A DNA stretch of 64,000 bases, taken from an archaeon (GTDB lineage: Archaea; Nanobdellota; Nanobdellia; Pacearchaeales; GW2011-AR1). Positions 1 through 64,000 of this stretch are shown piece after piece; positions within the stretch are counted from its first letter, which is position 1; every line of letters begins with the position of its first letter. The notes under the pieces are model-generated. The model was given only the letters and a program-made list of their open reading frames with translations, had not been told where the DNA came from and searched no databases. The position numbers and the translations under genes were made by a program. Location of the stretch: contig JAIORZ010000006.1 of assembly GCA_021107855.1 (NCBI GenBank), positions 32,480 to 96,479 of the forward strand, read 5' to 3'.

Positions 1-1
1 T

Positions 2-163
2 CTATCTGGCTTTGCGGAAATGGAAAGAGAAATGATTAGGGAAAGGATTAAATTGGGATTAGCTAGGAGAAAGAAGCAAGGTAAAAAGCTAGGAAGACCA
101 AGGGGGTCAAAGGACAAGGGATACAGAAAGAAGGGCGGATATTATCTAAGGTATGCAAAATAA
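2..163 (+). CDS. serine recombinase (resolvase/invertase family), C-terminal HTH part only; 5' end lies outside the window
   Basis: In-frame translation LSGFAEMEREMIRERIKLGLARRKKQGKKLGRPRG...YLRYAK* matches the C-terminal linker and HTH of small serine recombinases; stop TAA at 161-163. Confidence 0.6.
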   Translation, partial: LSGFAEMEREMIRERIKLGLARRKKQGKKLGRPRGSKDKGYRKKGGYYLRYAK

Positions 164-287
164 AAACAGGTAAAATTTATACTTACGTCAATAGTCAGAA
201 TTTGATTGATTTAATGTGGTTTAAAATACACACCAATCAATAGTAATGAGAAAATTTAATTCAATCCAGTGCTTCATTTTAATTCCC

Positions 288-2228
288 CTAAAAAATATAA
301 GAAATACATCTCTCTTCAACATCTTGCCTAGTAGCGTATGAACATATATCATCATCATTTGTCATTTCGTAAACTTCATCTAAGCAGTCAACTTGAAGCT
401 CCCATTCAAAATAATCGTGATAATGTCTATAGAAACTCCCGTATCTTATGGAATTGCAAATAGCAGGGTCCTTTCTATCCTTTGCAACTGCGGTATAGCA
501 TTGTGCCTGCTCTAATACGTCATCAATTTTAGGACATGCCCTTAAATCAGCACCATATTCTCCCACTATAGAATAACACATATCCTTTGCATCATCTCCC
601 AATATTCTATCACAAAATCTCGATTCATTATTTCTAATCCCGATACCCATATAGAAAGAATCCATTATTACATTTCCCATTTCTTCTTTCATTTGCTCCA
701 TATCTTCTACCATGCTTTCAAATTCTTGCCTTGCTTCTGCCAATTCTTCGCTGCTATATTCATCATCATTCGAAATCTTCTCAAATTTTTCAGCTAATTT
801 TTCAATTTCTTTATCTATATTCTCTCCCATTGGTACGGTGGCCATACATGATTCTTCCAACTCATCATCTGATATTAATTTGCATGAACTAGAATCGTAC
901 GTGGCAGAATAATAAAAGCACTTATCTTTCATCTCTTTATCTTTCATTTTATTGCAACTATCCGAATCCCTTTCATATACACTTTCTCCCAAATAACATG
1001 CCAACAAATAATCCTCGTTTTTAAAACTAGAGCAGAACCCAAAATCATTATTATCTAATGCTATATTAAGAGAAAGAACTTCATTGTTTTCCTTATATCG
1101 AGAATCTTTGTCTTTATCATCACCGTCATTAAATCCAAAGAGTCCTTTGAACCACTGAATAATTGAGCTCAGGATTCCGTCTTCTTTACATTTATCATTA
1201 ATACAGTTATTGTCTTTAGCATCTAGAACATTACTGACCTGTGAATTTTCTTCTTTTTGATAAAGCGTAATGACGTTTTCCGTCTTCTTGTTTAAAATTT
1301 CATTTGTCTCTTCTGGTTCTACCTCCTCTTTATGGTTATTGATGGGCTCTTCCTCATCTTTATACTGATTAGTAGGAGTTCCTTTATCTTCTATTTCTCT
1401 CTCAAAATCATGGTAATAATATTTTTCTGTTAATGGAAATTCCATCCACTCGTGCTTGCCATCACCATCACCTAACGACCATATAAGATTTCTATCGCTA
1501 TCCTCTAAACTCAATCCATCGAAACGGTAAGGTCCATTTATTTCTTTATCTAGAATATCTTCCCCGCTATATCTTAGCTCTACAATGTTTATCCCCTTTT
1601 CAATATTTATCTCAAATTGGGGTTGAATATTTAAGTCCTTTAAAAATCCAGTTAATTTGTAATTCCCTTTCTCAAAAGCTTCTAATTCTACTTCAATTAC
1701 TAAGTATTCGTATAGGTCATTTTCATCTTCGTCAACTACGTAATCAGAAAAATTTCCAGTTGGAATTACAGGGGGTTTTTCAAATTCTTCGTAATAAATA
1801 TCATCGAAACTATAAAAATTTTCAAGTTTTACAAAGAATGGTTCATTATTTCCATCTTCGTGCATATTGATACCCCTAATTAAGCTCTCACCATACGAAC
1901 GGTCCATATAAATATTAATCCCACTGAATTTGAATGAAATCCTGTGTATTCCTTCTGTAAGGTACCCATTGTAGTCCACCCATCGCATCCTGTCCTCTTT
2001 TTTGGCTCCCCTTATTCTATAATCCCCTTCCTTTAAAACGTCAACATCAAATTCTACTATCAGATAATCATAGAGCCCATTATTATTTTCATCTATTTTT
2101 TGGTCAGAAAAATTTCCTAGGATAGTTATCTTCGAGGTATCATCCCAATCTTCAGCAACACCCATAGCGCATAAAAATAAAATTGCTATGAGAGATAAAA
2201 GACATGTATGTTTATTGTTAATATGCAT
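288..2228 (-). CDS. secreted acidic Cys-rich protein with an internal tandem ~110-aa domain duplication; function unknown
   Basis: 646-aa ORF with an N-terminal signal peptide (LLSLIAILFLCAMGVA). Two similar segments (ITILGNFSDQKIDENNNGLYDYLIVEFDVDVLKEGDYRIRG... and IPTGNFSDYVVDEDENDLYEYLVIEVELEAFEKGNYKLTG...). The C-terminal half is D/E-rich with many paired Cys. Confidence 0.55.
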   Translation of the reverse strand: MHINNKHTCLLSLIAILFLCAMGVAEDWDDTSKITILGNFSDQKIDENNNGLYDYLIVEFDVDVLKEGDYRIRGAKKEDRMRWVDYNGYLTEGIHRISFKFSGINIYMDRSYGESLIRGINMHEDGNNEPFFVKLENFYSFDDIYYEEFEKPPVIPTGNFSDYVVDEDENDLYEYLVIEVELEAFEKGNYKLTGFLKDLNIQPQFEINIEKGINIVELRYSGEDILDKEINGPYRFDGLSLEDSDRNLIWSLGDGDGKHEWMEFPLTEKYYYHDFEREIEDKGTPTNQYKDEEEPINNHKEEVEPEETNEILNKKTENVITLYQKEENSQVSNVLDAKDNNCINDKCKEDGILSSIIQWFKGLFGFNDGDDKDKDSRYKENNEVLSLNIALDNNDFGFCSSFKNEDYLLACYLGESVYERDSDSCNKMKDKEMKDKCFYYSATYDSSSCKLISDDELEESCMATVPMGENIDKEIEKLAEKFEKISNDDEYSSEELAEARQEFESMVEDMEQMKEEMGNVIMDSFYMGIGIRNNESRFCDRILGDDAKDMCYSIVGEYGADLRACPKIDDVLEQAQCYTAVAKDRKDPAICNSIRYGSFYRHYHDYFEWELQVDCLDEVYEMTNDDDICSYATRQDVEERCISYIF

Positions 2229-2385
2229 ATTCTTTACAATAAAAAGTATTATTTAAAATTATCCAACCGATAGTAGCGAGGGAGTTTAAATATTATGATA
2301 GGTCTCAAATAAACTACCCCCAATAATTTGGCCAAATTTAAGGAGGGGAACTCCAAAACAAATAAAGAGTAGTTTATTTGCAAGG

Positions 2386-2436
2386 GAAAGCGAAAGAAAC
2401 ATAAGTATGAAGATTTCTGTATGATATAGGATGGCA
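2386..2436 (+). repeat. ~50-bp direct repeat copy 1 (leader/promoter-like) immediately upstream of, and overlapping, the HNH gene start
   Basis: GAAAGCGAAAGAAACATAAGTATGAAGATTTCTGTATGATATAGGATGGC is ~80% identical over ~51 nt to copy 2 at 3046-3096, with the same spacing to the downstream start codon. Confidence 0.6.
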
Positions 2437-3033
2437 GAATTCAAAACGTGGTCAACATTTTGGTATCAAGAGGATTATGAAATTGTAGAGAAAGGCTACA
2501 AAAACAAAAACACATTTGAAGATATTGCAAAACAGCTTAACGAAAACAGAAAAAGCAAGATAACAGAAAGAGGGCAAATTTGTGCATTGCGTTCCCCTGG
2601 AGCCGTGGCGCATAGGTTGAGAATTATGGGCTTAATTAGTAGCGAAGAAGTTGAAGAGTTTTACAAAACTCACCGCAAGAAAAAAGCCCAAAAGAGGAGT
2701 AAGGGTCTAGATAAAGAAAGGAAACTTGCCTTTAATCGAGATGGAAACAAGTGTGTTATCTGTGGAGTTGAGGAAAACTTAGAATTTGCCCATGTCGTTG
2801 CATACAAAGATACAAGGACCAATAATCATAAAGAGGCGATAACTCTTTGCAAAAAACACCACAAGATGTTTGATAAAAAAGATAAGGACACAACAGTTTT
2901 TATCTTTCAAAAAATGAAAGAGTACTATCCTGAATTTGAAAATGATTATTTATTTAAGTATCAATATTTCAAAAAGTATAACATGGATAAGTGGTGCATT
3001 GTGAGGAAAGACATGATTCCAGGTAAAAAGTAG
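2431..3033 (+). CDS. HNH-family endonuclease domain protein
   Basis: Motif CVICG...LEFAHVVAY...NNHKEAITLCKKHHKMFD (CxxC ... H..N ... CxxHH) is typical of the HNH nuclease fold. Confidence 0.65.
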   Translation: MAEFKTWSTFWYQEDYEIVEKGYKNKNTFEDIAKQLNENRKSKITERGQICALRSPGAVAHRLRIMGLISSEEVEEFYKTHRKKKAQKRSKGLDKERKLAFNRDGNKCVICGVEENLEFAHVVAYKDTRTNNHKEAITLCKKHHKMFDKKDKDTTVFIFQKMKEYYPEFENDYLFKYQYFKKYNMDKWCIVRKDMIPGKK

Positions 3034-3045
3034 TTTTTTTCGAAA

Positions 3046-3096
3046 GAAAGCGAAAGGAACAAAAAGATGAAGATTCCTATATACCATAGGATGACG
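3046..3096 (+). repeat. ~50-bp direct repeat copy 2, overlapping the start of the YkgJ-like gene
   Basis: GAAAGCGAAAGGAACAAAAAGATGAAGATTCCTATATACCATAGGATGAC; see copy 1. Confidence 0.6.
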
Positions 3097-3852
3097 AAAC
3101 AAAAAGTAAAGTTCAAATGTATCTCTTGTGGAAAATGTTGCCAAACTTTCAGGGACCAAGAAGCCAAAAGCAACGGATTACCCTTGCGCGAGTGGGAACT
3201 TGCAAAATTCAAGGAACTTGCAAAAAAACATAATGTCAAAATAAACATACAGCCAATTGATATTGCTCTTGAAAAAAGAAGTGGCTTATATTTCTGTGTA
3301 GATTTTAAGCAAATAATAGAACCCTGTCCCTTTTTGGATAAAAACAAGAGATGTTTAATCTATAGTGAACGACCTCTCACTTGCAGAATGTATCCTTTGG
3401 CTCAAAACCCCATAGTGTTCCCAAATATTGACCTCTCTCATTTTGGAGATTGTCCCGGCCTTGATGCAAAAGAATTCATAATTAAAAATCTCAAATTTAA
3501 AGAAGGGAAAGAAAATAAAACAAATAAGCAGTTTGCAGCAAAGGAATTTTTAGAAGCCTTCGGAGAGGATGCCTTTGTAAGTTCGTTAATTGTTAGCTGG
3601 CATCAGGCATTCGTGAAAAAGGCTATGGAGAACATTGTTCAAGATAAAAGTTTTAAATTAAGAAAAGTTTCTAAGTATGATTACCCCAAAATCACACCTT
3701 TGACATTTTTCGATTTTCTTATTAGAAAAGGATATATGGAAGAGGATTCTAAGGAAAAAATGATTGAAGGAACGCTTGGGTATGAAAGAAATAAAGAGAT
3801 GACTTACTCTATAATTAATGGCGAACCTGGAGATAAAAAAGTTGTCATTTAG
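3067..3852 (+). CDS. YkgJ-family putative zinc/iron-chelating (CxxCxxCC) domain protein
   Basis: CISCGKCCQTF plus CPFLDKNKRCLIYSERPLTCRMYP match the CxxCxxCC YkgJ/UPF0153 signature. Confidence 0.55.
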   Translation: MKIPIYHRMTKQKVKFKCISCGKCCQTFRDQEAKSNGLPLREWELAKFKELAKKHNVKINIQPIDIALEKRSGLYFCVDFKQIIEPCPFLDKNKRCLIYSERPLTCRMYPLAQNPIVFPNIDLSHFGDCPGLDAKEFIIKNLKFKEGKENKTNKQFAAKEFLEAFGEDAFVSSLIVSWHQAFVKKAMENIVQDKSFKLRKVSKYDYPKITPLTFFDFLIRKGYMEEDSKEKMIEGTLGYERNKEMTYSIINGEPGDKKVVI

Positions 3853-4025
3853 AAGAAATATCCTAGTGCAATTTATTGTAATAAATAATCAACACCTTTA
3901 ACCCAAAATAAATTCAAAATAATTACACAGTAAGAATGTTTATAAGGAAGTTTCCTCATTAACATGTATCCAATATAGTTGGTTCAGATTGAGAGTCAAA
4001 CTATTCTTCAAATCCTGCCGAGAGC

Positions 4026-4041
4026 GTAAACCTTATAAAAG
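4026..4041 (+). promoter_or_regulatory. archaeal BRE/TATA-like element (cgtaaaccTTATAAAAgg) ~25 nt upstream of the 5S rRNA 5' end
   Basis: TTATAAAA box at 4033-4040 at the canonical distance from the predicted 5S start (~4060). Confidence 0.4.
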
Positions 4042-4058
4042 GATATTTTCTAGAATTG

Positions 4059-4169
4059 TTAGACGGCCATAGTATCTTGGTTACACCCGATCCCGTTCCG
4101 AACTCGGAAGTTAAGCTTGATGCGTTCGTGTTTGTACTGTCTTTGATGGGAAGGCGCGAAGCTGTCTGT
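4059..4169 (+). rRNA. 5S ribosomal RNA (stand-alone, not linked to 16S/23S in this window)
   Basis: GACGGCCATAG...CCCGTTCCGAACTCGGAAGTTAAGC...GGGAAGGCGCGAAGCTGTCT. The conserved loop C/helix III motif CCGAACTCGGAAGTTAAGC is present, the termini are complementary (AGACGGC/GCTGTCT), and an oligo-T tract follows. Confidence 0.75.
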
Positions 4170-4197
4170 TTATTTTTTTAGAAGAGTTGTAGTTAAT

Positions 4198-4395
4198 TTA
4201 GAATTTTTTGAACTTGTTAACTAATTTCAATGTGTCTGTCTGTCCTAGAATTTGGGCTCGGCAGCAGTATCTTTTGATTCCTAGTTTGTCGAGGGCTTCT
4301 TTTTGTGTCATGCCTTCTTCGACTAGGGCTTTGTATTGTGTGTAGAGGTGCGCTATCGGTTTTCCGCAACTGAAGCATCTTATTGGGATTATCAT
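4198..4395 (-). CDS. rpoN: DNA-directed RNA polymerase subunit N (Rpo10/RpoN)
   Basis: 65 aa MIIPIRCFSCGKPIAHLYTQYKALVEEG... is the classic Rpb10/RpoN zinc-bundle N-terminus (CFSCGK). Confidence 0.85.
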   Translation of the reverse strand: MIIPIRCFSCGKPIAHLYTQYKALVEEGMTQKEALDKLGIKRYCCRAQILGQTDTLKLVNKFKKF

Positions 4396-4520
4396 AATTA
4401 GTTAGTGAAATTTTGGTTTATAAAACTTACGACGAAGTTTTCTAAACGAATTTTGTTCTGGTTTACCCAGTAGGTATCCCTGGTGGATATGAAACTCATA
4501 GCTAAATTTATATATCTCGA

Positions 4521-5279
4521 TTGTCTTTTTTGGGGATGGATAAGAGGAAAGAGTTGATTCGGTTGCGAAACGTGGCGAAGTTTTATGAGATGGGGGATAG
4601 CGTGGTGAAGGCTTTGAATGGGGTGAACCTTAAGGTTTTTGAGGGAGAATTTATTGCGATTATGGGACCGTCTGGTTCGGGGAAGTCGACTGCTATGAAT
4701 TTGGTTGGGAGCCTTGATGTTCCGACTAAGGGAACTATTTATTTGGATGGGGAAGATATTTCGACTTTGGAGGAAAGTGATTTGGCGCAAATTAGAGGGA
4801 AAAAAATTGGGTTTATTTTTCAGTCGTTTAATTTGATTGCGAATTTGACTGTGAAGGAAAATGTTATGTTGCCGATGACGTTTCAGGGAATGGATATTGA
4901 AGAGCGGGCGGATAAGGCGGAGGAGCTTTTGAAGTTGGTTGACTTGGGGGAGAGAATGGATCATTATCCTGGTGAGATTTCGGGGGGACAGATGCAGAGA
5001 GTTGCTATTGCTAGGAGTTTGGCTAATGACCCCGAGGTTATTTTGGCGGATGAGCCTACTGGGAATTTGGATACGAAAACTGGGACGATTGTGATGGAAT
5101 TTTTGGAGAGGATGAATAAGGAGGGGAAGACGATTATTGTGGTGACGCATGACGCGGATTTGGCGCGGAAGTATGCGGATGTTGTTTATTGGTTGTTGGA
5201 TGGGGAATTGGATAGGGTGACAGGGAAGGGTGGGAAGAGTTTGTTTAAGAATGGGAAGAAGAAAAGGAAGGGGAAGTAA
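4521..5279 (+). CDS. ABC transporter ATP-binding protein (MacB/LolD-like)
   Basis: Walker A GPSGSGKST, signature ISGGQMQRVAIARSL, Walker B ILADEPT, H-loop VTHD. Confidence 0.9.
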   Translation: MSFLGMDKRKELIRLRNVAKFYEMGDSVVKALNGVNLKVFEGEFIAIMGPSGSGKSTAMNLVGSLDVPTKGTIYLDGEDISTLEESDLAQIRGKKIGFIFQSFNLIANLTVKENVMLPMTFQGMDIEERADKAEELLKLVDLGERMDHYPGEISGGQMQRVAIARSLANDPEVILADEPTGNLDTKTGTIVMEFLERMNKEGKTIIVVTHDADLARKYADVVYWLLDGELDRVTGKGGKSLFKNGKKKRKGK

Positions 5280-6494
5280 ATGAAAGATTATTTTAATTTA
5301 GCGTTGAATAACTTGAGGCATCGGGGGATTCGTTCGTGGTTGACTTTGCTTGGGATTTTTATTGGGGTGATGGCGGTTGTTTCGTTGATTTCTCTTGGGA
5401 CGGGCTTGAAGATGGCGGTTGGGGCGCAGTTTGGAATTAGTAGTACTGAGGTGATTACTGTGCAGGCAGGAGGGATTAGTGCTGCTGGACCGCCTGGGAC
5501 TGGGGTTACAAATAAGTTGACGAGGGATGATGCTGAAGCTATTGAGAAGATATCTAGTGTTGATGTTGCAATTCCCAGGATGATGCCAACGGGGAAAATG
5601 GAATTTAATGATGTGGTTGGGTTTGGTATGGCAATGTCTGTCCCCGATGGTGAAGAGAGAAAGGTTGTTTATGAGATGGTGGATGTCGAAGCTATTGCTG
5701 GACGTATGCTTAAGGATGGCGATACCAATAAAGTTGTTTTGGGTTGGAATTTTTATAATAGTGATGATGCTTTTGGGGAAAAGATTGTTCCAGGGAAAAC
5801 CGTCTTGATTCAAGATGAAAGATTTACTGTTGCTGGAATTTTGAAAAAGAAGGGGAGTTTTCTTTTTGACAATATGGTTTTAATGAATGAAGATGTGCTT
5901 GCTGATTTATTTGACTACGAAGAGGATGTTGATTTGATTGCAGTGAAAGTTAAAAATAAGGATTTGATGGAGCGAGCGAAAGAAGATATTGAAAAGTTGA
6001 TGAGACAGAGACGAGACGTTGATATTGGGAAAGAAGATTTTTCGGTTTCGACGCCGGATGCGATGCTCGATACTGTGAACAGTGTTCTTGGGGGGGTCCA
6101 GGCTTTTATTGTTATTATTGCCTCGATTTCGATTTTGGTTGGAGCTGTTGGGATTGTTAATACTATGACGACCTCGGTCTTGGAGAGGAGGAAGGAGATT
6201 GGGATTATGAAGGCGATTGGAGCTCGGAACTCTCAGATTTTTATGCAATTTTTGATTGAATCTGGACTTCTTGGGCTTGTTGGTGGTTTGGTTGGTGTTG
6301 TGTTTGGTGTTTTGGTTGGTGTTCTTGGTGTTTTGGCAATTAATAGTTGGATTGGTGGGGAGGTTGCTCCGTCGATTGATTTTGTGTTAGTTGGTGGAGC
6401 TTTGGTTGGTAGCTTTTTGATTGGTGCTATCGCGGGGATTGTTCCGGCTCTGAATGCTGCTAAAGAAAATCCGGTGGAGGCTTTGCGAGGATGA
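5280..6494 (+). CDS. ABC transporter permease, FtsX/MacB-type
   Basis: N-terminal TM helix, large extracytoplasmic domain, C-terminal 3-TM FtsX-like region; directly follows the ATPase gene. Confidence 0.85.
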   Translation: MKDYFNLALNNLRHRGIRSWLTLLGIFIGVMAVVSLISLGTGLKMAVGAQFGISSTEVITVQAGGISAAGPPGTGVTNKLTRDDAEAIEKISSVDVAIPRMMPTGKMEFNDVVGFGMAMSVPDGEERKVVYEMVDVEAIAGRMLKDGDTNKVVLGWNFYNSDDAFGEKIVPGKTVLIQDERFTVAGILKKKGSFLFDNMVLMNEDVLADLFDYEEDVDLIAVKVKNKDLMERAKEDIEKLMRQRRDVDIGKEDFSVSTPDAMLDTVNSVLGGVQAFIVIIASISILVGAVGIVNTMTTSVLERRKEIGIMKAIGARNSQIFMQFLIESGLLGLVGGLVGVVFGVLVGVLGVLAINSWIGGEVAPSIDFVLVGGALVGSFLIGAIAGIVPALNAAKENPVEALRG

Positions 6495-7702
6495 TAGGAA
6501 TTGAGAGTGTTCGGTATGCTTTGAGAAATATTTTGCATCGGAAGGGTCGGAGTTTTCTGACGGTGTTGTCGATTTTTTTGGGGATTGCTACGATTTTTAT
6601 TTTTGTTAGTTTTGGGCTTGGGCTTTATGGTTATATGAATGATTTGTTGGAGGGTGGGAGTGGAGATAAAGTTATGGTTACAGCGAAAGGTAGTGGGGGT
6701 GTTCCTGGACTTGATTCTGCATTTGCCTTGACAGATAAAGATGTTCGGGTTGTAGAGAGAGCTGGTGGGGTTTATGAATCGACTGGGGTTTATATGAAGA
6801 TTGCGATGGTCGAATCTCGGGACGAACAGAAATATGTATTTTTGATGGGGTATGACCCGAAAGTGCCGATTGTTATGGATATTGGAGACGTGGATATCGC
6901 TGAGGGTCGAGAGCTACGAACAACTGATACGAACAAGGTGACGCTTGGTTATAATTATATGATTGATGACAAGATTTTTTCTAGAGGTTTGAAACTTAAT
7001 GATAAGGTTGAAATTCAGGAACGAGAGATGCAGATTGTTGGGTTTTATGAGGCTATTGGGAACCCTGGTGACGATGCTAATATTTATGTTGTAAATGATG
7101 CGGTCGCTGAAATCTATCCCAACGATACAGATTCTTATGGCTGGATTGTGGCTCGAGTTGATACTGATAATGTTGATTGGGCGGTGGATAATATTGAACG
7201 GGGACTTCGGCAGTCTCGAGACCTTGAGAAGGGGAAAGAGGATTTCAGCGTTGATAGTTTTGCTGATATGATTGAAAGTTATGCTGGTGCGATGAATATT
7301 ATTGTTGGGTTTATTGTTTTGATTGCGTTGATTTCTGTTTTTGTGAGTGCGGTTAACACGGCGAATACGATGATTACGTCGGTGATTGAGAGGACGAAGG
7401 AGATTGGTGTAATTAAGTCAATTGGTGGAACGAATGGCGAGGTGTTTGGGATTTTTCTTTTTGAGGCTGGGTTCTTGGGGCTTGTTGCTGGGGTAATTGG
7501 AGTTTTGTTGGGGTGGGGAGCGTCTTACACTGGAGGTGTTGTTTTAGATAATCTTGGTTGGGGTTTTTTGGCGCCGGTGTTTCCTAGTTATTTGTTTGTG
7601 AGTTTGATTGCATTTGCGGTTCTGACTGGTGCTATTAGTGGAGCGATTCCGGCATGGAATGCGAGTAAGACGAATATTGTGGATGCATTGAGGCATGAGT
7701 AG
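6491..7702 (+). CDS. ABC transporter permease, FtsX/MacB-type (second copy)
   Basis: Same architecture as 5280-6494; 4-nt overlap with the upstream gene. Confidence 0.85.
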   Translation: MIGIESVRYALRNILHRKGRSFLTVLSIFLGIATIFIFVSFGLGLYGYMNDLLEGGSGDKVMVTAKGSGGVPGLDSAFALTDKDVRVVERAGGVYESTGVYMKIAMVESRDEQKYVFLMGYDPKVPIVMDIGDVDIAEGRELRTTDTNKVTLGYNYMIDDKIFSRGLKLNDKVEIQEREMQIVGFYEAIGNPGDDANIYVVNDAVAEIYPNDTDSYGWIVARVDTDNVDWAVDNIERGLRQSRDLEKGKEDFSVDSFADMIESYAGAMNIIVGFIVLIALISVFVSAVNTANTMITSVIERTKEIGVIKSIGGTNGEVFGIFLFEAGFLGLVAGVIGVLLGWGASYTGGVVLDNLGWGFLAPVFPSYLFVSLIAFAVLTGAISGAIPAWNASKTNIVDALRHE

Positions 7703-7713
7703 ATAAGATAGAA

Positions 7714-8556
7714 TTATTTTTTCTTATTCTTTTGGGACTTCTTTCTTTTTCTATAAATCCAGTATCCTACTATTACGACGACGACCGCATAGAATGCGTA
7801 AGTTCCCATTCCTGTTGTTTTTTGGTCGGCTTTTCTTTCTGTGAAATATGATGAATCAAATGTTACTGTTTTTTCTACCGTTCGCCTTGTGTTGATTGTG
7901 TCGGAATATATTAGGTTTACTTTGAATTCTCCGTCGGATAAAATTGCTTCAAAATCTGCTGAGGTATATTCGTTTGAGTCTAGGTCTCCGACTACTACTC
8001 GATTTGAACCCTTAATGTTGATTGCATTTTGTTTTGGGATTTCTATTGTTAGTGCTTCTATATCGGATTCTTCAATATTTAGAACTTCGAGTGTGATTTC
8101 GTTTGTTGTGTAGCTGTAATCTTTTACGTAGATTTCGAATTCGGCTCGGACGTCGTCTATTTCTATGTTGAAAGTTTTTGTGATTGGTGCGTCGTGTTTG
8201 GATTGTACTCGGACTTCTATTGGATTTGCACCGTCAAGTGCGTCTTTATTTATTCTGACTTCGTATGGTATTAACAAATTTGATTCGTAATCTTTTATGT
8301 AGTCTACTTTGCTGAAGATTCGGATTCCTGATTCGCCTGGGTTGAATTCTATTGGGTAGTCCGCTAGTAGGTTGAACGTTATGTCGTCGCAGTCTGGGGA
8401 ATCGATTCCTTTTACTTGGAATACTAGTTTGACGTAATCGCCTGGTACTGCTGGGTATGGGTCTTGGTTTAGAAGTGTTGTATTTAAATTACATGCTGCT
8501 GAGGTTAGCCCTATTGATAATAATAGTAGCACGATTAATGTCACGTCTTTTTTCAT
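7714..8556 (-). CDS. secreted surface protein with C-terminal TM anchor and basic tail
   Basis: Signal peptide MKKDVTLIVLLLLSIGLTSAA, beta-rich body, C-terminal helix AFYAVVVVIVGYWIY followed by RKRKKSQKNKKK. Confidence 0.5.
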   Translation of the reverse strand: MKKDVTLIVLLLLSIGLTSAACNLNTTLLNQDPYPAVPGDYVKLVFQVKGIDSPDCDDITFNLLADYPIEFNPGESGIRIFSKVDYIKDYESNLLIPYEVRINKDALDGANPIEVRVQSKHDAPITKTFNIEIDDVRAEFEIYVKDYSYTTNEITLEVLNIEESDIEALTIEIPKQNAINIKGSNRVVVGDLDSNEYTSADFEAILSDGEFKVNLIYSDTINTRRTVEKTVTFDSSYFTERKADQKTTGMGTYAFYAVVVVIVGYWIYRKRKKSQKNKKK

Positions 8557-8660
8557 GTCATTAGTAACGTTATTTTCTTTTTAAGTTTTGTCATCTTGTT
8601 GGGATGGTTGTAATTTATCTCACAAAAATTTAAAAAGAGATGTGGGTAAGTTTGGTTTAG

Positions 8661-8945
8661 GTGATAATGGCAAAAAAGTGTGTTTATTGTTCTGTGGATG
8701 TTGCGGACGAATGTGTCGTCGATATGTGTGAGCGTTGCATGTATGGGGTTTGGGGAGAGAAGTTGGCGAAGACGATTATTGAGAATATGGAAAGGGAGAG
8801 GGATGTTGGGAATTTGGAGTTAGGGCAGGTTGGGGAGATTGAGGAAGCGGTGGAAGAGGTTAAATGTCCTGTTGCTGAAGAGGTTTGTGCGGAGGAGTTG
8901 GTGATGGATAAGATTCCTCAGAAATTTGGGATTGGGGATTGTTAA
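8661..8945 (+). CDS. small Cys-rich acidic protein, unknown function
   Basis: 94-aa ORF with CVYCSV...CERCMYG cysteine pairs; sits just upstream of rpl21e. Confidence 0.35.
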
Positions 8946-9043
8946 TTTTTGGTAGGAAAGATTTTTAAATGGAATTTTTCTTGGTTTGATAGGATAGAGA
9001 TGTCCGAGTGTACAGCGCTGAAGAGTTCTGTAATTTTAAGACG

Positions 9044-9298
9044 ATGGCAAGACGAGGAAAGAAGATTAGGGAGAAGGGAAAGTTGAAGCTTAGTTCTTAC
9101 TTTAAAAATATTGACGACGGTGCGCGTGTTGCTGTTGTTGACGAGAGGGGAGTTCGTATGAGTTTTCCGCCTAGGCTTCGGGGAATGAGTGGGAAGGTTA
9201 AGTGTAGTCGTGGGAAGTTTAAGGAAGTTGAAATTAAAGACGGGGACAAGTTGAAGACTTTTGTTATTCATCCTGTTCATTTGAAGGTGTTGGCATGA
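9044..9298 (+). CDS. rpl21e: ribosomal protein L21e (short form). Start taken at the internal ATG (MARRGKK); the track ORF begins at 9008
   Basis: MARRGKKIREKGKLKLSSYFKNIDDGARVAVVDERG...RLRGMSGKV matches the L21e core; conserved L21e-RpoF-DUF655 neighbourhood. Confidence 0.7.
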   Translation: MARRGKKIREKGKLKLSSYFKNIDDGARVAVVDERGVRMSFPPRLRGMSGKVKCSRGKFKEVEIKDGDKLKTFVIHPVHLKVLA

Positions 9299-9597
9299 TA
9301 AAGGAATCGAGACCTGTTAGTATGACTGAGGTTGTTAAGTTGGTTGGGGATTCGGAGAAGGCGGAGGAGATTAAGAGATTTGTTAAGAATTTTGATGTTT
9401 TGAAAGTTGAAAAGGCGGAGGAATTAGCTAAGGAAATTGAGGCGCTTGATTTGATTAAGTTGAAGGATCTTCATGTTGTGAAGATTGTGGATTTTGTGCC
9501 GACGGACGCTGAGGAATTGAATAAAGTTTTGGTTGATGTTTCGCTTGACGCGGATGAAGTAAATAAGATTTTGGATATTACTAAAAAATTCAAATAG
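9295..9597 (+). CDS. rpoF: probable RNA polymerase subunit F (Rpo4/RpoF)
   Basis: 100-aa acidic helical protein located between L21e and DUF655, as in conserved archaeal gene order; sequence match is weak. Confidence 0.45.
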   Translation: MIKESRPVSMTEVVKLVGDSEKAEEIKRFVKNFDVLKVEKAEELAKEIEALDLIKLKDLHVVKIVDFVPTDAEELNKVLVDVSLDADEVNKILDITKKFK

Positions 9598-9601
9598 ACT
9601 T

Positions 9602-10138
9602 ATGGCGAAAGAAGAGCACGCAATTATTTTAGACTTTTTACCATATGGTTATCCGCTGGAGAATCGTAGGATGCCGTTGGGGCAAGCGATTGGGATAGGT
9701 GGTTTTACTTTGTTGCAATTGGTTCCTAGGCGTGGCGAGAGGTTTGAGGTTGGAGATAAGGTTTATATTGGGGACGGGAAAAGGGATAAGGTTCAGTATA
9801 TTTTAGGTAGATGTCCGAGGGAGAAATTGACTGAGACTGCGAAAGGTCAGCTTGGGGATTTTGTTGAGGAATCGGTTTTGGATGACGAGGAAAGGTTTGT
9901 TAATTTCTTTAATAAAGCGCAAGCTATAAATACCCGACTTCACCAGTTTGAATTGCTGCCTGGTCTTGGGAAGAAACACACGAGTGCTATTTTGAAGGCT
10001 AGGGAAGAAAAAGAATTTGAATCGTTTGAGGATATTAGGGAACGGGTTAGCAATATACCGTCGCCGGAGAAGGTTGTTAGTAAAAGAATTATGGAGGAGT
10101 TGACAGAAATGCAGAGGCACAATCTGTTTATTTTTTAA
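9602..10138 (+). CDS. DUF655-family archaeal nucleic-acid-binding protein
   Basis: MAKEEHAIILDFLPYGYP...GQAIGIGGFTLLQLVPRRGERFEVGDKVYIG is typical of the DUF655 family that follows L21e/RpoF. Confidence 0.65.
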   Translation: MAKEEHAIILDFLPYGYPLENRRMPLGQAIGIGGFTLLQLVPRRGERFEVGDKVYIGDGKRDKVQYILGRCPREKLTETAKGQLGDFVEESVLDDEERFVNFFNKAQAINTRLHQFELLPGLGKKHTSAILKAREEKEFESFEDIRERVSNIPSPEKVVSKRIMEELTEMQRHNLFIF

Positions 10139-10139
10139 G

Positions 10140-10613
10140 ATGGAAGGAAAGAAAGATTATAAGAGAAAGAAGGAAGAAGATGTTATCTTGGTTAGGGTTT
10201 TGGGTAAAGATATTCGAGGGGATATTAAAATAAGGTCGGCTTTGACTAAGGTTGATGGGGTGTCTTGGGCGATTTCTAATGCTGTTTGTAAGGTTTTGGA
10301 GTTGGATCAGAATGTGAAGTTGCAGGATTTTAAGAAGGATGAATTGAAAAAAATTGAGGAGTTTATGAAGAATTTGGAGGTTCCGAGTTTTTTGAAGAAT
10401 CGGCAGAATGATTTGGAGAGTGGAGAGGATTTGCATATTAGTGGGGCGGATTTGAAGTTGAGGAAGGAGTTTGATATTAAGAGACTTAAGAAGATTAGGT
10501 CGTATAAGGGTGTTCGGCATGTTGCTGGATTGCCAGTTAGAGGGCAGAGAACTAAAGCTAATTTTAGGAGGAATAGGAAGCCGTCCGTTGCTGCGGCGAA
10601 GAAGAAAGGATAG
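10140..10613 (+). CDS. rps13: 30S ribosomal protein S13
   Basis: DVILVRVLGKDIRGDIKIRSALTKVDGVSWAISNAVCKVLELD...GVRHVAGLPVRGQRTKAN. Confidence 0.9.
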   Translation: MEGKKDYKRKKEEDVILVRVLGKDIRGDIKIRSALTKVDGVSWAISNAVCKVLELDQNVKLQDFKKDELKKIEEFMKNLEVPSFLKNRQNDLESGEDLHISGADLKLRKEFDIKRLKKIRSYKGVRHVAGLPVRGQRTKANFRRNRKPSVAAAKKKG

Positions 10614-11185
10614 TGGGAGATATTAAAAGAAAACGTAAATTGTTTAGTCGTCCGAAGAAGCTGTATGACCGGGCTAGGATGGACGAGGAGAATGTTTTGG
10701 TGAAGCGGTATGGGTTGAAAAATAAGAGGGAAATTTGGAAGGCGAAGAGTGCGGTTTCTAAGTTGAGGCGTAGGGCGAAGGGTTTGATTGGGGCGAGTGA
10801 CGAGGAGCAGAGGGCGTTTTTTGAGAAGTTGGGTAAGGTTGGGTTTAATATTACAGATATTTCTGATGTTTTGGCTTTGACTGAGGAGAATATTTTTGAC
10901 AGGCGATTGCAGACTTTTGTTGTTAGGAAAAAATTGGCGACTACTCCTAAGGGTGCGCGACAGTTGATTGTTCATAAGAATGTTTTGGTTGATGGGAAGA
11001 TTGTGAATATTCCGTCGTTTGTTGTGACTCTGGAGCTTGAGGGGAAGATTGCTTTGAAGGAGAGGAAGGTTAAGCCAAAGAAAGAAGTTGTTGAGGATAA
11101 GCCTGAAGAACCTGTTGTTGAGGAGAATATTAAAGAGGAGGCCCCATTGGATAATAAAGATCAAACGGGGCAAGATAAAGAATAA
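10613..11185 (+). CDS. rps4: 30S ribosomal protein S4 (GTG start overlapping the S13 stop; long acidic C-terminal tail)
   Basis: GDIKRKRKLFSRPKKLYD...RRLQTFVVRKKLATTPKGARQLIVHKNVLVDGKIVNIPSFVV (S4 domain). Confidence 0.9.
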   Translation: MGDIKRKRKLFSRPKKLYDRARMDEENVLVKRYGLKNKREIWKAKSAVSKLRRRAKGLIGASDEEQRAFFEKLGKVGFNITDISDVLALTEENIFDRRLQTFVVRKKLATTPKGARQLIVHKNVLVDGKIVNIPSFVVTLELEGKIALKERKVKPKKEVVEDKPEEPVVEENIKEEAPLDNKDQTGQDKE

Positions 11186-11574
11186 TGGCAAAGAAAGAAG
11201 AAGAGAATATTGGGATTGTGAATATTTATGCGACTTTTAATAATACGATTGCGACTGTGACGGATTTGGCTGGGAATACGATTGGGCGGATTAGTGGTGG
11301 GCAGATTACGAAGCATGATAGGATGCGGGCGAACCCGACGATCGCGATGTTTATTGCTAAGAGAGTTCAGGAGATTTGTAGGGATTACAGGATTAATGCG
11401 GTTTACGTTAGGATGAAGGGGCAGACTGGGGCGACTGGGGTTGGACCTGGGGCGCATGCGATTGTTAGGACGTTGACGAAGGAAGGTATGAAGATTTTGA
11501 GTATGGCGGAGACTACTGCTACTGCTCGAGGTGGACCGAAGAAGAAGGGAGGTCGGAGAGGTCGGAGACCATAA
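11185..11574 (+). CDS. rps11: 30S ribosomal protein S11
   Basis: IGIVNIYATFNNTIATVTDLAGNTIGRISGGQ...GVGPGAHAIVRTLTKEGMKI; a perfect hairpin ATGAAATTAAAAATTTCAT follows the stop. Confidence 0.9.
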   Translation: MAKKEEENIGIVNIYATFNNTIATVTDLAGNTIGRISGGQITKHDRMRANPTIAMFIAKRVQEICRDYRINAVYVRMKGQTGATGVGPGAHAIVRTLTKEGMKILSMAETTATARGGPKKKGGRRGRRP

Positions 11575-11706
11575 TGAAATTAAAAATTTCATCGGGGGTG
11601 GGTATTTGGTATTCGGACGCTTCGCTGGTCGGGGCTTGGCGAATTGAATTAGGGAATAAATTTGGGAGTATAAACTTATAAACTGATAATTTGATAAAAT
11701 ATTAAG

Positions 11707-12414
11707 ATGGAAAATATAAAAAATACAAGCGAGGAAGTTGTTTTTAGTGTTGAGATGAATGTCAGTTTGGCGAACGCGATTCGGAGGAGTGTCGGTGAGA
11801 TTGATATTTTGGCGATTGATGAATGTGATATTTACAAAAACGATTCTGCACTCTACGACGAGATTATTGCGCATCGGTTGGGTTTGGTAAGTTTGAAGAA
11901 TCAGAAGATGAAGAAGGGTGATGTTGTGGAGTTTAAGTTGAAAGGGAAGGGGGAAGTGGATGGTAAGATGATTTTGGCTGGTGAGATGGGCGCTGAGGTT
12001 ATTTATCCTGAGACTCCGATTGTTTTGTTGGGGGAAGGTCAGCAGTTGGAGATTGTTGCGAGGGCTCGTGCTGGTAAGGGTATTAATCATGCGAAGTTTA
12101 TGCCGGGGCTTGTTTATTATAAACATTTGCCGATGATTAAGTTGAATGCTGAGGGTGAGAAGCAAACTGAGTTGGTTGAGATTTATCCTGAGGTTTTTGA
12201 GATGTATGGCGAGAAAGTGAAGGTGAAGAATGCGTGGAAATGTAATTTGGACGAAGAGGATGTGAAGGATTATCCTGGTGTTGAGGTTTCGTTTGATGAT
12301 AATTTGGTTTTTGCGATTGAGTCGTGGGGACAGATGGAGGCTAAGAAAATTTTTGAGGAATCGTGCAGGGTGTTGAAGAGTAATTTGTTAGAGGTTTCTA
12401 AGGCGGTTAAGTGA
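11707..12414 (+). CDS. rpoD: DNA-directed RNA polymerase subunit D (Rpo3)
   Basis: VEMNVSLANAIRRSVGEIDILAIDECDIYKNDSALYDEIIAHRLGLV; canonical position after S11. Confidence 0.85.
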   Translation: MENIKNTSEEVVFSVEMNVSLANAIRRSVGEIDILAIDECDIYKNDSALYDEIIAHRLGLVSLKNQKMKKGDVVEFKLKGKGEVDGKMILAGEMGAEVIYPETPIVLLGEGQQLEIVARARAGKGINHAKFMPGLVYYKHLPMIKLNAEGEKQTELVEIYPEVFEMYGEKVKVKNAWKCNLDEEDVKDYPGVEVSFDDNLVFAIESWGQMEAKKIFEESCRVLKSNLLEVSKAVK

Positions 12415-12776
12415 TGGAAGTTAGCATTAATAAGACCAAGATTGAAAAAAGAATGCGTGGGAAAATGGATGGTGAGTTGGTTAATGTTATTGTGAAGTTG
12501 AAGAAGACGAATCCTGTTGTGGCTAAGGAATTGGCGCGACCGAAGAGACGGTGGCCGGCTGTGAATTTGAAAGATATTGATATGATTAAGGGGGATGTTC
12601 TGGTTGCTGGGAAAGTTTTGAGTGCTGGGGATTTGAGTGGACCGAAAAAAATTGTTGCTTGGGCTGTGAGCGAGAAGGCTTTGGGTAAAATTAATAACAT
12701 GAAAGGGACTTTTGTTTTTATTGGGGAAGAGATGAAGAAGAATCCGAAATTAAATGGTTTTGATATTTTGCGATAA
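12414..12776 (+). CDS. rpl18e: 50S ribosomal protein L18e (ATG overlaps the rpoD TGA as TGATG)
   Basis: MEVSINKTKIEKRMRGKMDGELVNVIVKLKKTNPVVAKELARPKRRWPAVNL matches L18e. Confidence 0.85.
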   Translation: MEVSINKTKIEKRMRGKMDGELVNVIVKLKKTNPVVAKELARPKRRWPAVNLKDIDMIKGDVLVAGKVLSAGDLSGPKKIVAWAVSEKALGKINNMKGTFVFIGEEMKKNPKLNGFDILR

Positions 12777-12966
12777 GATGAAGAATTGTTCTGGAGTTAC
12801 TTATGATGGGAGAAGGTTTCGTTTTTATTCTGATAGTAGAGAAGGATTTAAAAGGTATATGGAAAATGTTGCAGCTAATCCAAACAGAGAGGGTTTGTGG
12901 AGTTCTGAACCTGATAGTACTTTTAATTTGAAAAAAAGTTTGGAGGCGACTTTGATGTTATGGTGA
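12754..12966 (+). CDS. small ORF (70 aa) in the L18e-L13 spacer; paralogous to the small ORF at 13352-13555
   Basis: Protein-level similarity to the second copy (VT..G....YSDSRE.F...LW..EPDS....L.EATLML versus VT.VPG....YSEDEKREF...LW..NPDN....L.EATLL). Confidence 0.3.
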   Translation: MVLIFCDKMKNCSGVTYDGRRFRFYSDSREGFKRYMENVAANPNREGLWSSEPDSTFNLKKSLEATLMLW

Positions 12967-13355
12967 AAATAATTTATGACGGTGAAGGAGCGGTTTTTGG
13001 TAGGTTGGCTAGTGTTGTTGCTAAAGATTTGTTGAAGGGCGAGAACGTTGATGTTGTTAATTGTGAGAAGATTATTATTTCTGGGGATAAGAAGTTGTTG
13101 GCGAAAAAGATTTTGACGAAGAGAGAAATGGGAAGTGGTGGTTCGATGAAGGGACCGAAATATCCTAGGGTTGCTGATAAGTTGGTTAAGAGAATGATTA
13201 GGGGGATGTTGCCGCGGGATAGGGCGAAGGGGAGAGATGCTTTTAGAAATTTGAAGTGTTATGTCGGCGGGAAAAGTGAAGGAGCTGTTAAATTAAATCA
13301 TAGAAAGCCGATGAGGTTTGTTTCGGTTGAGGAAATTGTGAGGTTGTTGAAATGA
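12960..13355 (+). CDS. rpl13: 50S ribosomal protein L13
   Basis: VKIIYDGEGAVFGRLASVVAKDLLKGENVDVVNCEKIIISG...VKRMIRGMLPRDRAKGRDAFRNLKCY. Confidence 0.9.
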   Translation: MVKIIYDGEGAVFGRLASVVAKDLLKGENVDVVNCEKIIISGDKKLLAKKILTKREMGSGGSMKGPKYPRVADKLVKRMIRGMLPRDRAKGRDAFRNLKCYVGGKSEGAVKLNHRKPMRFVSVEEIVRLLK

Positions 13356-13555
13356 ACGGAGAATTGTATTGTGGAATAATTAGAATGAATAAAGTTACTG
13401 GAGTTCCTGGACAAGAAGTTGTTTTATATTCTGAGGATGAAAAAAGAGAATTCGATTATAAAACTAAGACACATGAGAAAGATATTGAAAGTTATCTCTG
13501 GATTGTAAATCCTGACAATATGCAAACGTTGATGGAGGCCACATTATTAGAATGA
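13352..13555 (+). CDS. small ORF (67 aa) in the L13-S9 spacer; paralogous to 12754-12966
   Basis: See 12754-12966; both ORFs fill unusually long (~180-195 nt) spacers inside a normally compact operon. Confidence 0.3.
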   Translation: MNGELYCGIIRMNKVTGVPGQEVVLYSEDEKREFDYKTKTHEKDIESYLWIVNPDNMQTLMEATLLE

Positions 13556-13959
13556 AGGATAATAAGTTGGTTGTTTCGGGGAAACGGAAGACTGCGGTTG
13601 CTAAGGCTACGATTGGAGAGGGAACTGGTGTTGTGACTTTTAATAAGAGGCCTATATCTTTTCTTAGTAGTTTGCAGCAGTTGGAGATTAGTGAGCCGTT
13701 GATTATTGCGAAGGATGTTTTGGGTGAGTTGAATTTTGATATTGCTTTGAATGTGAAGGGTGGCGGGATTGCTTGTCAGGTTGAGGCGGGTCGGTTGGCG
13801 ATTGCGAAGGCGATTGTTGGTTTTGTTGGGAAGGATGATGTGAAGCATGCGTTTTTGGCGTATGATAGAAATATGTTGGTTGCGGATACTCGTCGGAAGG
13901 AGACTTGTAAGCCTGGGGATTCTAAGGCGCGGGCGAATAGGCAGACGTCGTTTAGATAA
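13552..13959 (+). CDS. rps9: 30S ribosomal protein S9
   Basis: GKRKTAVAKATIGEGTGVVTFNKRPI...GGGIACQVEAGRLAIAKAIVGF...DTRRKETCKPGDSKARANRQTSFR. Confidence 0.9.
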   Translation: MKDNKLVVSGKRKTAVAKATIGEGTGVVTFNKRPISFLSSLQQLEISEPLIIAKDVLGELNFDIALNVKGGGIACQVEAGRLAIAKAIVGFVGKDDVKHAFLAYDRNMLVADTRRKETCKPGDSKARANRQTSFR

Positions 13960-14523
13960 TTATTTTCTTGGCTTCAAATAACTTTTCAATTTCCGTTGAG
14001 CCGCGTAGAATATCTCTGGATTGATTATTGGTTGGTGATTGCCTTTGTGAATTTTGCCGTCGAATTTGATTTCTCCTAAGTAGGTTCGGTTGGTGAGGAC
14101 TTTTTTGAGACCGTTGACTGATAGGGAGAAGTTTTTGGAGAGGGAGTTTAGGGAGTAGTTTCGTGCGAGGAAGGTTTTGAAGAGGGAGTGGATGCGGATT
14201 GAGTTTTCGTTTGGAGTGAGGTTGCCGTTTGTTGCGTCGTAGCCTAGGGGTGGGCGAGTTTGGAGTTTGCCGAGGAATGCCATTTTTTGCATGCCTTTTT
14301 TTTGTTTTGCTCCTGGACTGCTGCCGTAATTTCTGAATGTGTCTAGAATTTTCCAGTCAACTTTTTCTGCGATGTAATTTTGGAAATCTTCTTTTTTGGT
14401 TGGTGCGAATGTTGCGCAAACTTTGCAGAGCGTTGTGTCGAAGATTTTTGTTTGGGATTTTTCTGTGTAACCGCATTTTTCGCATGGCATGGTTTTGACA
14501 GGAGGGTAGATTTTATAAAACAT
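13960..14523 (-). CDS. serine-recombinase-derived protein: zinc ribbon plus recombinase domain, lacking the catalytic resolvase domain (remnant or domesticated)
   Basis: C-terminal PPLGYDATNGNLTPNENSIRIHSLFKTFLARNYSLNSLSKNFSLSVNGLKKVLTNRTYLGEIKFDGKIHKGNHQPIINPEIFYAAQRKL fits the large serine recombinase 'recombinase' domain pattern. The N-terminus has CEKCGY...CKVC. No catalytic Ser/Arg domain. The stop abuts the rps9 stop. Confidence 0.55.
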   Translation of the reverse strand: MFYKIYPPVKTMPCEKCGYTEKSQTKIFDTTLCKVCATFAPTKKEDFQNYIAEKVDWKILDTFRNYGSSPGAKQKKGMQKMAFLGKLQTRPPLGYDATNGNLTPNENSIRIHSLFKTFLARNYSLNSLSKNFSLSVNGLKKVLTNRTYLGEIKFDGKIHKGNHQPIINPEIFYAAQRKLKSYLKPRK

Positions 14524-14540
14524 GGTGTGTTTGTTTTTTT

Positions 14541-14981
14541 ATGAAAGAGAGAGGTTTGATTGGTATGATTATTTTGGGGATGTTTGGATTTTTGTTGATT
14601 GTTGGAATTGGGGCTGGGATTTATTTTTACAATTTTCATGTGTTTAAGGAAATTCGGATTTGTGTTGGGGAGGGTGAGAATACTATGTTCCCTTGTAATA
14701 CTCAGGAAGATTGTGTTAATGTAATGAGGGAGGCTGACTTGGATTTTAGTGTTTTAGATGGGGCTCCGGATTTTGTGGTGAAGAATTTTAATGATATTTT
14801 AGAGAGTGCCGTTTATTGTGAGGAGAGTTGTTTTGTTGGGAATGTGCGTGGGATTGATTATGAGAGTGGGGAGATTGAGGGATTGGAGAGTTGTTTAGAT
14901 GGGGAGGAGGAGTTTGTTATGGAAATTCGGGGGAAGGAAGGGGTTGAGATTTTGAAGTGGATGAAGGATAATAAAGATTAA
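14541..14981 (+). CDS. N-terminally membrane-anchored Cys-containing protein, unknown function
   Basis: TM helix LIGMIILGMFGFLLIVGIGAGIYFY followed by a soluble domain with 7 Cys. Confidence 0.45.
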   Translation: MKERGLIGMIILGMFGFLLIVGIGAGIYFYNFHVFKEIRICVGEGENTMFPCNTQEDCVNVMREADLDFSVLDGAPDFVVKNFNDILESAVYCEESCFVGNVRGIDYESGEIEGLESCLDGEEEFVMEIRGKEGVEILKWMKDNKD

Positions 14982-15958
14982 GATTCGGCTGCCTGTGTTG
15001 CTCCGAATACGATGTTTCCTGTGCATGTTCCGGCGACTCCTGTTGGAACGTAGATTCTCCAGTATGTTGGTTTGATTGTGTCGTCTGTCGTGTCGTCTGT
15101 TCTTGAGGTTAGGTTGAATTGTTTGACTGCTGGGGTCGTGGTTAGGTTTGTGTAGTTTGCTTGGAACTGGGTGAAATTGAGTTGACCTGGAGCTGATGTT
15201 GTTAGGTTGTATTTTTCTAAGTCGACGGAGATATTTTTTGATGCGCCTAAGGTGCAGTTCATTGCGTTGCCGTCGTTCGGATTTGCTCCATATCCTTCTA
15301 GTGAAAGGTTGGCTTTTACGTTCCCGTAATTTGTGATATTAATTGTCTGTTCGTTTGAGACTGATGTTGCATTTATTAGTCCGTAGCTAATCCAGTCTGG
15401 GAGTCCGAGAGAGAGGAGTGGCGAAATTGTTCCTTGTTTTGTTCCTGTCCCTATGCCGCCCTCTGTGTCGTTTGCTTGTATTGTGCAGTTCCAGCTTCCC
15501 GCGTTTGCATAATATAATATTTGGAATGTGCAATTTGCCAGGGCGCTTTCTCCGTCGTCATTAAATCCATTAAATGAAATAAATGATGTGTTTATATGAC
15601 AAGATGAGTTTGTGTAGTGGTTGTTGTTATCGTCTGGGTTTGATTGTGGGATGGATGAGTCGAAAAATGTCGCGTTGGCCGCTGTTATGTCGGCTTCTCC
15701 GTTGTAGTCTACAATGACCGCTACGCACTCGACGAGTGTTGTTGAATTTGGAGTTAGGGTTATGTCTACACCTCCGTTGATTGACATATTGTGTATTTCT
15801 GGGGCTGTGTTCCCGACTGTTAATTCGGATGTTGTGTTTGTATTGGGGGAACCTATTCCTGCTAAGACTTCTTGTGGTGCGAAGGAGAAGAGTGCCAATA
15901 ATAGTAGCACTTCTAAGATTATTAGCGTGATTCCCGTTAATGGATTTTCATTTTTCAT
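14978..15958 (-). CDS. secreted/surface protein, family A paralog 1 (C-terminal motif YWRIYVPxGVAGTCxGxIxFGATQAAxS)
   Basis: N-terminal hydrophobic leader with an embedded Glu (GITLIILEVLLLLALF), N-x-S/T-rich body, conserved C-terminus shared with 16470-17462 and 47945-49114. Confidence 0.6.
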   Translation of the reverse strand: MKNENPLTGITLIILEVLLLLALFSFAPQEVLAGIGSPNTNTTSELTVGNTAPEIHNMSINGGVDITLTPNSTTLVECVAVIVDYNGEADITAANATFFDSSIPQSNPDDNNNHYTNSSCHINTSFISFNGFNDDGESALANCTFQILYYANAGSWNCTIQANDTEGGIGTGTKQGTISPLLSLGLPDWISYGLINATSVSNEQTINITNYGNVKANLSLEGYGANPNDGNAMNCTLGASKNISVDLEKYNLTTSAPGQLNFTQFQANYTNLTTTPAVKQFNLTSRTDDTTDDTIKPTYWRIYVPTGVAGTCTGNIVFGATQAAES

Positions 15959-16151
15959 TTTTGATTATGGCTTTCCAGTAGATTTTAGTTCGGCCTTTTT
16001 TCTCGAGCCATCCCTTTTCATGCATTTCTTCGAGATATTTCTCTGTGGTGTTCCAGGATATTTTTGTGGCTTTTGATATCTCGGTTGTGTTTTGATATTT
16101 AGGATTTTTGATTAGTGTGATTAGGATTTGGGTTTCGTATGGATTTAGCAT
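15948..16151 (-). CDS. small winged-helix DNA-binding protein
   Basis: 67 aa, ETQILITLIKNPKYQNTTEISKATKISWNTTEKYLEEMHEKGWLEKK is a typical wHTH recognition helix plus wing. Confidence 0.5.
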   Translation of the reverse strand: MLNPYETQILITLIKNPKYQNTTEISKATKISWNTTEKYLEEMHEKGWLEKKGRTKIYWKAIIKNEK

Positions 16152-16152
16152 T

Positions 16153-16368
16153 TTAAATTTGGTATGTTAGTGTTTTAGTTTTTGGATTATATTTCACTTT
16201 CAATTTCTGACCCTTTGCTAATTCGAGTTCTCGTCTGATTTCGGCTGGGACTGGGAGTTTGATTTGGTGTTTTTCGACGATTGCGGTTACGGAAATTTTG
16301 TTTTCGGATTTCTCAATTATTTTGATGTTGAGTTCTTTTAGAATTTCTTGGGGAATTCCTTTCTTCAT
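16153..16368 (-). CDS. SpoVT/AbrB-like (swapped-hairpin) small DNA-binding protein
   Basis: IKLPVPAEIRRELELAKGQKLKVKYNPKTKTLTY matches the AbrB/MazE pattern (..iPk.iR..l.l..Gd.v.v....g.l.l). Confidence 0.55.
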   Translation of the reverse strand: MKKGIPQEILKELNIKIIEKSENKISVTAIVEKHQIKLPVPAEIRRELELAKGQKLKVKYNPKTKTLTYQI

Positions 16369-16469
16369 ATCTTTAGACTAATTTTACATTATATAAAGCT
16401 TTCGTAGTCCTTATAATTTTAGACTAAGATTACATTAAAAAAATATTGAGTGAAAATGATGGTATAAAA

Positions 16470-17462
16470 TTAACTTGCGGCTGCTTGTGTTGCACCAAAT
16501 ATTATTGATCCATTGCATGTCCCGGCGACTCCTTTTGGAACGTAGATTCTCCAGTAAGCTTCCTTGATTGCTTCATTTACTGTGTCATTTGTTCGGTAGT
16601 CTAGTTCGAATCGTCTGATTGGGGGAGCACCGCTTGTTAGATTTGTATAGTTTCCTGCGAGTTGAGCTAGGGTGAATTGTCCTGGGTTTGGTGTAGTTAG
16701 ATTATACTTTTCATGTTCTATGGCTATTGTCCCTATATTTCCCAATGTGCAGACCATTGCCAAGTTGTCGTCCTCTACTGCTCCATATCCTTCTAGCGAG
16801 AGGTTGACTTGCACATTTCCGTAATTTGTAACGTTTGTTGTGTTTTCATTTGAGACTTCTGTTGCGTTGACTATCCCGTAGTTGATTGTGTCGGGGAGTC
16901 CGAGTGAAAGAAGTGGGGAAATTGTTATGACGTCTGTGTTTTCTCCCATCCATCCGACTGTATCATTTACTGTTACATGGCAAATCCAATCTTCCGCGTT
17001 CGCGTAGTATTCTACTTGGAATGTGCAATTTGCTAACGAGAGGTAGGGGTCGTCTGTGTAACCATTATACCCCCCTGTGTCTGCATCAATTACGCAAGAT
17101 GAGTTTGTGTAATGATAGTTATTGTCGTCTGAATCTCCTGATGAGGAGGCTACTGAATCATAGAATGTTGCGTTGACCGCTACGATGTCGGCGTCACCGT
17201 TGTAATCTCTTAGGATTGCCATACATTGGACTAATGTTGTGGCATTTGGGGTTAGGATTAGAGAGGCTGCGTCGTCGTCGATACTTACGTTAATTACTTC
17301 AGGGTATGTATTCCCAACGGTTAAATTCGTGAGTACTGTTGCATCAGGGGTTCCTATTTCTGCGATTACCGACGAGGGGACGAAGGAGAAAAATGCTAAG
17401 AGAAGTGAAATTTCTAAGAAAATTAGTCCAATCCCTATTGCTGTCTTATTTTTTGTTTTCAT
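16470..17462 (-). CDS. secreted/surface protein, family A paralog 2
   Basis: N-terminus MKTKNKTAIGIGLIFLEISLLLAFF, C-terminus YWRIYVPKGVAGTCNGSIIFGATQAAAS; alignable with 14978-15958 over its full length. Confidence 0.6.
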   Translation of the reverse strand: MKTKNKTAIGIGLIFLEISLLLAFFSFVPSSVIAEIGTPDATVLTNLTVGNTYPEVINVSIDDDAASLILTPNATTLVQCMAILRDYNGDADIVAVNATFYDSVASSSGDSDDNNYHYTNSSCVIDADTGGYNGYTDDPYLSLANCTFQVEYYANAEDWICHVTVNDTVGWMGENTDVITISPLLSLGLPDTINYGIVNATEVSNENTTNVTNYGNVQVNLSLEGYGAVEDDNLAMVCTLGNIGTIAIEHEKYNLTTPNPGQFTLAQLAGNYTNLTSGAPPIRRFELDYRTNDTVNEAIKEAYWRIYVPKGVAGTCNGSIIFGATQAAAS

Positions 17463-17468
17463 GTTTCA

Positions 17469-18233
17469 TTATCCTAGTTCCACGTATATGTAATATGCAG
17501 TTGTTCCTGTGTTTGTTTCATTCCCGTTTTCCGGGACAATCATTTGAAAATCATATGTGGCTCCGTCATAACCTTGTTCGTCTGCTTCTAAGACTGTTGC
17601 AAATACTATGTCTGTGTTTGTGGAATCGTAAAGAATGACTTCTTCGAATTTGGTATCTGTGACATTATTTACATATGTGTTTGTTGCGGAACAGGTGTTT
17701 GTTGTAATTGTGGTTCCTGCAACTAGAAAAGTTTCGGCGTTGCTAGCGGGAGTAAAAGTTGATGTGATGTTGTCTTCGCCTGTCTGTTCCATGGCTACAT
17801 CTTCTGCTGTTATTTGTGCTGCGTTTGCGCATCCTATTGTGGTCCATTCAATTGTTGCGGAGGCTCTTGTTGCATAGACCTCTCCTGTAACTGTGCTCAT
17901 TGTCCAATCATAAATTGTCGAGCCTGTGGAATCGTCTAGTGTGAATTTCCCTTCTAACTGCCCCACGAATGCTTTCCAATGCGGATTTTGAGATGTTGCT
18001 GTTATGTTAAATTTTGAAATATATCCTCCAGAAATATTAACCATTTGACCTCCAGTAGCAATTCCTGTTGTATTTGAGACATGTGTGATTGCACTTGGTC
18101 CGGTTGGGATTGCGATTGCTAGGGTGGATAAAAATATTAGGGATAAAAGAATCACACTAATTACTATCGTTTTCTCTTTCATTGCTTGTTTCTTGGGTAT
18201 TCCCATTCTTCTCTTTCTTGTAGATTTTTGCAC
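17469..18233 (-). CDS. secreted protein, family B (YYFYVELE family) divergent member
   Basis: Signal peptide, then ...DSTGSTIYDWTMSTVTGEVYAT...TTAYYIYVELG; shares the family's conserved core and C-terminal motif. Confidence 0.55.
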   Translation of the reverse strand: MQKSTRKRRMGIPKKQAMKEKTIVISVILLSLIFLSTLAIAIPTGPSAITHVSNTTGIATGGQMVNISGGYISKFNITATSQNPHWKAFVGQLEGKFTLDDSTGSTIYDWTMSTVTGEVYATRASATIEWTTIGCANAAQITAEDVAMEQTGEDNITSTFTPASNAETFLVAGTTITTNTCSATNTYVNNVTDTKFEEVILYDSTNTDIVFATVLEADEQGYDGATYDFQMIVPENGNETNTGTTAYYIYVELG

Positions 18234-18276
18234 CCTTTTTATTGGGGCAAAAAATTGTTAAAAAAAATAAATCTTT

Positions 18277-19005
18277 TTACTCTAACTCTACGTAAAAGTA
18301 GTAGGTAGTTGTAGCTGTATTTGTTCCATGTCCGTCTTCTAGAACTAGCATTTCGAAATCGTGATATGCATTATCAAAGCCCGCGACGTCTTCTTCGTCT
18401 AAGATTGATGTGAAGATAACTTGCGTGTCTGCGCTTGAATCGGTTAGTAAAACTTCTTCGAAATTGTTATCCACGCTTGCTCCTGTACTATCATATATGC
18501 TTGTACTTGCGCAATCTCCTGCTACAAATTGCACGTTATTTGTAAAAAATTCGTCATGAGTCCCAGCGTCGGAAAATGTTTCATTGACTCCGTCGACATC
18601 GTCTGAGCTAATGTTGAATAATGTTTCAAGCGCGGAATGGTTTCCTGCTAAATCGAAACATGCAATATTTACCCATGCTACTGATGTATCTGTGGTTGCG
18701 TAAATTTCACCTTCAGGAGAAGCTAGTGTCCAGTTATACATTTGATTATCTGAAGCGTCTGCCAATTGAATTGTACCTGTTACGTTACCAAAATAACCTT
18801 GCCAAGACTGAGTTATTGAAAAACCAGAAACTGTTAATTCTGTTACATTCCCTGCTAGTGCTTCATGGTCTTGCGCTAGATCCATTGGAGCTCGTTCAGT
18901 CTTCACTTCTGTATAATTTGCACCAAACGGCTGAACGGCCATAACGTTTACTGCTAGAAACATCGTTAGAATTAATACCAATAATGTTAGTGCTTTTGTG
19001 TTCAT
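18277..19005 (-). CDS. secreted protein, family B (C-terminal TTYYFYVELE motif)
   Basis: Signal peptide MNTKALTLLVLILTMFLAVNVMA; ALAGNVTELTVSGFSITQSWQGYFGNVTGTIQLADASDNQMYNWTLASPEGEIYAT; ends TTTYYFYVELE. Confidence 0.65.
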   Translation of the reverse strand: MNTKALTLLVLILTMFLAVNVMAVQPFGANYTEVKTERAPMDLAQDHEALAGNVTELTVSGFSITQSWQGYFGNVTGTIQLADASDNQMYNWTLASPEGEIYATTDTSVAWVNIACFDLAGNHSALETLFNISSDDVDGVNETFSDAGTHDEFFTNNVQFVAGDCASTSIYDSTGASVDNNFEEVLLTDSSADTQVIFTSILDEEDVAGFDNAYHDFEMLVLEDGHGTNTATTTYYFYVELE

Positions 19006-19159
19006 CTCTTTTAACCTCCTTTTGATTATTTGTTCATACCATTAGTAGTATGTTACCCGTTTTGAATAGCAATATTGTTTATAAATCTTCTCTTTTTTCA
19101 AAAGTGAAAGAGTATTTCAAAAGTGAAAAACTTATATAGTTTGTATACGTGGAAAATGG

Positions 19160-19693
19160 ATGGAAATCAACGTTTTGTCGGGATTATTGGATGATAAGTT
19201 GATTAAAATTATTTCGTTGTTTATGAAATATCCCGATAAACGGTTTTCTATGAGTGAGGTTTCGAAGCTCAGTGGGATTAATGGGGCGACGACTTTTAGG
19301 ACTTTGAATAAACTTGTGACGGAGAATTTGATACGGGCGACGGTTATAGGGAAGACGCGGAGTTATCAGTTGTCGCAAGGTGAGAGGACGTCGTTATTGG
19401 TTCGGCTTTTGAAGAAGGATAAGGTTAATGTTTTGGATATTTTCTGTGAGAAGGTTAAGGAGTTGCCTAGGGTTAAGACGGTTTTGTTAGATTCGAATAA
19501 CGTGGACGGGGCTAAGGTTATTATTGTTGGGGATTATCCGTCGAAGGATAGAGTTGAAAAAATTTGTGAGGATATTCAGAGTGATAGGAAGTTTAAGATT
19601 GATTTTGTGGAGTTGACGCCGAAGCAGTATTTGGATTTGAGGAAGTTTGGCACTATTCCTTCGGGGAAGCGGATTTTGTTTACTCGGGCCTAG
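19160..19693 (+). CDS. winged-helix transcription regulator with C-terminal domain
   Basis: N-terminal wHTH (FSMSEVSKLSGINGATTFRTLNKLVTENLI); convergent with the giant gene, 4-nt overlap. Confidence 0.5.
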   Translation: MEINVLSGLLDDKLIKIISLFMKYPDKRFSMSEVSKLSGINGATTFRTLNKLVTENLIRATVIGKTRSYQLSQGERTSLLVRLLKKDKVNVLDIFCEKVKELPRVKTVLLDSNNVDGAKVIIVGDYPSKDRVEKICEDIQSDRKFKIDFVELTPKQYLDLRKFGTIPSGKRILFTRA

Positions 19694-22600
19694 GTTATTT
19701 CCATGTAGAATGCGACGGATGTTTGGGTGGCGGCATGGTATTCCCTGAGTTTTGCTGGAACTCTGAGTTCATAGTCCGTTACCTCGTATGAGCCTGCGGT
19801 GTCTTTGGAAATTCTTGTTACGAAGATTATGTCTTCTTTTTCGGTTGTGTCGTATTCGGAATCTGTGTCGTCGCTGTAGTCCCAGAGGATTCCTGTCTTG
19901 AATGATGAGGAGTTGATTGATGTTGTTACTGGAATGTATGGAATGTGTTTTCCGAATATTGTGAGGTTTTGGGTTTCGTTAATCTCTCCTGCGTTTAGGT
20001 AAAGAGCTTCTAGTGAGTCGGGAAATTGCGTCGAGCCTAGAATTGTGTCGATTTCTTGAATATCATTAGTTGAATTTGCGCCGGATGGTTTCTTGCCGAT
20101 TGCTTGTAGTGTCGTCCAATCTACGTTTGAGTCGTAGTCAGCGACGTAGATTTTGGAGTTTAGTAGACCTGTTTCGTTCCATGTGACTATTTTTGCTTCT
20201 ATTGAATCTGCGAGTTTGAGTTCGCTGTCTGGATTTATATCGCCGTAGAATAGATGCCAACTTGAGATAGTTATGGTCTTGTTTGCTTTGTTGTTTGTTT
20301 CTAAGTTTTCTGTGATTAAATCAGCTGGGTCTACTTTTACAAATATTTGCGTTGCTCCTATTTCTGCATCCCATACGACGGATGCGTTGCTGAAATTTAG
20401 TGCTGAGACTGAGATGGTTTGCGTGCTCCCAATTTGTGTTCCTGTTGTGTCTGGGTCGCCTGAGTAGAATTCGACTTGAACTGATGTGGCGTTAATTAGT
20501 GCTAGGTTGTGGACCGTTGCTGTTATCGTTATGGTTTCGCCTTCTGTTGGAGTTGTTGAGTTGAAGAATATTTGGCTTTGGTTGATTTGGAGGTCTGGGT
20601 ATGTTCGGTTGAAGACGTAGGTTAGGGATGTGTTTGTATTTCCTAGTGTGTCCCAGCATGTTACGTTCCAGAAATGTTGTCCGATGGAAAGTCCTGAGAC
20701 TGATTCTAGTTTTGAGAATCCTGATGTTACTAGGACATTGTCTTCTTCTACATTGCCATCGACGGTTAGGTTACAGGTTAGTAGTGTATCGAGTGCATCC
20801 GTCGCTGTCCAGTTGAAATCGGTGTCTACATCGTTTGCATCAACGCCGGTGTTATTGGGGGGTGAGTTTAGTTGAATTAATGGAGGACTTAAATCTCTTG
20901 AGAAATTTCTATATACGCTCATATTAATATTTGAATCTGTATCTGTACATTCAACGCTCCAATTATGTTTTCCTTCTAGAATTCCTGAAACTGTAAAATT
21001 ATTTATTATATTTTTTATGACTCCTGAGTCGGTTTGGTTTAATTTGTTGTCAATATATATGCTACAATTTACTAGTCCTAGTGCGTCAACTGGTGTGTAG
21101 CTAAAATTAATTGTTGAGTTTGTTGTTAGTATATCATTTGCTGGGCTGTCTAGGTATATTTTTGGTGGCGCGTAAACGGTAAAATTATATATTATGCTAC
21201 TGTTGTAGTTTCCGGCATCGTCTACGCAGGTTGTATTCCAGTTGTGTGCTCCGTCTACTAATAAAATTGGAACAATGTTTGTGCCGTTTATTAGCTCTCC
21301 TGTGAATTCAACGTCTCCGTCTACACTTAAATTGCAAGAGATGGAATCGTCTAGATTTTCTGTGATATTAAATGTGAATGTTACATTGTTATCACCTACG
21401 GTCGCACCTTCTGGCGGGTATATGAAATCTACTTGGGGGGCAGTAGTGTCTACATAGATTTCCCACGTTTCGCTTTCTCCGACCATTAAGGTAATATCTG
21501 TTACGTTGACACTCCAGTTGTATTTTCCGTCTGCTAGCGTTACTTCAAAATAATTATTTGCCCCACTTGTGACTATGGTTTGGTTTGTCATATAGACAGA
21601 ATTGTTAATAATTAATTCCGTTTTGGAAAATCCTTGGTCGTCTTGTGGAAAGTAAGTAAAATTGAAATTGGATGTGTTCACCCAGGAAGCATTTGGTGGA
21701 GAGATGAGAGAGATTCCTGGGGCAGTATACTTTGTGAAATTAAATACTGAAGTTGTGTTTATGTTTGAGGCATTGTCCCAACAGGTTACGTTCCATTCTC
21801 TATATCCGTCCAAGATTCCTGAGATATTTCTGGAAGCGTTCGTTGCATTGGCTAATGCAAAATTTGCATCTACTACTACAGAATCGATAGTCAAGTTACA
21901 AACTAAAAATTCGCTTATTTCATCAATGGCTTCAAATTCGAAGGTTACATTGGAAGTGTATACGTCAATTCCGAGTGGATAATAGGCAATAATATCTGGG
22001 GCATTGTTGTCGATGAACATGACGTTTTCCTCGCTGTAAGCGGCTAGTCCGTAGCTGTCAGAACAATTTACATAATAAGTGTATCTTCCGTCTGCTAATC
22101 CTTCTATTTCGAGATTGTTTACAGAGCCAAGAGATATCCCGGAGCTGACTGTTTCATTTGCTACTCCATTTAGATAGGCTGTGCAAAAATCTATGTCGGT
22201 ATTGTCATAAGGTGTGAATTGAATTGTGAATGAGTTCCCTTGATGGTAAGTCATGTTGCTGTTGTTTAAAAATACCGTGGGAGGTTCTTCTATGGTCACT
22301 AATCTTGTTTCGCTGATTCCGGAGTAACCTGAATCATCCGTGCAATTTACGTACCAGTAAGTTGCTCCATCGTCTAATAGGGAAGAATTCTGGGAGGTTA
22401 TCGCTCCTGAGGTCGCTGAGAGATTTGAATCTATAGAATTATTCACATAAATACTGCAATTTAAATTTGAATCAATTGCATCTGTGACATTAAATTGGAA
22501 GTTTACGATTCCGGATGAAGATGTGCTTTCGTTGTCTGGGTTTACTAGGACAATAGAAGGAGCGTTTAGGTCAACTCCAAAGGTTCTATTCGCAGTTGCG

Positions 22601-25600
22601 TTTGAAGTTAAACTTAAATCATAACAGGTGATGCTCCAATTATAATATCCTTCTGCAAATCCTGAAATTATAAAGAAGTTATTTACTCCGAGATTTATTG
22701 AGTCGTTTGTTTCATTTATTGCTCCATTTATTAATAAATCACAGTGGTCCATTCCTGAAGCATCGTCGGGTAGATATGTGAAATTCATGGTTCCGTCGGT
22801 GTCAATGTAGTTGTCTTCGGGGGAGACTAGGCTTACTGTTGGTGGAGTGTCTGTAATGGTGAATCTCCATGTTTCGCTAGTTGTGCTTCTTGATGATTCG
22901 TCGTAACAAGTGACGTTCCAATAGTGTGCTCCGCCACCTATCGCTCCGGAAGATACGTTTGTTTCGGTGTTGTTTAATGCAGGAACTCCTGTGTGGATTG
23001 TTGATCCGTCTAAAACAATGTCGCAAGATAAATTGCCGTCCATATTGTCGGTAGGTTTGAAGCTTAGATTTATTACTCCAACGGAATGATCTGAATTGTT
23101 TGGTGGGAAAATTAGAGTAACCTCTGGGTTTTCTAAGTCAACATAAAATTCCCAAGTTTCGCTTTGATTAGTTTCGGAGACGTCGGATAAATTGACACTC
23201 CAATTGTAGGTTCCAGAACTTAATCCGGTGATTGTGAAATTATTATTTCCTGAAGAAATTACACTTGCGTTTGTTGCGTTATAAATTCCGTTTAAAATTA
23301 ATGTAGCATTTGTAAAATCTCCGTTTGGGTCTGTTGCGTTGTAAGTTAAATTCCAGCTGCTGCTGTTAATCCAGGTTGTATTTGTTGGGCTGACTAAATT
23401 AACTTGAGGTGCTACGCCTGATTGAACGTTTAATGTGCTTTGGGCATTTGCGTTAGCTGTTTTATATCCACTTGTGACATTTACATCATAACTTCCGAAG
23501 ACACTTGTAGAATTAAAGCTATAATTGAAGAAACCTGTTGAATCTGTGAAGGCTCCGGTATAATTGAATGTTAATTCTTGTAGTTGAGGACTGTAGGTGG
23601 AATTGAATGCTCCCATTTCAATTTTATATTCTAGGTATCTGGATATATTAAGGTCGTCTGTGATGTTTTCGCCATTTGAAATTTCTGTCCAGTCGGTCCA
23701 ACTAATTTTGTCATTTGATGTTCTAATATAGATTAAAACTCCTGTGCAATCACTGGAACTAAAACTTACTGATAATTTTGGTCTGTCAGCTTGGGTTGTA
23801 TATTCTCTGCTTCTGAAAAGAACATTCCCAGAACCTATGGGATGAATTGCAAATCCGTTATTGCTAAGAGTTCTATCTGTCCATCTTTGAACGGTTGATG
23901 TAACTCCTAAGGATTTTGTTCCGGTTGAGGCTGTGCTCATGTATCCTAGGGAAGTTGTATTTATGGAAGGGGAACTTGCAAATCCTGCAGAACTCCATAA
24001 ATCGTCGCTGGTTCTGTATAGATAAGTTACTTCTTCTTCGTTCCAGCTTTGTAATAGTTCATAAAAATTAGGATTGTCTCCTGTGTCATAAACCGTCAGA
24101 CTTAAATTGGCACTGCTAATTGTGGAATTGTAGGGAATCTTATTTAGTCCATAGCCTGTAATATCCTTGAATTTTATGAGGGATCGTTCTGTGTCTGGTG
24201 AGGAGTCGACTGTGAGGAAGGCATCTGTCCCATAGTTTGTATTTTGGTTTGCGCTTGTGACATACGAGTCTTCTGTGCTAGAGTAAGAATTAGAATCTCC
24301 ATCTTGATAACTGATTGTTCCGGAGCATGGCTTTGCTACGGTGCTCCAAACAACGGTGTCCCAATTAACCTTTGCTCCAGCGTCTAAAATTCCGGAAAAA
24401 TTACCGGAAGTGTTTGTTCCGTCAAGTGTAAATTCTCCTCCTGAGTATGTAACATTATTATAGTCGGATAAGATTTCAATCTCATCTTCTGTAAAATTCA
24501 ATGCATTTTCGGAGGAACCTTGATTTGTTAAATTTTCGAGGGGGATGAATGTTCCATTAAACCAGAAGTTGATTGCATTTTTCGGGATTGCTGTTCCGTT
24601 TGATAAATTGAGATAACCTGTCATGAAAATATCTTCTTCTCCTATCGTTGTAGAGGGGTTTAGGTTTAGGTTTAAAATTAAATTTAGGATGTCAAAAGTT
24701 CCGTTATAGGAGTCTTCAAGTCCAGTTGTGTCGTTTGCATAAATTGTGTAATTATAGCTTCCATTAAAGCTTTCGTCTGTTTCTATTATGCCGCTCCAGA
24801 GGTCTCCGAAAATGTTGCTTAGGAAGATTATTGCTTTTTGAACACCCCCGATTGCGCCTTCCCAAATTATGACCCAGACACTATCTGTGCTGCTATCGCT
24901 GACGTTGACATTTATTGTTAGGTTCTCTCCTTCGTATAAGGGATTTGTGGAATTTACGATTTCTCCATCCTCATTTGTTTGGTTGATAAAAGTAATGTTT
25001 GGGGCTGAGGTGTCCACTGTGAATTCTACGCTTTTTATTCCTAAAGCTCCGGAGGTATCATTAGCATATATGAACCAGGTGTTGTTTCCGTCTACTGATG
25101 TGATTCCGGTTATATTTTGGTTACAAGTCATTGTGGTGTTGGTTTCTCCAAGGTTTAAGCTGTACCAACAAGTGTCGAGGGTTACTCCGGTTGCATGGGT
25201 GATGCTATAATTCATTTCTATTACTTGTGTGTTGTAAATATAGGTTTCCGGATAGAGGATGGTAATTGTCGGAGGAGATTCCCATGTGATGTTTAAGTCA
25301 TTAAGGGAAATATTTATGGCGCTGTCTGCAGAATATAGGACTCTGTATAAGAGATTTGAGCCAGGAGTGAATCCTGTTAAGTTGCCGCCGTTGGTAATTG
25401 TGTTCCAGTTCGCTCCGTTATCTACGCTAATTTGGACAGTGATATTATTTGTTGCATTTGTTCCTGTTTCTGCCCAGCCTGTGTATGAGATACTATTTAT
25501 TCCTTGTGATGCATTCATGACATGCGAAGTGAAATTCGCGGTTCCGCCTGAAATTACATCTCTAACATCCATTGTATCAACTCCATACATTAAATTTTCC

Positions 25601-28600
25601 GCAGCAGGAGACAGCCCGGACCAATTTTCATTTCCACTGTAATCAACTCCGCTTGCAGAATAAACCATTGTTGAAGCTGGGCTTAAATAGCTGATAGCGT
25701 TATTTGTTCCGTCGACATAAAAAGAAACCAAATAATCTTTAGAGGAATCGATGCTTAAATTTAACCAATCTGTATATTGTGAACTAGAGGCGGAAATTAT
25801 ATAACTAGTTGCTCCTCCGAATTCTAAAGCGGTCCAGGTTCCTCCGACGCAATCACTTGTTGACCCACTTCTTTCGCAAATAGTTGGATTATTGATTCCT
25901 AAAGAGCCGTCTGTTCCCGAAATGAATTTAATTCTTACAGAATCTCCGCTAGTGTTAATGGAACTAGATTGTAAAATATTTCTGTATGAATATGTGCTTC
26001 TTCCGCTATTTGCCCAAGTGCCATCCCCTGTTTGGTCGTTTGCGTCCCAAGAAATAACAGGGGAGCTTTCAGAAGTGGAAGCGTAGAAGGTCATATTTTC
26101 TCCGTCCCAAATTATACTATTTGTTTCTCTAATTGAAGAATTATCATCAAAAGTATCATAATAATATTTGTCAAAATCTACATCAAAACTGGTGCTATTA
26201 GAGGATGTGTCTCCTACTGAATTGTTTGCATAAAAGGTAATTGTTTGCGAGCTGCCTTCTTCTAAGATTATGGGGAAAATCCAACTTCCTTCGCAGTTTT
26301 TACAAATAGTTTCATTGGCTCCTCCATTAATGGACATTATTAAAGCTGCCGCACTCGAATTAAGTGTGACGTTAATAATGGGGGTGAAATCTTGCTCTAT
26401 TGGGGTTGTAATTCCTTCAATATGGATTCCTGGCGGGGGGTTTATTGTCGTCGACCAAGAAATGTTTAAATCCAATAATGAAAGATATGATAAATCTTCT
26501 ATATCAAAAAATACTCTATAAATGAAATCATCTCCTGTTGTGATAGATGTTAGTCCTGAATTTTTTGTAGCTTCATACCAATGAACACCGTCGTTTGCAC
26601 TTACTTCAATGGTTAAAGAATTATTTGCGTTGCTGTTTGCTTCGTTCCAGGTGATATTTGTAAATTTGGTTATATCGTCGGTTAAATCTACAGAATAGGA
26701 AGTGAAAGATCCGCTTTTTCTACCTCCAGTAATAATTCCTGCAAAATCGTCATGCCTGGCTTCGTCATTTAAATCGTTATAAATTCCTACTTTCCCCTCG
26801 GGATAATAGACATCTGTGGCTTGAGTTGCTAAGACTCCGTCGACATAACAGGAGACAGTGTGGTTTTTTATTTCTAATTTCATCTCGGTCCAAGTACTTA
26901 ATGAATAAGATGTCCCGTCGCTTGTTGTGGAAATGGTGGTTTCTCCGCCATTCGAAACTTCGACAATTTCTGCGTCTATTGGAGCTTGTTGTCGCACTTG
27001 GCATCTATAATAATTTGAGGAATTTTCATATCCAAAAACAAAACCTGAGTAGTCATTATCTGTAGAATATAAATCGTAAGTAAAATTATAATCTGTATCA
27101 TTGTCCATTGTGAATGAATTATAATATGCGATTGCGTCATTTGCATTTTGAGTTTGTCTCAATTCTCCGGAAATTGTTTGCCATTGTCCTCCAATTAAAG
27201 ACCACTCTTGTGAATCTGTAAAATCTTCGTTGATTACTGTGTCTTGGCTTAATTTGAGAGTTATATTCCCATTTAAAGCTTCTATCTCATCTGAGGTATA
27301 AACATAAGAAGAATCATTGAATGAATCATAATAATTATTGTTCATATTTACTGTGAAGGAAACGCTTTCGTGATTTTCTTCTCCCATCGGATTTCTGACA
27401 TAGACATTGACTGTATAGCTAGCTTCTCTTAAGTATAGGACTTCATCACTAGAGCCATTGCAGTTTGTGCAAAGAGTTTCATTTGCTCCGCCGTCTATAT
27501 TGTACCATAGGCTGCTGGCGGGACCAGTTAAATTAATATCTAAAACTGGAGTTGCGTCATTAATGTCTCCAGAAGTTGGATATGAAATTGTGATATTTGG
27601 AAGTTCTTGGTCAACTGAAATTGTGACATTCCAGATATCTGTTATGTCTGAATTAGAAAGATTGGATGTTGAGTTTGCAAAAGCAAAGAAATAATATTTC
27701 GAGTCTAGTTCTCCTGTTGCGTTTACAAAGAATGTAAAAATTTGGCTTTCTCCTTCATTTAGATAACTTGAAGTCAGGGGGTTTGAAGAGGCGTTTGTAT
27801 AGAATGGAGAGCCGGAGCCTACTGGGATAATTCCTTTATTCATGCTTGGGGTTTCGGTTGTGAAATTAACTGAATCTATATACCACCCTTCTCTTGTAAC
27901 GCTGTCGTCTGCGAAGAAATGGAATCTAAAGGTTACATTTTCTCCTGTAAAATTTGAGATATTGGCTATAACGTGTGCAAAAGATCCTGAAGATCCAATA
28001 TATCCATCGCCCCAGATGGCTTCACCATCAACTAAATCAGGTCCTCCGTTATAGTCATTATAATTTGCGTTATATCCTCCGGAAATAAAATTATCAAACT
28101 TTTTCCAGGAACCAGTTTCGTTAATTCTATATTCTAAAAGTCCCCCGTCATAACCGTTATTTTCTACGTACATATAATGATAGAAATCGAATGTGTGGTT
28201 ACCATCTTCTAAATCGTAGGTGGGAGTTACTAGAATTGAATCTGAATAAATCAAATAATTTCCAGATCCGGTGTCTCCGCATTTCCATGCTTGACTTCCA
28301 TTGTGTGTGCTCTCCGTGCTTATATGCCATTGGTCTTCTTTTTCATTTAAAGCAAAGTGTTCGAATCCTTCTGTGCCTGTTTCGAAATCGTTGTAAGTTT
28401 CTACTATTGGGTCTAGGGTCACATTAATTGTTCCACAATTTCCCTGGGTACATGTTAGATTTAAAGTTACATTAAAAAATTCATATTGTTCAACGTAGAC
28501 ATTTGAGGAAGTTGGCCATAAAACTTCTAAACTAATTTCGGGCTCTCCGAGATAGGTTTGGATTCTTAACTCTGAACTATTTGCCCAAGGTGAAAAGAAT

Positions 28601-30696
28601 TCTCCGTCGTAAAGTCTCATGGAGCAGGTCCAATTATCTCCGAGGGTTGTGTTCCCGCTTAATAAGACGCTGTTGAAGGAGGTTCCATTAGAATAGGTAT
28701 TATTATAGTCAATTGTCAGATTAAGAGCATCGTTTTTATACCATTTTACTGAAACGTTCAAATCGTCTCCGTCTATGTTGTCTAGGATTTCGAAACAATT
28801 AAGGTCTTGGTCGGCTTCATTTGAACCGTTTGTGGAATTTATGCCTGGTGTTGGTGCTGCTGGAGCTCTGTTACCGATGAATCCTGTGATATTTATTCCG
28901 TCAATCCAGCTCTCCTCTCCGTTCTGGCTGAATTCTGATTCGAATCTTAGGGTCACAGAACTATCAATTGTGCAACTTCCGAATTCGGGATTGCTTAGAT
29001 TAATTGTGTGATACTTCCATGTGTTTTCATTTCCAGTTCCGGAACACTGGGAACTGTCGTCAGCAGGGTCATTATTATCTTCAGGGTAGCAAGACCAAAT
29101 AGTTGTTCCGTCACATTTTACATCGAGTTCTTCTCCCCAGTCAATTGTTGTCTCATAAAAAGCCCAGAAGGAAAGTATAATGTAATCACAGGCGGCTCCT
29201 CCCCCACAAATATTGGATAGGTCGAAGGTTTGTTCTGAATACGACCCGGCGGCGTTATCTTTTATTTCTAAGCTCCAAGAGCCTACCCCGCTACATTCCG
29301 TATCATTACAATAACTTCTATCGGCACTTCTTGCACAATCACTTCCTCCGTCAATCCATCCGTCCCAGGGAGCTGTGGAATCGGCTTCAAATCCTGTGAA
29401 ATGAATTTCGTATGAAGGGTCGATTACATAATCAAAGGACACATTCCCTCCGACAACTTTCAAATCAAAGACGTCTTGGGTCCCATCTAATAAATCTAAA
29501 AATATTTTGTATTTTTTGAATTCTTTGATTATTCCAAAGTCAGCAATTTTAGTATTTCCGTCCTTTTCATAAACTTCAACGCTGGCGTTATTTGGAGAGC
29601 TGGCATAAATGGTAATATCTTTTGAGCTATCTAATAATTTTTCGAATTCGACTCTGAGGTATTCCCCATCGGCTATGGAAATCGTGACTCTGTCTTGCAT
29701 CCATACTTCTTCATAGACGTTGGAAATTATTTCCCTTTTAGAATTTAAATGTATGGCATTAGAGATTAGGATGATTTCAAATGTTTGGGTAGATAGGTGG
29801 GGGGCAATCCATTCGATATAATCAATTAAGGAATCGTTATCTAAATCAAAAGCTTTAAAATTTAAACTTATTTTTCCCTCAACCCAATAAACATTTATCA
29901 AATCTTTATTTTCAAGGAGAAATTTCTCTGAAACATTTGTATAGACTAAAACATTTTCATAATGTAAATCAGAAGAAACTTCTACTTCCTTTTTGTTTTC
30001 TGAGATTATTCTTTCTTTCTTTATTGGCGCTGGAGTTTCGTATTCTATTTTTGCACCTTCTGGTAATTCTGATACAGCAATTGTTTTTTCGTCTTCGCTA
30101 GATATTATGTTTGATACGCTTTCTATTAATGATGTTTTTACTTTGAAATCTAATGATTTGTTATTTGATAATATTGAAATATTTGTAGATGATTTGGGAA
30201 TTTTTATTTGTATATTTTTTCCTGAAGGTATTTCTTCTTCCCATTTTACTGGTTTCCCGACTACTATTTGAGAATAATTTTCTTTTGCTTGTTCGATTTT
30301 ATTTATGTTTACTTCTTTATTTGTTTTTGGGATTTCTTCTGTGTTTTCTTCTGGTGTTTCTATTTTATTCTGTTCGTCTTTTTTTGATTTTACTACTTTG
30401 AAAAATATTTGTCTTGACTCTGTCTCTGATTTTATATCTACTACGTAATCTCCTAAGTAATCTGGTTTGAATAAAAAATAGGGTTTGTTTGATTTGTAGA
30501 GGAGTGTTTGTTCTGGTGTTTGGATTGTTATGGCGTAACTGCCTATTTCGCCTATGTTTATTTTGATTTTTTCCCCTAATTCATAAACTTGTTCTGGCAC
30601 AGCCGAGCTTAGGAATATTAAGAAAATTGGTATTATTGCGGTTAAAATTACTATAAATTTCACCGCTCCTACTTTTGACATACATCTTTTATTCAT
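19690..30696 (-). CDS. giant (3668 aa) secreted/surface multidomain protein (adhesin-like). N-terminal signal anchor, MAM-like and ConA/LamG-like (DUF1080-like) beta-sandwich domains, FN3-like modules, about 12 tandem ~95-aa Ig-like repeats, a CARDB domain
   Basis: Uninterrupted 11-kb ORF. Hydrophobic N-terminus. WSLIGGQWQTISGELRQ (DUF1080/ConA-like start). Repeats with YNWSVNLSD / YWNVTCYD / HNWNTTCVD signatures. CARDB-like TEGETITITATVHNLALINATSVQVEFYSG...ETNNKANKTITI. Extreme N-x-S/T density. Confidence 0.85.
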   Translation of the reverse strand: MNKRCMSKVGAVKFIVILTAIIPIFLIFLSSAVPEQVYELGEKIKINIGEIGSYAITIQTPEQTLLYKSNKPYFLFKPDYLGDYVVDIKSETESRQIFFKVVKSKKDEQNKIETPEENTEEIPKTNKEVNINKIEQAKENYSQIVVGKPVKWEEEIPSGKNIQIKIPKSSTNISILSNNKSLDFKVKTSLIESVSNIISSEDEKTIAVSELPEGAKIEYETPAPIKKERIISENKKEVEVSSDLHYENVLVYTNVSEKFLLENKDLINVYWVEGKISLNFKAFDLDNDSLIDYIEWIAPHLSTQTFEIILISNAIHLNSKREIISNVYEEVWMQDRVTISIADGEYLRVEFEKLLDSSKDITIYASSPNNASVEVYEKDGNTKIADFGIIKEFKKYKIFLDLLDGTQDVFDLKVVGGNVSFDYVIDPSYEIHFTGFEADSTAPWDGWIDGGSDCARSADRSYCNDTECSGVGSWSLEIKDNAAGSYSEQTFDLSNICGGGAACDYIILSFWAFYETTIDWGEELDVKCDGTTIWSCYPEDNNDPADDSSQCSGTGNENTWKYHTINLSNPEFGSCTIDSSVTLRFESEFSQNGEESWIDGINITGFIGNRAPAAPTPGINSTNGSNEADQDLNCFEILDNIDGDDLNVSVKWYKNDALNLTIDYNNTYSNGTSFNSVLLSGNTTLGDNWTCSMRLYDGEFFSPWANSSELRIQTYLGEPEISLEVLWPTSSNVYVEQYEFFNVTLNLTCTQGNCGTINVTLDPIVETYNDFETGTEGFEHFALNEKEDQWHISTESTHNGSQAWKCGDTGSGNYLIYSDSILVTPTYDLEDGNHTFDFYHYMYVENNGYDGGLLEYRINETGSWKKFDNFISGGYNANYNDYNGGPDLVDGEAIWGDGYIGSSGSFAHVIANISNFTGENVTFRFHFFADDSVTREGWYIDSVNFTTETPSMNKGIIPVGSGSPFYTNASSNPLTSSYLNEGESQIFTFFVNATGELDSKYYFFAFANSTSNLSNSDITDIWNVTISVDQELPNITISYPTSGDINDATPVLDINLTGPASSLWYNIDGGANETLCTNCNGSSDEVLYLREASYTVNVYVRNPMGEENHESVSFTVNMNNNYYDSFNDSSYVYTSDEIEALNGNITLKLSQDTVINEDFTDSQEWSLIGGQWQTISGELRQTQNANDAIAYYNSFTMDNDTDYNFTYDLYSTDNDYSGFVFGYENSSNYYRCQVRQQAPIDAEIVEVSNGGETTISTTSDGTSYSLSTWTEMKLEIKNHTVSCYVDGVLATQATDVYYPEGKVGIYNDLNDEARHDDFAGIITGGRKSGSFTSYSVDLTDDITKFTNITWNEANSNANNSLTIEVSANDGVHWYEATKNSGLTSITTGDDFIYRVFFDIEDLSYLSLLDLNISWSTTINPPPGIHIEGITTPIEQDFTPIINVTLNSSAAALIMSINGGANETICKNCEGSWIFPIILEEGSSQTITFYANNSVGDTSSNSTSFDVDFDKYYYDTFDDNSSIRETNSIIWDGENMTFYASTSESSPVISWDANDQTGDGTWANSGRSTYSYRNILQSSSINTSGDSVRIKFISGTDGSLGINNPTICERSGSTSDCVGGTWTALEFGGATSYIISASSSQYTDWLNLSIDSSKDYLVSFYVDGTNNAISYLSPASTMVYSASGVDYSGNENWSGLSPAAENLMYGVDTMDVRDVISGGTANFTSHVMNASQGINSISYTGWAETGTNATNNITVQISVDNGANWNTITNGGNLTGFTPGSNLLYRVLYSADSAINISLNDLNITWESPPTITILYPETYIYNTQVIEMNYSITHATGVTLDTCWYSLNLGETNTTMTCNQNITGITSVDGNNTWFIYANDTSGALGIKSVEFTVDTSAPNITFINQTNEDGEIVNSTNPLYEGENLTINVNVSDSSTDSVWVIIWEGAIGGVQKAIIFLSNIFGDLWSGIIETDESFNGSYNYTIYANDTTGLEDSYNGTFDILNLILNLNLNPSTTIGEEDIFMTGYLNLSNGTAIPKNAINFWFNGTFIPLENLTNQGSSENALNFTEDEIEILSDYNNVTYSGGEFTLDGTNTSGNFSGILDAGAKVNWDTVVWSTVAKPCSGTISYQDGDSNSYSSTEDSYVTSANQNTNYGTDAFLTVDSSPDTERSLIKFKDITGYGLNKIPYNSTISSANLSLTVYDTGDNPNFYELLQSWNEEEVTYLYRTSDDLWSSAGFASSPSINTTSLGYMSTASTGTKSLGVTSTVQRWTDRTLSNNGFAIHPIGSGNVLFRSREYTTQADRPKLSVSFSSSDCTGVLIYIRTSNDKISWTDWTEISNGENITDDLNISRYLEYKIEMGAFNSTYSPQLQELTFNYTGAFTDSTGFFNYSFNSTSVFGSYDVNVTSGYKTANANAQSTLNVQSGVAPQVNLVSPTNTTWINSSSWNLTYNATDPNGDFTNATLILNGIYNATNASVISSGNNNFTITGLSSGTYNWSVNLSDVSETNQSETWEFYVDLENPEVTLIFPPNNSDHSVGVINLSFKPTDNMDGNLSCDIVLDGSTIHTGVPALNNTETNVSSGAIGGGAHYWNVTCYDESSRSTTSETWRFTITDTPPTVSLVSPEDNYIDTDGTMNFTYLPDDASGMDHCDLLINGAINETNDSINLGVNNFFIISGFAEGYYNWSITCYDLSLTSNATANRTFGVDLNAPSIVLVNPDNESTSSSGIVNFQFNVTDAIDSNLNCSIYVNNSIDSNLSATSGAITSQNSSLLDDGATYWYVNCTDDSGYSGISETRLVTIEEPPTVFLNNSNMTYHQGNSFTIQFTPYDNTDIDFCTAYLNGVANETVSSGISLGSVNNLEIEGLADGRYTYYVNCSDSYGLAAYSEENVMFIDNNAPDIIAYYPLGIDVYTSNVTFEFEAIDEISEFLVCNLTIDSVVVDANFALANATNASRNISGILDGYREWNVTCWDNASNINTTSVFNFTKYTAPGISLISPPNASWVNTSNFNFTYFPQDDQGFSKTELIINNSVYMTNQTIVTSGANNYFEVTLADGKYNWSVNVTDITLMVGESETWEIYVDTTAPQVDFIYPPEGATVGDNNVTFTFNITENLDDSISCNLSVDGDVEFTGELINGTNIVPILLVDGAHNWNTTCVDDAGNYNSSIIYNFTVYAPPKIYLDSPANDILTTNSTINFSYTPVDALGLVNCSIYIDNKLNQTDSGVIKNIINNFTVSGILEGKHNWSVECTDTDSNINMSVYRNFSRDLSPPLIQLNSPPNNTGVDANDVDTDFNWTATDALDTLLTCNLTVDGNVEEDNVLVTSGFSKLESVSGLSIGQHFWNVTCWDTLGNTNTSLTYVFNRTYPDLQINQSQIFFNSTTPTEGETITITATVHNLALINATSVQVEFYSGDPDTTGTQIGSTQTISVSALNFSNASVVWDAEIGATQIFVKVDPADLITENLETNNKANKTITISSWHLFYGDINPDSELKLADSIEAKIVTWNETGLLNSKIYVADYDSNVDWTTLQAIGKKPSGANSTNDIQEIDTILGSTQFPDSLEALYLNAGEINETQNLTIFGKHIPYIPVTTSINSSSFKTGILWDYSDDTDSEYDTTEKEDIIFVTRISKDTAGSYEVTDYELRVPAKLREYHAATQTSVAFYMEIT

Positions 30697-30697
30697 C

Positions 30698-30871
30698 TTA
30701 TAATTTGCCCTCCTTTTCCTTGAGTAATTTGAGAACGGCCATGTTAATAAAGCTTTTAACGGTCGGGTATTCTATTCTTATTTCTTCTTCTTTAAATAAA
30801 TTTTTTACTCTTTTTAGAAGTTTTTCATCAATCTTGACAGTATTTTGAGATTTCTTCTTCTTAGTCACCAT
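30698..30871 (-). CDS. ribbon-helix-helix (CopG/Arc-like) DNA-binding protein, 57 aa (below the ORF-track size cut-off); overlaps the start of the giant gene
   Basis: MVTKKKKSQNTVKIDEKLLKRVKNLFKEEEIRIEYPTVKSFINMAVLKLLKEKEGKL has beta-strand (VKIDEKLL) plus two helices typical of RHH. Its stop at 30698-30700 overlaps the giant gene ATG at 30694-30696. Confidence 0.6.
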   Translation of the reverse strand: MVTKKKKSQNTVKIDEKLLKRVKNLFKEEEIRIEYPTVKSFINMAVLKLLKEKEGKL

Positions 30872-30890
30872 TGGTGACTATTGGTGACTG
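30864..30890. promoter_or_regulatory. putative RHH operator: perfect palindrome GTCACCATTGGTGAC plus an adjacent direct repeat TATTGGTGAC, overlapping the RHH start codon and downstream of a TTTATAAA box
   Basis: AGTCACCATTGGTGACTATTGGTGACTG; a TATA-like TTTATAAAA sits at ~30893-30901 on the same promoter. Confidence 0.45.
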
Positions 30891-31001
30891 CCGTTTATAA
30901 AAGTAGTGATTAAGTGGTAAATTATAGATGTATGTTTGATTTTTGTTTACTGGGTTTGTGATTCTTGGGTGGAATTGTTCTTGTAAGAATTTAAGAATAT
31001 A

Positions 31002-31955
31002 CTAATAGGGAATGGATGATTGTTGATTACCGTATTCTGTTAAATTTTTGAATTCATTTTTTGTGTGTTTTCTTTTTCTGATAAAAAATATTGATACCAG
31101 AGTGATTATGAACATGATTAAAAGTAGAAATAATGCGATTATTCCCATGTTTTGAAGTGCTATATTTTTAGTAACTACAAAGTTGCTTTGTGTCAGTGCG
31201 GGCTCTGTTTGCCCTTCATAAGTTAGTTCTATTATCCAAGTGTATTTCCCGACTGGAAGATTAGAAATATTAATTTCTTTGATAAATTCTGTTTGTGTCT
31301 CAATGGAGAGTGTTTCTTTTTCTTCGTAAACTATTTCTTCTGTGGAATTTTTGATTTTGTAACTGAGATTGGCGATGACCTCTCCTGGAATTCCAATATT
31401 TATTAAGCCAATGGACCCAGATAATATTTCGTCGGTATATCTTTTTAATATTTTGAGATTGATGTCAAATAGAACTTTTTTTATATTTCGTCCGATTTTG
31501 CATTTCCTTTCTGTGTCTGGCTTGTCTGTTTCTATTCCGCAACTATTGTTATCTGTGCAAGTTCTTGATTGTTTTTTATTTATACATTTTCCCCAATTAC
31601 TACATTCCCATTCTGGGATACAGGCTATGTTGCTACCGCTACTTCCGCCGCCGCCTCCGTTAGGATTAGAGATAGGGGCTGGGAAAGTGAACACTAAGTT
31701 TCTGTTTTCACTTATATTTACTGATTGGCTTGAGGTTTCTTCTGATGTGGTTGCATTAATTAAATAGTTTGAATAGTATATTGTTTCACTCGAATTAGTT
31801 TGTGTATATTCAGTTAGAGTTTGCCCAATTGTTTTTCCGTGTTCATTTGTTAATATTGAAAATTTCTGCTTTCCTTCTTTGTCCCAAGCGGTTATATTTG
31901 TGTTGGGGGTTGGGGCTCCATTTGTGTAGTTTGTAAATATGTCTAAATACCACAT
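31002..31955 (-). CDS. surface protein with poly-Gly/Ser linker, Cys-rich module and C-terminal TM anchor
   Basis: NPNGGGGGSSGSN linker; CIPEWECSNWGKCINKKQSRTCTDNNSCG; C-terminal helix IIALFLLLIMFIITLVSIFFI followed by RKRKHTKNE. Confidence 0.5.
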   Translation of the reverse strand: MWYLDIFTNYTNGAPTPNTNITAWDKEGKQKFSILTNEHGKTIGQTLTEYTQTNSSETIYYSNYLINATTSEETSSQSVNISENRNLVFTFPAPISNPNGGGGGSSGSNIACIPEWECSNWGKCINKKQSRTCTDNNSCGIETDKPDTERKCKIGRNIKKVLFDINLKILKRYTDEILSGSIGLINIGIPGEVIANLSYKIKNSTEEIVYEEKETLSIETQTEFIKEINISNLPVGKYTWIIELTYEGQTEPALTQSNFVVTKNIALQNMGIIALFLLLIMFIITLVSIFFIRKRKHTKNEFKNLTEYGNQQSSIPY

Positions 31956-32553
31956 AATGTTTAATGTCCCGTTGGAGCTGCTGGACCAATTTTTTGTTAA
32001 ACTTATGTTTGTAAAATTCCAGTTGCCTTCCTTATTAGTAATAACGCCTGTGGAAAAATTGCAGGATGAAATAAATAGAATAGTTAGTTCTTTTGGTGGT
32101 ACTCCTGGAGTTTATGTTTCTCTTAATAAAACGCAGAGGGCTGCTGAGGGGATACTTCAAAAAAATACGATAGATATAAGTAAATTATTTTTTATAGATT
32201 GTGTTTCGGCGGAAAATACAAAAGAAGATGTTTTGCATATTCCGCCTAATAATTTAAATAATTTGGGCTATGCTATTGGTGATTTTATTAAGGAAATTCC
32301 GGGTAGCAAATTTTTAGTTATAGATGCACTTTCAACTCTTCTTATTTATAATCCAGAAAATAAGGTTGCTGCATTTGTTAAGGAATTAACGGAACGTGCG
32401 TCGAAAGAGGGAGTGGAAGTTATTGCGTTGTCTCCTTCGACAAAGGGGGAAAATCTTCTTAATAAGATATTTAATTTTTTTGATGAGGTGAAAAGAGATG
32501 AAAATGAAGAAAAAGAGGTTAAATATGAAGGGAATGAAGAACTTATATATTAG
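31939..32553 (+). CDS. KaiC/RecA-superfamily-like domain protein without a recognisable P-loop (DUF835-like); true start uncertain
   Basis: Alternating beta/alpha pattern (KFLVIDALSTLLIYNPENKVAAFVKELTERASKEGVEVIALSP) resembles KaiC-like cores; no GxxxxGK[ST]. Confidence 0.3.
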   Translation: MSKYHIMFNVPLELLDQFFVKLMFVKFQLPSLLVITPVEKLQDEINRIVSSFGGTPGVYVSLNKTQRAAEGILQKNTIDISKLFFIDCVSAENTKEDVLHIPPNNLNNLGYAIGDFIKEIPGSKFLVIDALSTLLIYNPENKVAAFVKELTERASKEGVEVIALSPSTKGENLLNKIFNFFDEVKRDENEEKEVKYEGNEELIY

Positions 32554-33112
32554 TTTGTTAATATTAACTGTTTTGTTAATAATTGGAATTTTTTATATCC
32601 CTTTTAAATTTCAGGGATTGGCAGTTCAGGATGGTGTGTTTAATTTGGAAGTTGAAATTCCTTCAATATACAAAACGATGGAGCAGGGAGCAGAAATTCA
32701 TTTTACTACTAAGATTCTTAATCTTGCCGGGGAAAAGAGGATGGATATTTCTTTAAGGTATGAAATAGTTGATGAGGATGCCCAAATAGTTGTTTCGAAG
32801 ACTGAAACTATGGCCATTGAAACGCAAGCTTCTTTTGTTGGTAGCTTGGATATCCCTGAAGATGTAACACAAGGAGACTATGAGCTTCTTGTTACACTCT
32901 TGGTAAATAATACTGAAGAAGCGGAAGGCAGGGGCTCATTTAAGATAATGGAACAAGAGGATAAAACTATGTATTATACATATATTATAATAATTTCAAT
33001 AATTTCTTTGGCTTTGATTATTTATCTTGCGTCAAAATCAAAGATTATTTTGGAGAAACTTAGAACTAGAAGTAAAATACATAAGATGATTAAGAAAAAA
33101 TTGGGTAATTAG
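32498..33112 (+). CDS. bitopic membrane protein (N- and C-terminal TM helices), unknown; probable start further downstream (MKNLYISLL)
   Basis: Hydrophobic helices LYISLLILTVLLIIGIFYI and YTYIIIISIISLALIIYLA flank a beta-rich ectodomain. Confidence 0.4.
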   Translation: MKMKKKRLNMKGMKNLYISLLILTVLLIIGIFYIPFKFQGLAVQDGVFNLEVEIPSIYKTMEQGAEIHFTTKILNLAGEKRMDISLRYEIVDEDAQIVVSKTETMAIETQASFVGSLDIPEDVTQGDYELLVTLLVNNTEEAEGRGSFKIMEQEDKTMYYTYIIIISIISLALIIYLASKSKIILEKLRTRSKIHKMIKKKLGN

Positions 33113-33373
33113 TTTAAAATTTAATATAATAATTTTTCTTTTGTTTTTGAAAACTCTTCATATCTTGTGGCAATTTCTGGATTTTTTTGGAAAAATTTTC
33201 TTAAATCAAAAATAATCTCTTGGATACGATCAAGATTTTCTTCCATTTTCTTAATTTGGTCATTCATTTTCTTAAAATAATTATATCGGATACCTTTATA
33301 GCGATTTATGTGATGAATTATATGTTTTGAGACGCAAGGAAAGGCTTATTAATTTTGATGATATTTTTTTGCT

Positions 33374-33730
33374 ATGGATTTGGAAGGGAGTAAATTATTG
33401 GAAGAAGTTTTGCCGGAAGATTACTTGAAGTTGACCGGTGGGGTAATTGTGCGTAGTTTGAGTGAGTTGGTTGAGGCTTTGGAGAAACTGAGTGATGAGG
33501 AGTTTGGGTTGTATGTTTATGGGGAGCATAATGATTTTGCGGAGTGGATTTTGGAGGCTTATTGGGACGATGAGTTGACTGGAAAGATTTTGGGTATTCG
33601 GGATAGGAAGAAAATGGTGAGGTTTTTGAAACGGGTTTTGAAGAGAGCAGAGAGGGAGAGTGTTTTGAGGATTGAGGCGCCGAAAAGTAAAAAGAGTATT
33701 TTGGGAATTTTGAGGGGTGTTGGCATATGA
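33374..33730 (+). CDS. hypothetical 118-aa protein co-transcribed with the MinD/ParA ATPase
   Basis: 4-nt overlap with the downstream minD-like gene. Confidence 0.4.
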   Translation: MDLEGSKLLEEVLPEDYLKLTGGVIVRSLSELVEALEKLSDEEFGLYVYGEHNDFAEWILEAYWDDELTGKILGIRDRKKMVRFLKRVLKRAERESVLRIEAPKSKKSILGILRGVGI

Positions 33731-34428
33731 AGGGGCGAGTGATTGGAATTATGTCGTTTAAGGGGGGAGTTGGGAAAAGTGTTTCTGCGATTAATTTGGC
33801 TGCGGGTTTGTGTAAGTTGGGGAAGCGGGTTTTAGTTGTGGATGGAAATTTTTTGTCGCCTAGTTTGCATTTTTATTTGGGGCTGCTTGTGCCGGAGAAG
33901 ACTTTGAAAGAGGTTGTTCGTGGTGAGGTTGGGGTTGATAGCGCGATTTATGAGCATAAGTCTGGGATTCATTTGTTGCCGTGTAATTTTTATAAGAAGA
34001 TTGATTTGGGAAAATTCAAGAAGATTGTTGACAATTTGAGGGGGAGGTATGATTATATTATTATGGATTCGGGTCCGAGTTATACCGACGAGATTATTGC
34101 GATTTTGATGGTTTGTGATGAGTTGATTTTTGTTGCTACGCCGGATTATCCTACGTTGGCTGCGACTGTGAAGGCGGCGAAGATTGCGGAATATAAGGGC
34201 GTTCAGGTTCGTGGGATTATTGTGAATCGGAAGAGGAAAGGCTTGGGTTTGAAGGTTGGGGATATTGAGAAAACGGTTGGGCTTTCTGTTGTTGCTGAGG
34301 TTCCGGAGGATGTAAAGATGATTAAGGCTGTCGAGAAATTTGTGCCGGTTGTTGGGGCGTATCGATGGAGTCGGAGTGCGAAGGTTTTTTTAGATTTGTC
34401 GAAGGAGATTTTGGAATCTGTTGATTAG
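33727..34428 (+). CDS. MinD/ParA-family P-loop ATPase
   Basis: Deviant Walker A KGGVGKSVSAINLAAGL; DYIIMDSGPS Walker B region. Confidence 0.8.
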   Translation: MKGRVIGIMSFKGGVGKSVSAINLAAGLCKLGKRVLVVDGNFLSPSLHFYLGLLVPEKTLKEVVRGEVGVDSAIYEHKSGIHLLPCNFYKKIDLGKFKKIVDNLRGRYDYIIMDSGPSYTDEIIAILMVCDELIFVATPDYPTLAATVKAAKIAEYKGVQVRGIIVNRKRKGLGLKVGDIEKTVGLSVVAEVPEDVKMIKAVEKFVPVVGAYRWSRSAKVFLDLSKEILESVD

Positions 34429-35477
34429 TCTTCTGTTCTGGATTTTGCTAGAAGGGCTAGGCTTAATGCTGATATTGATATACCTGATACCATTGTAAAA
34501 GTTGCGATTGCGGGGGAGAATCCTAGCGCTTGAACATCTAGATATGCTATCATGAGATTGAATCCTATCATCTCTAATGCTATTTCTTTGATGAATTTGC
34601 CCCCGACGAACATGAGTAATATTGCTATGAGAAATGGTAGAATTATTCCGCCTAATATCCATCCTTGTTTTTGTGAATTGCCGGAGCAGTTTACTTCTGT
34701 GCGAGGGAGGAATCCTGCTTCGTAGACTATTTTGGTGTTTTCGCAGTCTGAAAATTTTGCGACTGTTATGTGTCCGAGTTCGTGGATAGTGACTGTTCCG
34801 ATGAAGATAAAATTTGTGATTATTACTATGAAAATGAGATGTTTTAGGAAATGTAGGACTGGGGATTTTGCTTTTCGTGTAGTATAAGAGCGACGGCTGG
34901 GGATTTTTTGGAGGAATTTTAGAAAAGGTATTGTAAATGTTAGGAATAGGATTACTGAAATAAGAATTAGAATTGGTGTTATATTTTTCCAGAGGATTGC
35001 GAAGATGTAGAGAAGGAGTGAGACTGAGGTGTAGAGGATTATGTATCTTGTGGTGTTTTTGTGGAGACTTATTATTGAGAGGAAAGCTAAGAGGGTGATG
35101 AAAAGGGATGTCGGAATTGCGAAGTGGATTGACATGGGGGCGAAGGATATTAGTAGGATTAAGGATGAAAAGGGAAAGAGAGCGTAAAAGATTTTTTTGT
35201 CTTTTGTGATTTTGTAGAGGATTGTTAAGAGGCAGGCGGTTTGGATTGTTAGTATTATTGAGAAAACTATGAGAAAGTCTGTTGAGTTGAAGATGAAGGA
35301 ATTGGTTGCCCAGAGAAAAAGGACTGTTGCGAATGTGATGTATGTTAGTCCGAGAATTATTAGGGGGATTTCTTTGGAGTTGAAGGATGAGGTTCGGATT
35401 TCTTTTATGAGGAATAAGGATATTACTAGAAATATTGCGAGAGCTATGAAGGAGGATGCGAGGAGCATTATTTCCAT
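34425..35477 (-). CDS. polytopic membrane zinc metalloprotease candidate (S2P/M50-like)
   Basis: 8-9 TM helices; HELGH inside a predicted TM segment; downstream FNLMIAYLD resembles the S2P NxxPxxxLD(G) motif. Confidence 0.45.
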   Translation of the reverse strand: MEIMLLASSFIALAIFLVISLFLIKEIRTSSFNSKEIPLIILGLTYITFATVLFLWATNSFIFNSTDFLIVFSIILTIQTACLLTILYKITKDKKIFYALFPFSSLILLISFAPMSIHFAIPTSLFITLLAFLSIISLHKNTTRYIILYTSVSLLLYIFAILWKNITPILILISVILFLTFTIPFLKFLQKIPSRRSYTTRKAKSPVLHFLKHLIFIVIITNFIFIGTVTIHELGHITVAKFSDCENTKIVYEAGFLPRTEVNCSGNSQKQGWILGGIILPFLIAILLMFVGGKFIKEIALEMIGFNLMIAYLDVQALGFSPAIATFTMVSGISISALSLALLAKSRTED

Positions 35478-35560
35478 TGGTGTGGAAAGGTGATACTCTT
35501 TAAAAGTTTGAGTATATAATAAAAAATTGCCCCCCTTTCGGGGAGCTTGATTTTGTAGGT

Positions 35561-36271
35561 TTATTCTAGTTCTATGTAAAAGAAATAGGTCGTTGTGGAT
35601 GTGTCTCCACTGTGTCCATCTTCTAATACTAGCATTTCGAAGTCATGGCTTGCACTATCGAAACCTAATAGATCCTCTTCTAGCAAAGCTGCAAAAACAG
35701 TATTTGTTCCGTCGTATAATAGTACTTCGTCGAAATTGCCGGCTACACTTGCTCCGGTGCTGTCGAAAATTTGTGTACTCATACATTCATCGGCAGTGAA
35801 GCTTGTGCTTCCAACTACGAATGCGTCATGTGTTTTTGAGTCACTAAAAGTCTCATTAATACCATCAATCGAGTCGTTGATATTATAAGTAGTTTCTAAT
35901 GCTGTTCCATCAGCTGTCCAATTGAAGCATTCTATGCTTGCCCATGTTGGAGATGCTATTGAGGCGAAAACTTCTCCGCTTGGAGATGCTAAAGACCAGT
36001 TATACATTGGGTTTCCCGATGCGTCTGCTAGTCGGATTGCTCCTGAAACATTACCGAAGTAACCTTGCCAAGACTGGGTAATTGAACTACCTGAAATTGT
36101 CAGCTCTGTTACGTTTCCTGCATATGCTGAGTGGTTTGCTGCAGTGTCTGCGGGGGCTCTTGTGCTTGCTCCCGGGGTAACTGTTCCTGCTCCGTTTGGG
36201 TCTGCGAGAACTAATCCGAAACTTAAAACTAGTAATATCGTCACTAATATAAAAGAGTGTATTTTATTCAT
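35561..36271 (-). CDS. secreted protein, family B (TTTYFFYIELE C-terminus)
   Basis: Signal peptide; AGNVTELTISGSSITQSWQGYFGNVSGAIRLADASGNPMYNWSLASPSGEVFAS... Confidence 0.65.
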   Translation of the reverse strand: MNKIHSFILVTILLVLSFGLVLADPNGAGTVTPGASTRAPADTAANHSAYAGNVTELTISGSSITQSWQGYFGNVSGAIRLADASGNPMYNWSLASPSGEVFASIASPTWASIECFNWTADGTALETTYNINDSIDGINETFSDSKTHDAFVVGSTSFTADECMSTQIFDSTGASVAGNFDEVLLYDGTNTVFAALLEEDLLGFDSASHDFEMLVLEDGHSGDTSTTTYFFYIELE

Positions 36272-36896
36272 TTTTATCTAAACCTCCTTTCAAATTAATG
36301 TCGTCGTTCGCAATTTCTTGCGAGACGTATATCGAGAATAAGTGCTCGGAATCTAACTTTTCCAATGGAGCGGAAGAAGGTATTACTTCAAGCGAGATCT
36401 TCTTCTCTAAATTTTTTTGTATCTCATTTATTTTATGAGCGGTAGATTTGTCTTTTGATGTGATGTAAACTTTTGGTGTTGATAATTTTGTGTAGACTGA
36501 TATTGATGAAATGTTTTCTAGGTGGTTTTGTATTTGCCAGAATAGTTTTTGTAGGACGATTTGGATTTTTGTGTTTTCGAGGCACCATATATTAACGATG
36601 ACTTTGTTTTCTTCTGATAGGGGAATTAATTTTTTATCTGGGGAATTTTTTGCTAGAGGGATTAGGTATAGCGATTCTTCTGAGATTGAAAAGAGGCTTC
36701 TGGGTTTTCCTTTTTCGAATGCTCCGGTTTTTTGTTTTTTTACTAAGCCCGCTGCTTCGAGTAATTTTAGTTGTTGACTTACGAAAGATGTTGTTGTTTG
36801 TAGTTTTTGTGCGATTTCCATTGGAGAAGATGGCCTACTAATGATTATCCTTAGCATGTCCCACCTAGGTGACGAAAGAAAAGAATCAAGCTCCAT
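36264..36896 (-). CDS. winged-helix (ArsR/TrmB-like) transcription regulator with C-terminal domain; 8-nt overlap with the downstream family B gene
   Basis: PRWDMLRIIISRPSSPMEIAQKLQTTTSFVSQQLKLLEAAGLVKKQK is an HTH. Confidence 0.55.
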   Translation of the reverse strand: MELDSFLSSPRWDMLRIIISRPSSPMEIAQKLQTTTSFVSQQLKLLEAAGLVKKQKTGAFEKGKPRSLFSISEESLYLIPLAKNSPDKKLIPLSEENKVIVNIWCLENTKIQIVLQKLFWQIQNHLENISSISVYTKLSTPKVYITSKDKSTAHKINEIQKNLEKKISLEVIPSSAPLEKLDSEHLFSIYVSQEIANDDINLKGGLDKNE

Positions 36897-37043
36897 GGGA
36901 AGCTAAACCCACAAAAGCTATTTAAATGTTTTGTTAAATAGGATAATTAGTAATTTGGTTTAAGTGATTTATGAGCTTTTTTTACTTATTATGCAATTTA
37001 ACTAATTACTTAATTAGAAGTGCGAAAAAAAATGTTTTTGGGC

Positions 37044-37829
37044 TTACTCTAGTTCTACATAAAAGTAATATGTTGTTGTGGATGTGTCTGTCCCGTGTCC
37101 ATCTTCTAGGACTAGCATTTCGAAGTCGTGGGTTCTCCCATCAAAACCTAAAACATCTTCGTCGATTAAAGAGGTGAAAATTACGCTTTGAGTTGTTGGT
37201 TCATAGAGTAAGACTTCTTCGAATTTGTCGTTTTCTCCCATTCCTGCGTTGCTGAATACTCTTGTGCTTCGGCATTCACCTTCTGAGAACTCAAAATTGC
37301 TTGTGTAAAATAAATCGTGTGTACCTGCTCCCAATAAGGTGAATGTTTCGTTTATCCCGTCTACGTCGTCGGGTTCTATCCCGAAAAGTGCTTCTAGTTG
37401 TGTTAGATTCGTTCCATGTTGTGATGTTGTCCCGCCATTTCCAGATTCATCGGATAGAGTTCCGTCGGACGAGTAGTTTAGACACTGGATATTTTCCCAT
37501 GAGATTGAGGAGCTTGTAGACGCGTAGATTTCACCCTCTGGGGAGGCTAGTGTCCAGTTGTACATTTGGTTGTCATCAGCATCTGCCAATTGTATTGTAC
37601 CTGTTACGTTACCGAAATAACCTTGCCATGATTGGGTTGTCGAGAATCCGTTGATGTTTATTTCGGTTACGTTTCCGGCTAGGGCCTCGATTGATTCGGC
37701 GGCGTCTGGCGTTGCTCTTGTTGAACTGACTTCGGTGTAATTTGCTCCGAATGGTTGGACTGCCAGAACTAGGGAGACTTGGAAAATTATTAGTGAGAGT
37801 ATAATTAATTTAATATGTTGTAACGTCAT
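37044..37829 (-). CDS. secreted protein, family B (TTTYYFYVELE C-terminus)
   Basis: Signal peptide LSLIIFQVSLVLA|VQPFGANYTEV, identical mature N-terminus to 18277-19005. Confidence 0.65.
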   Translation of the reverse strand: MTLQHIKLIILSLIIFQVSLVLAVQPFGANYTEVSSTRATPDAAESIEALAGNVTEININGFSTTQSWQGYFGNVTGTIQLADADDNQMYNWTLASPEGEIYASTSSSISWENIQCLNYSSDGTLSDESGNGGTTSQHGTNLTQLEALFGIEPDDVDGINETFTLLGAGTHDLFYTSNFEFSEGECRSTRVFSNAGMGENDKFEEVLLYEPTTQSVIFTSLIDEDVLGFDGRTHDFEMLVLEDGHGTDTSTTTYYFYVELE

Positions 37830-38680
37830 TTGATTCCTTCCATGATAACTTTTAGTTGGTCGATGTCTTTTGAGAAACTGGTTTTCTTTTTGAGTTCGCT
37901 TAGTGAGTTGATGTATGTTTGTAGTTTTCTTACGAGTTTATCTAGTTCGGTTTTTTCTGCCAGGTTTGTGATTTTGTTTTTGACGAAGCTTACGTCCTTT
38001 GTGTTTTGTTCTATCGATGCTCTGGAGTCTTGAACTTCGGCTTTGAATGCATCCAAATCTTGGATTCGGGTTCGCATTTCGGTGTAGATTGTTTGGACTT
38101 TGTCTGTTTGTGTGTTTATTCGTCCTTCGGCTTTTTTGATTTCAATCAATTCGGTTTTTACTTCTTCCGCAAGTTTTATTACCTCTTCTACTCCTCTGAA
38201 AAATTCTACTTTCTTTCGGGTTTCTCGAAGTTCTTCCATAATTCGGTTCATAATCGCCTCGTTTCCTTCGAGGTTTGCTTTTAGAGCTTCAATTTTTACC
38301 TCTTGTTTCTGTACTTCTGTCATTAATTTCTCGGGTTGAACTGATGAGACGAGGTCTGAGGATTTTACGGCTTTTAGTTCGACTTCTTGGATTGTTCGGT
38401 CACGTTCTAATATCATGGAACGGAGTTCTCCTATTTGTTCTGAAATTCTTGTGAATCTTTCTGAGGATGAGGCTCTGACTTCTTTGAATGCTTCCTGTCC
38501 TGCTTTGAGTTTTTCTATTTCGGTTTTGAGCTTTACTACGTCGGAAGATGCTCCTTTGGAGACTTCTACTGGTGGTGCGGTTTCTTTTTTGGGTTCGGCT
38601 GACTCGGTTGTTTCTGCTGGGGCTCCCTCTACTTTTGTTTCCGTTTCTCCCTCTTTTTTCTTTTTTAAGAAATCAAGCAT
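37826..38680 (-). CDS. coiled-coil protein (284 aa) with low-complexity basic/acidic N-terminus
   Basis: Long heptad-like segments (KLKTEIEKLKAGQEAFKEV..., EVKIEALKANLEGNEAIMNRIMEELRE...); overlaps both neighbours. Confidence 0.5.
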   Translation of the reverse strand: MLDFLKKKKEGETETKVEGAPAETTESAEPKKETAPPVEVSKGASSDVVKLKTEIEKLKAGQEAFKEVRASSSERFTRISEQIGELRSMILERDRTIQEVELKAVKSSDLVSSVQPEKLMTEVQKQEVKIEALKANLEGNEAIMNRIMEELRETRKKVEFFRGVEEVIKLAEEVKTELIEIKKAEGRINTQTDKVQTIYTEMRTRIQDLDAFKAEVQDSRASIEQNTKDVSFVKNKITNLAEKTELDKLVRKLQTYINSLSELKKKTSFSKDIDQLKVIMEGIK

Positions 38681-38994
38681 TTTATTTCCTCTTCTATTTC
38701 TTTAATGAGTTTTTGGAGCATTTTATAATCTCGTTTTTTGTATGTTGATTTAAAAATTTTGATTTTGGATGGTAATAATATCAATTTTGATTCCGCAATC
38801 ATCGCCTTTCTTTTTTCAATTTCCCGCACTTTAGACTCTAATTCTAAGAGTTTTAGGTCTAATTTTGAAGCTACGAGATATTTTAAACTTTCTGTTTTGT
38901 CCTCGTAGTTTTGTAATTTTCGGACTTTTTTATAATGTTTTTTATCTATAATCTTTTTAGAGATTCTTCTTATTTTTTTGAATTCTTTTTTCAT
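38665..38994 (-). CDS. small basic coiled-coil protein (109 aa)
   Basis: K/R-rich N-terminus, LKLLELESKVREIEKRKAMIAESK helix; start overlaps the ATPase stop. Confidence 0.4.
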   Translation of the reverse strand: MKKEFKKIRRISKKIIDKKHYKKVRKLQNYEDKTESLKYLVASKLDLKLLELESKVREIEKRKAMIAESKLILLPSKIKIFKSTYKKRDYKMLQKLIKEIEEEIKCLIS

Positions 38995-41900
38995 TTTTTG
39001 GGTTTAGGTTTAGGGGTTTTATCTTTTTTGGCTGTGGTTTTCAATTGTTCTATCATTTCTGCTTTGTCTATTATCGGCTTTATTTTTGCTGCTAGTTCTG
39101 GGGAAAGTTCTTTAAGCCATTCTGAGATTTCGTTTTTCTGTTTATTAACGTGGAGTTTGAATATTTCGTCGTCTAGAGTTGGGAGAAGGTCTTTTAGTTC
39201 TCCTAATGTGGAGAGCATGGCGCCGTTGTCTAGAGTAAGTGCGTTGAGTTGTTTGTCGTCGATGTTTTCTGATTTCTTTTCCATTACTTTGTCTTCGGCT
39301 TTTTGCACTTTTTCTTTTGCTTCTACTTTTGCTCTTTCTCCTTTTGCTTCGGCCACTGATTTTTTAATTTCAGCCAAATCTGCTAATTCAATTTCTTTCT
39401 TCTTCGGCTTCTTCCCTAATTTCTCCCATTGTTTTACGATTCGTGGAGTTAGTCCTTCTAGGTAGATATCAACTACTGAGAAATTTCCTACCATGATTTT
39501 GTCTTTGACGAGTTTTAGTTCCATTTTTAAATCGAAGACATCTATTTTTAGTTCTTCCAATTGTTTGACTTGATATTCTAGGTCGTCGACTTGGTCGTTG
39601 TATTTGTTGTATTTTTCTAATTCCTCGTCGGAGAGTCTTCTTGTATTGTGGAGAATTGGTCGGAAGTTGATAAAATAGGGTAGACCTTTATTGTATTCTG
39701 CGTTTTGGAACATTGCTACTCCTACTTCTGATTTTACTAGAGATTTTAGGAAGCCCTCTCCGTATTTTGATTTTATTCTTTCTAGGTCTCCTTCTTCTAC
39801 GGTACGGGTTTGGATTTCAGTATTGATGTTTGCTTTTATTTCTCCGACGAAATCGCCCATTACCTGAGAAATTAATACTTGGCCTAGTCCCCACTTTCGG
39901 AATTCTCGGCATCCTCTTTCAATTTGGAGAAATCCTTCGCCTGTTCCGCCAAATTTTGGTAGAAGTCTGTGAACTTCGTCGAAGACTATAAGTGTTTTTA
40001 GGGTTGGGGATTCTTTTGGGTCGGATTTGAATATTTGTCGGATGACGTTTGCTACGAATATGTCCATGTCTTTTGGTTGGAGTTTGTTTAGGGTGAAAAT
40101 TTGGATGTGTCCTGGTTCGAAGTATTTGTTTATGTCGATGATTTGCCTTGCATCTTTTACGGCTCGAATGTTTCCTGGAAATCCTCTGGCGTCTGAGGCT
40201 TTCATTTTGAATTTCGGGTAGAATGACATCATTTTTTTGTCTTCGCATTTTCTTAATAGTCCGGACCATTGGGCTGTTGGGTCGAATACTATGACGCAGA
40301 TGTTTTTCATTAGTGCTTCTTCGATTAGGACTTGGGCGGAAATCGATTTACCCATACCGGTTGCACCTGCTACTATTGTGTGGACGGTTAGTTTGTCTAG
40401 TTCTAGGTATGCTTCTTTGGAGGTTTCGGCTATGTGTCCGAGTCGGGCTGTTCTTTCCCCTGGTCCTGGGAGTTCTGAATAATTCACTGCTACGCTGTAT
40501 CTTTTCTTTTTGTCCATTTGTCGTTTGTAGACGAAGAAGTTTAGTAGAATGAAACTTAGGAATGATATGACGGCTAGGTATAGCCATAGTGGAATTCCGA
40601 AAAAGGCGTAGAGGTAGATTGGTTGGGCGACTTTGAATGGGACGGTGACTGTTGATACTAGGTTTAGGTATTTGGCTTGAATTTTTAGATTGTATTCTCC
40701 GTTTGGTATGTCGTCTGGGAGTTTGATTTGTTCTAGGAGTGTTAGAGATGAGGCGATTTCTTCTTGGGTTTTGGCTGTGGCGTATACTTCTGAATTGTTT
40801 GCGCCTACAACTTTTGAGTCTATGTAGACTATGTAGCCTTGGTCACTTAGGAGATTTTGTAGGGTTATTTTATATTTTAGGTCTTCAGATTGTCTGGCTA
40901 TTGGGTTGAAGATGTCCGCTTTGATTAGCATTGTTTCGATTGGCATTCGTCTTTCTATTATTTCTACTGTGATTGGGACTTCTTGTTTTAGCGAGCCTGA
41001 TATTGAGAGGTTTCCTTTGTATGTGCCGATGTCGCGGATACCGTAAAAGGTTAAGGGGATTTCACCGATGGTATTTTTGGGTATTGTTAGGTGGCTTTGT
41101 TCTAGCTCTACCACATCATCTAGACTCGTTGATATTGTGATATCGATTTTCATTTCGCTTCCGAAATTATATATTCCGATGGTTTCTTCTAGGAAGGTGT
41201 TTTTTCTGATTTCTTTTTTGATTTCTTTTGTACTAATCCAATAGTCGTCTCCGTTTTTTATTGCCTCTTCTTGGATGTCAGAGAATTTATTTTCCGTGTA
41301 AGGACCTGTTTCGAAGAAGAGGTTTTCCGACGCTGGGATAACTTCTGAGAGTGTCATATTTAGTGATACTAGTGGGGGTTCGTCTGAGAAGTTTATTATG
41401 GTGAAGTTGTTGTTATATCCTGAGAGTACTGCTATGACTGTATGGTTTGTTGGTATTATTGATGGGAATATTGAGTAGTATCCGAAAAAATCTGTTTGGA
41501 CTGAGAAGCCCGCTATTGAAACTCTTGCATCGTAGAGTCCGGCGCCGGATGTATCTTTCACGTAACCTTCGATGTGTGGGACGAATAATTCGCTGATACT
41601 TGGAGTTTCCTCGTAGAGGGTTATGTTTTCTTGGAATGAATTATTTGTAAATGTTACTGTTATATTTGAAAATGCGTCGTCGTAGCCTGTTTTTTGTGTT
41701 ATTATAAAATATCCTCCTTCCGTGACCAATTCCGTAAAATTATACCATCCTAGCGTGTCTGTTTGAACTATTGTCCCGATGAATATTACCGTTGCATTTT
41801 CTATTGGATTTCCTAGTTCGTCTTTTACATATCCAGAAAGATTTACTTCTACTATGTCTCCGGGGTCTCCTCCTTCGGGGCATTCGTCGTAGGGGTCGGT

Positions 41901-42635
41901 GTAGAAATAATATGTTAATGTTGTGTTTTCTGGTGTTGGTAGCAACATCTGATAGTTGATTGTGACGTTTGGGCTGTATCCTTTTTGGATGGTTGAGATG
42001 TGGGTTACGAAAACCATATCGCCTGATCCATCTTTCATTATTCCAATGTCGAATATTACATTGTCGCCGTCCCATTTATATGTATAAGTTGATGGTATGC
42101 CTGAGATGTTTTGGGCTCCGAGCATGATTGACATATTTTGTGTGAATGTGCCGTCGGCGCAGTCTGTTCTTCCGCTACAGCTCATAAATGTATTGGCTTC
42201 TGCTACTGTTGCTGGTTCTAATGTTGCGAAATCTACTGTTGCTGATGTGGATGCATAGATTTCATTCCCGTTTGGGTCTGTGGTATCTATGCAATCAAAG
42301 AATAAATCCTGTCTTTCTATTTCCCCGTTCATGTCTATACTTATCATTTCTGAAAATCCCGCAACTTTGAGGGCTAATCCGTAGAGTCCATTCCAATAGG
42401 TTGTTGGGAATACCTTTTCTATTACGACTTCTGTGATTGAGCCGGCTTGACTGTCGATGTAGCTTGCGTATCCTGTTGCGAGGTAGTGGGATGTGAAGAG
42501 GATAAGGAATGCTGAGGTTGATAGGAGAGTTAGGAAAAGTAGGAAGAGTTCTATTTTTTTTGCTCGTTTTTCTTTGTTGATTTCGGCTAGCGCCAAGCTG
42601 TTTGCACGACTAGGATTTCTCTTTTTCCTCTTCAT
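38991..42635 (-). CDS. membrane-anchored HerA/FtsK-superfamily (DUF87-like) P-loop ATPase with a large extracellular N-terminal region and a C-terminal coiled-coil tail
   Basis: TM1 LFLLFLTLLSTSAFLILFTS; ~650-aa ectodomain whose first ~230 aa align with family B (AGSITEVVIEK / TTYWNGLYG / GNEIYASTSATVDF / TLTYYFYTDP); TM2 FFGIPLWLYLAVISFLSFILLNFFVY; Walker A VAGATGMGKS; Walker B/DEAH-like IVFDEVHRLLP; K/E-rich coiled coil at the C-terminus. Confidence 0.8.
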   Translation of the reverse strand: MKRKKRNPSRANSLALAEINKEKRAKKIELFLLFLTLLSTSAFLILFTSHYLATGYASYIDSQAGSITEVVIEKVFPTTYWNGLYGLALKVAGFSEMISIDMNGEIERQDLFFDCIDTTDPNGNEIYASTSATVDFATLEPATVAEANTFMSCSGRTDCADGTFTQNMSIMLGAQNISGIPSTYTYKWDGDNVIFDIGIMKDGSGDMVFVTHISTIQKGYSPNVTINYQMLLPTPENTTLTYYFYTDPYDECPEGGDPGDIVEVNLSGYVKDELGNPIENATVIFIGTIVQTDTLGWYNFTELVTEGGYFIITQKTGYDDAFSNITVTFTNNSFQENITLYEETPSISELFVPHIEGYVKDTSGAGLYDARVSIAGFSVQTDFFGYYSIFPSIIPTNHTVIAVLSGYNNNFTIINFSDEPPLVSLNMTLSEVIPASENLFFETGPYTENKFSDIQEEAIKNGDDYWISTKEIKKEIRKNTFLEETIGIYNFGSEMKIDITISTSLDDVVELEQSHLTIPKNTIGEIPLTFYGIRDIGTYKGNLSISGSLKQEVPITVEIIERRMPIETMLIKADIFNPIARQSEDLKYKITLQNLLSDQGYIVYIDSKVVGANNSEVYATAKTQEEIASSLTLLEQIKLPDDIPNGEYNLKIQAKYLNLVSTVTVPFKVAQPIYLYAFFGIPLWLYLAVISFLSFILLNFFVYKRQMDKKKRYSVAVNYSELPGPGERTARLGHIAETSKEAYLELDKLTVHTIVAGATGMGKSISAQVLIEEALMKNICVIVFDPTAQWSGLLRKCEDKKMMSFYPKFKMKASDARGFPGNIRAVKDARQIIDINKYFEPGHIQIFTLNKLQPKDMDIFVANVIRQIFKSDPKESPTLKTLIVFDEVHRLLPKFGGTGEGFLQIERGCREFRKWGLGQVLISQVMGDFVGEIKANINTEIQTRTVEEGDLERIKSKYGEGFLKSLVKSEVGVAMFQNAEYNKGLPYFINFRPILHNTRRLSDEELEKYNKYNDQVDDLEYQVKQLEELKIDVFDLKMELKLVKDKIMVGNFSVVDIYLEGLTPRIVKQWEKLGKKPKKKEIELADLAEIKKSVAEAKGERAKVEAKEKVQKAEDKVMEKKSENIDDKQLNALTLDNGAMLSTLGELKDLLPTLDDEIFKLHVNKQKNEISEWLKELSPELAAKIKPIIDKAEMIEQLKTTAKKDKTPKPKPKK

Positions 42636-42742
42636 GGTAGGATATGTTTTGGGAAATTAATAAACCTTGTTGTGGACGATAAATTAATGGGTGAGGCGAA
42701 AGGTATATATAATAATTTGAGTTTTTATTGGCAGAGGATTAG

Positions 42743-43459
42743 ATGGGATTTTTAAAAAAGAGCAAGGCACCTGATGAGTTACCCGATTTAGCGTTGGATA
42801 CTCCTGCTAAAAGTTCGGTGAAGCCGACTAAGGTTGTCGAGCCTGTTGTGGAGGAGAAGCCGATTGAACCTGTTGTTGCGGAGAAGCCAATTGAGCCTGT
42901 TGAACCTGTTGTTGCGGCGGTTGTTCCGGAAACTCCACCAATAGATTCTAAACCGCATCATAAAGAAGTTAAGAAAGTTGTGAAGAATGATTCTTCGAAA
43001 ATTGTAGCTCATGGCGAGAAGATGAAAAGCAAACATGAGGATATTAAGAAGCAGATTAGTGAGCATGTTGACAAAGGGGATGGGGTTTTGCAGGACGGTT
43101 TTTTTGATAAGATTTTGGAGGATGTGAATGAGGACATAGGGGATTTGGATAAGTTGGGGGAGTGGTATGAGAAGAAATTTTTGCGGCAGGATGTTGTGTC
43201 GGATATGAAGGGATATTGGGAAGGGAATAAGGAGGATATTCTTATTCAGAGTTTTGGGGCGAAGTATAAGAAAGAGATTAATGAGAGGATTAAGATTTTG
43301 CAGAAGCTCGAGGGGGATTGGCGTGATATTTATTTTAAGTTGATTAAGAAAGAAGAGGAGATGAAAAAGGAGGAGCGGGAGTTGAAGGATACATTGAGTG
43401 AATTTGTGGGTTTGTGTAAAGGGAGAAAAACTGATGAAAAGAAAACGAAGAAAAAATAG
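42743..43459 (+). CDS. hypothetical protein with Pro/Val/Glu-rich repeat N-terminus
   Basis: PIEPVVAEKPIEPVEPVV repeats, then a charged helical domain. Confidence 0.4.
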   Translation: MGFLKKSKAPDELPDLALDTPAKSSVKPTKVVEPVVEEKPIEPVVAEKPIEPVEPVVAAVVPETPPIDSKPHHKEVKKVVKNDSSKIVAHGEKMKSKHEDIKKQISEHVDKGDGVLQDGFFDKILEDVNEDIGDLDKLGEWYEKKFLRQDVVSDMKGYWEGNKEDILIQSFGAKYKKEINERIKILQKLEGDWRDIYFKLIKKEEEMKKEERELKDTLSEFVGLCKGRKTDEKKTKKK

Positions 43460-43751
43460 TTTGAAATCTGTTCGTTTGCTTTTTGGTGTTGGAATTTTTT
43501 TGGTGTTGGTTTTGATTGGTTTGATTTTGAGTAATTTTGGGGTATTTGATAGTCCGAATGAGGTGCAAGTTTTTTCTCTTGAGGATAAGTGTGCTCTTGT
43601 TATGGGGAATTTGATTCATCAGGTTCGTGATACGGGTGAATGCCATGTTAAATGTGTGAATGAATGCAAGATTAGGGAGCTGAATTTTGACCATGTGGAG
43701 TTTGTTGCGCATGATGTTTCTTGTAATGATTGCGACTGTTATTGTAATTAA
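43398..43751 (+). CDS. small membrane-anchored Cys-rich protein (likely start at MKRKRRKN)
   Basis: TM LLFGVGIFLVLVLIGLIL, then CALVMGN...CHVKCVNECK...CNDCDCYC. Confidence 0.35.
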   Translation: MNLWVCVKGEKLMKRKRRKNSLKSVRLLFGVGIFLVLVLIGLILSNFGVFDSPNEVQVFSLEDKCALVMGNLIHQVRDTGECHVKCVNECKIRELNFDHVEFVAHDVSCNDCDCYCN

Positions 43752-44370
43752 GATGAGTGAAATTGACGATAATTATGTGCAGAGGGGAGAGGATTCTGAT
43801 TTGAAATTTTTTGAGGAGATGAAAAATGGGGCGGAGAGGAAGGTGGCTGTTGAGAAATTTTTGGGAAGGTCTGGTAAGTCTCGGAGGGAATTTGAGGCGG
43901 ATTATGCGAAATTTTTGCGGAAGGAAAAGAGGAGGGTTTCGATTGTGAAAAAAAAGAAGGACAAAAAGGTTAAGTTTGATAGGTTGAAGGCGTGGCATTT
44001 TGATTTTAGGTTTGGGTTTTTTGAGAGGAAGAAGATGAAGGTTGATGTTTTGTGGTTTAATTTCGTGAGGAAATTTTGGAAGTATTGGAATCTGATTATT
44101 CCGAAATGGGCATTTTATGTTTATTATAAAGTTACTGGTTTTATTAAGAATGTTTTTGTCGAGACGAAAGATTTTATTTGGGATGCGACTTTTTGGGCAA
44201 AGGATTTTGTTATGGGGGTTTTGGGTGGAGCTTGGTTTTTGATGAAGAAAGGTTATCGTATGCTTTCTGTTGTTCTTGGAAAGATTATGTTTTGGAGGAA
44301 GAAGAAAGTTGTGGTGGAGGGTGAGGGAGATAAGGAGAAAAAGGGAGAGGGAGATAAGGAAGGGGATTAG
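43687..44370 (+). CDS. hypothetical basic, aromatic-rich protein
   Basis: ORF only; K/F/W-rich; ends with GEGDKEKKGEGDKEGD repeats. Confidence 0.3.
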   Translation: MTMWSLLRMMFLVMIATVIVIKMSEIDDNYVQRGEDSDLKFFEEMKNGAERKVAVEKFLGRSGKSRREFEADYAKFLRKEKRRVSIVKKKKDKKVKFDRLKAWHFDFRFGFFERKKMKVDVLWFNFVRKFWKYWNLIIPKWAFYVYYKVTGFIKNVFVETKDFIWDATFWAKDFVMGVLGGAWFLMKKGYRMLSVVLGKIMFWRKKKVVVEGEGDKEKKGEGDKEGD

Positions 44371-44675
44371 GCTCTGAGATAGATTGTTATTGATGAATTT
44401 GTGTGGATTTCGTAGTCTTTGTTTGGTTCGATTTGGAAGTTGGTGCCGACGCCACCGAGGACGTTTATGTATCCGAATGTTTGGCCGTATTGATATGTTG
44501 TGATTGATTGGATTTGTGGGTGTTCTTCAACTAGTTGGTTTGCGTATATTATTGGGAAATTTTCTTGGATTGTGAGATTGTTTCTGCCTGGGTTTAGGCT
44601 GACGCTTAGTGGGTTTTCGGCTATTATCGTTGTTGCGGATAAAATAAGTAGGATTGCGAATAGTTTGGGCGTCAT
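44367..44675 (-). CDS. small secreted protein (102 aa)
   Basis: Signal peptide MTPKLFAILLILSATTIIA; last gene of a minus-strand operon. Confidence 0.45.
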   Translation of the reverse strand: MTPKLFAILLILSATTIIAENPLSVSLNPGRNNLTIQENFPIIYANQLVEEHPQIQSITTYQYGQTFGYINVLGGVGTNFQIEPNKDYEIHTNSSITIYLRA

Positions 44676-46723
44676 GTTCCTGTTGATAGGTGTTTAACTT
44701 CTTCGAATACTTTTGATTTTTGATTTTGGTTTAATCTTAGGTAATCTGATTTTAGCACATTGTATAATTCTTCGGCTTTTTCTTCTTGTCCTATTTTTTT
44801 TAGATATTTTACTTCTTCAGCTTTTTCTATGAAGCTCATTACTGTGCTGTTTTTTTGTCGTTTTCTCATGAGGGTGAGGTATACGACTAGTGAACAGGCT
44901 AGGACTATCAGGGTGGTCATCCCCATGGAGCCGGTGCCTGGAATATTTGAGAGGAAATGTCCTGTGAAAAACGGTTTGTCTTCTGCTATTTTTAGTGGGG
45001 CTACGTTGATTTCGTTTATTGAGGCTGGGTCTAGTTTTGTGTCTATTATGTATGTTATTTCTTTTGTGTCCGCTCCAAATCGGATTAGTCCGGTGCCTCC
45101 TTCGGTGTAGTCTATGTTCTTTATTTTGAGGGATTCAATTGGGATTGATGCTGGTATTTTTAGTATGATTGTTTTATCCTCTGATTTTTCTAGTGTGGAA
45201 TCTATGTAGTGTTGTATTAGGGATTTTGATTGTCTTGTCCCGTCGAGGAATGTGATTTCGAAGATGTCGATTTGGCTTTGGATTTTTACGCTGTGTTCTT
45301 CTATTAGGGTCTGGGATTCTTTTACGCTTTTGTCGATTAGGGAGGGGGTTAGTTCTGAGAAGTATTCTATGAGTGCGATTCTTAGGGATTCTTCGGTTGG
45401 TTCGATTTCTTTTCTATTTGATGATGTTGATGTGATTGTGTCTGGGATTTTCTTTTTGATGATGTTGATTTTTATTCTTGAGGAAGCGAGTCTTGAGTTT
45501 AGGATTTCGGATGTTAGGTCTTGTAGTTTGTAGTTTTCTATTTCCTTTTTTAGTGCGGTGATTTCTGATTTGGTGCTTTCTAGACTGTCGAATAGGCCTA
45601 GGGTTTTTAGGTGAGCTGTTTCTGGTTCGTTGAAGTTGTTTAGTGTTGTTTGGGCTTGTAAGGCGTCTTTTTCTAAGAGAGCAAGTTCGGTTAATGCTGC
45701 GTCGACTGTTCCCATTAGATAAGGACTTAATCCGGTTGTGGATGTTTTATTGTCTGTTCTTGATGTCGCTGTGATTTCTCTTGATAGGTCTGCGATGTTT
45801 CCGGCTGAGTCTTCTGGGGCTATTTTGTAGTAATAGGTTTTCCCGCTTGTGACGTCTGTGTCTACGTAATCTTCTTCTGTCCCGTCGATTGATTTGTAGA
45901 AATCTGTGTATCCTACGTTTGGGTCTGTTGATTTGTAGATGTTGATTGTTTCTATATCTTCGTTTTCTGGGAATACCCATTCTAATCTTATTTGTTTGTA
46001 TTCTCCGATTGCTTCGAGTGATGATATTGAGGAAGGGGCTTTTGTGTCGACGATGAATGTGTTTCCTTCTCTTATGTTTGTTCCCGTTCTTCCCTCTATG
46101 TCTGTTGCTTCGAATTTGAATGAGCCGATTTTTTCTCCTGTTGATTCTGAAATCATTAGGTATCCTTTCCAGTTTGTCCCGGACCCGTAGAGAGTGATTG
46201 GGTTGTAGATTATTCCGTCGTATGAATATGTGAGTGTTGGTGTCGTGGATGGGATTTTTGATGTGATTAGGTTTATCTCGTGTTTCCCTGAGTTTAGAGC
46301 ATCTTCTTCTGTTTCTATACCTACTATGCTTATGTCCATGGCGGAAATTAAATTACTTGTTGTGAATATCGCTTCGAGTTCGTTTCTTCCTTCTAGTGGG
46401 TTGCTTAGGTCTGATACGTTTCGACATCTTACGAAATATCTATGGACATCGGTAGAGAGATCTGTTAGGGTTTTTTTGTGGATTGTTTCGAGGTTGTCGT
46501 CGAAGAACCCTGTCATGAAATCGAATGATGTTTCTGTGCTTGTTGAGTATCGGCATCGGACTCTTTGTGTGGTTTGTATTTGTAAAACTATTGATTCGGT
46601 GTAGATTATTCCTGGGTTTTCTTGAGTTGAGTTTTGGGTTGTGTCAAAATTGAAGTTGACTGTCGTTGCTGAAGCTAGTGTTGAAAATAGTAGTAGGGTA
46701 AATATTATCATTAGTTTCTTCAT
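44672..46723 (-). CDS. surface protein with FN3-like domain, coiled-coil stalk, C-terminal TM helix and cytoplasmic tail
   Basis: Signal peptide; LEAIGEYKQIRLEWVFPENEDIETINIYKS...GKTYYYKIAPEDSAGN (FN3-like); TM TTLIVLACSLVVYLTLM then RKRQ. Confidence 0.6.
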   Translation of the reverse strand: MKKLMIIFTLLLFSTLASATTVNFNFDTTQNSTQENPGIIYTESIVLQIQTTQRVRCRYSTSTETSFDFMTGFFDDNLETIHKKTLTDLSTDVHRYFVRCRNVSDLSNPLEGRNELEAIFTTSNLISAMDISIVGIETEEDALNSGKHEINLITSKIPSTTPTLTYSYDGIIYNPITLYGSGTNWKGYLMISESTGEKIGSFKFEATDIEGRTGTNIREGNTFIVDTKAPSSISSLEAIGEYKQIRLEWVFPENEDIETINIYKSTDPNVGYTDFYKSIDGTEEDYVDTDVTSGKTYYYKIAPEDSAGNIADLSREITATSRTDNKTSTTGLSPYLMGTVDAALTELALLEKDALQAQTTLNNFNEPETAHLKTLGLFDSLESTKSEITALKKEIENYKLQDLTSEILNSRLASSRIKINIIKKKIPDTITSTSSNRKEIEPTEESLRIALIEYFSELTPSLIDKSVKESQTLIEEHSVKIQSQIDIFEITFLDGTRQSKSLIQHYIDSTLEKSEDKTIILKIPASIPIESLKIKNIDYTEGGTGLIRFGADTKEITYIIDTKLDPASINEINVAPLKIAEDKPFFTGHFLSNIPGTGSMGMTTLIVLACSLVVYLTLMRKRQKNSTVMSFIEKAEEVKYLKKIGQEEKAEELYNVLKSDYLRLNQNQKSKVFEEVKHLSTGT

Positions 46724-47934
46724 TTGTGGTGTCTCCTCCTTTTTTTGAAATAGTTTTTTCTCTCGTTTCTGATTTTGAAAAGTAGTGCTAATATAATTGC
46801 GATTAGGATTGCGTAGGTTGCGGATTTTGCTAGTGATTTTAGGATGTTGGAATCTGGGTTGACGTTTAGGATTGCTGATTGTTCGTATGTCCTTTTGTTG
46901 TCGTAGAAGATTCTTCCTGATATTATGTATTTGCCGGCTTTTCTTGGGGTAAAGTAGAATTGGAAATTTGTGTTGTTGTCCATTGGGATGAAGAGTGGGT
47001 CTTCGGATTCTAAGAGTTGAATGATTTTATTATTGAACATTATTTTCCCAATGAATTTTGCTTCGAGTGGTTTTTCTCCGGTGTTTCTGAAGTTGACTGC
47101 GATTGGGACTATCTCGTCTATCTCTGCCCATGGTGAGACGATGATTCTTTCGAGTATTCCTGCTGCACGAAGTGCTCCCTCTTCAAGCACGTCGAAGGTT
47201 AGGGTTTGGGATGCGTAACAATCTATTGCTGACATGTCAACCCAGTATTGTCCGAGTTCTAAATCTGAGGACGGGATTCTTATTAGTATGTGGCTGGTTT
47301 GTGTTGGTTTGATTTGGGTTTGTGAGTATTCGGATTGTTTTACTAGGTTGATTGAATCTTGGTCCCAGATGTCGAATGTAATTGATGGATTGAGTCTTAT
47401 GTTCCCTTCATTTAGGATGTCGACTTCGAATATGATGTCGTCGTTTTCTTCGACGCTTGCGACTTTGAAACCTGTTGCTCTACATTTTTTTACTTCTTTG
47501 TCGGTGACTTGGACGTTTACGAAGATGTCGAGTGTTGGGATGATTAGTCCTGTGGCGTGACCTTCTTGAGCTTGAGCGAGCCTAGAGCTTTTTACTGTTA
47601 CGAATCCTGTGTAGTTTCCATTTGGTGTGTCGCTTGGCGGTGTAACTGATACTATTAGTTGAAATGCCTTACCTTTTGATACTGAAAAATTTTCCTTTGA
47701 AAATGTTAGCCATGATTCAATTTCACCTCGTGATGTGACGGTTACGTCTACTGGGTCTATCGTGTCGATTATTACCATTACCGGTCGTTCTGCGTATCCT
47801 CCTCTTAGCACGTCTTTGAAAGTTAGGGTGGCTGGGCTGACTCCGACGTTGGCTGCGGATGTTATTTGGATTAACAATATTAGCGTAGTTAAAACTAGTA
47901 TTGTTTCTCTCCCTCTCATTGTATTATTTCTCAT
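46720..47934 (-). CDS. secreted beta-sandwich (S-layer/DUF11-like) protein with C-terminal TM anchor
   Basis: Signal peptide ILVLTTLILLIQITSA; C-terminal YAILIAIILALLF then KIRNERK. Confidence 0.55.
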   Translation of the reverse strand: MRNNTMRGRETILVLTTLILLIQITSAANVGVSPATLTFKDVLRGGYAERPVMVIIDTIDPVDVTVTSRGEIESWLTFSKENFSVSKGKAFQLIVSVTPPSDTPNGNYTGFVTVKSSRLAQAQEGHATGLIIPTLDIFVNVQVTDKEVKKCRATGFKVASVEENDDIIFEVDILNEGNIRLNPSITFDIWDQDSINLVKQSEYSQTQIKPTQTSHILIRIPSSDLELGQYWVDMSAIDCYASQTLTFDVLEEGALRAAGILERIIVSPWAEIDEIVPIAVNFRNTGEKPLEAKFIGKIMFNNKIIQLLESEDPLFIPMDNNTNFQFYFTPRKAGKYIISGRIFYDNKRTYEQSAILNVNPDSNILKSLAKSATYAILIAIILALLFKIRNERKNYFKKRRRHHK

Positions 47935-47944
47935 TTTATATTTA

Positions 47945-49114
47945 TTAAGTTACTGATGCACCGAGGACGATGTGTCCCTGGCATGAAAACGCGACTTCTT
48001 GTGGCACGTAAACTCTCCAGTAAGTGTTGTTTTTTGCTTCGTTAACTATGTCGTTTTGTCTTGAATTCATGTTAAATTTTTCTGTTATTGGTGATGAAGT
48101 TAAATTTGTATATAGTGCTTCTGCTTGGGCGAGTGTTATCGACCCTGGGTTTGATTCGGTCATGTTGTATTTTGTGTGTTCTACCGATATGTTATTGTTG
48201 GTGCATATCATGGAGTCCTCATCTCCTTGTGTTTCCCCGTAACCACTTAGACTTATGTTTATTTTTACATTGCCGTAGTTTGTTATTTCAATTATTTTTT
48301 CTGATGTTAGTTCAGACGCGTTGACCTCTCCAAAATCTAGGGTTGAATTTGTTCCGATTGCTAAGAGGGTGTTGACGAATGTTTGATTCGCTCCCGTCGT
48401 TGAGTATGACTTGTTGTCGGTTACGTTGATTTGGCATTGCCAATTATCTGAATTTGCGTAGTATTGGATTTGAAGTGAGCAGTTGATTTGGGCTTCCATG
48501 ATGGTTCCGTATGAGGTGTTTATTTCGCATGATGAATTCGTGTAGTGGTCGTTGTTGTCGTCGGGGTCGGTTGGATTTGATGTTGAGGCGTAGAATGTTG
48601 CGGTTGCGTTTGTTAGTGATGTTGACGGCTCGTAGCCCGTGGTGATGGCGGTGCAAAAAATTTGTGTTGTGGCGTTTGGCGTTAGGTCGATTTCATCTTC
48701 TGGGCTTGGGTAAATGTCGTCTACTTCTATGTCTGAAATTATTAGTGGTGAGTTCATCGATATATTTGGCGCCATGTCATAGCCTGCTCCTGTGACTGTA
48801 ACTTGGACTTCTGCTGTTGCTTCGTGACCGGTTCCATCATCTACTAGTGTTATATTTAATATGTTTCCCACTATACACGGAGTTGGTAGCATTTCACAAT
48901 CTATCATGTAGATGTTTGATACTCCTGATGGGCCTGATGGGCCGACTATTGTAAAGATTTCTTCTAAATTTGTTGAGTTATATAATTTAATGGTTCTTCC
49001 GTTTGGCGAGGTGCTGTCTAGTGCATCTTCTACATATCCGACTATCCAGTGGGCAGCACTCGTTAGTGGGAATGTGAGCAATAGTATCAGGAGAAAAAGT
49101 GTTTTATTTTCCAT
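47945..49114 (-). CDS. secreted/surface protein, family A paralog 3
   Basis: C-terminus YWRVYVPQEVAFSCQGHIVLGASVT, and internal NITNYGNVKINISLSGYG shared with the other two paralogs. Confidence 0.6.
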   Translation of the reverse strand: MENKTLFLLILLLTFPLTSAAHWIVGYVEDALDSTSPNGRTIKLYNSTNLEEIFTIVGPSGPSGVSNIYMIDCEMLPTPCIVGNILNITLVDDGTGHEATAEVQVTVTGAGYDMAPNISMNSPLIISDIEVDDIYPSPEDEIDLTPNATTQIFCTAITTGYEPSTSLTNATATFYASTSNPTDPDDNNDHYTNSSCEINTSYGTIMEAQINCSLQIQYYANSDNWQCQINVTDNKSYSTTGANQTFVNTLLAIGTNSTLDFGEVNASELTSEKIIEITNYGNVKINISLSGYGETQGDEDSMICTNNNISVEHTKYNMTESNPGSITLAQAEALYTNLTSSPITEKFNMNSRQNDIVNEAKNNTYWRVYVPQEVAFSCQGHIVLGASVT

Positions 49115-49268
49115 CTTTTATATCGAGGGTTAATTTATTTGTTTGAAGATTGAATTTGATTACGACCTCTTGTCCTTCGTCTAGTTCGAGGGTGTCTACT
49201 ATGGCTTTTGGGATTTTAACCCTATATCCTTTTTGGATTTTTCCGTCTTTGAAAATCATCTCTTTCAT
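49104..49268 (-). CDS. SpoVT/AbrB-like small DNA-binding protein (54 aa, below the ORF-track cut-off); overlaps the start of the family A gene
   Basis: MKEMIFKDGKIQKGYRVKIPKAIVDTLELDEGQEVVIKFNLQTNKLTLDIKDGK matches the AbrB/MazE swapped-hairpin pattern. Confidence 0.5.
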   Translation of the reverse strand: MKEMIFKDGKIQKGYRVKIPKAIVDTLELDEGQEVVIKFNLQTNKLTLDIKDGK

Positions 49269-49354
49269 AGGTTCTTTTGAAATCCTTTTTTGATTCTTAT
49301 TAGAGACTTTTTAAAGTATTTAAGGTTTATGTTTTTTTGCTTAATATATTTATC

Positions 49355-50158
49355 TTAAATTAATGAAGAAACATAGATTTCTAGGACTGCGGAAATTATT
49401 AGAAGGAATATTGATATTGCCAAAAGAGATATTATGTCGATTACGATTCGTCTGATTTTGTTTTTGTTTGTTAGGTCGCCTTTGATGAATGCGAAATAGA
49501 GGATTCCGCCGGCGATGCTTGCGAGGATGTAGGCTAGGATTTCGGGGATTCCGTGGATGAAGTATTTTGCGAATGCGACTGGGAGTGCGATTAGTCCGAA
49601 GGTTTCTCTTGATATTGTGCCGATTACGAATCCCATTACGCTGGCGTTCCAGGCTAAGATGTAGATTACTCCGGCGCCGAAGAAGAGTGCGAAGACGAGG
49701 GAGATTAGGACGATGTTTAGATTGTTTGTGAAGATTTGGACTATTGAGGAGGTGGGTGATATGGCGTTTCCTGTGATGAGTTTTATTTGTTGGATGGATG
49801 CACTTTGTAGTTCGAAGACCGTGGCGGAGGTTTCGGCTGGGAGGAGGAATGTCCATAAGACTGAGGATATTGTGAAGCCGATAAATAGGGAGAGAATTAA
49901 TATTGCTATCGGTTTGTGTTGTTTTAATAGCCATTTTTCTGAATTCCAGTTGTTTTCTTTTTTCTCTTCCATTTTGATTGCGCCTTGGACTACGTAGAGA
50001 CAGGAGAGCGTGGTTAGGAAGATGATTGCTAGGGATGCGTGGTCTTTGAAAATCCAGAGTCCGAGGAAGACTGAGAGGGATGAGTAGAATATGCCGATGA
50101 GGATGATTTCGAATGGGTGGCGTTCGGCCTTTTGTGGGTTGAAGAGGAGGTCTAGCAT
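49355..50158 (-). CDS. SpoIIM-like (DUF95) polytopic membrane protein
   Basis: Six TM helices; NNLNIVLISLVFALFFGAGVIYILAWNASVMGFVIG fits the DUF95/SpoIIM core. Confidence 0.6.
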   Translation of the reverse strand: MLDLLFNPQKAERHPFEIILIGIFYSSLSVFLGLWIFKDHASLAIIFLTTLSCLYVVQGAIKMEEKKENNWNSEKWLLKQHKPIAILILSLFIGFTISSVLWTFLLPAETSATVFELQSASIQQIKLITGNAISPTSSIVQIFTNNLNIVLISLVFALFFGAGVIYILAWNASVMGFVIGTISRETFGLIALPVAFAKYFIHGIPEILAYILASIAGGILYFAFIKGDLTNKNKIRRIVIDIISLLAISIFLLIISAVLEIYVSSLI

Positions 50159-50197
50159 CTAATGATATTGAGAATATTATTTATAATTGTTTGGAGT

Positions 50198-52108
50198 TTA
50201 TGTGTGAAAAATATAGGACCAAAATTTGTCAAACCAATTCATGAATTTGTCTTTTAAGCTTAACTTGCTTTTTTCTGCGAAGATGAAAAATTCGGATAAG
50301 GGCTCATCTGACTCGAATTCATATTTTACTATTTCGTTTTCTGAGGATATCGCTCTACCTGTTATTGGTGAGAATTTTCCTTTTTTTCTTGTGAAGAATT
50401 TTATATTCTTGTAATCATTTTTTTCTAAGAAAGTTTTGTTTACTTCGTATTCAAATTTTATTTTTCCTCTTTCACTTGAATTCATGTTTGTTTCTATTGT
50501 GTACGATTTTATGTATTTGAAACTTCTATTAAAATTCCCTTCGTAGATAAATTTGAATAAATTAAATGATGCTTTTTCTTTTAGAATTTTTGAATAAAAT
50601 GCTACCCTCACATCTTCGTCTTTTATTATTAGTGGGAAGTTCTTTGTTGCTTTTGAAAAGTTTTTTGGGATATATTTGAATGGGAGGGACTTGGAAGAAG
50701 CTCCGCCTGAATTTCCTGAGTTACTTCTCTGAAAAAATGGGGGCACATAATTGTAAACTGTGGTGGTGGTTTCTTCTAAAATATTATTTTCTAATTCGCT
50801 TATGAATGAAAAATCTCCTGATATCGAAGGTGATATGGTATATTCAAAATTAAAATTTGATCCTGATAAGTCCCAAATGATTACATTGTAATTTGAAGTT
50901 GAAGACTCGACTCTTCCATCATTAGAAATTGAGGTGATTTCAAATTCTATTGGAACATATTCTTTGAACTCTAAATTTGAAACTTCTGAGGATAGCTTTC
51001 CTTTTAAAGAAATTTTTGTGTTTTTTCCGTTTTTTAATTTGAAATTCAAATTTTTTTCAAAATCAAATTTTTCTATCATTTGAAAAGAAACTTCATTTGA
51101 AAAATTACAATCAAAATAAAAATTTTCGTCTTTCAAATTTAAAGGTTCGTTGAAATTTATTATTTGGTTTTCAAAAGATTTTTTTAGAAGGATTTTGTTT
51201 TCTGGTATGAAGGAATATATTCCAAAATCGCATGTTCTTAGTTTTGGTTTTGGTCTTATTTTATAACTGAAATTGAATGATTCTGTGTTTATGTTTTTCC
51301 ATTCTATGCTTGAATATCCATCTTCTAAAAATATGAATCCTGAATCTGAAACTTCGAAAACTTCGAATTCGCTTGGGATAAAATCAGTTACTGAAAAACT
51401 TCCGTCTGATTTTGTGCCTGAAAATATGACTAAGAATTCGTCGGGAGATGATGAGAATAAACTTTTTTCGTAATTAACATATTTCTCAGTTGTTGATGGA
51501 AAAATCATGTCTCTTGATGCTCCTTTTAGTCTTTCTCCTGTCTGGCAGTCTGTTACAAAAATTAATTCGTTGTTCCCATAATCTCCTTGTAGCTCTTTCT
51601 TATAGTCACAACCAGATTCGCATAATTGTTCATAAGAATTGCTTTCTTTAAAATAAAAGTTACAATCATCGAAAACATTTACTTCCAATGTGAAATTTTT
51701 ATCTTTGGAAATTATTAATTTTTTATTTGGTTGTTTAAGTTGTACTACTTCACGAAATTCCATTTTGGAAAATATATTATAATCTTCTTGGTTTAATATC
51801 ATACTTACTGGCCCGGCGGCGAATCCGTTTTCAAAATCTAGAATTTCTGCTTGAAGAATTGAGCCTGTTGAGAAAATTGTATTTCCTCCGATTCTTGAAT
51901 TTAGAAAAGAATATCTGTGTCTATCTGGACTTACTAAAACTTCTACATAATCATTTACATTATCTACATTATAAACGAAAACGTTTTGCCAATTTGGGTT
52001 GATATTTCCTTCGAAGAAAACTTCGCCGCCTATGATTTGTGCTGATACTGGTAGCAATAGTGATGTGGTTAGAACTATCAATATTAGTTTTTTTATTGTT
52101 GTGTCCAT
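50198..52108 (-). CDS. secreted 636-aa protein, unknown function; start overlaps the giant gene stop by 16 nt
   Basis: Signal peptide LILIVLTTSLLLPVSAQ; F/N/K/S-rich beta protein; no TM anchor. Confidence 0.55.
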   Translation of the reverse strand: MDTTIKKLILIVLTTSLLLPVSAQIIGGEVFFEGNINPNWQNVFVYNVDNVNDYVEVLVSPDRHRYSFLNSRIGGNTIFSTGSILQAEILDFENGFAAGPVSMILNQEDYNIFSKMEFREVVQLKQPNKKLIISKDKNFTLEVNVFDDCNFYFKESNSYEQLCESGCDYKKELQGDYGNNELIFVTDCQTGERLKGASRDMIFPSTTEKYVNYEKSLFSSSPDEFLVIFSGTKSDGSFSVTDFIPSEFEVFEVSDSGFIFLEDGYSSIEWKNINTESFNFSYKIRPKPKLRTCDFGIYSFIPENKILLKKSFENQIINFNEPLNLKDENFYFDCNFSNEVSFQMIEKFDFEKNLNFKLKNGKNTKISLKGKLSSEVSNLEFKEYVPIEFEITSISNDGRVESSTSNYNVIIWDLSGSNFNFEYTISPSISGDFSFISELENNILEETTTTVYNYVPPFFQRSNSGNSGGASSKSLPFKYIPKNFSKATKNFPLIIKDEDVRVAFYSKILKEKASFNLFKFIYEGNFNRSFKYIKSYTIETNMNSSERGKIKFEYEVNKTFLEKNDYKNIKFFTRKKGKFSPITGRAISSENEIVKYEFESDEPLSEFFIFAEKSKLSLKDKFMNWFDKFWSYIFHT

Positions 52109-55100
52109 GCTGAATCTTGAGTTACACTGATTTCGTAGCCTTCCTCCATAGTTATATTAAAATTTGTTCCTAAAGGTATACAGCCAAACCAGAAGCAAAC
52201 CTCACCTAAATAACCCTGGCTAATCTGGAATTCTGGGTCCCATCTAGTGACAGCATCTTCACCTAAGAGACTTGCTGTTAATTCTTGAGCATTTGTCATG
52301 GTGGTTCCTGCTGTCATACTTATCCAATTTTTATTCATTCTCGTTCCAGTTTCGTCATAGACTAATGGTATTTGTATTGGGTCGTAGACTACCCCTACTC
52401 CGGACCAATTGACTTGAGAAGATTCACTTACGTTTAAACTTATTTCATATCCAGCTCCCGCGACCAATTCAAAATTACATGCCGTGTCTGTGCATGAGAT
52501 AGTTTCTGGGCAGCTAAAGGTATTACAAGTTACTTGCTTTTGGCTGCTTTTGTTTAATTGTGAAACCGCTACTGCTCCTATTATTTCATTTAATGTATCA
52601 TTTGCATTTTTCAAATAGGTAAAATTTGTGGGAAATGCTATCCAGTTTCTATTTTTAATAGAATGGACTGCGCTTGTGTTATGCTTAAGTCCATAGACAT
52701 GAGCTCCGAAGGTGTAGTCGCTTATGTTTGTTCCAGATGGGTTCCATGCTTCAACTTTGTAGAATCTTCTTTTGTTTCCTGAGAATGTATCGTCTGTATA
52801 ATTTAGCTCTGTGGTTTCGTTCATTAGGGTGAAATCTGTGACGTTTGGGCTTGAATATACTTTGTATTTTACTACTTCTAAAGATTCGTTCCATTCTAGG
52901 ATAATTGAGCCTGTTCCGTTATTTGCACTTTGTGTTATGTTCATAAATTCTGGCATACTTGGAGGAAGGAATGAACTGAAAGTATAATTTGTCGATGAGT
53001 CATTGTTCCCGTAAATATCAAAGCAAATCACAGACCAATTATAATAGTTACTTGTTCCGACGTCTACCATTGAGAAGTTGTTTTCAACTTCTGCGTTTAC
53101 TGAATAGATTGTTTGGTTTAAATGCCAGCCGCCATTCCAGGTCCCGTAAAGAGAACAGTTGGTCATATTGCTTTCGTCGTCAATTGTAAAATTGAATGGT
53201 CCTACTGTGTGACTTGTATAATTATAATTGTCTATTGGGGAAGTTAGGTTGATTGTTGGGCTGTTTAAATCTTTTATTTCAACTGCAAACCAGGAGGTTG
53301 TTCCTGCAGAGCTTCCGACTCCTTTTTGTAACGAAAGAGATGTTGTGTTTTTTATTGCTTGTGTCACGAATGCGTTTGCATAGGTGGTTGTGGCTCCGTC
53401 GTTGTCATTTGAATGTATATTAAATGACCTCTCGGTATTTATTAGATTGTGTTGTAAATTTATTATCTGTTCTGAACTAGAAATTAAATGGTTATAATCT
53501 TCTCTTTGGGAATTGAATAAATCTGAGGTTATAACGAAGTAATTTATTGATGCGTTTCCTGATGTTCCTCTACGATTAAATATTAAATTTGATGAATCTG
53601 AAAAATTTCCTTTGATGAATGAATCTTCTACGCTGTCATCGCCGATTAAATTATCTGAAAATATTATGAATGATTCATTTAAGTTTACCGCCGAAATTGA
53701 AACTGCTCCGCTGTCTGAATTCCCGTCTGTTATAATTGTGTTTCCCGATTGAACGTCTGTATTGTCCCAACTTACAACTTGCCAAGATAGTACCCCCGAA
53801 GAAGTCCCATTATCTCGCCTGAATACTACATTTGAATCGTCGATGAATTCGCCCGTAAAGAAACCTTCTACGTTGTCTGCTGAGTTCCCGGAGGAAAGTT
53901 TACTGTACACAACTACGAAACTGTTGCTCAAATTAACTTGGCCTATATTTAATGAAAGATTTGCCTCGTAAGAAAAGCTTATCTCTCCTCGCTGTACTTC
54001 GATATCTGGACCACTTATTAAGTTCCAATCTACAATTGCACCTGCGCCTGTATTATAATTTGAGAATGTTACTTCGTTGCTTTTTGAAAATTTGCTTATT
54101 ATTTGTAAAGTGTCGGGGCCATTATCGGAAGCTCTAGAGGTATGTAAAATGAAAGATTTGCTCATGTCCGTTATTTCAATTGTTTCTGTTGCGTTCCCGT
54201 CCACGAATGTTGAGCCGCTTAAAACTTTGTAAGTTGGGGTTTCTATTAAGCTTGAATTTACAAAAAATGTTACGTTGCTTGAGTTCATGTACCCCATGGT
54301 GTCGTTGACATAAAGATTTATTGTGTGCCCCGTTTCGTCTACGAAGTTCATAGAGATGGATTGGCAATTTGGCAAAGTCGTGTTTGCTGCCCCATCGAGA
54401 CTATACCAGCAAGTGTCTAAGTGGACATCATAGACATCGTACTCTAGTCTGATTCCGTTATTATATGGGTAGGTTATGTTTTCTGGTGATGTTAAAACTA
54501 GAGTTGGGCTTGTTATATCAATTAGCGTTATGTTTCTTGTGGAAGTTACTCCGAAGTTGTTTGCGTAATCCCACACAATTATGTCGTAGTAGTATGTGTT
54601 GTTTTCTCCGGAAGCCGTGAAATTAATATCGTTTACTACTGAATAAAAAGTCGTCTCGTTAATTATTTGGCTATCGTTGTCATATAATCTATAGCTCATA
54701 TTTTTGAAATTAGCTTCTACAACATTTGAATCCACATAAATCCAGTCTCTTTCGAACTGGGAGCCAGAAGGTGCTGTTGAACCAGCGAAATCAACTAGTG
54801 GGGCAGTTTTATCTAGTGTTATTTTTCTTGTTGGTAGACTATTGGTTAATCCTGCTTTGTCGAAAATTGTTACGTTGTAAAAGTATTCGTCGTCGAATAA
54901 TCCTGTCCAGTTGATATTTTTTATGGAAGTGTTATAGGTTGTTGAATTGATTAGTCCTCCCCCATCATATAGGTTAAAAGTTATGTTGGCGAAATTTATT
55001 TCTGTTATAGTTGTGTTTACGAATACAAAATTTTGGCTGACATTTGCCGTGTCAATTTCTGTTCCTGTTGAATAAGATATTGTTGGCGCTATATTATCTA

Positions 55101-58100
55101 GTGTTATGATTCTCGTTTCGCTTGTGTTGACATTTTCTGCAGAATCCCAGACGGTCACGTTATAAAAATATTCGTCGTCTGAGAGGAGAGTCCAGTTAAT
55201 GTCTCTTTTTGAAGTTGAGAATGTGTAGGAATAAGCTTCTCCTTCCCCGTTAAAAAGTTTGAAGGTTATGTTCTCAAAATTTGTTTCGACTACTGAAGTG
55301 TTTAGATAAATATAATCCTGCGAGACATAAGTATTATTATTAAGGGTTAATGGTATGAAATCTATAGTTGGCAATGTCGTGTCTATTGTAATTGTGTAAT
55401 TTGTGGTATTGTATAAATTTCCTATTGTGTCTTCTGCTTGATAGAACCAAGTGTAAATTCCATCCAATAAGAATTCGTAGACTATGCCGACGGTCGCGCT
55501 TAAGACTCCGTTTAATGAAACTAATTGACTATAAACGAATCCTGTTTGATTATAAATGTATAAGATGACTTCTTTTAGTCCGTTATCGTCGCTGAAATTC
55601 CCTGTTAAATTTTGTGTTGCGTTATTTGTTATTGTGTTATCTGAAGGCGAAATTAGGTTTCCTCCTGGAGGAGTCGTGTCTAATAAAATTTCTCTTGTTG
55701 AACTTGAGCCGTTTCTATTCGCGGAATCGAAAACCGTAATATTATAATAATAGGTTCCGTCGTCTAATCCTGTAAAAGTGTAATTTCTTGTTGAGTCGTT
55801 GAACCATTGTGAGGAGACTAGTCCTGTTGAATTGTAGATATAGAATGTGATATTTTTGAAATTGTTTTCGATTATGCTGGAGTTTATGTAGATATAGCTT
55901 TGACTAACATTTGAATTATCTGGTAAAGTATTTGCGCCGAAATCTACAACTGGGTCTGTCACGTCGAACGTGATTGAATAATTTGAAACTGCCCACGTGT
56001 AGTAACCTAGGCTATCGTTACATTCTACATTCCAGATACTGGTTCCTTCTTCTGAAAGATTGAGTGTGAAATTGCCCGATGGTTTATTGCTGGCAGGGAC
56101 AAAAGTTATATTGATGTCATCTATTGACATATCGCTTCGATATCCTGAACCAGTTATACTTCTGAATCTTAATTTTATGTTTCCTTCATACTCTGAGAGA
56201 CTTCTTGAAATATAAATATAATCATTTGTCTGACCTGATTGGTTTTGTCCGACTTGGGACCAAATAGAATTCCATCCAGATGAGTCATTAATTTCTAAAT
56301 GGAGTGTCCCCATATCCGCTCCATACATATGGAACCAGAAGCTTACGTTGTAGTCGTTTGAATCTGCGTCGAGGTTTTCGCTTTCTACCACAGCTTCTGG
56401 GCTTCCTTGGTCAAATCCACAAGGTTGTCCAGATGTTGCTTCAATAAATATGAAATGGCCCGCTATGGTTCCTAGGGTATGGTCTTCTTCTGGACCTGTG
56501 CTTCCGGAAGGGGTTCCGTCATTATCTGCATTTCTTGACCAGTCGCAATCATCCCCTGTGCTTTGAGTCCAGTTATTCCAAGGACTGGCTGTTTCAAAAC
56601 TTTCATTTTCCCAGCCACTTTCTCCGATTACCCAATTATAATCTGTTTGATTTAAATGCCAAGTTCCGTTGAAATCTCCCCATAATGAACAACTTTGGGT
56701 TAAGTCTGGGTCTTCGGCGGTGTAATTGAAAAATACTTCTGTTGCGGCAGAATAAAACGTATCGTCTTCTGGAAGTAATAATTGGATTGCTGGACCTGTT
56801 GTAGAAACTAAGAATGTTACATTTTTGTAATTTAAATTTCCTAATGTGTCGTTTGCAAAGAAATGTAATGTATGTTGTCCGTCGCTGGTATTGAAAGTTT
56901 CTGAACCTGAACAAGATACTGTTGTGTTTGTCCCGTCGTCTAAATTATACCAGCAGGTATCTTCTCCTACTATGTTGTCATTTACATTATAGTCTAATGG
57001 TAGGCTAATATTGTATCCGTATGCTTTTGCTTTTGGATTAATAATTGCGATTGATGGACCTAGAAAATCTAGTCCAATTTTTCTAGTTTCTGTTTTATTA
57101 TAATTTTCGGCAGAATCATAAATTGAAACATTATACCAATATTCGTTGCTTGCTAAATTTGTGAAATTGATTTGTGTTATTTGGTTAGTGTAGGTTGTGC
57201 TGTTGACTTCTCCTGTTGAGTTGAATAAATAGAAAGTTATATTTTCGAAGTTGTTTTCAGTAACACTTGTGTTTACAAAAATCCAATTGTTTGTGTTATT
57301 TACTCCGTCATTTAATGTTAATGAAACAAATTCAATTAATGGGTTGGTGTTGTCTAGAATTATCGTTCTTGTCGTCGTGCTTCCGTCGTTTCCTGCTTTA
57401 TCGTACATTGTTGCATTATACCAATAATTCCCGTCTGGTAAACTTGTCCAGTTAAACTCTCTGGTTGTGTCTGTAAATGATTCTGTTGAGACTAGCCCTG
57501 TTGAGTTGTAAAGTGATAAACTAATATTTAAAAAATTGTCTTCGACTGAGCTTACTTTGAATTGCACCCAATCTCTTGCGAATGCCGTGTCGTTATCTTC
57601 TGTTGGAAACATATAAGATAATACTGGGTCGGTGTCATCTATTGTGATTGACCTTGTTGCTGTAGAATCGGATTTTCCAACTACGTCAAAAATTGTGACG
57701 TTATAATAGTAGAGTCCTTCGGATAACAGGTTCCAAGAAACGGTTCTACGTTTGTCGGTGAATGTGTTATTTGTAACAGGGGAATTTGTTTCGTTATATA
57801 GATAAAATGTAATGTTTTCTTCGTTGGCTTCTGTCACATTTACATAAACGGAAATTGTGTCTCCTGAAATGAACCCTTCATCTTCTTCGTTTTGAGATGA
57901 GAAATCTATAATTGGTGCTTGATTATCTAATGTTATGTTTCTTGTTTCGGTTGTATTTGAGTTTCCGGCTATGTCGTATGCTGTTACATTATAAAAATAT
58001 AATCCGTCGGAAAGTAATGTCCAGTTGATATCATGCGGGCCGAATGAATGACTGTATATTTGTCCTCCTGAATCATATAAATCGAATGTGACATTGTCTA

Positions 58101-61100
58101 AATTGTCTTCGACTACTGTTACATTTACATAAATGTTTTCCTGTTCTAGGATTTCCCCGCTGGGTTCGGTTCCAAATGTGTAGTTAATGAGTGGGAGGGT
58201 CAAATCTATGTTTAATGTGAAATTGCTCGTGTTATAAACATTGCCGACTGTATCCTCTACGCTGTAAAACCAATAATAAATTCCTTCGGATAAGAAATCA
58301 TAAATTAAGCCCACTGTTGCTGAAATTGCCCCACCCAATGCTTGGGATGCTGTGTAAATTAGATGACCTGTCTCGTTGAAGATATATAGAGTTGCGTTGA
58401 ATAGTCCAGTTGCATCGTTGAATGTTCCGGTTAGGTTTTGTGTTAAATTGTTTGTATATGAGTTGTCGGATGGGGATACTAAATTTCCCGTTGGTGCTGT
58501 TAAATCTAGATTGATGATTCTTGTTGTGGAGCTGCCATTACGATTGGCTTTGTCATATACTGTTATATTATATTTGTATACTCCGCTAGCTAAACTTGTG
58601 AAGTTGTATTCTCTTGTGTCGTCTGTGAACGATTGGCTCCATTCAAATGCTGTTGAGTTGTAAAGATAAAATGTTATATTCTTGAAATTGTTTTCTATCA
58701 CGTTCGCATCCATGAAGACCCAATTTCTTCCGACATCTGTATCGTTGTCTTCGGTTCCTCCTGCAAATAAAACTTGAGGGTCTGTTACGTCTACGGTGAA
58801 TGTGTAATTTTCTAAGGCGAAGGAATCGTAACCGATTGTGTCGTTGCATTCTACGTTCCATTTGTAACTTCCTTCTTCGGAGATTAAAACATCGAATGCT
58901 GTGAAATTTTGTTCGGCTCCAAAAATTATATTGGAATCATAATTTGCGATATGTTGATAAGATTGATTTATCCAGTTTGTGCTTCTGTTTGTTGAAGAGA
59001 TTCTTATTTCGTCCAATGTTCCAATAAAGTTATGAGCCAGATTGTCATCAAACACTGGATTTGCGTTTACAGATGCACCAATTCTGGCATTACCAGTTCC
59101 TGACAAACCATCACCCATTGTTATCGAGCTTATTAGTTCTCCATTAACGTAAAGGAATTGATCGTTTCCTGCACCTTTGTGACCACCGCAAACATAGTGC
59201 CATTGGTTATCTGCGTAACTAGCTGAAGTATTAATTGCATTGAAATTCCCGTTATAACATTCTGCATATCTAAATTCTCCTGCGGAAGTTACACCAAGCC
59301 CTGTACCGTCTGTTAACCCACCATCCTCTAATATTGTTCCCTGGTGTCCTGTTGAAAATTTTACCCATGCACAATATGTATGTGCTCCGTCTACGTTCCA
59401 CTCTGGGTTTGTTCCTAGATAATCTGAGCCATCGAAATAATCTGCTCCGCCAACAATACCTGGGGAGTCCATATTAGAGTCTGGGTCTATTCCATCTTCG
59501 GCATCGAAATTCCCGAGAGTGTCTAATGCTGTTCCGGATGTGTGGTCGAGATGGTAAACGCTTGTATATGATGAGCTCCAAACTGATGTTGCATTTTCGG
59601 CGTTTTCTGCGTTTGCATTTGCATAATACATACAAATTGTGTTTGCTCCTGTTGTTAGGCTTGGTATTTTTATCCAAACATTTGCGTTTGTTGCACTATA
59701 ATCTTCAATTTCATAATCTAATGAAGTTGAACCTTCTGAGAGGCATGTCCCTGAATAAAATAATAAATCTGAATAATCTCCTGTCTCTGTATGTGATGTT
59801 GATATGTTTAGATAGACCGGGAAATCTGTTAGTGTGGACGAGCCTGTATTTGAAATGTTTATATCTCTTCTATTTTCAAATCCAACATCGCTCCAGTTTC
59901 CGGTATATGTTTCATTGAGATGCCAACCTCCATTCCAGTCTCCGTATAAAGAACAGGCATCAACCCCATCTGGGTCTGTCGCTGCGAAACTAAAATTAAT
60001 ATTTGTTGCTTCTCCATAAAATGAGTCGTTGGATGGTGCAATTAATTCTATTGCTGGACCTGTAATTGAAATGAAGAATGTAACTGAATCTGAACCCATG
60101 TTTCCGAAAGTGTCGTTTGCGAAAAAGTAAATTGTGTGTGTGTCTACTGTTGTGTTGAATGTCGTTGCTGAGTTACAGGTAATGGATTGGTTTGCTCCTC
60201 CGTCTATATTCCACCAGCATGAATCTACGCTTGAAACTTGGTCTGATACTGTGTGCTCCAGGGGAAGGCTTTCGTTATACCCGTATGTTTTTGAGGTTGG
60301 TTTTGTAATTGTTACAATTGGACCTGCGCCATCTAGCCCTATTGAACGGGTTTCTGTCGAGTTTGTATTTCCTGCCCAATCGGTTACTGTGACGTTGTAA
60401 AGATAGTTTTCGTCTGGTAGACTTGTGAAATTAATTTCTCTTGTTGAATTTGTAAACGTCTGGCTGTCTACTAGCCCTCCTGAGTCGTATATGTCGAATT
60501 TTATTTCTTTAAAATTAGTTTCTGTTACGGAAGTATTGATGAATACCCAGTCTCGGTTTCTTATTGTCGCGTTATCTTCTGTTGGTGGGATAAACTCTAT
60601 GGTTGGGAAAGTAGTATCTAGTGTTATTGTTCTGGTGGAGGTTGTATCATTTTGGGATGCTTTGTCAAATATTGTTACGTTGTATTCGTAATTTCCGTCG
60701 GGCAATCCTGTAAAATTGTAAAAAGTTGTTTCCGGTGAATTGGTCTGGCTTTCTACTAGTCCTGACGTATTGTAAAGATTGAAAGTTATGTTGGATGGGT
60801 TTATTTCTGTGAAAGTTGTGTTAACGAAAATCCAGGTTTGGGATTTGTTTGCTGTATCATTTTCTGTTGGTGAGGCGAAATCTATGATTGGGTCTGTGTT
60901 GTCTATTGTTACTTTTCTGGTGTCTGTAGAGCCGGATAATGAAACTTTGTCAAAGACTGTTATATTATAATAATAAGTTCCTTCGGATAATAGGTCCCAA
61001 TTAATTGAACGACGAGAATCTGTATATGTTTTTGGGGCTCCTTCTGGGGATTTTGTTGCGCTGTATAAATAAAATGTGATATTTTCTTCGTTGGGTTCGG

Positions 61101-64000
61101 TAACGGTTACGTTCATGAAAATAGAGGTTCCTGTAAATACGCTGTTGTTTGCTGCTGAATTTGGTGCGAAAGAAACCGCTGGAGCAGTTGTATCTAAAAT
61201 TATTTGTCTTGTTGATGAATATCCTATGTTAGTTGCCAAGTCAACACTTGTTATATTGTAATAATAAACGTCGTCAGAAAGTAATGTCCAGTTAATTTCT
61301 CTGGTTGAGTCTGTGAATGTATTTGGTCCACGGATTTGGGAGCTTCCATTATATAAATTGAAAGTTACGTTGTTGAAATTCTTTTCGTAAATGCTGATAT
61401 TTACATAGACGAAATCCTGTAAAAGAACTGCTCCGTCGGTTTCGGTTGAGGGGATAAATGTGATTACTGGTTCGGTAGAATCTATTTCTATTGAGTTGGA
61501 TGTTGTGTTGTATTCGTTGTCGACTGAATCTCTGATTCTGTAGAACCATGTAAAAACGTCGTCGTATAGGAATGTGTAAACCTTGCCAATGGTTGCCTCT
61601 GTTAATCCTGCTAAATCTATTAAGAATGTGTAAACAACATGCCCTGTTGAATTTATGATGAATAACATTGCGTTTTTTAGTTCTACCGAGTCTGATACAT
61701 TTGCCGTGAAATTATGTGTTACGGAATTTGTAAAATGATTGTCTTCTGGAGAAATCAAAGTTCCACTTGGAAGTTCTGTGTCAATTTCTATTGACCGAGT
61801 TGATGAATTCCCCACTCTTCCTGCTTTATCGTAAACAGTTATATTGTAATAATAGGTTCCGTCGTTTAAGGATGAGAAAGTATGGTTTAATGTGCCGTCG
61901 GAATAGGTTCCGTTTTCAATGTTTATTCCGTTTTCGTATAAATTGAATGTTATATTATCTAGATTTGTTTCTGTTACATTCGCGTCGATGAAAATATAAT
62001 CTACTGCTACTCTGCTTGAATCGGGCAATGTCCCTGAGTCGAAATCTACAACTGGTGCTGTTAAGTCTATTCCAACCGAGTAGTTGTATAGGGCTGTTTC
62101 GTTTAATCCTAGTGTGTCGTTACATTTTACATTCCAATCGTAGTTTCCTTCTGTGGATAGATTGACTGTGAAATTTCCGTATTCTTTTGTTATTTTTGGG
62201 ATTAGTGTTATATTTGCTTCGTCGATGGAAATGTCGCTTGTATATGCTGTTCCGACTACGGCTCTTAGTCTCAGATTTATTTGACCGGAATATGAACCTA
62301 AGTTCACGACTGCTTCCTGCCAGTTGGCTCCTTCTGCGGATTGTTGTTGCCCCGAAAGATTCCATGTATTATTATGCCATCCGGTGCTGTCATTAACGTC
62401 CAAGGAAAGAGTTCCCATAGCTGCCCCATACATGTGATACCAGAATGATATTGTTATGTTGTATGTATCTGCGTCTAGAGAATCGCTTTCTATTGATGCC
62501 CAATGATTTCCTGTATCGTATTCACAATTTTGTCCGCTGGTTGCTTCGGTGAAAAGAAAGTCTGAGCTTCCGGAAGGACTTGGTCCGTAACCACCCGTTG
62601 GTCCGGTGCTTCCAGAAGGGGTGCTCGTGCTTCTCGTGTAGTCACATCCATTGGAATCTCCAACTAATGTCCAATTATCCCATGATGCTGATTCAAAATC
62701 TTCTAATTCTGAATTTTTGGTTCCGAAACTCCAGTTGTAATCTGTTTGATTTAGATGCCAGCCTCCATTCCAGGTTCCGTAGAGGGAACATGAACTGACC
62801 CCCTGGATATCTGTTGCTGAATAATTGAATAAGACTTCTGTTGTTGTTGGATAAATAGTATCGTTTTCTGGGTCTATTAAAGAAATTGCGGGACCGCCTG
62901 TTGAAATTAAAAATGTGACTGAATCCATCCCTACGTTTCCGAAACTGTCGTTTGCAAAATATTTTATTGTGCGCTGACCGTTTGATGTGTTGAAGGTTGT
63001 GGCTGTGTTGCATGTGATTGAATTGTTTGTTCCGTCGTCTATATTCCACCAGCATGAATCTAAGGAACTAATTGCATCTGTTGCGGTTGCGTTAAGGGGG
63101 AGATTTTTGTCTATTCCGTAAGCTTTTGGTTCTGGGTCTATAACATTTATGATTGGTCCTAATGTGTCTAACCCTATTGTTCTGGTTAAGCTAGTTCCCT
63201 TGTTTCCTGCTTTGTCGTAGACTGTTATATTATAATCGTACATTTCAGAAGCTAAACTATTGAATGTGTAATCTCTTGTTGAGTCTGTAAAACTTTGGGT
63301 GACTTCTCCGGATGACTCTGGGTATAAATGGAAAGTTATGTTTTGGAAGTTGATTTCTGTTATTGATGAGTTTATGAATACATAATCACAGCTGAAATTT
63401 TGATTGTCTGCCTCAGTTCCCTCTCCGAAAATAACAACTGGGTCAACATTATCTAAAGTTAGTTGTCTTGTTGGGCTAGATCCCATGTTCCCTGCTTTGT
63501 CCCAGGATGTTACGTTATAATAATAAACTGAATCTGTTAAACCTGGCCAGTTTATCGAGCGAACTGAATTGGCAAATGTTGTGTTGTCGATTAATCCTGA
63601 TGAATTGTATAAATGGAACGTTACGTTTACGAAGTTAGTTTCTGTGACTGTTACTTCTGCGAATATATAGTTACGGGGGAAATATGTATCGTCGTCTTCG
63701 GTTGAACCTGTATAAGTTACGACCGGTAATACATTATCTAAGGTTATGTTTCTCATGACACTTGTATTTGTGTTCCCGTAATCATCCCAGACGACTACCT
63801 CATAATAATATAATCCGTCGGAAAGTAATGTCCAGTTTAGGTAGTTTTGAGTATGGTCTAAAACAGATCTTTCGGGCTGCATTGATTCGTCGTATAAATA
63901 GAAAGAAATATTTTTGAAATTGTCTTCTATTACTGTTACGTTTATGAAAATATTGGTGCCTTTCTTTATTGTGCCGGCTGGCGAGGTTCCTGTTGTGTAT
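52093..64000 (-). CDS. giant (>3968 aa; N-terminus beyond the window end) secreted multidomain protein (adhesin-like). Tens of ~100-aa Ig-like repeats, two MAM domains, a LamG/ConA-like domain, recurring Cys-pair modules, C-terminal FN3 domain
   Basis: The frame stays open upstream of the first in-window Met through 63999 (...TNIFINVTVIEDNFKNISFYLYDESMQPERS...). Repeat signature NITFNLYNSSG...YYYNVTVFDKAGN. MAM: FWFHMYGADMGTLHLEI...GDMSIDDINIT and FWYHMYGAAMGTLSLDV...SIDEANIT. LamG: QWHYVCGGHKGAGNDQFLYVNGE...GTLDEIRIS. FN3: GSIILEWNES...RFYKVEAWN. Confidence 0.85.
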   Translation of the reverse strand, partial: YTTGTSPAGTIKKGTNIFINVTVIEDNFKNISFYLYDESMQPERSVLDHTQNYLNWTLLSDGLYYYEVVVWDDYGNTNTSVMRNITLDNVLPVVTYTGSTEDDDTYFPRNYIFAEVTVTETNFVNVTFHLYNSSGLIDNTTFANSVRSINWPGLTDSVYYYNVTSWDKAGNMGSSPTRQLTLDNVDPVVIFGEGTEADNQNFSCDYVFINSSITEINFQNITFHLYPESSGEVTQSFTDSTRDYTFNSLASEMYDYNITVYDKAGNKGTSLTRTIGLDTLGPIINVIDPEPKAYGIDKNLPLNATATDAISSLDSCWWNIDDGTNNSITCNTATTFNTSNGQRTIKYFANDSFGNVGMDSVTFLISTGGPAISLIDPENDTIYPTTTEVLFNYSATDIQGVSSCSLYGTWNGGWHLNQTDYNWSFGTKNSELEDFESASWDNWTLVGDSNGCDYTRSTSTPSGSTGPTGGYGPSPSGSSDFLFTEATSGQNCEYDTGNHWASIESDSLDADTYNITISFWYHMYGAAMGTLSLDVNDSTGWHNNTWNLSGQQQSAEGANWQEAVVNLGSYSGQINLRLRAVVGTAYTSDISIDEANITLIPKITKEYGNFTVNLSTEGNYDWNVKCNDTLGLNETALYNYSVGIDLTAPVVDFDSGTLPDSSRVAVDYIFIDANVTETNLDNITFNLYENGINIENGTYSDGTLNHTFSSLNDGTYYYNITVYDKAGRVGNSSTRSIEIDTELPSGTLISPEDNHFTNSVTHNFTANVSDSVELKNAMLFIINSTGHVVYTFLIDLAGLTEATIGKVYTFLYDDVFTWFYRIRDSVDNEYNTTSNSIEIDSTEPVITFIPSTETDGAVLLQDFVYVNISIYEKNFNNVTFNLYNGSSQIRGPNTFTDSTREINWTLLSDDVYYYNITSVDLATNIGYSSTRQIILDTTAPAVSFAPNSAANNSVFTGTSIFMNVTVTEPNEENITFYLYSATKSPEGAPKTYTDSRRSINWDLLSEGTYYYNITVFDKVSLSGSTDTRKVTIDNTDPIIDFASPTENDTANKSQTWIFVNTTFTEINPSNITFNLYNTSGLVESQTNSPETTFYNFTGLPDGNYEYNVTIFDKASQNDTTSTRTITLDTTFPTIEFIPPTEDNATIRNRDWVFINTSVTETNFKEIKFDIYDSGGLVDSQTFTNSTREINFTSLPDENYLYNVTVTDWAGNTNSTETRSIGLDGAGPIVTITKPTSKTYGYNESLPLEHTVSDQVSSVDSCWWNIDGGANQSITCNSATTFNTTVDTHTIYFFANDTFGNMGSDSVTFFISITGPAIELIAPSNDSFYGEATNINFSFAATDPDGVDACSLYGDWNGGWHLNETYTGNWSDVGFENRRDINISNTGSSTLTDFPVYLNISTSHTETGDYSDLLFYSGTCLSEGSTSLDYEIEDYSATNANVWIKIPSLTTGANTICMYYANANAENAENATSVWSSSYTSVYHLDHTSGTALDTLGNFDAEDGIDPDSNMDSPGIVGGADYFDGSDYLGTNPEWNVDGAHTYCAWVKFSTGHQGTILEDGGLTDGTGLGVTSAGEFRYAECYNGNFNAINTSASYADNQWHYVCGGHKGAGNDQFLYVNGELISSITMGDGLSGTGNARIGASVNANPVFDDNLAHNFIGTLDEIRISSTNRSTNWINQSYQHIANYDSNIIFGAEQNFTAFDVLISEEGSYKWNVECNDTIGYDSFALENYTFTVDVTDPQVLFAGGTEDNDTDVGRNWVFMDANVIENNFKNITFYLYNSTAFEWSQSFTDDTREYNFTSLASGVYKYNITVYDKANRNGSSTTRIINLDLTAPTGNLVSPSDNSYTNNLTQNLTGTFNDATGLFNATLYIFNETGHLIYTASQALGGAISATVGLIYDFLSEGIYYWFYSVEDTVGNVYNTSNFTLNIDLTLPLINYTFGTEPSGEILEQENIYVNVTVVEDNLDNVTFDLYDSGGQIYSHSFGPHDINWTLLSDGLYFYNVTAYDIAGNSNTTETRNITLDNQAPIIDFSSQNEEDEGFISGDTISVYVNVTEANEENITFYLYNETNSPVTNNTFTDKRRTVSWNLLSEGLYYYNVTIFDVVGKSDSTATRSITIDDTDPVLSYMFPTEDNDTAFARDWVQFKVSSVEDNFLNISLSLYNSTGLVSTESFTDTTREFNWTSLPDGNYWYNATMYDKAGNDGSTTTRTIILDNTNPLIEFVSLTLNDGVNNTNNWIFVNTSVTENNFENITFYLFNSTGEVNSTTYTNQITQINFTNLASNEYWYNVSIYDSAENYNKTETRKIGLDFLGPSIAIINPKAKAYGYNISLPLDYNVNDNIVGEDTCWYNLDDGTNTTVSCSGSETFNTSDGQHTLHFFANDTLGNLNYKNVTFLVSTTGPAIQLLLPEDDTFYSAATEVFFNYTAEDPDLTQSCSLWGDFNGTWHLNQTDYNWVIGESGWENESFETASPWNNWTQSTGDDCDWSRNADNDGTPSGSTGPEEDHTLGTIAGHFIFIEATSGQPCGFDQGSPEAVVESENLDADSNDYNVSFWFHMYGADMGTLHLEINDSSGWNSIWSQVGQNQSGQTNDYIYISRSLSEYEGNIKLRFRSITGSGYRSDMSIDDINITFVPASNKPSGNFTLNLSEEGTSIWNVECNDSLGYYTWAVSNYSITFDVTDPVVDFGANTLPDNSNVSQSYIYINSSIIENNFKNITFYIYNSTGLVSSQWFNDSTRNYTFTGLDDGTYYYNITVFDSANRNGSSSTREILLDTTPPGGNLISPSDNTITNNATQNLTGNFSDDNGLKEVILYIYNQTGFVYSQLVSLNGVLSATVGIVYEFLLDGIYTWFYQAEDTIGNLYNTTNYTITIDTTLPTIDFIPLTLNNNTYVSQDYIYLNTSVVETNFENITFKLFNGEGEAYSYTFSTSKRDINWTLLSDDEYFYNVTVWDSAENVNTSETRIITLDNIAPTISYSTGTEIDTANVSQNFVFVNTTITEINFANITFNLYDGGGLINSTTYNTSIKNINWTGLFDDEYFYNVTIFDKAGLTNSLPTRKITLDKTAPLVDFAGSTAPSGSQFERDWIYVDSNVVEANFKNMSYRLYDNDSQIINETTFYSVVNDINFTASGENNTYYYDIIVWDYANNFGVTSTRNITLIDITSPTLVLTSPENITYPYNNGIRLEYDVYDVHLDTCWYSLDGAANTTLPNCQSISMNFVDETGHTINLYVNDTMGYMNSSNVTFFVNSSLIETPTYKVLSGSTFVDGNATETIEITDMSKSFILHTSRASDNGPDTLQIISKFSKSNEVTFSNYNTGAGAIVDWNLISGPDIEVQRGEISFSYEANLSLNIGQVNLSNSFVVVYSKLSSGNSADNVEGFFTGEFIDDSNVVFRRDNGTSSGVLSWQVVSWDNTDVQSGNTIITDGNSDSGAVSISAVNLNESFIIFSDNLIGDDSVEDSFIKGNFSDSSNLIFNRRGTSGNASINYFVITSDLFNSQREDYNHLISSSEQIINLQHNLINTERSFNIHSNDNDGATTTYANAFVTQAIKNTTSLSLQKGVGSSAGTTSWFAVEIKDLNSPTINLTSPIDNYNYTSHTVGPFNFTIDDESNMTNCSLYGTWNGGWHLNQTIYSVNAEVENNFSMVDVGTSNYYNWSVICFDIYGNNDSSTNYTFSSFLPPSMPEFMNITQSANNGTGSIILEWNESLEVVKYKVYSSPNVTDFTLMNETTELNYTDDTFSGNKRRFYKVEAWNPSGTNISDYTFGAHVYGLKHNTSAVHSIKNRNWIAFPTNFTYLKNANDTLNEIIGAVAVSQLNKSSQKQVTCNTFSCPETISCTDTACNFELVAGAGYEISLNVSESSQVNWSGVGVVYDPIQIPLVYDETGTRMNKNWISMTAGTTMTNAQELTASLLGEDAVTRWDPEFQISQGYLGEVCFWFGCIPLGTNFNITMEEGYEISVTQDSAWTQQ

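What the first reader, a model, noticed from the sequence alone, without database searches (positions are those of the whole stretch)
12754..13555. Two homologous small ORFs occupy the L18e-L13 and L13-S9 spacers of the otherwise conserved r-protein operon
The spacers (12777-12959 and 13356-13551) are ~185-195 nt, which is long for this operon. Each contains a 67-70-aa ORF. The two are clearly related at the protein level (shared VT..G....YS[DE]..[RK]E.F / LW...PD[SN]....L.EATL[ML]L) and weakly at the DNA level. A possible degenerate third copy (MKLKISSGVGIWYSDAS...) sits in the S11-RpoD spacer, 11575-11682. These may be small accessory proteins, selfish mini-insertions, or regulatory RNA elements that happen to be translatable.
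Basis: seen in the sequence. Interest (0 to 1): 0.55.

Follow-up and report, generated by a model that had tools for sequence, protein, structure and literature searches.

The report
Swappable small protein genes flanking rpl13
Two short genes wedged on either side of the ribosomal protein L13 gene of this tiny-celled (DPANN, Pacearchaeota-like) archaeon are real, distantly related protein genes. They belong to an undescribed, fast-changing family that related strains gain, lose or swap, and its job is still unknown.

Summary
Both ORFs are real genes. ORF A (12778-12966, 62 aa) and ORF B (13352-13555, 67 aa) exactly fill the L18e/L13 and L13/S9 gaps, with start and stop codons touching or overlapping the neighbouring genes.

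They are distant paralogs (27% identity, shuffle p about 2e-4 to 1e-3) of a small orphan family. An exhaustive HMM search of 1.84 billion proteins found about 12 real clusters. Every member whose context I read lies beside rpl13, on one side or the other, in Pacearchaeota-like metagenomes.

- **Coding evidence:** dN/dS is 0.10 for A against a close strain. AlphaFold gives a confident beta-beta-alpha-beta-alpha fold (pLDDT 92).
- **No known relative:** Pfam, NCBIfam, PHROG, PADLOC, PDB and Rfam all gave no match.
- **Dispensable and cassette-like:** 28 of 42 related loci have an empty L18e/L13 junction. A strain about 94% identical in DNA has A but lacks B. All 15 members are AT3-richer than their flanks.

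The claimed DNA-level similarity and the "third copy" are not supported. The S11/RpoD spacer holds an unrelated 99-nt hairpin-bearing insertion. Function is unknown; a link to L13 or the ribosome is inferred only from position.

The parts
12778..12966 (+). ORF A, 62 aa (MKNCSGVTYDGRRF...EATLMLW). A small-protein gene in the L18e/L13 junction. It starts 1 nt after the L18e stop and its stop overlaps the L13 start by 7 nt (ATGGTGA).
   Evidence: A 95%-identical ortholog sits at the same place in L007/L008. dN/dS is 0.10 and dS 0.20, like the flanks (binomial p = 0.002). AlphaFold pLDDT 92.1, beta-beta-alpha-beta-alpha. The alternative start at 12754 is closed by a TAA in L007.
13352..13555 (+). 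ORF B, 67 aa (MNGELYCGIIRMNKVTG...MEATLLE). A paralogous small-protein gene in the L13/S9 junction, with ATGA overlaps at both ends.
   Evidence: Family HMMs recover it (E 2.5e-4 with A and B left out; E 1.9e-6 leave-one-out). It is annotated as hypothetical protein K8R30_02690. It is absent from strain L007, a clean 200-nt indel flanked by AATGAA, and present and identical in strains L080/L081.
12942..12946 (+). GGAGG inside ORF A, 13 nt before the L13 ATG. It is either a Shine-Dalgarno-like element or simply the codons of the family's helix-2 'EA' motif.
13534..13538 (+). GGAGG inside ORF B, 13 nt before the S9 ATG, at the same distance as in ORF A. This block is the only DNA-level resemblance between A and B.
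   Evidence: The other family members mostly lack it.
12960..13355 (+). rpl13 (uL13), the gene that every family member read in context flanks, upstream or downstream.
11575..11673 (+). A separate 99-nt insertion in the S11/RpoD spacer, not a family member. It has an 8-bp hairpin, ATGAAATT-AAA-AATTTCAT (11574-11592), followed by a G/T-rich tail, and is flanked by ATAA repeats.
   Evidence: Absent from L007 and L001. A similar 82-nt insert at the same site in L020/L022 shows one compensatory base-pair change in the hairpin. The tail is not significantly structured (z -0.09). Its 35-aa ORF is unrelated to the family.

Best explanation
ORF A and ORF B are genuine, translated small-protein genes. 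They are two deeply diverged members of one orphan family of 41-91 aa proteins. These proteins are hydrophilic and neutral to acidic, with a predicted beta-beta-alpha-beta-alpha fold. The conserved core reads [YF]xG[VIL]I ... [FY]Y ... W..xP...SxL.

**Shown:**
- Every family member whose context I read lies in one of the two junctions flanking rpl13, in the S13-S4-S11-rpoD-L18e-L13-S9 operon of a Pacearchaeota-like DPANN clade.
- Each is wired into the operon as a translationally coupled cistron. Its start lies within -4 to +1 nt of the upstream stop, and its stop lies from 1 nt before to 8 nt past the downstream start.
- They are dispensable accessory cassettes, not core genes.
  - Most relatives have empty, perfectly tight junctions.
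  - Closely related strains differ in which slot is filled.
  - Sequence relatedness cuts across slots.
  - Codon composition is always AT3-richer than in the flanking r-protein genes.

**Inferred:**
- Gain, loss and replacement happen by homologous recombination through the highly conserved flanking r-protein genes.
- Once in place, a cassette is inherited vertically under purifying selection (omega about 0.1-0.4).
- Because the only invariant is adjacency to rpl13, and the proteins are not basic, they most likely act at the protein level together with L13, or with the ribosome region around it. A co-translationally assembling partner or escort is one possibility. A role as an rRNA-binding ribosomal protein is less likely.
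For: **Coding**
- Thirteen junction ORFs in the window and related loci all fill their spacer with overlapping or abutting start and stop codons.
- Window against L007: 6 synonymous and 3 non-synonymous changes in frame, dN/dS 0.10, dS 0.20, similar to the flanks at 0.17-0.33. The other two frames give 0.39-0.53; p = 0.002.
- L035 against L078, B-slot pair: dS 0.86, like the flanks; omega 0.34.
- AlphaFold2 of A with a 13-sequence alignment: pLDDT 92.1, pTM 0.76. The B model has the same order of secondary-structure elements at low confidence.

**Family and position**
- Leave-one-out HMMs rank 8 of 12 members first among 1213 decoy ORFs.
- The exhaustive HMM search of 1.84e9 representatives finds only 12 real clusters.
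- The three newly found members lie in the same junctions: L18e/L13, after L18e, and L13/S9. P0009 also lies at L13/S9.
- No ORF-sized gaps occur at S13/S4 or S4/S11.

**Accessory and mobile behaviour**
- 14 of 42 loci have the L18e/L13 slot filled and 2 of 42 the L13/S9 slot. Presence is scattered over the host tree.
- L007, about 94% identical to the window in DNA, has A but not B.
- L014 and L078 (L13 90% identical) have opposite slots filled, and their ORFs are 23% identical.
- The strongest pairwise match is across slots: L015 in the A slot against L035 in the B slot, E 8.6e-8.
- L027 against L076: ORF dS 0.96 against flank dS 0.27-0.38, which indicates replacement.
- All 15 ORFs have lower GC3 (mean -0.14) and higher A3 than their flanks. 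In the window, r-protein genes have GC3 0.43-0.50, A 0.27 and B 0.25.
- Recombination in the operon is visible. The window and L080 are identical in rpoD, A and B but differ at 22 sites in the 3' half of rpl13.

**Protein character**
- Family pI is 4.5-8.9, against about 10 for the flanking r-proteins.
Against: - Function is not shown. There are no expression, proteomic or interaction data, and no fold or sequence relative.
- The selection estimate for A rests on 9 substitutions.
- A's family membership is statistically weak on sequence alone (E 1.2 leave-one-out).
- No donor of B was found.
- The window's rpl13 3' tract remains closest to L007, so co-transfer of flank sequence together with B is not demonstrated.
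- Low GC3 could reflect weak translational selection rather than foreign origin.
- The excess ORF dS in L027/L076 could be inflated by alignment error at 42% identity.
- A dispensable, patchy gene is hard to reconcile with a core ribosome role.
Confidence: 0.55

Rival explanations
1. These are purely selfish or hitch-hiking cassettes. The ORFs give the host nothing. They persist because they sit between some of the most conserved, most recombinogenic and most highly expressed genes, so homologous recombination spreads them ('homing without an endonuclease'). Tight start/stop overlaps are simply what the operon tolerates.
For: - Patchy presence among close relatives.
- Strain-level presence or absence of B.
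- AT3-rich composition in all 15 members.
- Slot switching.
- Probable replacement in L027/L076.
- Mosaic recombination tracts in the operon.
- Short direct repeats at two of the three insertions: AATGAA at B and ATAA at the 99-nt insert.
Against: - Purifying selection on the protein: omega 0.10 and 0.34.
- A conserved, confidently predicted fold across deep subfamilies.
- No nuclease, integrase or recombination site, and no room for one.
- Restriction to the two rpl13 flanks rather than any junction of the operon needs an extra explanation.
Confidence: 0.25
2. These are ancient, vertically inherited paralogs. The clade ancestor had one gene in each slot, as the window does today. The present pattern is then differential loss plus very fast sequence evolution, with no horizontal exchange.
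For: - The window carries both slots filled.
- The window/L007 and L035/L078 pairs co-diverge with their flanks.
- 20-aa mini-ORFs in the 56-nt L13/S9 spacers of L019, L020 and L022 look like deletion remnants.
Against: - Similarity does not sort by slot. The best pair is cross-slot, and window B is closest to A-slot members.
- Hosts with 80-90% identical L13 carry ORFs only 16-30% identical, while orthologous pairs evolve only about 2-3 times faster than L13.
- ORF dS is about three times flank dS in L027/L076.
- B is absent from a strain at dS of about 0.2.
- The model needs many exact deletions that each restore a perfect TAATG or ATGA junction.
Confidence: 0.15
3. These are non-coding regulatory RNA or spacer sequence (an r-protein autoregulatory leader, a processing site or an SD-bearing junction) that is open in one frame by chance.
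For: - A GGAGGC block at -18 of the downstream start in both A and B.
- Part of the A/B protein similarity lies in that block.
Against: - No Rfam match at E <= 1.
- No DNA similarity between A and B.
- Every long spacer at these two junctions in relatives is one open frame from upstream stop to downstream start. The chance of this is about 0.006-0.008 per locus.
- The substitution pattern is frame-specific.
- Conservation is at the protein level only.
- AlphaFold pLDDT is 92.
- GGAGG is absent from most members.
Confidence: 0.03
4. These are degenerate remnants of free-standing homing endonuclease genes. A GIY-YIG-type fold is also three strands plus helices, and ORF A has GVTY...FYSDS...R spacing reminiscent of GIY...YIG...R (my recollection of the motif).
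For: - Intergenic insertion between conserved genes resembles phage seg/mob genes (established knowledge).
- A weak BFVD hit to a NUMOD-domain nuclease: E 0.61, probability 0.16.
Against: - No GIY-YIG or any other Pfam hit in any of 13 members at E <= 1.
- No GIY-YIG structure among the Foldseek PDB hits shown.
- The Arg and Glu expected for catalysis are not conserved in the family alignment.
- The proteins are under purifying selection at full length, and no longer relatives exist.
Confidence: 0.02

Closest known systems
Non-ribosomal passengers of the archaeal L18e/alpha r-protein cluster (rpoD, rpoN, tRNA-Leu in S13-S4-S11-rpoD-[tRNA-Leu]-L18e-L13-S9-rpoN; PMC10833476)
   Same: A gene that is not a recognised r-protein is embedded in, and co-expressed with, this conserved cluster. 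tRNA-Leu sits between rpoD and L18e in relatives of the window.
   Different: Those passengers are conserved, annotated and broadly distributed. These ORFs are orphan, hypervariable and dispensable, and they break the otherwise contiguous L18e-L13-S9 block.
Free-standing homing endonuclease genes and phage 'morons' inserted between conserved genes (established knowledge)
   Same: Small extra genes occupy intergenic junctions of conserved syntenic blocks. Distribution among close relatives is patchy, composition is AT-rich, and spread by recombination through conserved flanks is plausible.
   Different: There is no nuclease domain or motif. There is no own promoter or terminator, since the genes are translationally coupled. 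They are 41-91 aa long. The host is a cellular DPANN chromosome, not a phage.
Integron gene cassettes
   Same: Small, promoterless, mostly orphan ORFs that are swapped in and out of a fixed expression slot.
   Different: There is no attC-like non-coding recombination site, and no room for one, because the ORFs overlap both neighbours. There is no integrase. The conserved neighbouring recombinase-domain gene is present whether or not a cassette is there.
Dedicated r-protein escorts and small lineage-specific ribosome-associated factors (established knowledge: acidic chaperones of single r-proteins in eukaryotes; small archaeal hibernation or dimerisation factors such as aRDF)
   Same: Small, non-basic, fast-evolving and lineage-restricted proteins that are functionally tied to the ribosome. 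Adjacency of cistrons favours co-translational assembly.
   Different: No sequence or fold similarity to any of them. No interaction evidence. Dispensability among close relatives.
N-terminal domain of bacterial ribosomal protein L9 (beta-beta-alpha-beta-alpha, recalled from memory)
   Same: The same order of secondary-structure elements and a similar size.
   Different: It does not appear among the Foldseek PDB matches shown, there is no sequence similarity, and L9 is bacterial. This is a topological resemblance only.

Membership tests
Recognised ribosomal protein families (e.g. eL20/LX, other small archaeal r-proteins) | Match to an r-protein Pfam/NCBIfam model or to a solved ribosome chain | tested here: not met
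   No Pfam hit for A, B or the 35-aa ORF at E <= 10. None of 13 members hits an r-protein family in Pfam or NCBIfam. The PDB profile search gives nothing below E 1.2. The best Foldseek PDB match has E 0.5.
Recognised ribosomal protein families | Basic, rRNA-binding composition and universal presence within the lineage | tested here: not met
   Family pI is 4.5-8.9, against 9.8-10.8 for S11, L18e, L13 and S9. The L18e/L13 slot is empty in 28 of 42 related loci.
GIY-YIG (or other) homing endonuclease | GIY-YIG domain model match with conserved catalytic Arg and Glu | tested here: not met
   No PF01541 or other nuclease hit. The only family-wide conserved residues are hydrophobic or structural: Y, G, I, F/Y, W, P, S, L.
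Integron cassette | attC recombination site 3' of the ORF and an integron integrase nearby | tested here: not met
   The ORFs abut or overlap both neighbours, leaving no non-coding 3' segment. The only recombinase-like neighbour is a conserved 187-aa fragment-type protein present in the whole clade regardless of cassettes.
MITE / IS-type transposable element | Terminal inverted repeats, target-site duplication, multiple copies in the genome | tested here: not met
   There are no other copies of any of the three inserts in the 64-kb window or in 80 related loci beyond orthologous sites. Only short direct repeats are present: AATGAA at B and ATAA at the 99-nt insert. The rest of the genome was not searchable.
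Rfam r-protein leaders and other structured RNAs | Covariance-model match | tested here: not met
   cmscan of 9000-16000 at E <= 1 gives 0 matches.
Toxin-antitoxin or anti-phage defence small proteins | Match to PADLOC/Pfam TA models; a paired partner gene | tested here: not met
   PADLOC gives 0 of 13 members. The neighbours are always r-protein genes.
   B matches clearly. A matches by position, predicted fold and pairwise hits, but only weakly by profile. The 35-aa ORF at 11574-11681 does not match.

The most novel reading that the evidence does not exclude
The family is a previously unrecognised, lineage-specific partner of uL13 or of the ribosome: for example an escort, an assembly factor or a hibernation-type factor. 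It is encoded directly beside rpl13 so that it is made and assembled co-translationally with it. It also behaves as an exchangeable cassette, drawn from a diverse pool and moved by homologous recombination that uses r-protein genes as homology arms. If so, ribosome-associated functions in DPANN archaea would be modular and strain-variable.
Probability: 0.2. Interest if true: 0.7.

Novelty: new variant of a known kind. Interest (0 to 1): 0.45.

Why it matters
The L18e-L13-S9 block is among the most conserved and most tightly packed gene strings in archaea (PMC10833476).

This finding shows that, in one DPANN clade, the two junctions around rpl13 act as a variable slot for a family of orphan small proteins. 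That bears on three questions:
- how streamlined symbiont genomes acquire and express new small genes, here by plugging them into a translationally coupled, highly expressed operon;
- whether ribosome-linked functions can be strain-variable;
- how much real small-protein diversity stays hidden under the label 'hypothetical protein'.

It also has a practical use. These cassettes and the neighbouring recombination tracts are strain markers inside a locus normally used as a stable phylogenetic marker.

Tried and rejected
- **Known families.** Pfam, NCBIfam, PHROG, PADLOC and a PDB-sequence profile gave nothing credible. Rfam gave nothing.
- **Fold searches.**
  - The B model (pLDDT 61) had no hit below E 3.6.
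  - The A model (pLDDT 92) gave best E 0.5 in PDB and 0.38 in BFVD, which is not significant.
- **Phage origin.** tblastn of B gave only an E 0.3 hit to a Synechococcus phage S-CAM1 hypothetical protein, which scores 4.2 bits against the family HMM. A gave no hit. I rejected this lead.
- **DNA repeat or MITE idea.** The inserts show no similarity to each other and have no other copies.
- **'Third copy'.** Rejected.
- **B imported together with donor rpl13 3' sequence.** The window's tract is still closest to L007 (88% against about 75% for the others), so this is not supported. The later comparison with L080 does show a separate recombination tract there.
- **Literature.** Two searches found no description of these ORFs.
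Full report
**Setting.** The window carries the archaeal alpha/L18e r-protein cluster:

| Gene | Coordinates |
|---|---|
| S13 | 10140-10613 |
| S4 | 10613-11185 |
| S11 | 11185-11574 |
| RpoD | 11707-12414 |
| L18e | 12414-12776 |
| L13 | 12960-13355 |
| S9 | 13552-13959 |

The nearest genome representatives are unnamed 'archaeon' and Candidatus Pacearchaeota MAGs. ORF B is annotated in NCBI only as 'hypothetical protein K8R30_02690 [archaeon]'. The canonical archaeal arrangement is a contiguous S13-S4-S11-rpoD-(tRNA-Leu)-L18e-L13-S9-rpoN (PMC10833476).

**The observation.**
- The two spacers are exactly as reported, 12777-12959 and 13356-13551. They are anomalous.
  - In L001, whose L13 is 88% identical, the junctions are TAATG and ATGA overlaps.
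  - Across 42 related loci, 28 of the L18e/L13 junctions and 36 of the L13/S9 junctions measure between -8 and +1 nt.
- Each window spacer is one open frame.
- The true ORF A is 12778-12966 (62 aa). The longer 12754 start is closed by a stop codon in strain L007.
- ORF B is 13352-13555 (67 aa). Its start overlaps the L13 stop and its stop overlaps the S9 start.
- A and B are 27% identical (BLASTP E 2e-4; shuffle p 2e-4 to 1.2e-3).
- Removing the C-terminal 'EATL' segment leaves p = 0.03. That segment coincides with a GGAGGC block 18 nt upstream of the next start codon in both genes.
- There is no detectable DNA similarity between A and B.
- The proposed third copy, the 35-aa ORF at 11574-11681, is not related: p 0.16 and 0.98, and -1.6 bits against the family HMM.

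**A family, defined by comparative genomics.**
- Scanning metagenome contigs with an L13 alignment gave 67 loci. I measured every junction in them.
- Wherever the L18e/L13 or L13/S9 spacer is at least 120 nt, it is filled end to end by a + strand ORF of 41-85 aa.
  - This holds for 14 loci at L18e/L13 and 2 at L13/S9.
  - The ORF start lies -4 to +1 nt from the upstream stop. Its stop lies from 1 nt before to 8 nt past the downstream start.
- These ORFs are extremely divergent but align on a common core: [YF]xG[VIL]I, a second strand ending in [FY]Y, a helix, then W..xP...SxL.
- Leave-one-out profile HMMs rank 8 of 12 members first among 1213 decoy ORFs of the window.
  - Clear members include B (E 1.9e-6), L035 (7.5e-9), L014 and L027.
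  - A is marginal (E 1.2, rank 2).
- An exhaustive HMMER search of 1.84 billion representative proteins found only 12 genuine clusters, plus one spurious repeat protein.
- The three members that this search added lie in the same junctions, as does P0009. The family is therefore rare, clade-restricted and positionally tied to rpl13.
- S13/S4 and S4/S11 junctions carry no ORF-sized gaps.
- RpoD/L18e spacers in the sister clade hold tRNA-Leu.

**The ORFs are protein-coding.**
- Window against strain L007, ORF A: 6 synonymous and 3 non-synonymous changes, dN/dS 0.10, dS 0.20.
  - Neighbouring genes give dS 0.17-0.33 and dN/dS 0-0.10.
  - The two alternative frames of A give 0.39-0.53.
  - The excess of synonymous change has p = 0.002.
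- The L13/S9-slot pair L035/L078 has dS 0.86, like its flanks (0.68-1.07), and omega 0.34.
- AlphaFold2 with the 13-member alignment predicts ORF A at pLDDT 92.1 and pTM 0.76: strands 4-9 and 14-18, helix 21-33, strand 38-46, helix 48-61.
- The earlier B model has the same order of elements at pLDDT 61.
- Rfam finds nothing. An RNA-element reading is therefore rejected.

**The ORFs are accessory and cassette-like.**
- Presence is scattered over a tree built from L18e, L13 and S9.
- L007/L008 are about 94% identical to the window in DNA, with S11 and L18e proteins identical in L007. They carry A but lack both B and the S11/RpoD insert, each as a clean indel.
- Strains L080/L081 come from other samples and are 98.9% identical. 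They carry all three inserts, so the arrangement is not an assembly artefact.
- Hosts with 90% identical L13 (L014 and L078) have opposite slots filled, with ORFs only 23% identical.
- Similarity does not sort by slot. The best pair is L015 at L18e/L13 with L035 at L13/S9, E 8.6e-8, and B is closest to L18e/L13-slot members.
- Orthologous pairs evolve only about 2-3 times faster than L13. Examples are 95% ORF identity at 93% L13 identity, and 58% at 79%.
- Most pairs, however, are 16-30% identical even at 80-90% L13 identity. This points to many deep subfamilies rather than one rapidly diverging ortholog.
- In L027/L076 the ORF's synonymous divergence (0.96) is about three times that of its flanks (0.27-0.38), which indicates replacement. 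Alignment error at 42% identity is a caveat.
- All 15 family ORFs have lower GC3 (mean -0.14) and higher A3 (+0.155) than their flanking r-protein genes.
- In the window, r-protein genes have GC3 0.43-0.50, A has 0.27 and B has 0.25.
- Recombination inside the operon is directly visible.
  - The window and L080 are identical over rpoD, A, B and the 99-nt insert.
  - They differ at 22 sites, mostly synonymous, in 13127-13322 of rpl13.
- 56-nt L13/S9 spacers in L019, L020 and L022 encode a 20-aa mini-ORF ending in the family-typical 'KNG'. This is plausibly a deletion remnant.

**Mechanism: what is shown and what is inferred.**
- Shown:
  - These are real genes of one orphan family.
  - They are translationally coupled geometrically.
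  - They are confined to the two rpl13 flanks.
  - They are dispensable and polymorphic.
  - They are under purifying selection once resident.
- Inferred: turnover occurs by homologous recombination through the conserved flanks.
  - No transposase, integrase site, terminal inverted repeats or repeats are present.
  - The conserved recombinase-domain neighbour is present regardless of cassettes.
- Inferred, with low confidence: the protein acts with L13 or the ribosome.
  - Adjacency to rpl13 on either side is the only invariant.
  - The proteins are neutral to acidic (pI 4.5-8.9), unlike the basic neighbours. That argues against an rRNA-binding r-protein and is compatible with a protein-binding partner.
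- The family-wide conserved residues are all core or structural ones. The functional surface is therefore variable or undefined.

**Comparison with known systems.** No membership in any described family could be established (see the membership table).
- In behaviour, the nearest analogues are free-standing selfish genes or morons inserted between conserved genes, and integron-type cassette slots. These ORFs lack the defining nuclease or attC/integrase features.
- In position, they resemble non-ribosomal passengers of archaeal r-protein clusters, but they are orphan and hypervariable.
- I therefore rate this a new variant of a known kind. The interest is moderate: a real, undescribed small-protein family with unusual positional specificity and turnover, but with no functional evidence.

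Noticed in passing
window 11574-11673 (S11/RpoD spacer); L020:1100-1185, L022:477-562: A 99-nt insertion absent from strains L007 and L001. It begins with an 8-bp hairpin, ATGAAATT-AAA-AATTTCAT, that overlaps the S11 stop codon. A TCGG/G+T-rich tail follows, and ATAA repeats flank the insert. L020/L022 carry a similar 82-nt insert at the same site, with one compensatory change in the hairpin (ATGAAATC...GATTTCAT) and TTCGG repeats. It is probably a small non-coding element of unknown role. The tail is not significantly structured (z -0.09 and -1.38).
   Followed up: partly
window 13127-13322 (3' half of rpl13): The window and strains L080/L081 are identical across rpoD, ORF A, ORF B and the 99-nt insert. 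They differ at 22 sites (only 4 amino acids) in this roughly 200-bp tract. The window, L080 and L007 form three roughly equidistant alleles here, which suggests a gene-conversion or recombination tract right next to the ORF B slot.
   Followed up: partly
window 10351-11184 (S13-S4), indel at 11130-11162: The S13-S4 region shows a second mosaic pattern among the window, L080 and L007: 21 window-specific, 17 L080-specific and 31 L007-specific sites. There is also a 33-nt indel in the acidic C-terminal tail of S4.
   Followed up: no
L016:2001-2085, L019:292-374, L021:1887-1969, L026, L029, L034, L042 (RpoD/L18e spacers): The sister clade keeps a tRNA-Leu (anticodon AAG) between rpoD and L18e. The window's clade has lost it (junction -1 nt), and ARAGORN finds no tRNA anywhere in the 64-kb window.
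   Followed up: yes
window 13960-14523 (- strand): A 187-aa protein with an N-terminal CxxC...CxxC motif and a partial serine-recombinase 'Recombinase' domain (PF07508, E 3e-6). It lies convergent to S9, where rpoN usually follows. It is conserved at 70-99% identity at this position throughout the clade, whether or not the small ORFs are present. It looks like a domesticated recombinase fragment.
   Followed up: partly
L019, L020, L022 L13/S9 spacers (56 nt); L038 (61 nt); L028, L030-L033 L18e/L13 spacers (40-41 nt): These are short residual spacers. The 56-nt ones begin with a duplicate of the S9 start (ATGGATAAG) and encode a 20-aa mini-ORF, MDKKFQRNIMLHFSKEMKNG, whose 'KNG' end matches full-length family members. 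They may be deletion remnants of a cassette.
   Followed up: partly
window 11676-11682, upstream of rpoD (ATG 11707): A TTATAAA box 25-31 nt upstream of the rpoD start is conserved in all relatives (CTTATAAAC). This suggests an internal archaeal promoter and a leaderless or near-leaderless rpoD-L18e-L13-S9 transcript. The 99-nt insert sits just upstream of it.
   Followed up: no
window 10140-13959 (r-protein genes): Third-codon-position composition is extreme: G about 0.45, T about 0.40, A 0.05-0.17 and C 0.01-0.06. C-ending codons are almost absent, which gives the coding strand its marked G+T richness.
   Followed up: no
L082 (Synechococcus phage S-CAM1, KU686194.1 154538-154735): A 65-aa hypothetical protein next to the clamp-loader gene shares a local 'Y..E..KREF.YK' stretch with ORF B (tblastn E 0.3). 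It scores only 4.2 bits against the family HMM, so I judged it a chance match.
   Followed up: yes

What the first reader, a model, noticed from the sequence alone, without database searches (positions are those of the whole stretch)
14978..17462. Three-copy surface-protein family (family A) with a pilin-like N-terminal leader and a conserved Cys-containing C-terminus, repeatedly preceded by AbrB-like genes
14978-15958, 16470-17462 and 47945-49114 encode 326-389-aa proteins ending in YWR[IV]YVP..VA.[TS]C.G.I.[FL]GA. Two of them start with a short charged N-region, a Gly, then a long hydrophobic stretch containing a Glu (KTAIG|IGLIFLEISLLLAFF; PLTG|ITLIILEVLLLL). This resembles class III (type IV pilin/archaellin-like) signal peptides, but a Sec signal is an equally valid reading. 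Two of the three genes are immediately preceded by an AbrB-like gene (16153-16368; unannotated 49104-49268). The third copy heads a five-gene minus-strand operon (AbrB-like, family A, 404-aa beta-sandwich protein, 683-aa FN3/TM protein, 102-aa secreted protein; 44367-49268).
Basis: partly seen in the sequence, partly recalled or inferred. Interest (0 to 1): 0.55.

Follow-up and report, generated by a model that had tools for sequence, protein, structure and literature searches.

The report
DPANN secreted surface module, not pilin
The three genes encode a real, uncharacterised family of secreted, sugar-coated, two-domain surface proteins of tiny DPANN archaea; they are exported by the ordinary secretion route rather than as pilins, and belong to a conserved multi-gene set that probably builds the cell's outer attachment structure.

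Summary
14978-15958, 16470-17462 and 47945-49114 are three paralogs (58% and 42% identity) and the only copies in the window. The pilin reading does not hold. None of the three has a [charged][G/A/S] site before the hydrophobic domain. The Gly is present in only 17 of 52 relatives. A Pro-x2-V-x-A|G site after the hydrophobic domain is nearly invariant.

The roughly 280-aa module is two beta-sandwiches (AF2 pLDDT 91), with six conserved Cys and 17-19 N-glycosylation sequons. It has no Pfam, NCBIfam or PDB relative. It is always the C-terminal end of its protein (140 of 140 representatives). About 40% of representatives carry N-terminal cargo, such as lectin or Ig domains, up to 5,000 aa, behind ordinary Sec leaders.

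Context matters more than the leader. Type-1 copies directly follow two genes of a second family, "B", in 51 of 60 loci. The window's two loci are halves of one conserved gene set: AbrB, B, A1, A2, p404, p683 and p102. B-like domains also end the upstream giant adhesin-like proteins. A B-like domain also forms the ectodomain of a HerA-like membrane ATPase.

Best reading: a Sec-exported adaptor or structural subunit of a DPANN-specific surface assembly. AbrB-like genes head its operons.

The parts
16470..17462 (-). Family A, type-1 copy (330 aa): leader, 20-aa conserved extended segment, then two beta-sandwich domains. It is the last gene of the B-B-A operon.
17361..17462 (-). Leader of the 330-aa copy (residues 1-34): basic n-region, roughly 20-aa h-region with conserved Glu17, Pro29, and V32-I-A34|E/G predicted SPase I site.
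   Evidence: column counts; rule tests; conservation
16491..16556 (-). Conserved C-terminal motif YWRIYVPKGVAGTCNGSIIFGA (residues 303-324), modelled as the last beta-hairpin of domain 2. Only about 6 residues follow it.
14978..15958 (-). Family A, second type-1 copy (326 aa). It is the third gene of the operon abrB-wHTH-A.
   Evidence: The same order occurs in L006, L011 and L015.
15948..16151 (-). 67-aa winged-helix (TrmB/HTH_24-type) regulator lying between the AbrB-like gene and the 326-aa copy.
   Evidence: PF13412, 30 bits, above the cut-off; orthologs in 4 loci
16153..16368 (-). 71-aa AbrB-like gene. It heads the abrB-wHTH-A operon. A TATA-like box and an oligo-T run lie in the 101-nt spacer after the 330-aa copy.
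17469..18233 (-). Family B paralog (254 aa), 6 nt upstream of the 330-aa A gene.
18277..19005 (-). Family B paralog (242 aa), first gene of the B-B-A operon. A GGAGG ribosome-binding site and a TATA-like box lie upstream.
19160..19693 (+). 177-aa HTH protein transcribed divergently from B-B-A. It is conserved at this position in 16 loci.
19690..30696 (-). 3,668-aa giant secreted protein upstream of B-B-A. Its last 190 aa or so are a divergent B-like domain.
   Evidence: The window copy is weak (domain E 0.035). The ortholog C-terminal profile against B gives hhalign probability 96.8%, E 2e-10.
47945..49114 (-). Family A, type-2 copy (389 aa): ordinary short Sec leader, an extra N-terminal domain of about 100 aa, then the A module.
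49104..49268 (-). 54-aa AbrB-like gene overlapping the start of the type-2 A gene by 11 nt.
46720..47934 (-). p404: Sec leader, Ig-like ectodomains (weak ASH, CARDB and DUF7507 hits), then a C-terminal TM helix with a basic tail. It is a conserved partner gene.
44672..46723 (-). p683: Sec leader, ectodomain, TM helix near the C-terminus, and a cytoplasmic tail. It is a conserved partner gene.
44367..44675 (-). p102: small secreted protein. It is a conserved partner gene, found next to type-2 A in most loci.
37044..37829 (-). Third family-B paralog (261 aa), in a second B cluster.
35561..36271 (-). Fourth family-B paralog (236 aa).
38991..42635 (-). 1,214-aa membrane protein: TM helix, B-like ectodomain (residues 60-246), CarboxypepD_reg domains, a second TM helix, then a cytoplasmic HerA/DUF87 ATPase.
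   Evidence: hhalign against B: probability 98.1%, E 1e-13.

Best explanation
Family A is a Sec-exported extracellular glycoprotein module, not a pilin.

Shown: (1) The leader has an n-h-c layout with a conserved V-x-A|G site after the hydrophobic domain. (2) The mature part is a conserved 20-aa extended segment followed by two beta-sandwich domains, with six conserved cysteines and 17-19 N-glycosylation sequons. (3) The module is always the C-terminal end of the protein, either alone or behind variable cargo (lectin domains, Ig domains, giant proteins). (4) It is encoded in a conserved gene set with family B, p404, p683, p102 and an AbrB-like gene.

Inferred: (1) Signal peptidase I removes the leader. 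(2) The A module acts as a docking or adaptor subunit. It joins itself, or the cargo fused to it, to a surface assembly whose main building block is the B domain. B occurs as free secreted subunits, as the C-terminal end of the giant adhesin-like protein, and as the ectodomain of a HerA-like membrane ATPase. (3) The membrane-anchored Ig proteins p404 and p683 hold or assemble the complex. (4) The AbrB-like protein, together with a winged-helix protein in one operon, is the operon's own transcriptional regulator.
For: Family and fold:
- Three paralogs and 348 close homologs, all annotated as hypothetical. A profile search finds 1,665 clusters at 50% identity.
- The AF2 model has pLDDT 91, with helix 2-26, an unstructured stretch 27-54, and two beta-sandwiches.
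- The best PDB matches are tandem Ig proteins (CfaE, FimH, CsuE, integrin calf domains, RbmA), but only at TM 0.2-0.37.
- Each copy has 17-19 sequons against 5-8 expected, six conserved Cys and pI about 4.

Leader:
- -3 is V in 43 of 52. -1 is A in 44 of 52 or G in 7 of 52. +1 is G in 39 of 52. Pro sits at -6 in 34 of 52.
- 189 of 191 stand-alone members have small residues at -3 and -1 after the h-region.
- Extended members carry ordinary Sec leaders.

C-terminal rule:
- 140 of 140 representatives have 9 or fewer residues after the module. 50 of 131 have N-terminal additions of 30 to more than 4,000 aa, some of them Laminin_G_3.

Context:
- B lies directly upstream of type-1 A in 51 of 60 loci.
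- The merged cluster B-B-(B)-A1-p404-p683-p102-A2 occurs in L044, L059, L023, L068, L082 and L088. The order abrB-p102-A2-(A1)-p404-p683 occurs in 13 or more loci.
- Full synteny is kept in a genome whose ortholog is 60% identical.
- The giant C-terminus matches B at hhalign 96.8%, E 2e-10. The HerA-like ectodomain matches B at 98.1%, E 1e-13.
- The AbrB profile hits 5itj and 2l66 at E 4e-6.
Against: - No signal-peptide predictor could be run, so cleavage is inferred from rules only.
- The h-region is long (about 20 aa, median 21 in the family) and as conserved as domain 1 (0.58 against 0.59), with Glu in 45 of 52. The B leader is far less conserved (0.36). That degree of conservation is unusual for a leader that is discarded, and it suggests the helix may be retained.
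- No physical A-B contact was tested, because there was no multimer modelling and no coordinates.
- A and B are not homologous, and no A-B fusion exists among 150 representatives.
- The loci used for the statistics were the 78 best matches in one collection, so they over-represent close relatives.
Confidence: 0.55

Rival explanations
1. Uncleaved signal-anchor. The hydrophobic N-terminal helix stays in the membrane. Type-1 A would then be a type II membrane protein that tethers the secreted B structure to the cell, through its short conserved linker and two Ig domains.
For: - The h-region is about 20-22 aa and predicted helical at pLDDT up to 91.
- It is as conserved as the folded domain 1 and carries a near-invariant Glu in the Pace/Woesearchaeota clade, whereas the B leader is not conserved.
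- Free B proteins have no anchor of their own.
- A is the last gene of the B-B-A operon.
Against: - The V-x-A|G motif after a helix-breaking Pro is the most conserved part of the leader region and fits SPase I.
- Leaders of other secreted proteins in this genome have h-regions up to about 18 aa, so 20 aa is not far outside the range.
- Type-2 and cargo-bearing members have short, ordinary leaders and no TM helix, so anchoring is not a property of the module.
- More distant family members lack the Glu.
Confidence: 0.2
2. Type IV pilin-like protein. A prepilin peptidase cuts after the Gly in front of the hydrophobic helix, and the helix forms the core of a pilus.
For: - In two copies a short basic N-terminus, a Gly and a long hydrophobic helix precede a beta-sandwich. 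This is superficially the layout of archaeal pilins.
- The conserved helix with an acidic residue recalls pilin H-domains.
Against: - The window copies have I or T at -2 where archaeal peptidases need a charged residue (PMC4371748).
- Gly10 is present in 17 of 52 relatives, and many have no G/A/S there at all.
- A strict motif at the start of the h-region occurs in 16 of 191 members. A very permissive one occurs in 53 of 191, including about 12 spurious 'LEA|' sites, and shows no positional conservation.
- Glu would sit at +7, not +5.
- Pro29 and an unstructured 25-aa stretch separate the helix from the fold.
- The module sits at the C-terminus of long Sec proteins.
- No PilB, PilC or peptidase A24 gene was found among the window ORFs scanned.
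Confidence: 0.03
3. Terminator or adaptor subunit of a strand-exchange fibre. B subunits polymerise by donating their conserved, unstructured N-terminal segment. The giant protein, whose C-terminal B-like domain lacks that segment, is the tip. A donates its conserved 20-aa N-terminal segment to the last B and ends or anchors the fibre.
For: - The mature N-termini of B (residues 24-56) and A (35-54) are highly conserved but modelled as unstructured or at low pLDDT.
- The giant's B-like domain aligns only from B residue 65 onward.
- Gene order is giant-B-B-A.
- PDB fold matches for A include tip adhesins of chaperone-usher pili.
- p404 members give weak ASH (PapD-like clan) hits: 10 of 15, best E 3e-5.
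Against: - No multimer model or coordinates were available, so an open groove was not shown.
- The A segment is retained in type-2 and cargo-bearing members, where it is internal. It may therefore simply be the first strand of domain 1.
- In the giant, a preceding CARDB-like strand may fill the same place.
- B has no fold match to TasA, AbpA, thread or usher pilins.
- The B model is only pLDDT 70.
Confidence: 0.12
4. Independent soluble or loosely bound binding protein, such as a glycan-binding or host-binding factor. It would have no structural link to B, and the gene linkage would reflect co-regulation only.
For: - The tandem Ig fold is generic.
- Some members carry lectin domains.
- There is no detectable A-B homology or fusion.
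Against: - The 6-8-nt B-to-A spacing is kept across Pacearchaeota, Woesearchaeota and Nanoarchaeota in 51 of 60 loci.
- The gene set stays together under repeated rearrangement.
- The strict C-terminal placement of the module fits an attachment role better than a ligand-binding one.
Confidence: 0.1

Closest known systems
Archaeal type IV pilins and other class III signal-peptide proteins (PibD/FlaK substrates)
   Same: A short basic N-terminus and a long hydrophobic helix followed by a beta-sandwich. An extracellular, N-glycosylated, multi-copy family.
   Different: There is no charged -2 and G/A/S -1 site before the H-domain, and the Gly is not conserved. An SPase-I-type V-x-A|G site follows the H-domain. 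The helix is separated from the fold by Pro and 25 unstructured residues. The module also occurs at the C-terminus of long Sec proteins. No pilus machinery lies nearby.
Two-domain tip adhesins of chaperone-usher pili (CfaE 3f83 and 6k73, FimH 1kiu, CsuE 6fjy)
   Same: These are among the best Foldseek PDB matches. They have tandem beta-sandwich architecture. They follow the same logic of a shared C-terminal assembly domain carrying variable N-terminal cargo. They are encoded beside the major subunits.
   Different: TM-scores are only 0.29-0.37 and identity is 12% or less. There is no sequence relation. There is no chaperone or usher, and the organism is a monoderm archaeon. Strand exchange was not demonstrated.
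Two-component archaeal S-layers such as Sulfolobales SlaA/SlaB (comparison from general knowledge, not tested here)
   Same: An operon of secreted, heavily glycosylated envelope proteins in which a second beta-sandwich-rich subunit connects the main lattice protein to the membrane.
   Different: The SlaB anchor is a C-terminal TM helix with a coiled coil. No sequence or fold similarity was found or tested. The proteins here are much smaller, and B-like domains are shared with giant proteins and an ATPase.
Gram-positive Csc/WxL cell-surface complexes (comparison from general knowledge)
   Same: A gene cluster in which several proteins of very different length share one C-terminal non-covalent attachment module. 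It also encodes a membrane-anchored Ig-like partner and a small extra protein. Homologs of p404 give weak WxLIP_HBD hits (2 of 15 members, best E 0.0035).
   Different: A gives no WxL Pfam hit. These archaea have no peptidoglycan. The WxLIP hits are far below threshold and are outnumbered by generic Ig hits.
AbrB/SpoVT swapped-hairpin regulators (for the small upstream genes)
   Same: The ortholog profile hits archaeal AbrB-family structures 5itj and 2l66 (E 4e-6) and SpoVT and AbrB. 12 of 14 members hit PF04014.
   Different: The window copies alone fall just under the Pfam cut-off. There is no toxin partner. DNA binding was not tested.

Membership tests
Type IV pilin / class III signal peptide protein | Processing site with G/A/S at -1 and a charged residue at -2, placed before the hydrophobic domain (criteria as stated in PMC4371748) | tested here: not met
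   The window copies read AIG|IG and LTG|IT, and the third copy has no site. Criteria are quoted.
Type IV pilin / class III signal peptide protein | The processing site is conserved across the family | tested here: not met
   Gly is present in 17 of 52 at that column, and the -2 column is I/T/R/L/K mixed. The strict motif occurs in 16 of 191. The permissive motif occurs in 53 of 191 at scattered positions.
Type IV pilin / class III signal peptide protein | The N-terminal hydrophobic helix is an integral, universal part of the mature protein | tested here: not met
   The module occurs without that helix in the type-2 copy. It also occurs at the C-terminus of 50 of 131 representatives with other N-termini. 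The helix ends at Pro29 and is followed by an unstructured stretch.
Type IV pilin / class III signal peptide protein | Genomic presence of a prepilin peptidase and PilB/PilC-type assembly genes | tested here: inconclusive
   None was found among the window ORFs scanned against Pfam. The rest of the genome could not be examined.
Sec substrate with SPase I signal peptide | Tripartite n-h-c leader with small residues at -3 and -1 after the hydrophobic domain | tested here: met
   V 43/52 at -3. A 44/52 or G 7/52 at -1. Pro at -6 in 34/52. 189 of 191 pass the rule. This was a rule-based test only, because no trained predictor was available.
Sec substrate with SPase I signal peptide | Actual cleavage of the leader | not testable with these tools
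   This needs N-terminal sequencing or proteomics. The unusually conserved h-region leaves a retained anchor possible.
Donor-strand (chaperone-usher, TasA/AbpA, thread-type) fibre subunits | Sequence or fold relation to a known strand-exchange subunit | tested here: not met
   Profile searches of A and B against all PDB sequences found nothing at E up to 10. Foldseek for A gave only generic tandem Ig matches at TM 0.37 or less. Foldseek for B gave nothing at E up to 0.001.
Donor-strand (chaperone-usher, TasA/AbpA, thread-type) fibre subunits | An incomplete fold with an open groove that is filled by a neighbour's terminal strand | not testable with these tools
   No multimer prediction and no model coordinates were available. 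There is only indirect support: conserved but unstructured N-terminal segments.
AbrB/SpoVT-domain regulators (small upstream genes) | Swapped-hairpin AbrB domain detectable by profile | tested here: met
   Ortholog profile against PDB: 5itj, 2l66 and 5itm at E about 4e-6, and SpoVT at 8e-5. 12 of 14 members hit PF04014. The single window sequences score 23.5 and 22.2 bits against a cut-off of 24.7.
Any curated protein family (Pfam-A, NCBIfam) for family A | A hit at or near the curated threshold | tested here: not met
   No Pfam family at E up to 1 for the two type-1 copies, and only a chance Lsr2 hit for the third. No NCBIfam hit.

The most novel reading that the evidence does not exclude
The gene set (AbrB, B x2-4, A1, A2, p404, p683, p102, plus the giant protein ending in a B-like domain and the HerA-like membrane ATPase with a B-like ectodomain) may encode a previously undescribed surface organelle. 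It would be specific to Pacearchaeales, Woesearchaeales and related Nanoarchaeota. In this reading it is a B-domain polymer, a fibre or a lattice. Giant adhesins are plugged in through a shared B domain. The polymer is seated on an ATPase-bearing membrane platform. A modules act as terminator or adaptor subunits, possibly by strand exchange, and the conserved Glu-containing helix of type-1 A acts as the membrane tether. This would be the host-attachment apparatus of these uncultured ectosymbionts.
Probability: 0.25. Interest if true: 0.8.

Novelty: new variant of a known kind. Interest (0 to 1): 0.5.

Why it matters
Pacearchaeota and Woesearchaeota are abundant, uncultured, ultra-small archaea thought to live attached to hosts. 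How they build their envelope and hold on to a host is unknown. This family has no Pfam, NCBIfam or PDB relative, yet it has more than 1,600 sequence clusters and a strictly conserved gene neighbourhood. It therefore marks a lineage-wide surface system.

Recognising it as a Sec-type C-terminal module rather than a pilin has three consequences. It prevents mis-annotation as type IV pili. It links the giant adhesin-like genes to defined small partners. It gives concrete targets (A, B, p404, p683 and the HerA-like ATPase) for multimer modelling, metaproteomics and cryo-ET.

Tried and rejected
- Pfam and NCBIfam scans of A and B found nothing usable.
- PDB sequence-profile searches with A and B found nothing.
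- Foldseek of the A model against the PDB and BFVD gave only generic tandem Ig matches at low TM.
- Foldseek of the B model gave nothing.
- A-versus-B homology was rejected (hhalign probability 12%), despite the similar-looking terminal strands YWRIYVP and YYFYVELE.
- An A-B fusion search found none.
- A C-terminal sorting signal (PGF-CTERM or sortase-like) was considered and rejected. The C-terminal motif is modelled at pLDDT 96-97 as part of the last beta-hairpin, and no TM helix follows it.
- TasA/AbpA-type matrix fibres were considered and rejected for lack of any sequence or fold match.
- A mobile-element origin was considered and rejected. The recombinase-like fragment next to the locus is syntenic beside rpS9/rpL13 in several genomes.
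- The WxL/Csc analogy for p404 rests on two sub-threshold hits only, so it is kept as an analogy.
- Literature searches for DPANN, Pacearchaeota or Woesearchaeota surface, pilin or S-layer proteins found no description of these families.

Full report
**1. Observation**

The three minus-strand ORFs 14978-15958 (326 aa), 16470-17462 (330 aa) and 47945-49114 (389 aa) are present as described. They align over the shared region at 58% and 42% identity. They share about 100 invariant positions, including the terminal YWR[IV]YVP..VA..C.G.I..GA.

A profile built from 52 family members finds exactly these three among all six-frame ORFs of the window (E 1e-161, 2e-153, 5e-104). It finds nothing in the two giant ORFs.

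The window comes from a DPANN archaeon. The 330-aa protein is identical to NCBI 'hypothetical protein K8R30_02725 [archaeon]', and its relatives are labelled Pacearchaeota, Woesearchaeota or Nanoarchaeota.

Both small ORFs are AbrB-like. Each is just under the PF04014 cut-off on its own. A 14-sequence ortholog profile hits archaeal AbrB structures 5itj and 2l66 at E 4e-6.

One detail differs from the finding. Between the 71-aa AbrB-like gene and the 326-aa copy lies a 67-aa winged-helix gene (15948-16151).

**2. The protein**

There is no Pfam, NCBIfam or PDB sequence relative. The family is nevertheless large: 348 close homologs and 1,665 clusters at 50% identity by exhaustive profile search.

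The AlphaFold2 model has mean pLDDT 91. It shows an N-terminal helix (residues 2-26), an unstructured stretch (27-54) and two beta-sandwich domains. The conserved C-terminal motif forms the last hairpin.

Foldseek against the PDB and BFVD returns only generic tandem Ig proteins at TM 0.2-0.37. These include CfaE, FimH, CsuE, integrin calf domains and RbmA.

Six cysteines are conserved. Each copy carries 17-19 N-x-S/T sequons against 5-8 expected, and pI is about 4. These are the properties of an extracellular, glycosylated, disulfide-bonded protein.

**3. Leader: class III or Sec?**

The published criteria are G/A/S at -1, a charged residue at -2 (critical in archaea), and a site preceding the H-domain (PMC4371748).

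- None of the three window proteins has such a site.
- Among 191 stand-alone members, a strict motif at the start of the h-region occurs in 16.
- A very permissive motif occurs in 53, at scattered positions, and about 12 of those are spurious sites at the internal Glu.

By contrast the segment after the hydrophobic domain is nearly invariant: Pro (34/52), x2, V (43/52), x, A (44/52) or G (7/52), then G (39/52), [VI], G (49/52). This is an SPase I (-3, -1) site.

Members with N-terminal extensions have plain Sec leaders such as ...VSA|A...VQA|A and ...SSA|H. So does the window's third copy.

No PilB, PilC or prepilin-peptidase gene is among the window ORFs scanned. The rest of the genome could not be checked.

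The h-region is about 20 aa long and as conserved as folded domain 1 (0.58 against 0.59). It carries Glu in 45 of 52 sequences. The family-B leader is far less conserved (0.36). A retained signal-anchor therefore cannot be excluded. I rate it at about 0.2, against about 0.03 for class III processing.

**4. A strict architectural rule**

In 140 of 140 representative proteins whose match reaches the end of the profile, 9 or fewer residues follow the module. Of 131 representatives, 81 are stand-alone and 50 carry N-terminal additions of 30 to more than 4,000 residues. Some additions are Laminin_G_3 lectin domains. Total lengths reach 4,139 and 5,014 aa. So A is a C-terminal module behind variable cargo. 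That is the pattern of an attachment or assembly domain.

**5. Neighbourhood**

I called ORFs in 89 loci: the window, 10 loci from exact-protein look-ups and 78 from GTDB species genomes. I then searched them with profiles.

- Type-1 A (about 320-335 aa) lies directly downstream of a second family, B, in 51 of 60 cases. There are usually two B genes, with a 6-8-nt B-to-A spacing.
- In the window these B genes are 18277-19005 and 17469-18233 (29% identical to each other).
- B has 1,142 homologs, is more conserved than A, and has no Pfam, NCBIfam or PDB relative.
- The order giant - HTH (divergent) - B - B - A - abrB - wHTH - A, next to rpS9/rpL13, is kept in a genome whose ortholog is 60% identical.
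- Type-2 A (about 390-405 aa, like the window's third copy) travels with p404, p683 and p102. An AbrB-like gene heads the operon in 13 of 25 cases.
- In L044, L059, L023, L068, L082 and L088 both halves are fused into one cluster, for example HTH<-|B-B-B-A1-p404-p683-p102-A2.

The window's two loci are therefore parts of one conserved gene set. AbrB-like genes head operons that start with B as well as with A (L023, L048, L068, L082).

Direct reading of the spacers supports the transcription units B-B-A | abrB-wHTH-A. An oligo-T run and a TATA-like box lie between the 330-aa copy and abrB. A GGAGG ribosome-binding site lies before the first B gene.

**6. B domains elsewhere**

The giant proteins encoded upstream of B-B-A end in a divergent B-like domain. 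HMM hits of E 2e-8 to 1e-5 occur in 12 or more loci, always at the extreme C-terminus. A profile of 14 giant C-termini against B gives hhalign probability 96.8%, E 2e-10, covering B residues 65-242. The window's own giant (19690-30696) is a weak individual hit, but it is part of that alignment.

The window's 1,214-aa HerA/DUF87 membrane ATPase (38991-42635) has a B-like ectodomain at residues 60-246. hhalign gives probability 98.1%, E 1e-13. It sits in a second cluster with two more B paralogs, 37044-37829 and 35561-36271.

So the B domain occurs in three forms: as a free secreted subunit, as the C-terminal end of giant adhesin-like proteins, and as part of a membrane ATPase. This points to a B-based supramolecular structure that these proteins join.

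**7. Mechanism**

Shown:
- Sec-type leader features.
- A glycoprotein with a tandem beta-sandwich fold.
- The C-terminal-module rule.
- The conserved gene set.
- Sharing of the B domain among free subunits, giant proteins and the ATPase.
- The AbrB fold of the small upstream genes.

Inferred:
- SPase I cleavage of the leader.
- A acts as an adaptor or structural subunit that docks itself or fused cargo onto the B-based assembly.
- p404 and p683, which have C-terminal TM anchors, serve as membrane partners.
- The AbrB-like protein (with the wHTH protein in one operon) is the operon regulator.

Whether the assembly is a lattice or a fibre is open. A strand-exchange fibre is attractive for three reasons. 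The mature N-terminal segments of A and B are conserved but unstructured. The giant's B domain lacks the N-terminal segment. Homologs of p404 give weak ASH hits.

**8. Comparison and novelty**

The family is not a type IV pilin, because the defining features were tested and not met. It resembles chaperone-usher tip adhesins in fold class and in cargo-plus-assembly-domain logic only. Two-component S-layers and Gram-positive WxL/Csc complexes are functional analogies recalled from general knowledge, not tested memberships. Literature searches found no description of these families.

I classify the finding as a new variant of a known kind, namely Sec-exported archaeal surface glycoprotein modules. 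There is about a 25% chance that the whole gene set is an undescribed DPANN attachment organelle.

**Caveats**
- No trained signal-peptide predictor was available.
- Only monomer models were made, and the B model is only pLDDT 70.
- The locus statistics come from the best-matching 78 loci and from longest-ORF gene calls.
- All functional statements are in silico.

Noticed in passing
window 18277-19005, 17469-18233, 37044-37829, 35561-36271 (all minus strand): There are four paralogs of a second uncharacterised secreted family, 'B' (236-261 aa). The mature N-terminus VQPFGANYT is conserved, and the proteins end exactly in YYFYVEL[EG]. The family has 1,142 homologs, is more conserved than A, has no Pfam, NCBIfam or PDB relative, and has no fold match (the model is pLDDT 70).
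   Followed up: partly
window 19690-30696 (-); orthologs in L003, L006, L012, L030, L031, L036, L045, L050 and others: The giant (3,668-aa) secreted protein upstream of B-B-A ends in a divergent B-like domain that lacks B's N-terminal segment (hhalign probability 96.8%, E 2e-10 for the ortholog profile). The second giant (52093-63882) has a different C-terminus.
   Followed up: partly
window 38991-42635 (-): This 1,214-aa membrane protein has a cytoplasmic HerA/DUF87 ATPase, CarboxypepD_reg domains and an N-terminal ectodomain homologous to family B (hhalign probability 98.1%, E 1e-13). It is followed by a 109-aa and a 284-aa coiled-coil protein (38665-38994, 37826-38680) and then by B paralogs. 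It may be an assembly or anchoring platform.
   Followed up: partly
window 34425-35477 (-): A 350-aa polytopic membrane protein with an HELGH (HExxH-type) motif and no Pfam hit lies immediately downstream of the fourth B paralog. It may be a membrane metalloprotease.
   Followed up: no
window 17361-17462 (leader of the 330-aa copy) and alignment A2: The hydrophobic leader segment of type-1 A is as conserved as the folded domain and carries a near-invariant Glu (LIFLE) in the Pace/Woesearchaeota clade. The leader of B is not conserved. This is unexplained if the leader is simply cleaved and discarded.
   Followed up: partly
window 36264-36896 (-), 19160-19693 (+), 15948-16151 (-): Three further HTH regulators are embedded in or beside the B and A clusters: a MarR-like gene between two B paralogs, a 177-aa divergent HTH gene conserved in 16 loci, and a 67-aa TrmB-like wHTH gene.
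   Followed up: partly
window 13960-14523 (-): A 187-aa protein with only a weak 'Recombinase' domain fragment lies between rpS9 and the A locus. It is syntenic in several genomes (L001, L003, L006), so it is probably not an active mobile-element gene.
   Followed up: partly
window 49355-50158 (-), 50198-52108 (-): A SpoIIM-family membrane protein and a 636-aa secreted protein lie between the second giant gene and the abrB-A2 operon. Homologs of the 636-aa protein occur in only 4 of the loci examined.
   Followed up: no
L077, L080, L078, L087, L075, L073, L069, L067, L026, L084 (proteins of about 620-637 aa downstream of p683): Proteins of about 625 aa encoded after the abrB-p102-A2-p404-p683 operon carry a weak C-terminal B-like domain (E 2e-5 to 0.2). 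This again links the A2 operon to the B domain.
   Followed up: no
window 5280-7702 (+): Two tandem MacB/FtsX-type permease genes (404 and 403 aa). They appear unrelated to the finding.
   Followed up: no

What the first reader, a model, noticed from the sequence alone, without database searches (positions are those of the whole stretch)
17469..19005. Four-copy family of ~24-kDa secreted proteins with a conserved aromatic C-terminal motif (family B), in two pairs each next to a wHTH regulator
17469-18233 and 18277-19005 are tandem, and 35561-36271 and 37044-37829 are a split pair. All encode Sec-signal proteins of ~215 mature residues with a shared core (ITQSWQGYFGNVTGTIQLADA..NQMYNWTLASPEGEIYAT) and the terminal sequence TTYYFY[VI]EL[EG]. 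Two members have identical mature N-termini (VQPFGANYTEV). Each pair is beside a wHTH regulator (19160-19693; 36264-36896), and a fifth copy of the domain is fused to the membrane ATPase. The invariant aromatic C-terminus looks like a sorting, anchoring or polymerisation signal.
Basis: seen in the sequence. Interest (0 to 1): 0.6.

Follow-up and report, generated by a model that had tools for sequence, protein, structure and literature searches.

The report
DPANN secreted "B-domain" surface-apparatus family
The four small secreted proteins are real paralogs of an uncharacterised domain family found only in tiny symbiotic (DPANN) archaea, and the same domain also ends a giant adhesin-like protein and starts the outer part of a membrane motor ATPase, which suggests a building block of an undescribed cell-surface machine.

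Summary
All four ORFs are Sec-signal paralogs, three canonical "B" and one divergent "B'". The aromatic C-terminus (YYFYVEL-x-COOH) is conserved in over 1,000 homologs. All named homologs come from Pacearchaeota, Woesearchaeota or Nanoarchaeota, and all are annotated "hypothetical".

The ATPase-fused copy is real (hhalign 98%).

There is no Pfam, NCBIfam, PHROG or PDB sequence match. A confident AF2 model (pLDDT 88) has no Foldseek match in PDB, whereas the neighbouring family A gives clear tandem-Ig hits.

Across 85 related loci the genes form two conserved modules:
- giant > (wHTH) > B > B' > A
- ATPase > 109-aa protein > coiled-coil protein > B > wHTH > B ... M350

The modules usually lie side by side and together span about 50 kb.

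Best reading (inferred, confidence about 0.45): B is an extracellular assembly or docking module. It would link secreted subunits and the giant adhesin to the ectodomain of a HerA/FtsK-type membrane ATPase. The C-terminal motif is the last β-strand of the domain, not a classical sorting signal. Strand-exchange polymerisation and ligand binding remain open.

The parts
18277..19005 (-). Canonical B protein (242 aa). It lies downstream of the giant protein. The signal peptide is cleaved after VMA, and the protein ends TTYYFYVELE.
17469..18233 (-). B' protein (up to 254 aa; start codon uncertain). It belongs to a divergent ancient subfamily and ends TAYYIYVELG. It is followed 6 nt later by a family A gene.
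37044..37829 (-). Canonical B protein (261 aa). It overlaps the stop of the upstream coiled-coil gene by 4 nt. This position (directly after the coiled-coil gene) is conserved in 36 loci.
35561..36271 (-). Canonical B protein (236 aa). It overlaps the wHTH-210 gene by 8 nt. The post-wHTH position is conserved.
41898..42467 (-). Divergent B-like domain (aa 57-246) of the membrane ATPase. It sits directly after TM1 on the extracellular side. Its YYFY strand is internal, not C-terminal.
38991..42635 (-). 1,214-aa HerA/FtsK-superfamily ATPase. Order of parts: TM1 (aa 27-50), a ~620-aa ectodomain (B-like domain plus CarboxypepD_reg-like domains), TM2 (aa 673-700), a cytoplasmic P-loop domain (Walker A GATGMGKS, Walker B VFDEVH), and a coiled-coil tail.
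19693..20265 (-). Sixth B-type domain: the C-terminal ~190 aa of the giant protein. It lacks the N-terminal ~40 residues of free B and ends VAFYMEIT.
19690..30696 (-). 3,668-aa giant secreted or anchored protein with a CARDB domain and many Ig-like repeats. It is the first gene of module 1.
19160..19693 (+). wHTH protein (177 aa), transcribed divergently from B. It is conserved at this place in 15 loci.
19096..19128 (-). Two exact copies of TTTCACTTTTGAAA, 19 nt apart, in the wHTH-177/B intergenic region, upstream of a TTTATAAA box and a GGAGG site. The same motif occurs 4 times at 19-nt spacing upstream of the orthologous B gene in L007.
36264..36896 (-). wHTH (MarR/ArsR-like) protein of 210 aa, embedded between two B genes. 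It is conserved in 32 loci.
37826..38680 (-). 284-aa coiled-coil protein without a signal peptide. It lies between the ATPase and B and is conserved in 36 loci.
38665..38994 (-). 109-aa basic helical protein. It overlaps the ATPase stop and is conserved.
16470..17462 (-). Family A secreted protein (330 aa), made of two tandem Ig-like sandwiches. It is unrelated to B and is the last gene of the giant>B>B'>A module.
14978..15958 (-). Second family A paralog (326 aa).
47945..49114 (-). Third family A member (389 aa), in module 2.
34425..35477 (-). Polytopic membrane protein (350 aa) with an HELGH motif and a weak Peptidase_M50 hit. It is conserved at the end of module 2 in 26 loci.

Best explanation
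Family B is the free-standing form of a lineage-specific extracellular domain. The domain is ~190-215 aa and beta-rich, with one conserved Cys pair and many N-glycosylation sequons. It is the shared building block of a conserved two-module cell-surface apparatus of about 50 kb in Pacearchaeota/Woesearchaeota-type DPANN archaea.

Proposed mechanism. B and B' are exported by Sec and their signal peptides are cleaved. Outside the cell, B-type domains bind each other. The free B and B' subunits would bridge or co-assemble with two other B-like domains. One is at the C-terminus of the giant adhesin-like protein encoded just upstream. The other lies next to the membrane in the ectodomain of a (presumably hexameric) HerA/FtsK-type ATPase. 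This would tether or build an extracellular structure on that motor. The aromatic C-terminus is the last beta-strand of the domain, and its free end is probably needed at the B-B interface. It is not a cleaved or lipid-anchoring sorting signal.

Shown: homology of the six domains, secretion signals, domain architectures, and conserved gene order.
Inferred: physical B-B contact, the role of the C-terminus, and the link to host interaction.
For: 1. Six B-type domains occur in one window, in three architectural contexts: free, C-terminal on a giant protein, and membrane-proximal on the ATPase.
2. Gene order is conserved in 85 loci from about 49 assemblies: giant>(wH177<)B>B'>A and ATPase>s109>cc>B>wH210>B...M350. 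The two modules are usually adjacent. Each module therefore encodes three distinct B-type domains.
3. The paralog classes are ancient and largely positionally orthologous. B' is 31% identical to B. The nearest neighbour from another locus shares the same gene context in 27/36, 23/36 and 15/28 cases. This argues for non-redundant partners.
4. Extracellular features: 236 of 240 homologs have an N-terminal hydrophobic signal, 220 of 240 have exactly two Cys in the mature part, and the median is 8 sequons.
5. In all secreted forms the domain is at the extreme C-terminus (148 of 148). This includes 24 longer proteins with variable passenger regions, some of which carry beta-helix/NosD domains. That is the pattern expected of a shared docking or assembly module.
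6. Conservation is high (mean column identity 47%, motifs nearly invariant). This fits a structural interface better than a fast-evolving host receptor-binding head.
7. The ATPase copy lies about 10 residues after TM1, close to the cell's own membrane.
Against: - No direct evidence of B-B binding exists. Multimer prediction was not possible with these tools.
- The monomer AF2 model is complete and confident, so nothing forces an oligomer.
- If the N-terminal hydrophobic segments of the giant and mid-size proteins are uncleaved anchors, their B domains would sit at the distal tip. That would fit a ligand-binding head better.
- B proteins use Sec, so the ATPase is not needed for their export and its link to B could be indirect.
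Confidence: 0.45

Rival explanations
1. Strand-exchange fibre (a specific sub-case of assembly). B and B' polymerise head-to-tail by inserting the free C-terminal YYFYVEL strand, or the conserved N-terminal extension, into the neighbouring subunit. The giant or passenger-bearing proteins would be tip subunits. The ATPase-fused copy, whose strand is not free, would be the membrane anchor that ends the chain.
For: - The chain ends exactly one residue after [LI] in every secreted form and continues only in the membrane-anchored copy.
- The tip/shaft/base distribution of architectures mirrors chaperone-usher and type V pili (established knowledge).
- The giant C-terminal copy lacks the ~40-residue N-terminal extension that B, B' and the mid-size proteins have.
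Against: - AF2 places the C-terminal strand inside a complete monomer at good confidence. The N-terminal extension is not a beta-strand in the model.
- There is no fold similarity to any donor-strand pilin, TasA/AbpA, thread or cannula subunit.
- No tandem B-B fusion was found that could be modelled.
Confidence: 0.17
2. Ligand-binding head. The B domain is a lectin-like or adhesin module that binds a conserved molecule on the host cell or on the archaeon's own envelope glycans. It would be displayed at the far end of giant and mid-size stalk proteins, with free B/B' as soluble or accessory binders.
For: - B sits at the C-terminal end of proteins whose N-termini carry a hydrophobic anchor-like segment.
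- 13 of 24 longer relatives have a Nup98-like HF[ST]xY autoproteolysis motif about 100 aa upstream of B. This arrangement is typical of force-sensitive adhesion proteins.
- Many conserved aromatic and acidic residues are present.
Against: - Very high sequence conservation.
- A copy lies directly next to the cell's own membrane on the ATPase.
- No similarity to known carbohydrate-binding folds.
- The fixed three-paralog sets per module are not explained.
Confidence: 0.2
3. General envelope (S-layer-type) lattice protein. B and B' would be abundant glycoproteins that tile the cell surface, and the other B-like domains would merely insert their carriers into that lattice.
For: The proteins are secreted, carry multiple sequons, are highly conserved, occur in multiple copies and are lineage-wide. 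The C-terminal B-like domains could then act as lattice-insertion modules.
Against: - A 24-kDa protein is small for an archaeal S-layer protein.
- The tight operon linkage to an ATPase, coiled-coil proteins and wHTH genes is unusual for S-layer genes.
- No fold match to solved S-layer proteins.
Confidence: 0.08
4. Cargo or sorting signal. The C-terminal motif would be recognised for secretion by the FtsK/HerA ATPase (as in type VII secretion), or for covalent anchoring by a dedicated membrane enzyme such as M350.
For: - The family is linked to a membrane FtsK/HerA-type ATPase and to a conserved HExxH membrane protein.
- The C-terminal position is strict.
Against: - B proteins carry ordinary Sec signal peptides.
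- The motif is a structured core strand, kept internally in the ATPase copy.
- There is no hydrophobic or basic tail.
- There are no WXG/YxxxD-type or PGF/PEP-type features.
Confidence: 0.05

Closest known systems
Chaperone-usher and Bacteroidetes type V pili (subunit logic only)
   Same: One domain type appears as free shaft subunits, as the C-terminal domain of multi-domain tip adhesins, and as a membrane-anchored terminal subunit. In type V pili a terminal strand is essential for polymerisation.
   Different: There is no sequence or fold similarity. The organism is an archaeon with no outer membrane, usher, chaperone or lipobox. A HerA/FtsK ATPase carries the anchored copy. Polymerisation is unproven.
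TasA / archaeal bundling pili (AbpA), Sulfolobus threads, Pyrodictium cannulae (donor-strand filaments; PMC9245690, bioRxiv 10.1101/2022.04.26.489512 and 10.1101/2024.12.30.630787)
   Same: These are Sec-secreted, beta-rich, glycosylated archaeal or bacterial subunits that self-assemble outside the cell without a dedicated export ATPase.
   Different: There is no Pfam Peptidase_M73/TasA hit and no Foldseek match to solved structures in the PDB. The B model is a complete domain with no free donor strand.
Type IX secretion C-terminal domain (CTD) of Bacteroidetes
   Same: A conserved beta-rich domain is found strictly at the C-terminus of many otherwise unrelated secreted proteins, including giant adhesins.
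   Different: The T9SS CTD is ~80-100 aa, is cleaved by a sortase-like enzyme and needs an outer membrane. B is ~200 aa, also occurs free-standing and on an ATPase, and shows no sequence match.
Membrane FtsK/HerA-superfamily motors with two TM helices (T4SS coupling proteins TraD/VirD4, T7SS EssC, archaeal Ced ATPases)
   Same: The ATPase partner has a TM-loop-TM-P-loop topology. Its best, weak NCBIfam and PDB hits are CedD, TraD and HerA.
   Different: The hits cover only the P-loop region and fall far below the cut-offs. The extracellular loop is expanded to ~620 aa with a B-like domain and CarboxypepD_reg domains. The partner proteins are Sec-dependent.
Pacearchaeota/Woesearchaeota-specific protein-family module of unknown function (Module 98, Castelle et al. 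2021, PMC8204110)
   Same: This is a set of lineage-restricted, mostly extracellular or membrane families without functional prediction. Family B very likely belongs to it (inference; the family tables were not checked).
   Different: That work lists families statistically. Nothing read there mentions this domain, its fusions, or its operon with the HerA-like ATPase.

Membership tests
TasA/camelysin (Pfam PF12389) and archaeal bundling pilin AbpA | Sequence match to the Peptidase_M73/TasA profile | tested here: not met
   No Pfam hit at E<=0.1 for any of the four proteins. No PDB sequence hit at E<=10.
TasA/camelysin (Pfam PF12389) and archaeal bundling pilin AbpA | TasA-type jelly-roll fold | tested here: not met
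Donor-strand pilins (chaperone-usher, threads, cannulae) | Incomplete Ig-like fold with a missing strand, plus a free N-terminal donor strand | tested here: not met
   The AF2 monomer is complete. The N-terminal 24-64 region is non-strand but confidently packed. There is no Foldseek match to pilins, whereas the family A model does match FimH/CfaE/CsuE-type folds.
Donor-strand pilins (chaperone-usher, threads, cannulae) | Inter-subunit strand insertion in the polymer | not testable with these tools
   Only single chains from the window or from database hits can be folded. No natural tandem B-B protein was found.
Type V pilins (FimA/Mfa1) | Lipoprotein signal (lipobox Cys) and an Arg-specific N-terminal cleavage that frees a groove for a C-terminal strand | tested here: not met
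   The signal peptides end in AxA-type SPase I sites with no Cys. No Pfam hit. A frequently conserved RAP follows the signal peptide (consensus SxRAPxD), but cleavage there is untested.
Archaeosortase/PGF-CTERM, sortase/LPXTG, exosortase/PEP-CTERM sorting signals | A C-terminal tripartite signal: motif, hydrophobic helix, basic tail | tested here: not met
   0 of 240 homologs have a hydrophobic window in the last 35 residues. The proteins end ...VEL[EQNS].
Bacterial outer-membrane beta-barrel C-terminal signal | A terminal aromatic residue (F/W) as the last residue, and an outer membrane with BAM | tested here: not met
   The last residue is E/Q/N/S/G. The host is an archaeon.
T9SS C-terminal domain | Match to the Por_Secre_tail/TIGR04183 profile, ~80-100 aa | tested here: not met
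   No Pfam or NCBIfam hit. The domain is ~200 aa.
HerA/FtsK superfamily (for the ATPase partner only) | P-loop ATPase domain matching the DUF87/HerA profiles, with intact Walker A and B motifs | tested here: met
   PF01935 at E 1.8e-10, above the cut-off. PDB HerA 4d2i at E 5e-5. GATGMGKS and VFDEVH are read directly in the sequence.
T4SS coupling protein (TraD/VirD4) or Ced DNA-import ATPase (for the ATPase partner) | Full-length match above the family cut-off, and neighbouring T4SS/Ced components | tested here: not met
   CedD scores 29.6 bits against a cut-off of 600, and TraD 25 against 366. No VirB/Ced genes appear in the neighbourhood.
Viral jelly-roll capsid proteins (often paired with FtsK-type packaging ATPases) | Significant structural or profile match to capsid jelly-rolls | tested here: not met
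   Capsid proteins appear among the top Foldseek rows only at E 4-10 with TM 0.08-0.19. No PHROG hit. The locus is core-genomic and syntenic across many genomes.

The most novel reading that the evidence does not exclude
B domains stack or polymerise, possibly through their free C-terminal strand, into an extracellular tube or fibre seated on a hexameric HerA/FtsK-type translocase and tipped by the giant adhesin. This would be a previously undescribed archaeal nanomachine. Pacearchaeota and Woesearchaeota, which are thought to scavenge nucleotides (Castelle et al. 2021, PMC8204110), might use it to attach to hosts and to move DNA or other macromolecules across the contact.
Probability: 0.15. 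Interest if true: 0.85.

Novelty: categorically new. Interest (0 to 1): 0.62.

Why it matters
Pacearchaeota and Woesearchaeota are abundant, uncultured archaea with very small genomes. How they attach to and feed on hosts is unknown. Here a protein domain with no detectable relative in sequence or fold libraries turns out to be the common element of a conserved super-locus of about 50 kb. That is probably several per cent of such a small genome (inference). The locus combines giant adhesin-like proteins, small secreted subunits, coiled-coil proteins and a membrane HerA/FtsK motor. This gives concrete candidates for the host-interaction apparatus: specific proteins to look for in metaproteomes and cryo-tomograms, and specific complexes to model or reconstitute. 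If the B-B assembly idea is right, it would define a new class of archaeal surface structure coupled to a DNA-pump-type ATPase.

Tried and rejected
1. Known families. Pfam, NCBIfam and PHROGs scans of B and B' gave nothing beyond a sub-threshold Nis1 hit at E 0.075. An hmmsearch of the 5-sequence alignment A1 (the four paralogs plus the ATPase N-terminus) against PDB sequences gave no hit at E<=10.

3. Family A as a distant B relative: rejected (hhalign probability 2.7%). Family A is two tandem Ig-like domains.

4. Mobile element or provirus: rejected. A recombinase gene flanks module 1, but the locus is syntenic in about 49 assemblies and lies next to core genes. PHROGs is silent.

5. Recent gene conversion between the two VQPFGANYTEV copies: rejected. 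DNA identity is only 64-77%.

6. Further B copies in the window (second giant protein and the 636-, 683-, 646- and 404-aa proteins): none were found by five-round jackhmmer.

7. Natural tandem B-B proteins to mimic a dimer in AF2: none. The '2 stretches' cases are split alignments.

8. Literature. Searches for DPANN/Pacearchaeota with HerA, DUF87, donor strand or giant adhesin found no description of this family or locus. Only the generic statement about lineage-specific unknown families was found.
Full report
**1. Observation**

- 18277-19005 encodes 242 aa.
- 17469-18233 encodes up to 254 aa. It has a GTG start, with in-frame ATGs further in.
- 37044-37829 encodes 261 aa.
- 35561-36271 encodes 236 aa.

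The alignment shows three close paralogs and one divergent one. The divergent copy, 17469-18233, is 29-33% identical to the others and is called B' here. All four have a hydrophobic N-terminal signal with an AxA-type cleavage site. All have exactly two Cys and 6-7 N-x-S/T sequons. All end in [YF][YF][FI]Y[VI]EL[EG].

Two copies share the mature N-terminus VQPFGANYTEV. DNA identity between the paralogs is 64-77%, so they are old duplicates.

**2. How widespread and how conserved**

A word-indexed search found 1,142 homologs. A full HMM search of 1.84 billion cluster representatives found 1,257 representatives, 425 of them below 1e-30.

Every source name is 'hypothetical protein'. Every named organism is Pacearchaeota, Woesearchaeota, Nanoarchaeota/Nanobdellota or 'archaeon'. 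In the scan of GTDB species genomes, 165 stretches encoded a relative. The 80 loci kept all come from such DPANN assemblies, about 49 in number and often with two loci each. The window itself matches an NCBI MAG labelled 'archaeon' (locus tags K8R30_).

The C-terminal motif is conserved in all 120 closest hits. Among the 150 most diverse representatives, the domain ends 0-3 residues from the protein's C-terminus in 148 of 148 complete cases.

Among 240 stand-alone homologs:
- 236 have a signal-like N-terminus.
- 220 have exactly two Cys in the mature part.
- The median number of sequons is 8.
- None has a hydrophobic C-terminal segment.
- 226 match [YFW][YFWLIM][YFW][VILMAST][EDQ][LIVMF]x-COOH.

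**3. No known family, no recognisable fold**

Sequence libraries give nothing.
- Pfam, NCBIfam and PHROGs give no hit for B or B'.
- A profile search of PDB sequences gives none at E<=10.

A 94-sequence alignment gave an AF2 model with pLDDT 88 and pTM 0.82. It has the following parts.
- The signal helix.
- A confidently placed but non-regular N-terminal segment (residues 24-64).
- About twelve beta-strands with one inserted helix.
- A final strand at residues 236-241, which is the YYFYVEL motif.

Foldseek found nothing in PDB (best E 2.7, TM <0.2) or in BFVD.

**4. More copies than reported**

The ATPase-fused 'fifth copy' is not seen by plain hmmsearch. It is supported by three other tests.
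- hhalign gives 94.6% with a single sequence.
- hhalign gives 98.2%, E 4.4e-14, with a profile of 58 ATPase orthologs.
- jackhmmer started from B' reaches it at E 1e-49.

The copy occupies aa 57-246. It lies about 10 residues after the first of two TM segments (aa 27-50 and 673-700), so it is extracellular and membrane-proximal. Here the YYFY strand is internal (…TLTYYFYTDPYDE…).

- A 3-sequence profile gives 94.7%.
- A 37-sequence profile gives 97.5%, E 8e-12, aligned to the very last residue.
- jackhmmer from this segment recovers all four B paralogs in the window.

Giant-protein orthologs end FY[VI]E[IL]x, again exactly one residue after the aliphatic position. This copy lacks B's N-terminal ~40 residues. 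No further copies were found in the window.

**5. Other architectures elsewhere**

Twenty-four of the 150 representatives are 330-1,635 aa long with B at the extreme C-terminus. Their N-terminal parts vary and some carry beta-helix/NosD domains.

Thirteen of these carry an …HF[ST]xY[ST]xSE motif about 100 aa upstream of B. Six of the ten longer representatives scanned hit Pfam Nucleoporin2, the Nup98 S59 autopeptidase, whose cleavage site is HF|S. Only one of those six hits clears the family's score cut-off. B thus behaves as a shared C-terminal module for diverse passengers.

**6. Genomic context**

I classified ORFs in 85 related loci with HMM and jackhmmer searches. This revealed two strongly conserved modules.
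- Module 1: giant protein with a B-like C-terminus > (wHTH-177, divergent) > B > B' > A.
- Module 2: (s109<) u227< u238< ATPase > 109-aa protein > ~285-aa coiled-coil protein > B > wHTH-210 > B (or B') … (p404, p683, A) > M350 (an HExxH membrane protein) > second giant protein.

The ATPase>109>coiled-coil>B string was confirmed independently on three distant contigs, where ATPase identity is 50-56%. In several assemblies both modules lie on one contig 12-27 kb apart (coordinates). This matches the window, where the two modules span 14978-63882.

Within module 2 the window genes overlap by 4-16 nt: ATPase/109, 109/coiled-coil, coiled-coil/B and wHTH/B. This suggests one operon.

B' forms an ancient clade, 49% identical within the clade and 31% identical to B. 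The canonical B genes largely cluster by genomic position rather than by genome. The paralogs are therefore maintained as distinct, non-redundant components. Each module encodes three different B-type domains.

**7. The partners**

- The ATPase matches DUF87/HerA above the cut-off and PDB HerA weakly. Its Walker A and B motifs are intact. NCBIfam hits to CedD, TraD and HerA cover only the P-loop region and are far below the cut-offs. It is a HerA/FtsK-superfamily motor but not a member of a characterised subfamily.
- The ATPase topology is TM, ~620-aa ectodomain, TM, ATPase. This resembles a coupling-protein or EssC layout with a greatly enlarged outer loop.
- The 284-aa protein is a cytoplasmic coiled coil.
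- wHTH-210 passes the MarR_2 cut-off. wHTH-177 gives only sub-threshold HTH hits.
- The wHTH-177/B intergenic region holds two exact TTTCACTTTTGAAA copies 19 nt apart. They lie upstream of a TATA-like box and a GGAGG site. Four such copies at the same spacing lie upstream of the orthologous B gene in L007. This is a plausible operator array.

**8. Interpretation**

Shown:
- A lineage-restricted, secreted, probably disulfide-bonded and glycosylated domain.
- Three architectural contexts: free, C-terminal on giant or mid-size surface proteins, and membrane-proximal on a HerA/FtsK ATPase.
- Fixed sets of three B-type domains per module, conserved across many genomes.

Inferred: B domains bind each other. 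In this way they would assemble or dock secreted components, including the giant adhesin-like protein, onto the ATPase ectodomain.

Arguments for this reading:
- The shared-module pattern.
- The membrane-proximal copy.
- The non-redundant paralog sets.
- Conservation that is high for a host-recognition head.

The C-terminal motif is first of all the last core strand of the domain. Residues Y235, F237, V239 and L241 alternate with Y236, Y238 and E240. The motif has none of the features of PGF-CTERM, LPXTG, PEP-CTERM, T9SS-CTD or OMP signals (section 2). Yet the chain always stops one residue after [LI] in secreted forms and continues only in the anchored copy. This pattern fits a functional free C-terminus, for example at a B-B interface or in strand exchange.

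I rate the generic assembly/docking model at about 0.45. The rival readings are rated as follows.

| Reading | Confidence |
|---|---|
| Strand-exchange fibre sub-model | about 0.17 |
| Conserved-ligand-binding head | about 0.20 |
| S-layer-type lattice | about 0.08 |
| Cargo or sorting signal | about 0.05 |

The main uncertainty is whether the N-terminal hydrophobic segments of the giant and mid-size proteins are cleaved. If they are cleaved, B is the anchor end. If they are retained, B is the distal end.

**9. Comparison with the known, and novelty**

In logic the system resembles pilus systems, in which one domain type serves as tip-adhesin module, shaft and anchor. It also resembles T9SS-type shared C-terminal domains. 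In every tested defining feature B fails membership of these families (see the membership table).

The literature searches found no description of this family or locus. The closest statement is that Pacearchaeota and Woesearchaeota share a module of 51 lineage-specific, mostly extracellular or membrane families of unknown function (PMC8204110).

I therefore class the domain and its locus as lying outside known kinds. Two caveats apply. Function is inferred from context only. The more sensitive fold libraries could not be searched.

Noticed in passing
window 19096-19128 (also L007 9844-9912, L006 9842-9853, L086 336-366): There is a tandem array of the half-palindromic 14-mer TTTCACTTTTGAAA at 19-nt spacing between the divergent wHTH-177 gene and the B gene. 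It occurs nowhere else in the window. Four copies are present in a 73%-identical ortholog locus. This is a likely operator for the wHTH protein.
   Followed up: partly
P0148, P0184, P0229, P0152, P0266 and others (relatives from other genomes, not in the window): 13 of 24 longer B-terminated proteins carry an HF[ST]xY[ST]xSE motif about 100 aa upstream of the B domain. Six of ten scanned hit the Nup98-type S59 autopeptidase family, only one of them above the score cut-off. This may be a self-cleaving module in archaeal surface proteins.
   Followed up: partly
window ATPase aa 50-56 (nt ~42468-42488); N-termini of P0130, P0142, P0149, P0160, P0182, P0229, P0258: A recurrent [ILA]TG[FY] motif lies a few residues after the N-terminal hydrophobic segment, both in the ATPase (HYLATGYAS) and in many mid-size B-terminated proteins. 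It could be a processing or anchoring motif. It remains unexplained.
   Followed up: no
window 14978-15958, 16470-17462, 47945-49114: Family A has three members in the window (hhalign 100% for the third). AF2 (pLDDT 92) shows two tandem Ig-like sandwiches with six or more conserved Cys. The family is conserved as the last gene of the giant>B>B'>A module.
   Followed up: yes
window 15948-16368: Two small genes, a 67-aa wHTH (TrmB/HTH_24) and a 71-aa AbrB/MazE-like protein, are inserted between the two family A paralogs.
   Followed up: no
window 13960-14523 (and L002 12784-14033): A serine-recombinase-like gene lies immediately after module 1 in the window. A tyrosine integrase plus a recombinase lie at the same place in L002. 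These could be a variation or rearrangement function or an old integration scar.
   Followed up: no
window 34425-35477: This is a 350-aa polytopic membrane protein with HELGH and a weak Peptidase_M50 hit (E 0.017). It is conserved after the last B gene of module 2 in 26 loci. It may be a processing protease of the system.
   Followed up: partly
window 52093-63882: The second giant protein (3,929 aa) has MAM, Big_13 and other Ig-like domains and no B-like C-terminus. It is followed by a 636-aa secreted protein and a SpoIIM-like membrane protein (49355-50158).
   Followed up: partly
window 31939-32553 and 33727-34428: Between the two modules lie a KaiC/DUF7504-like small ATPase-fold protein and a ParA/MinD-type ATPase (KGGVGKS read directly from the sequence).
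   Followed up: no
window 4059-4170; 5280-7702; 11707-12414: Core-genome markers lie near the locus: a 5S rRNA, two MacB/FtsX-type permeases and an RNA polymerase subunit D/Rpb3-like gene. They support a chromosomal context rather than a mobile one.
   Followed up: no
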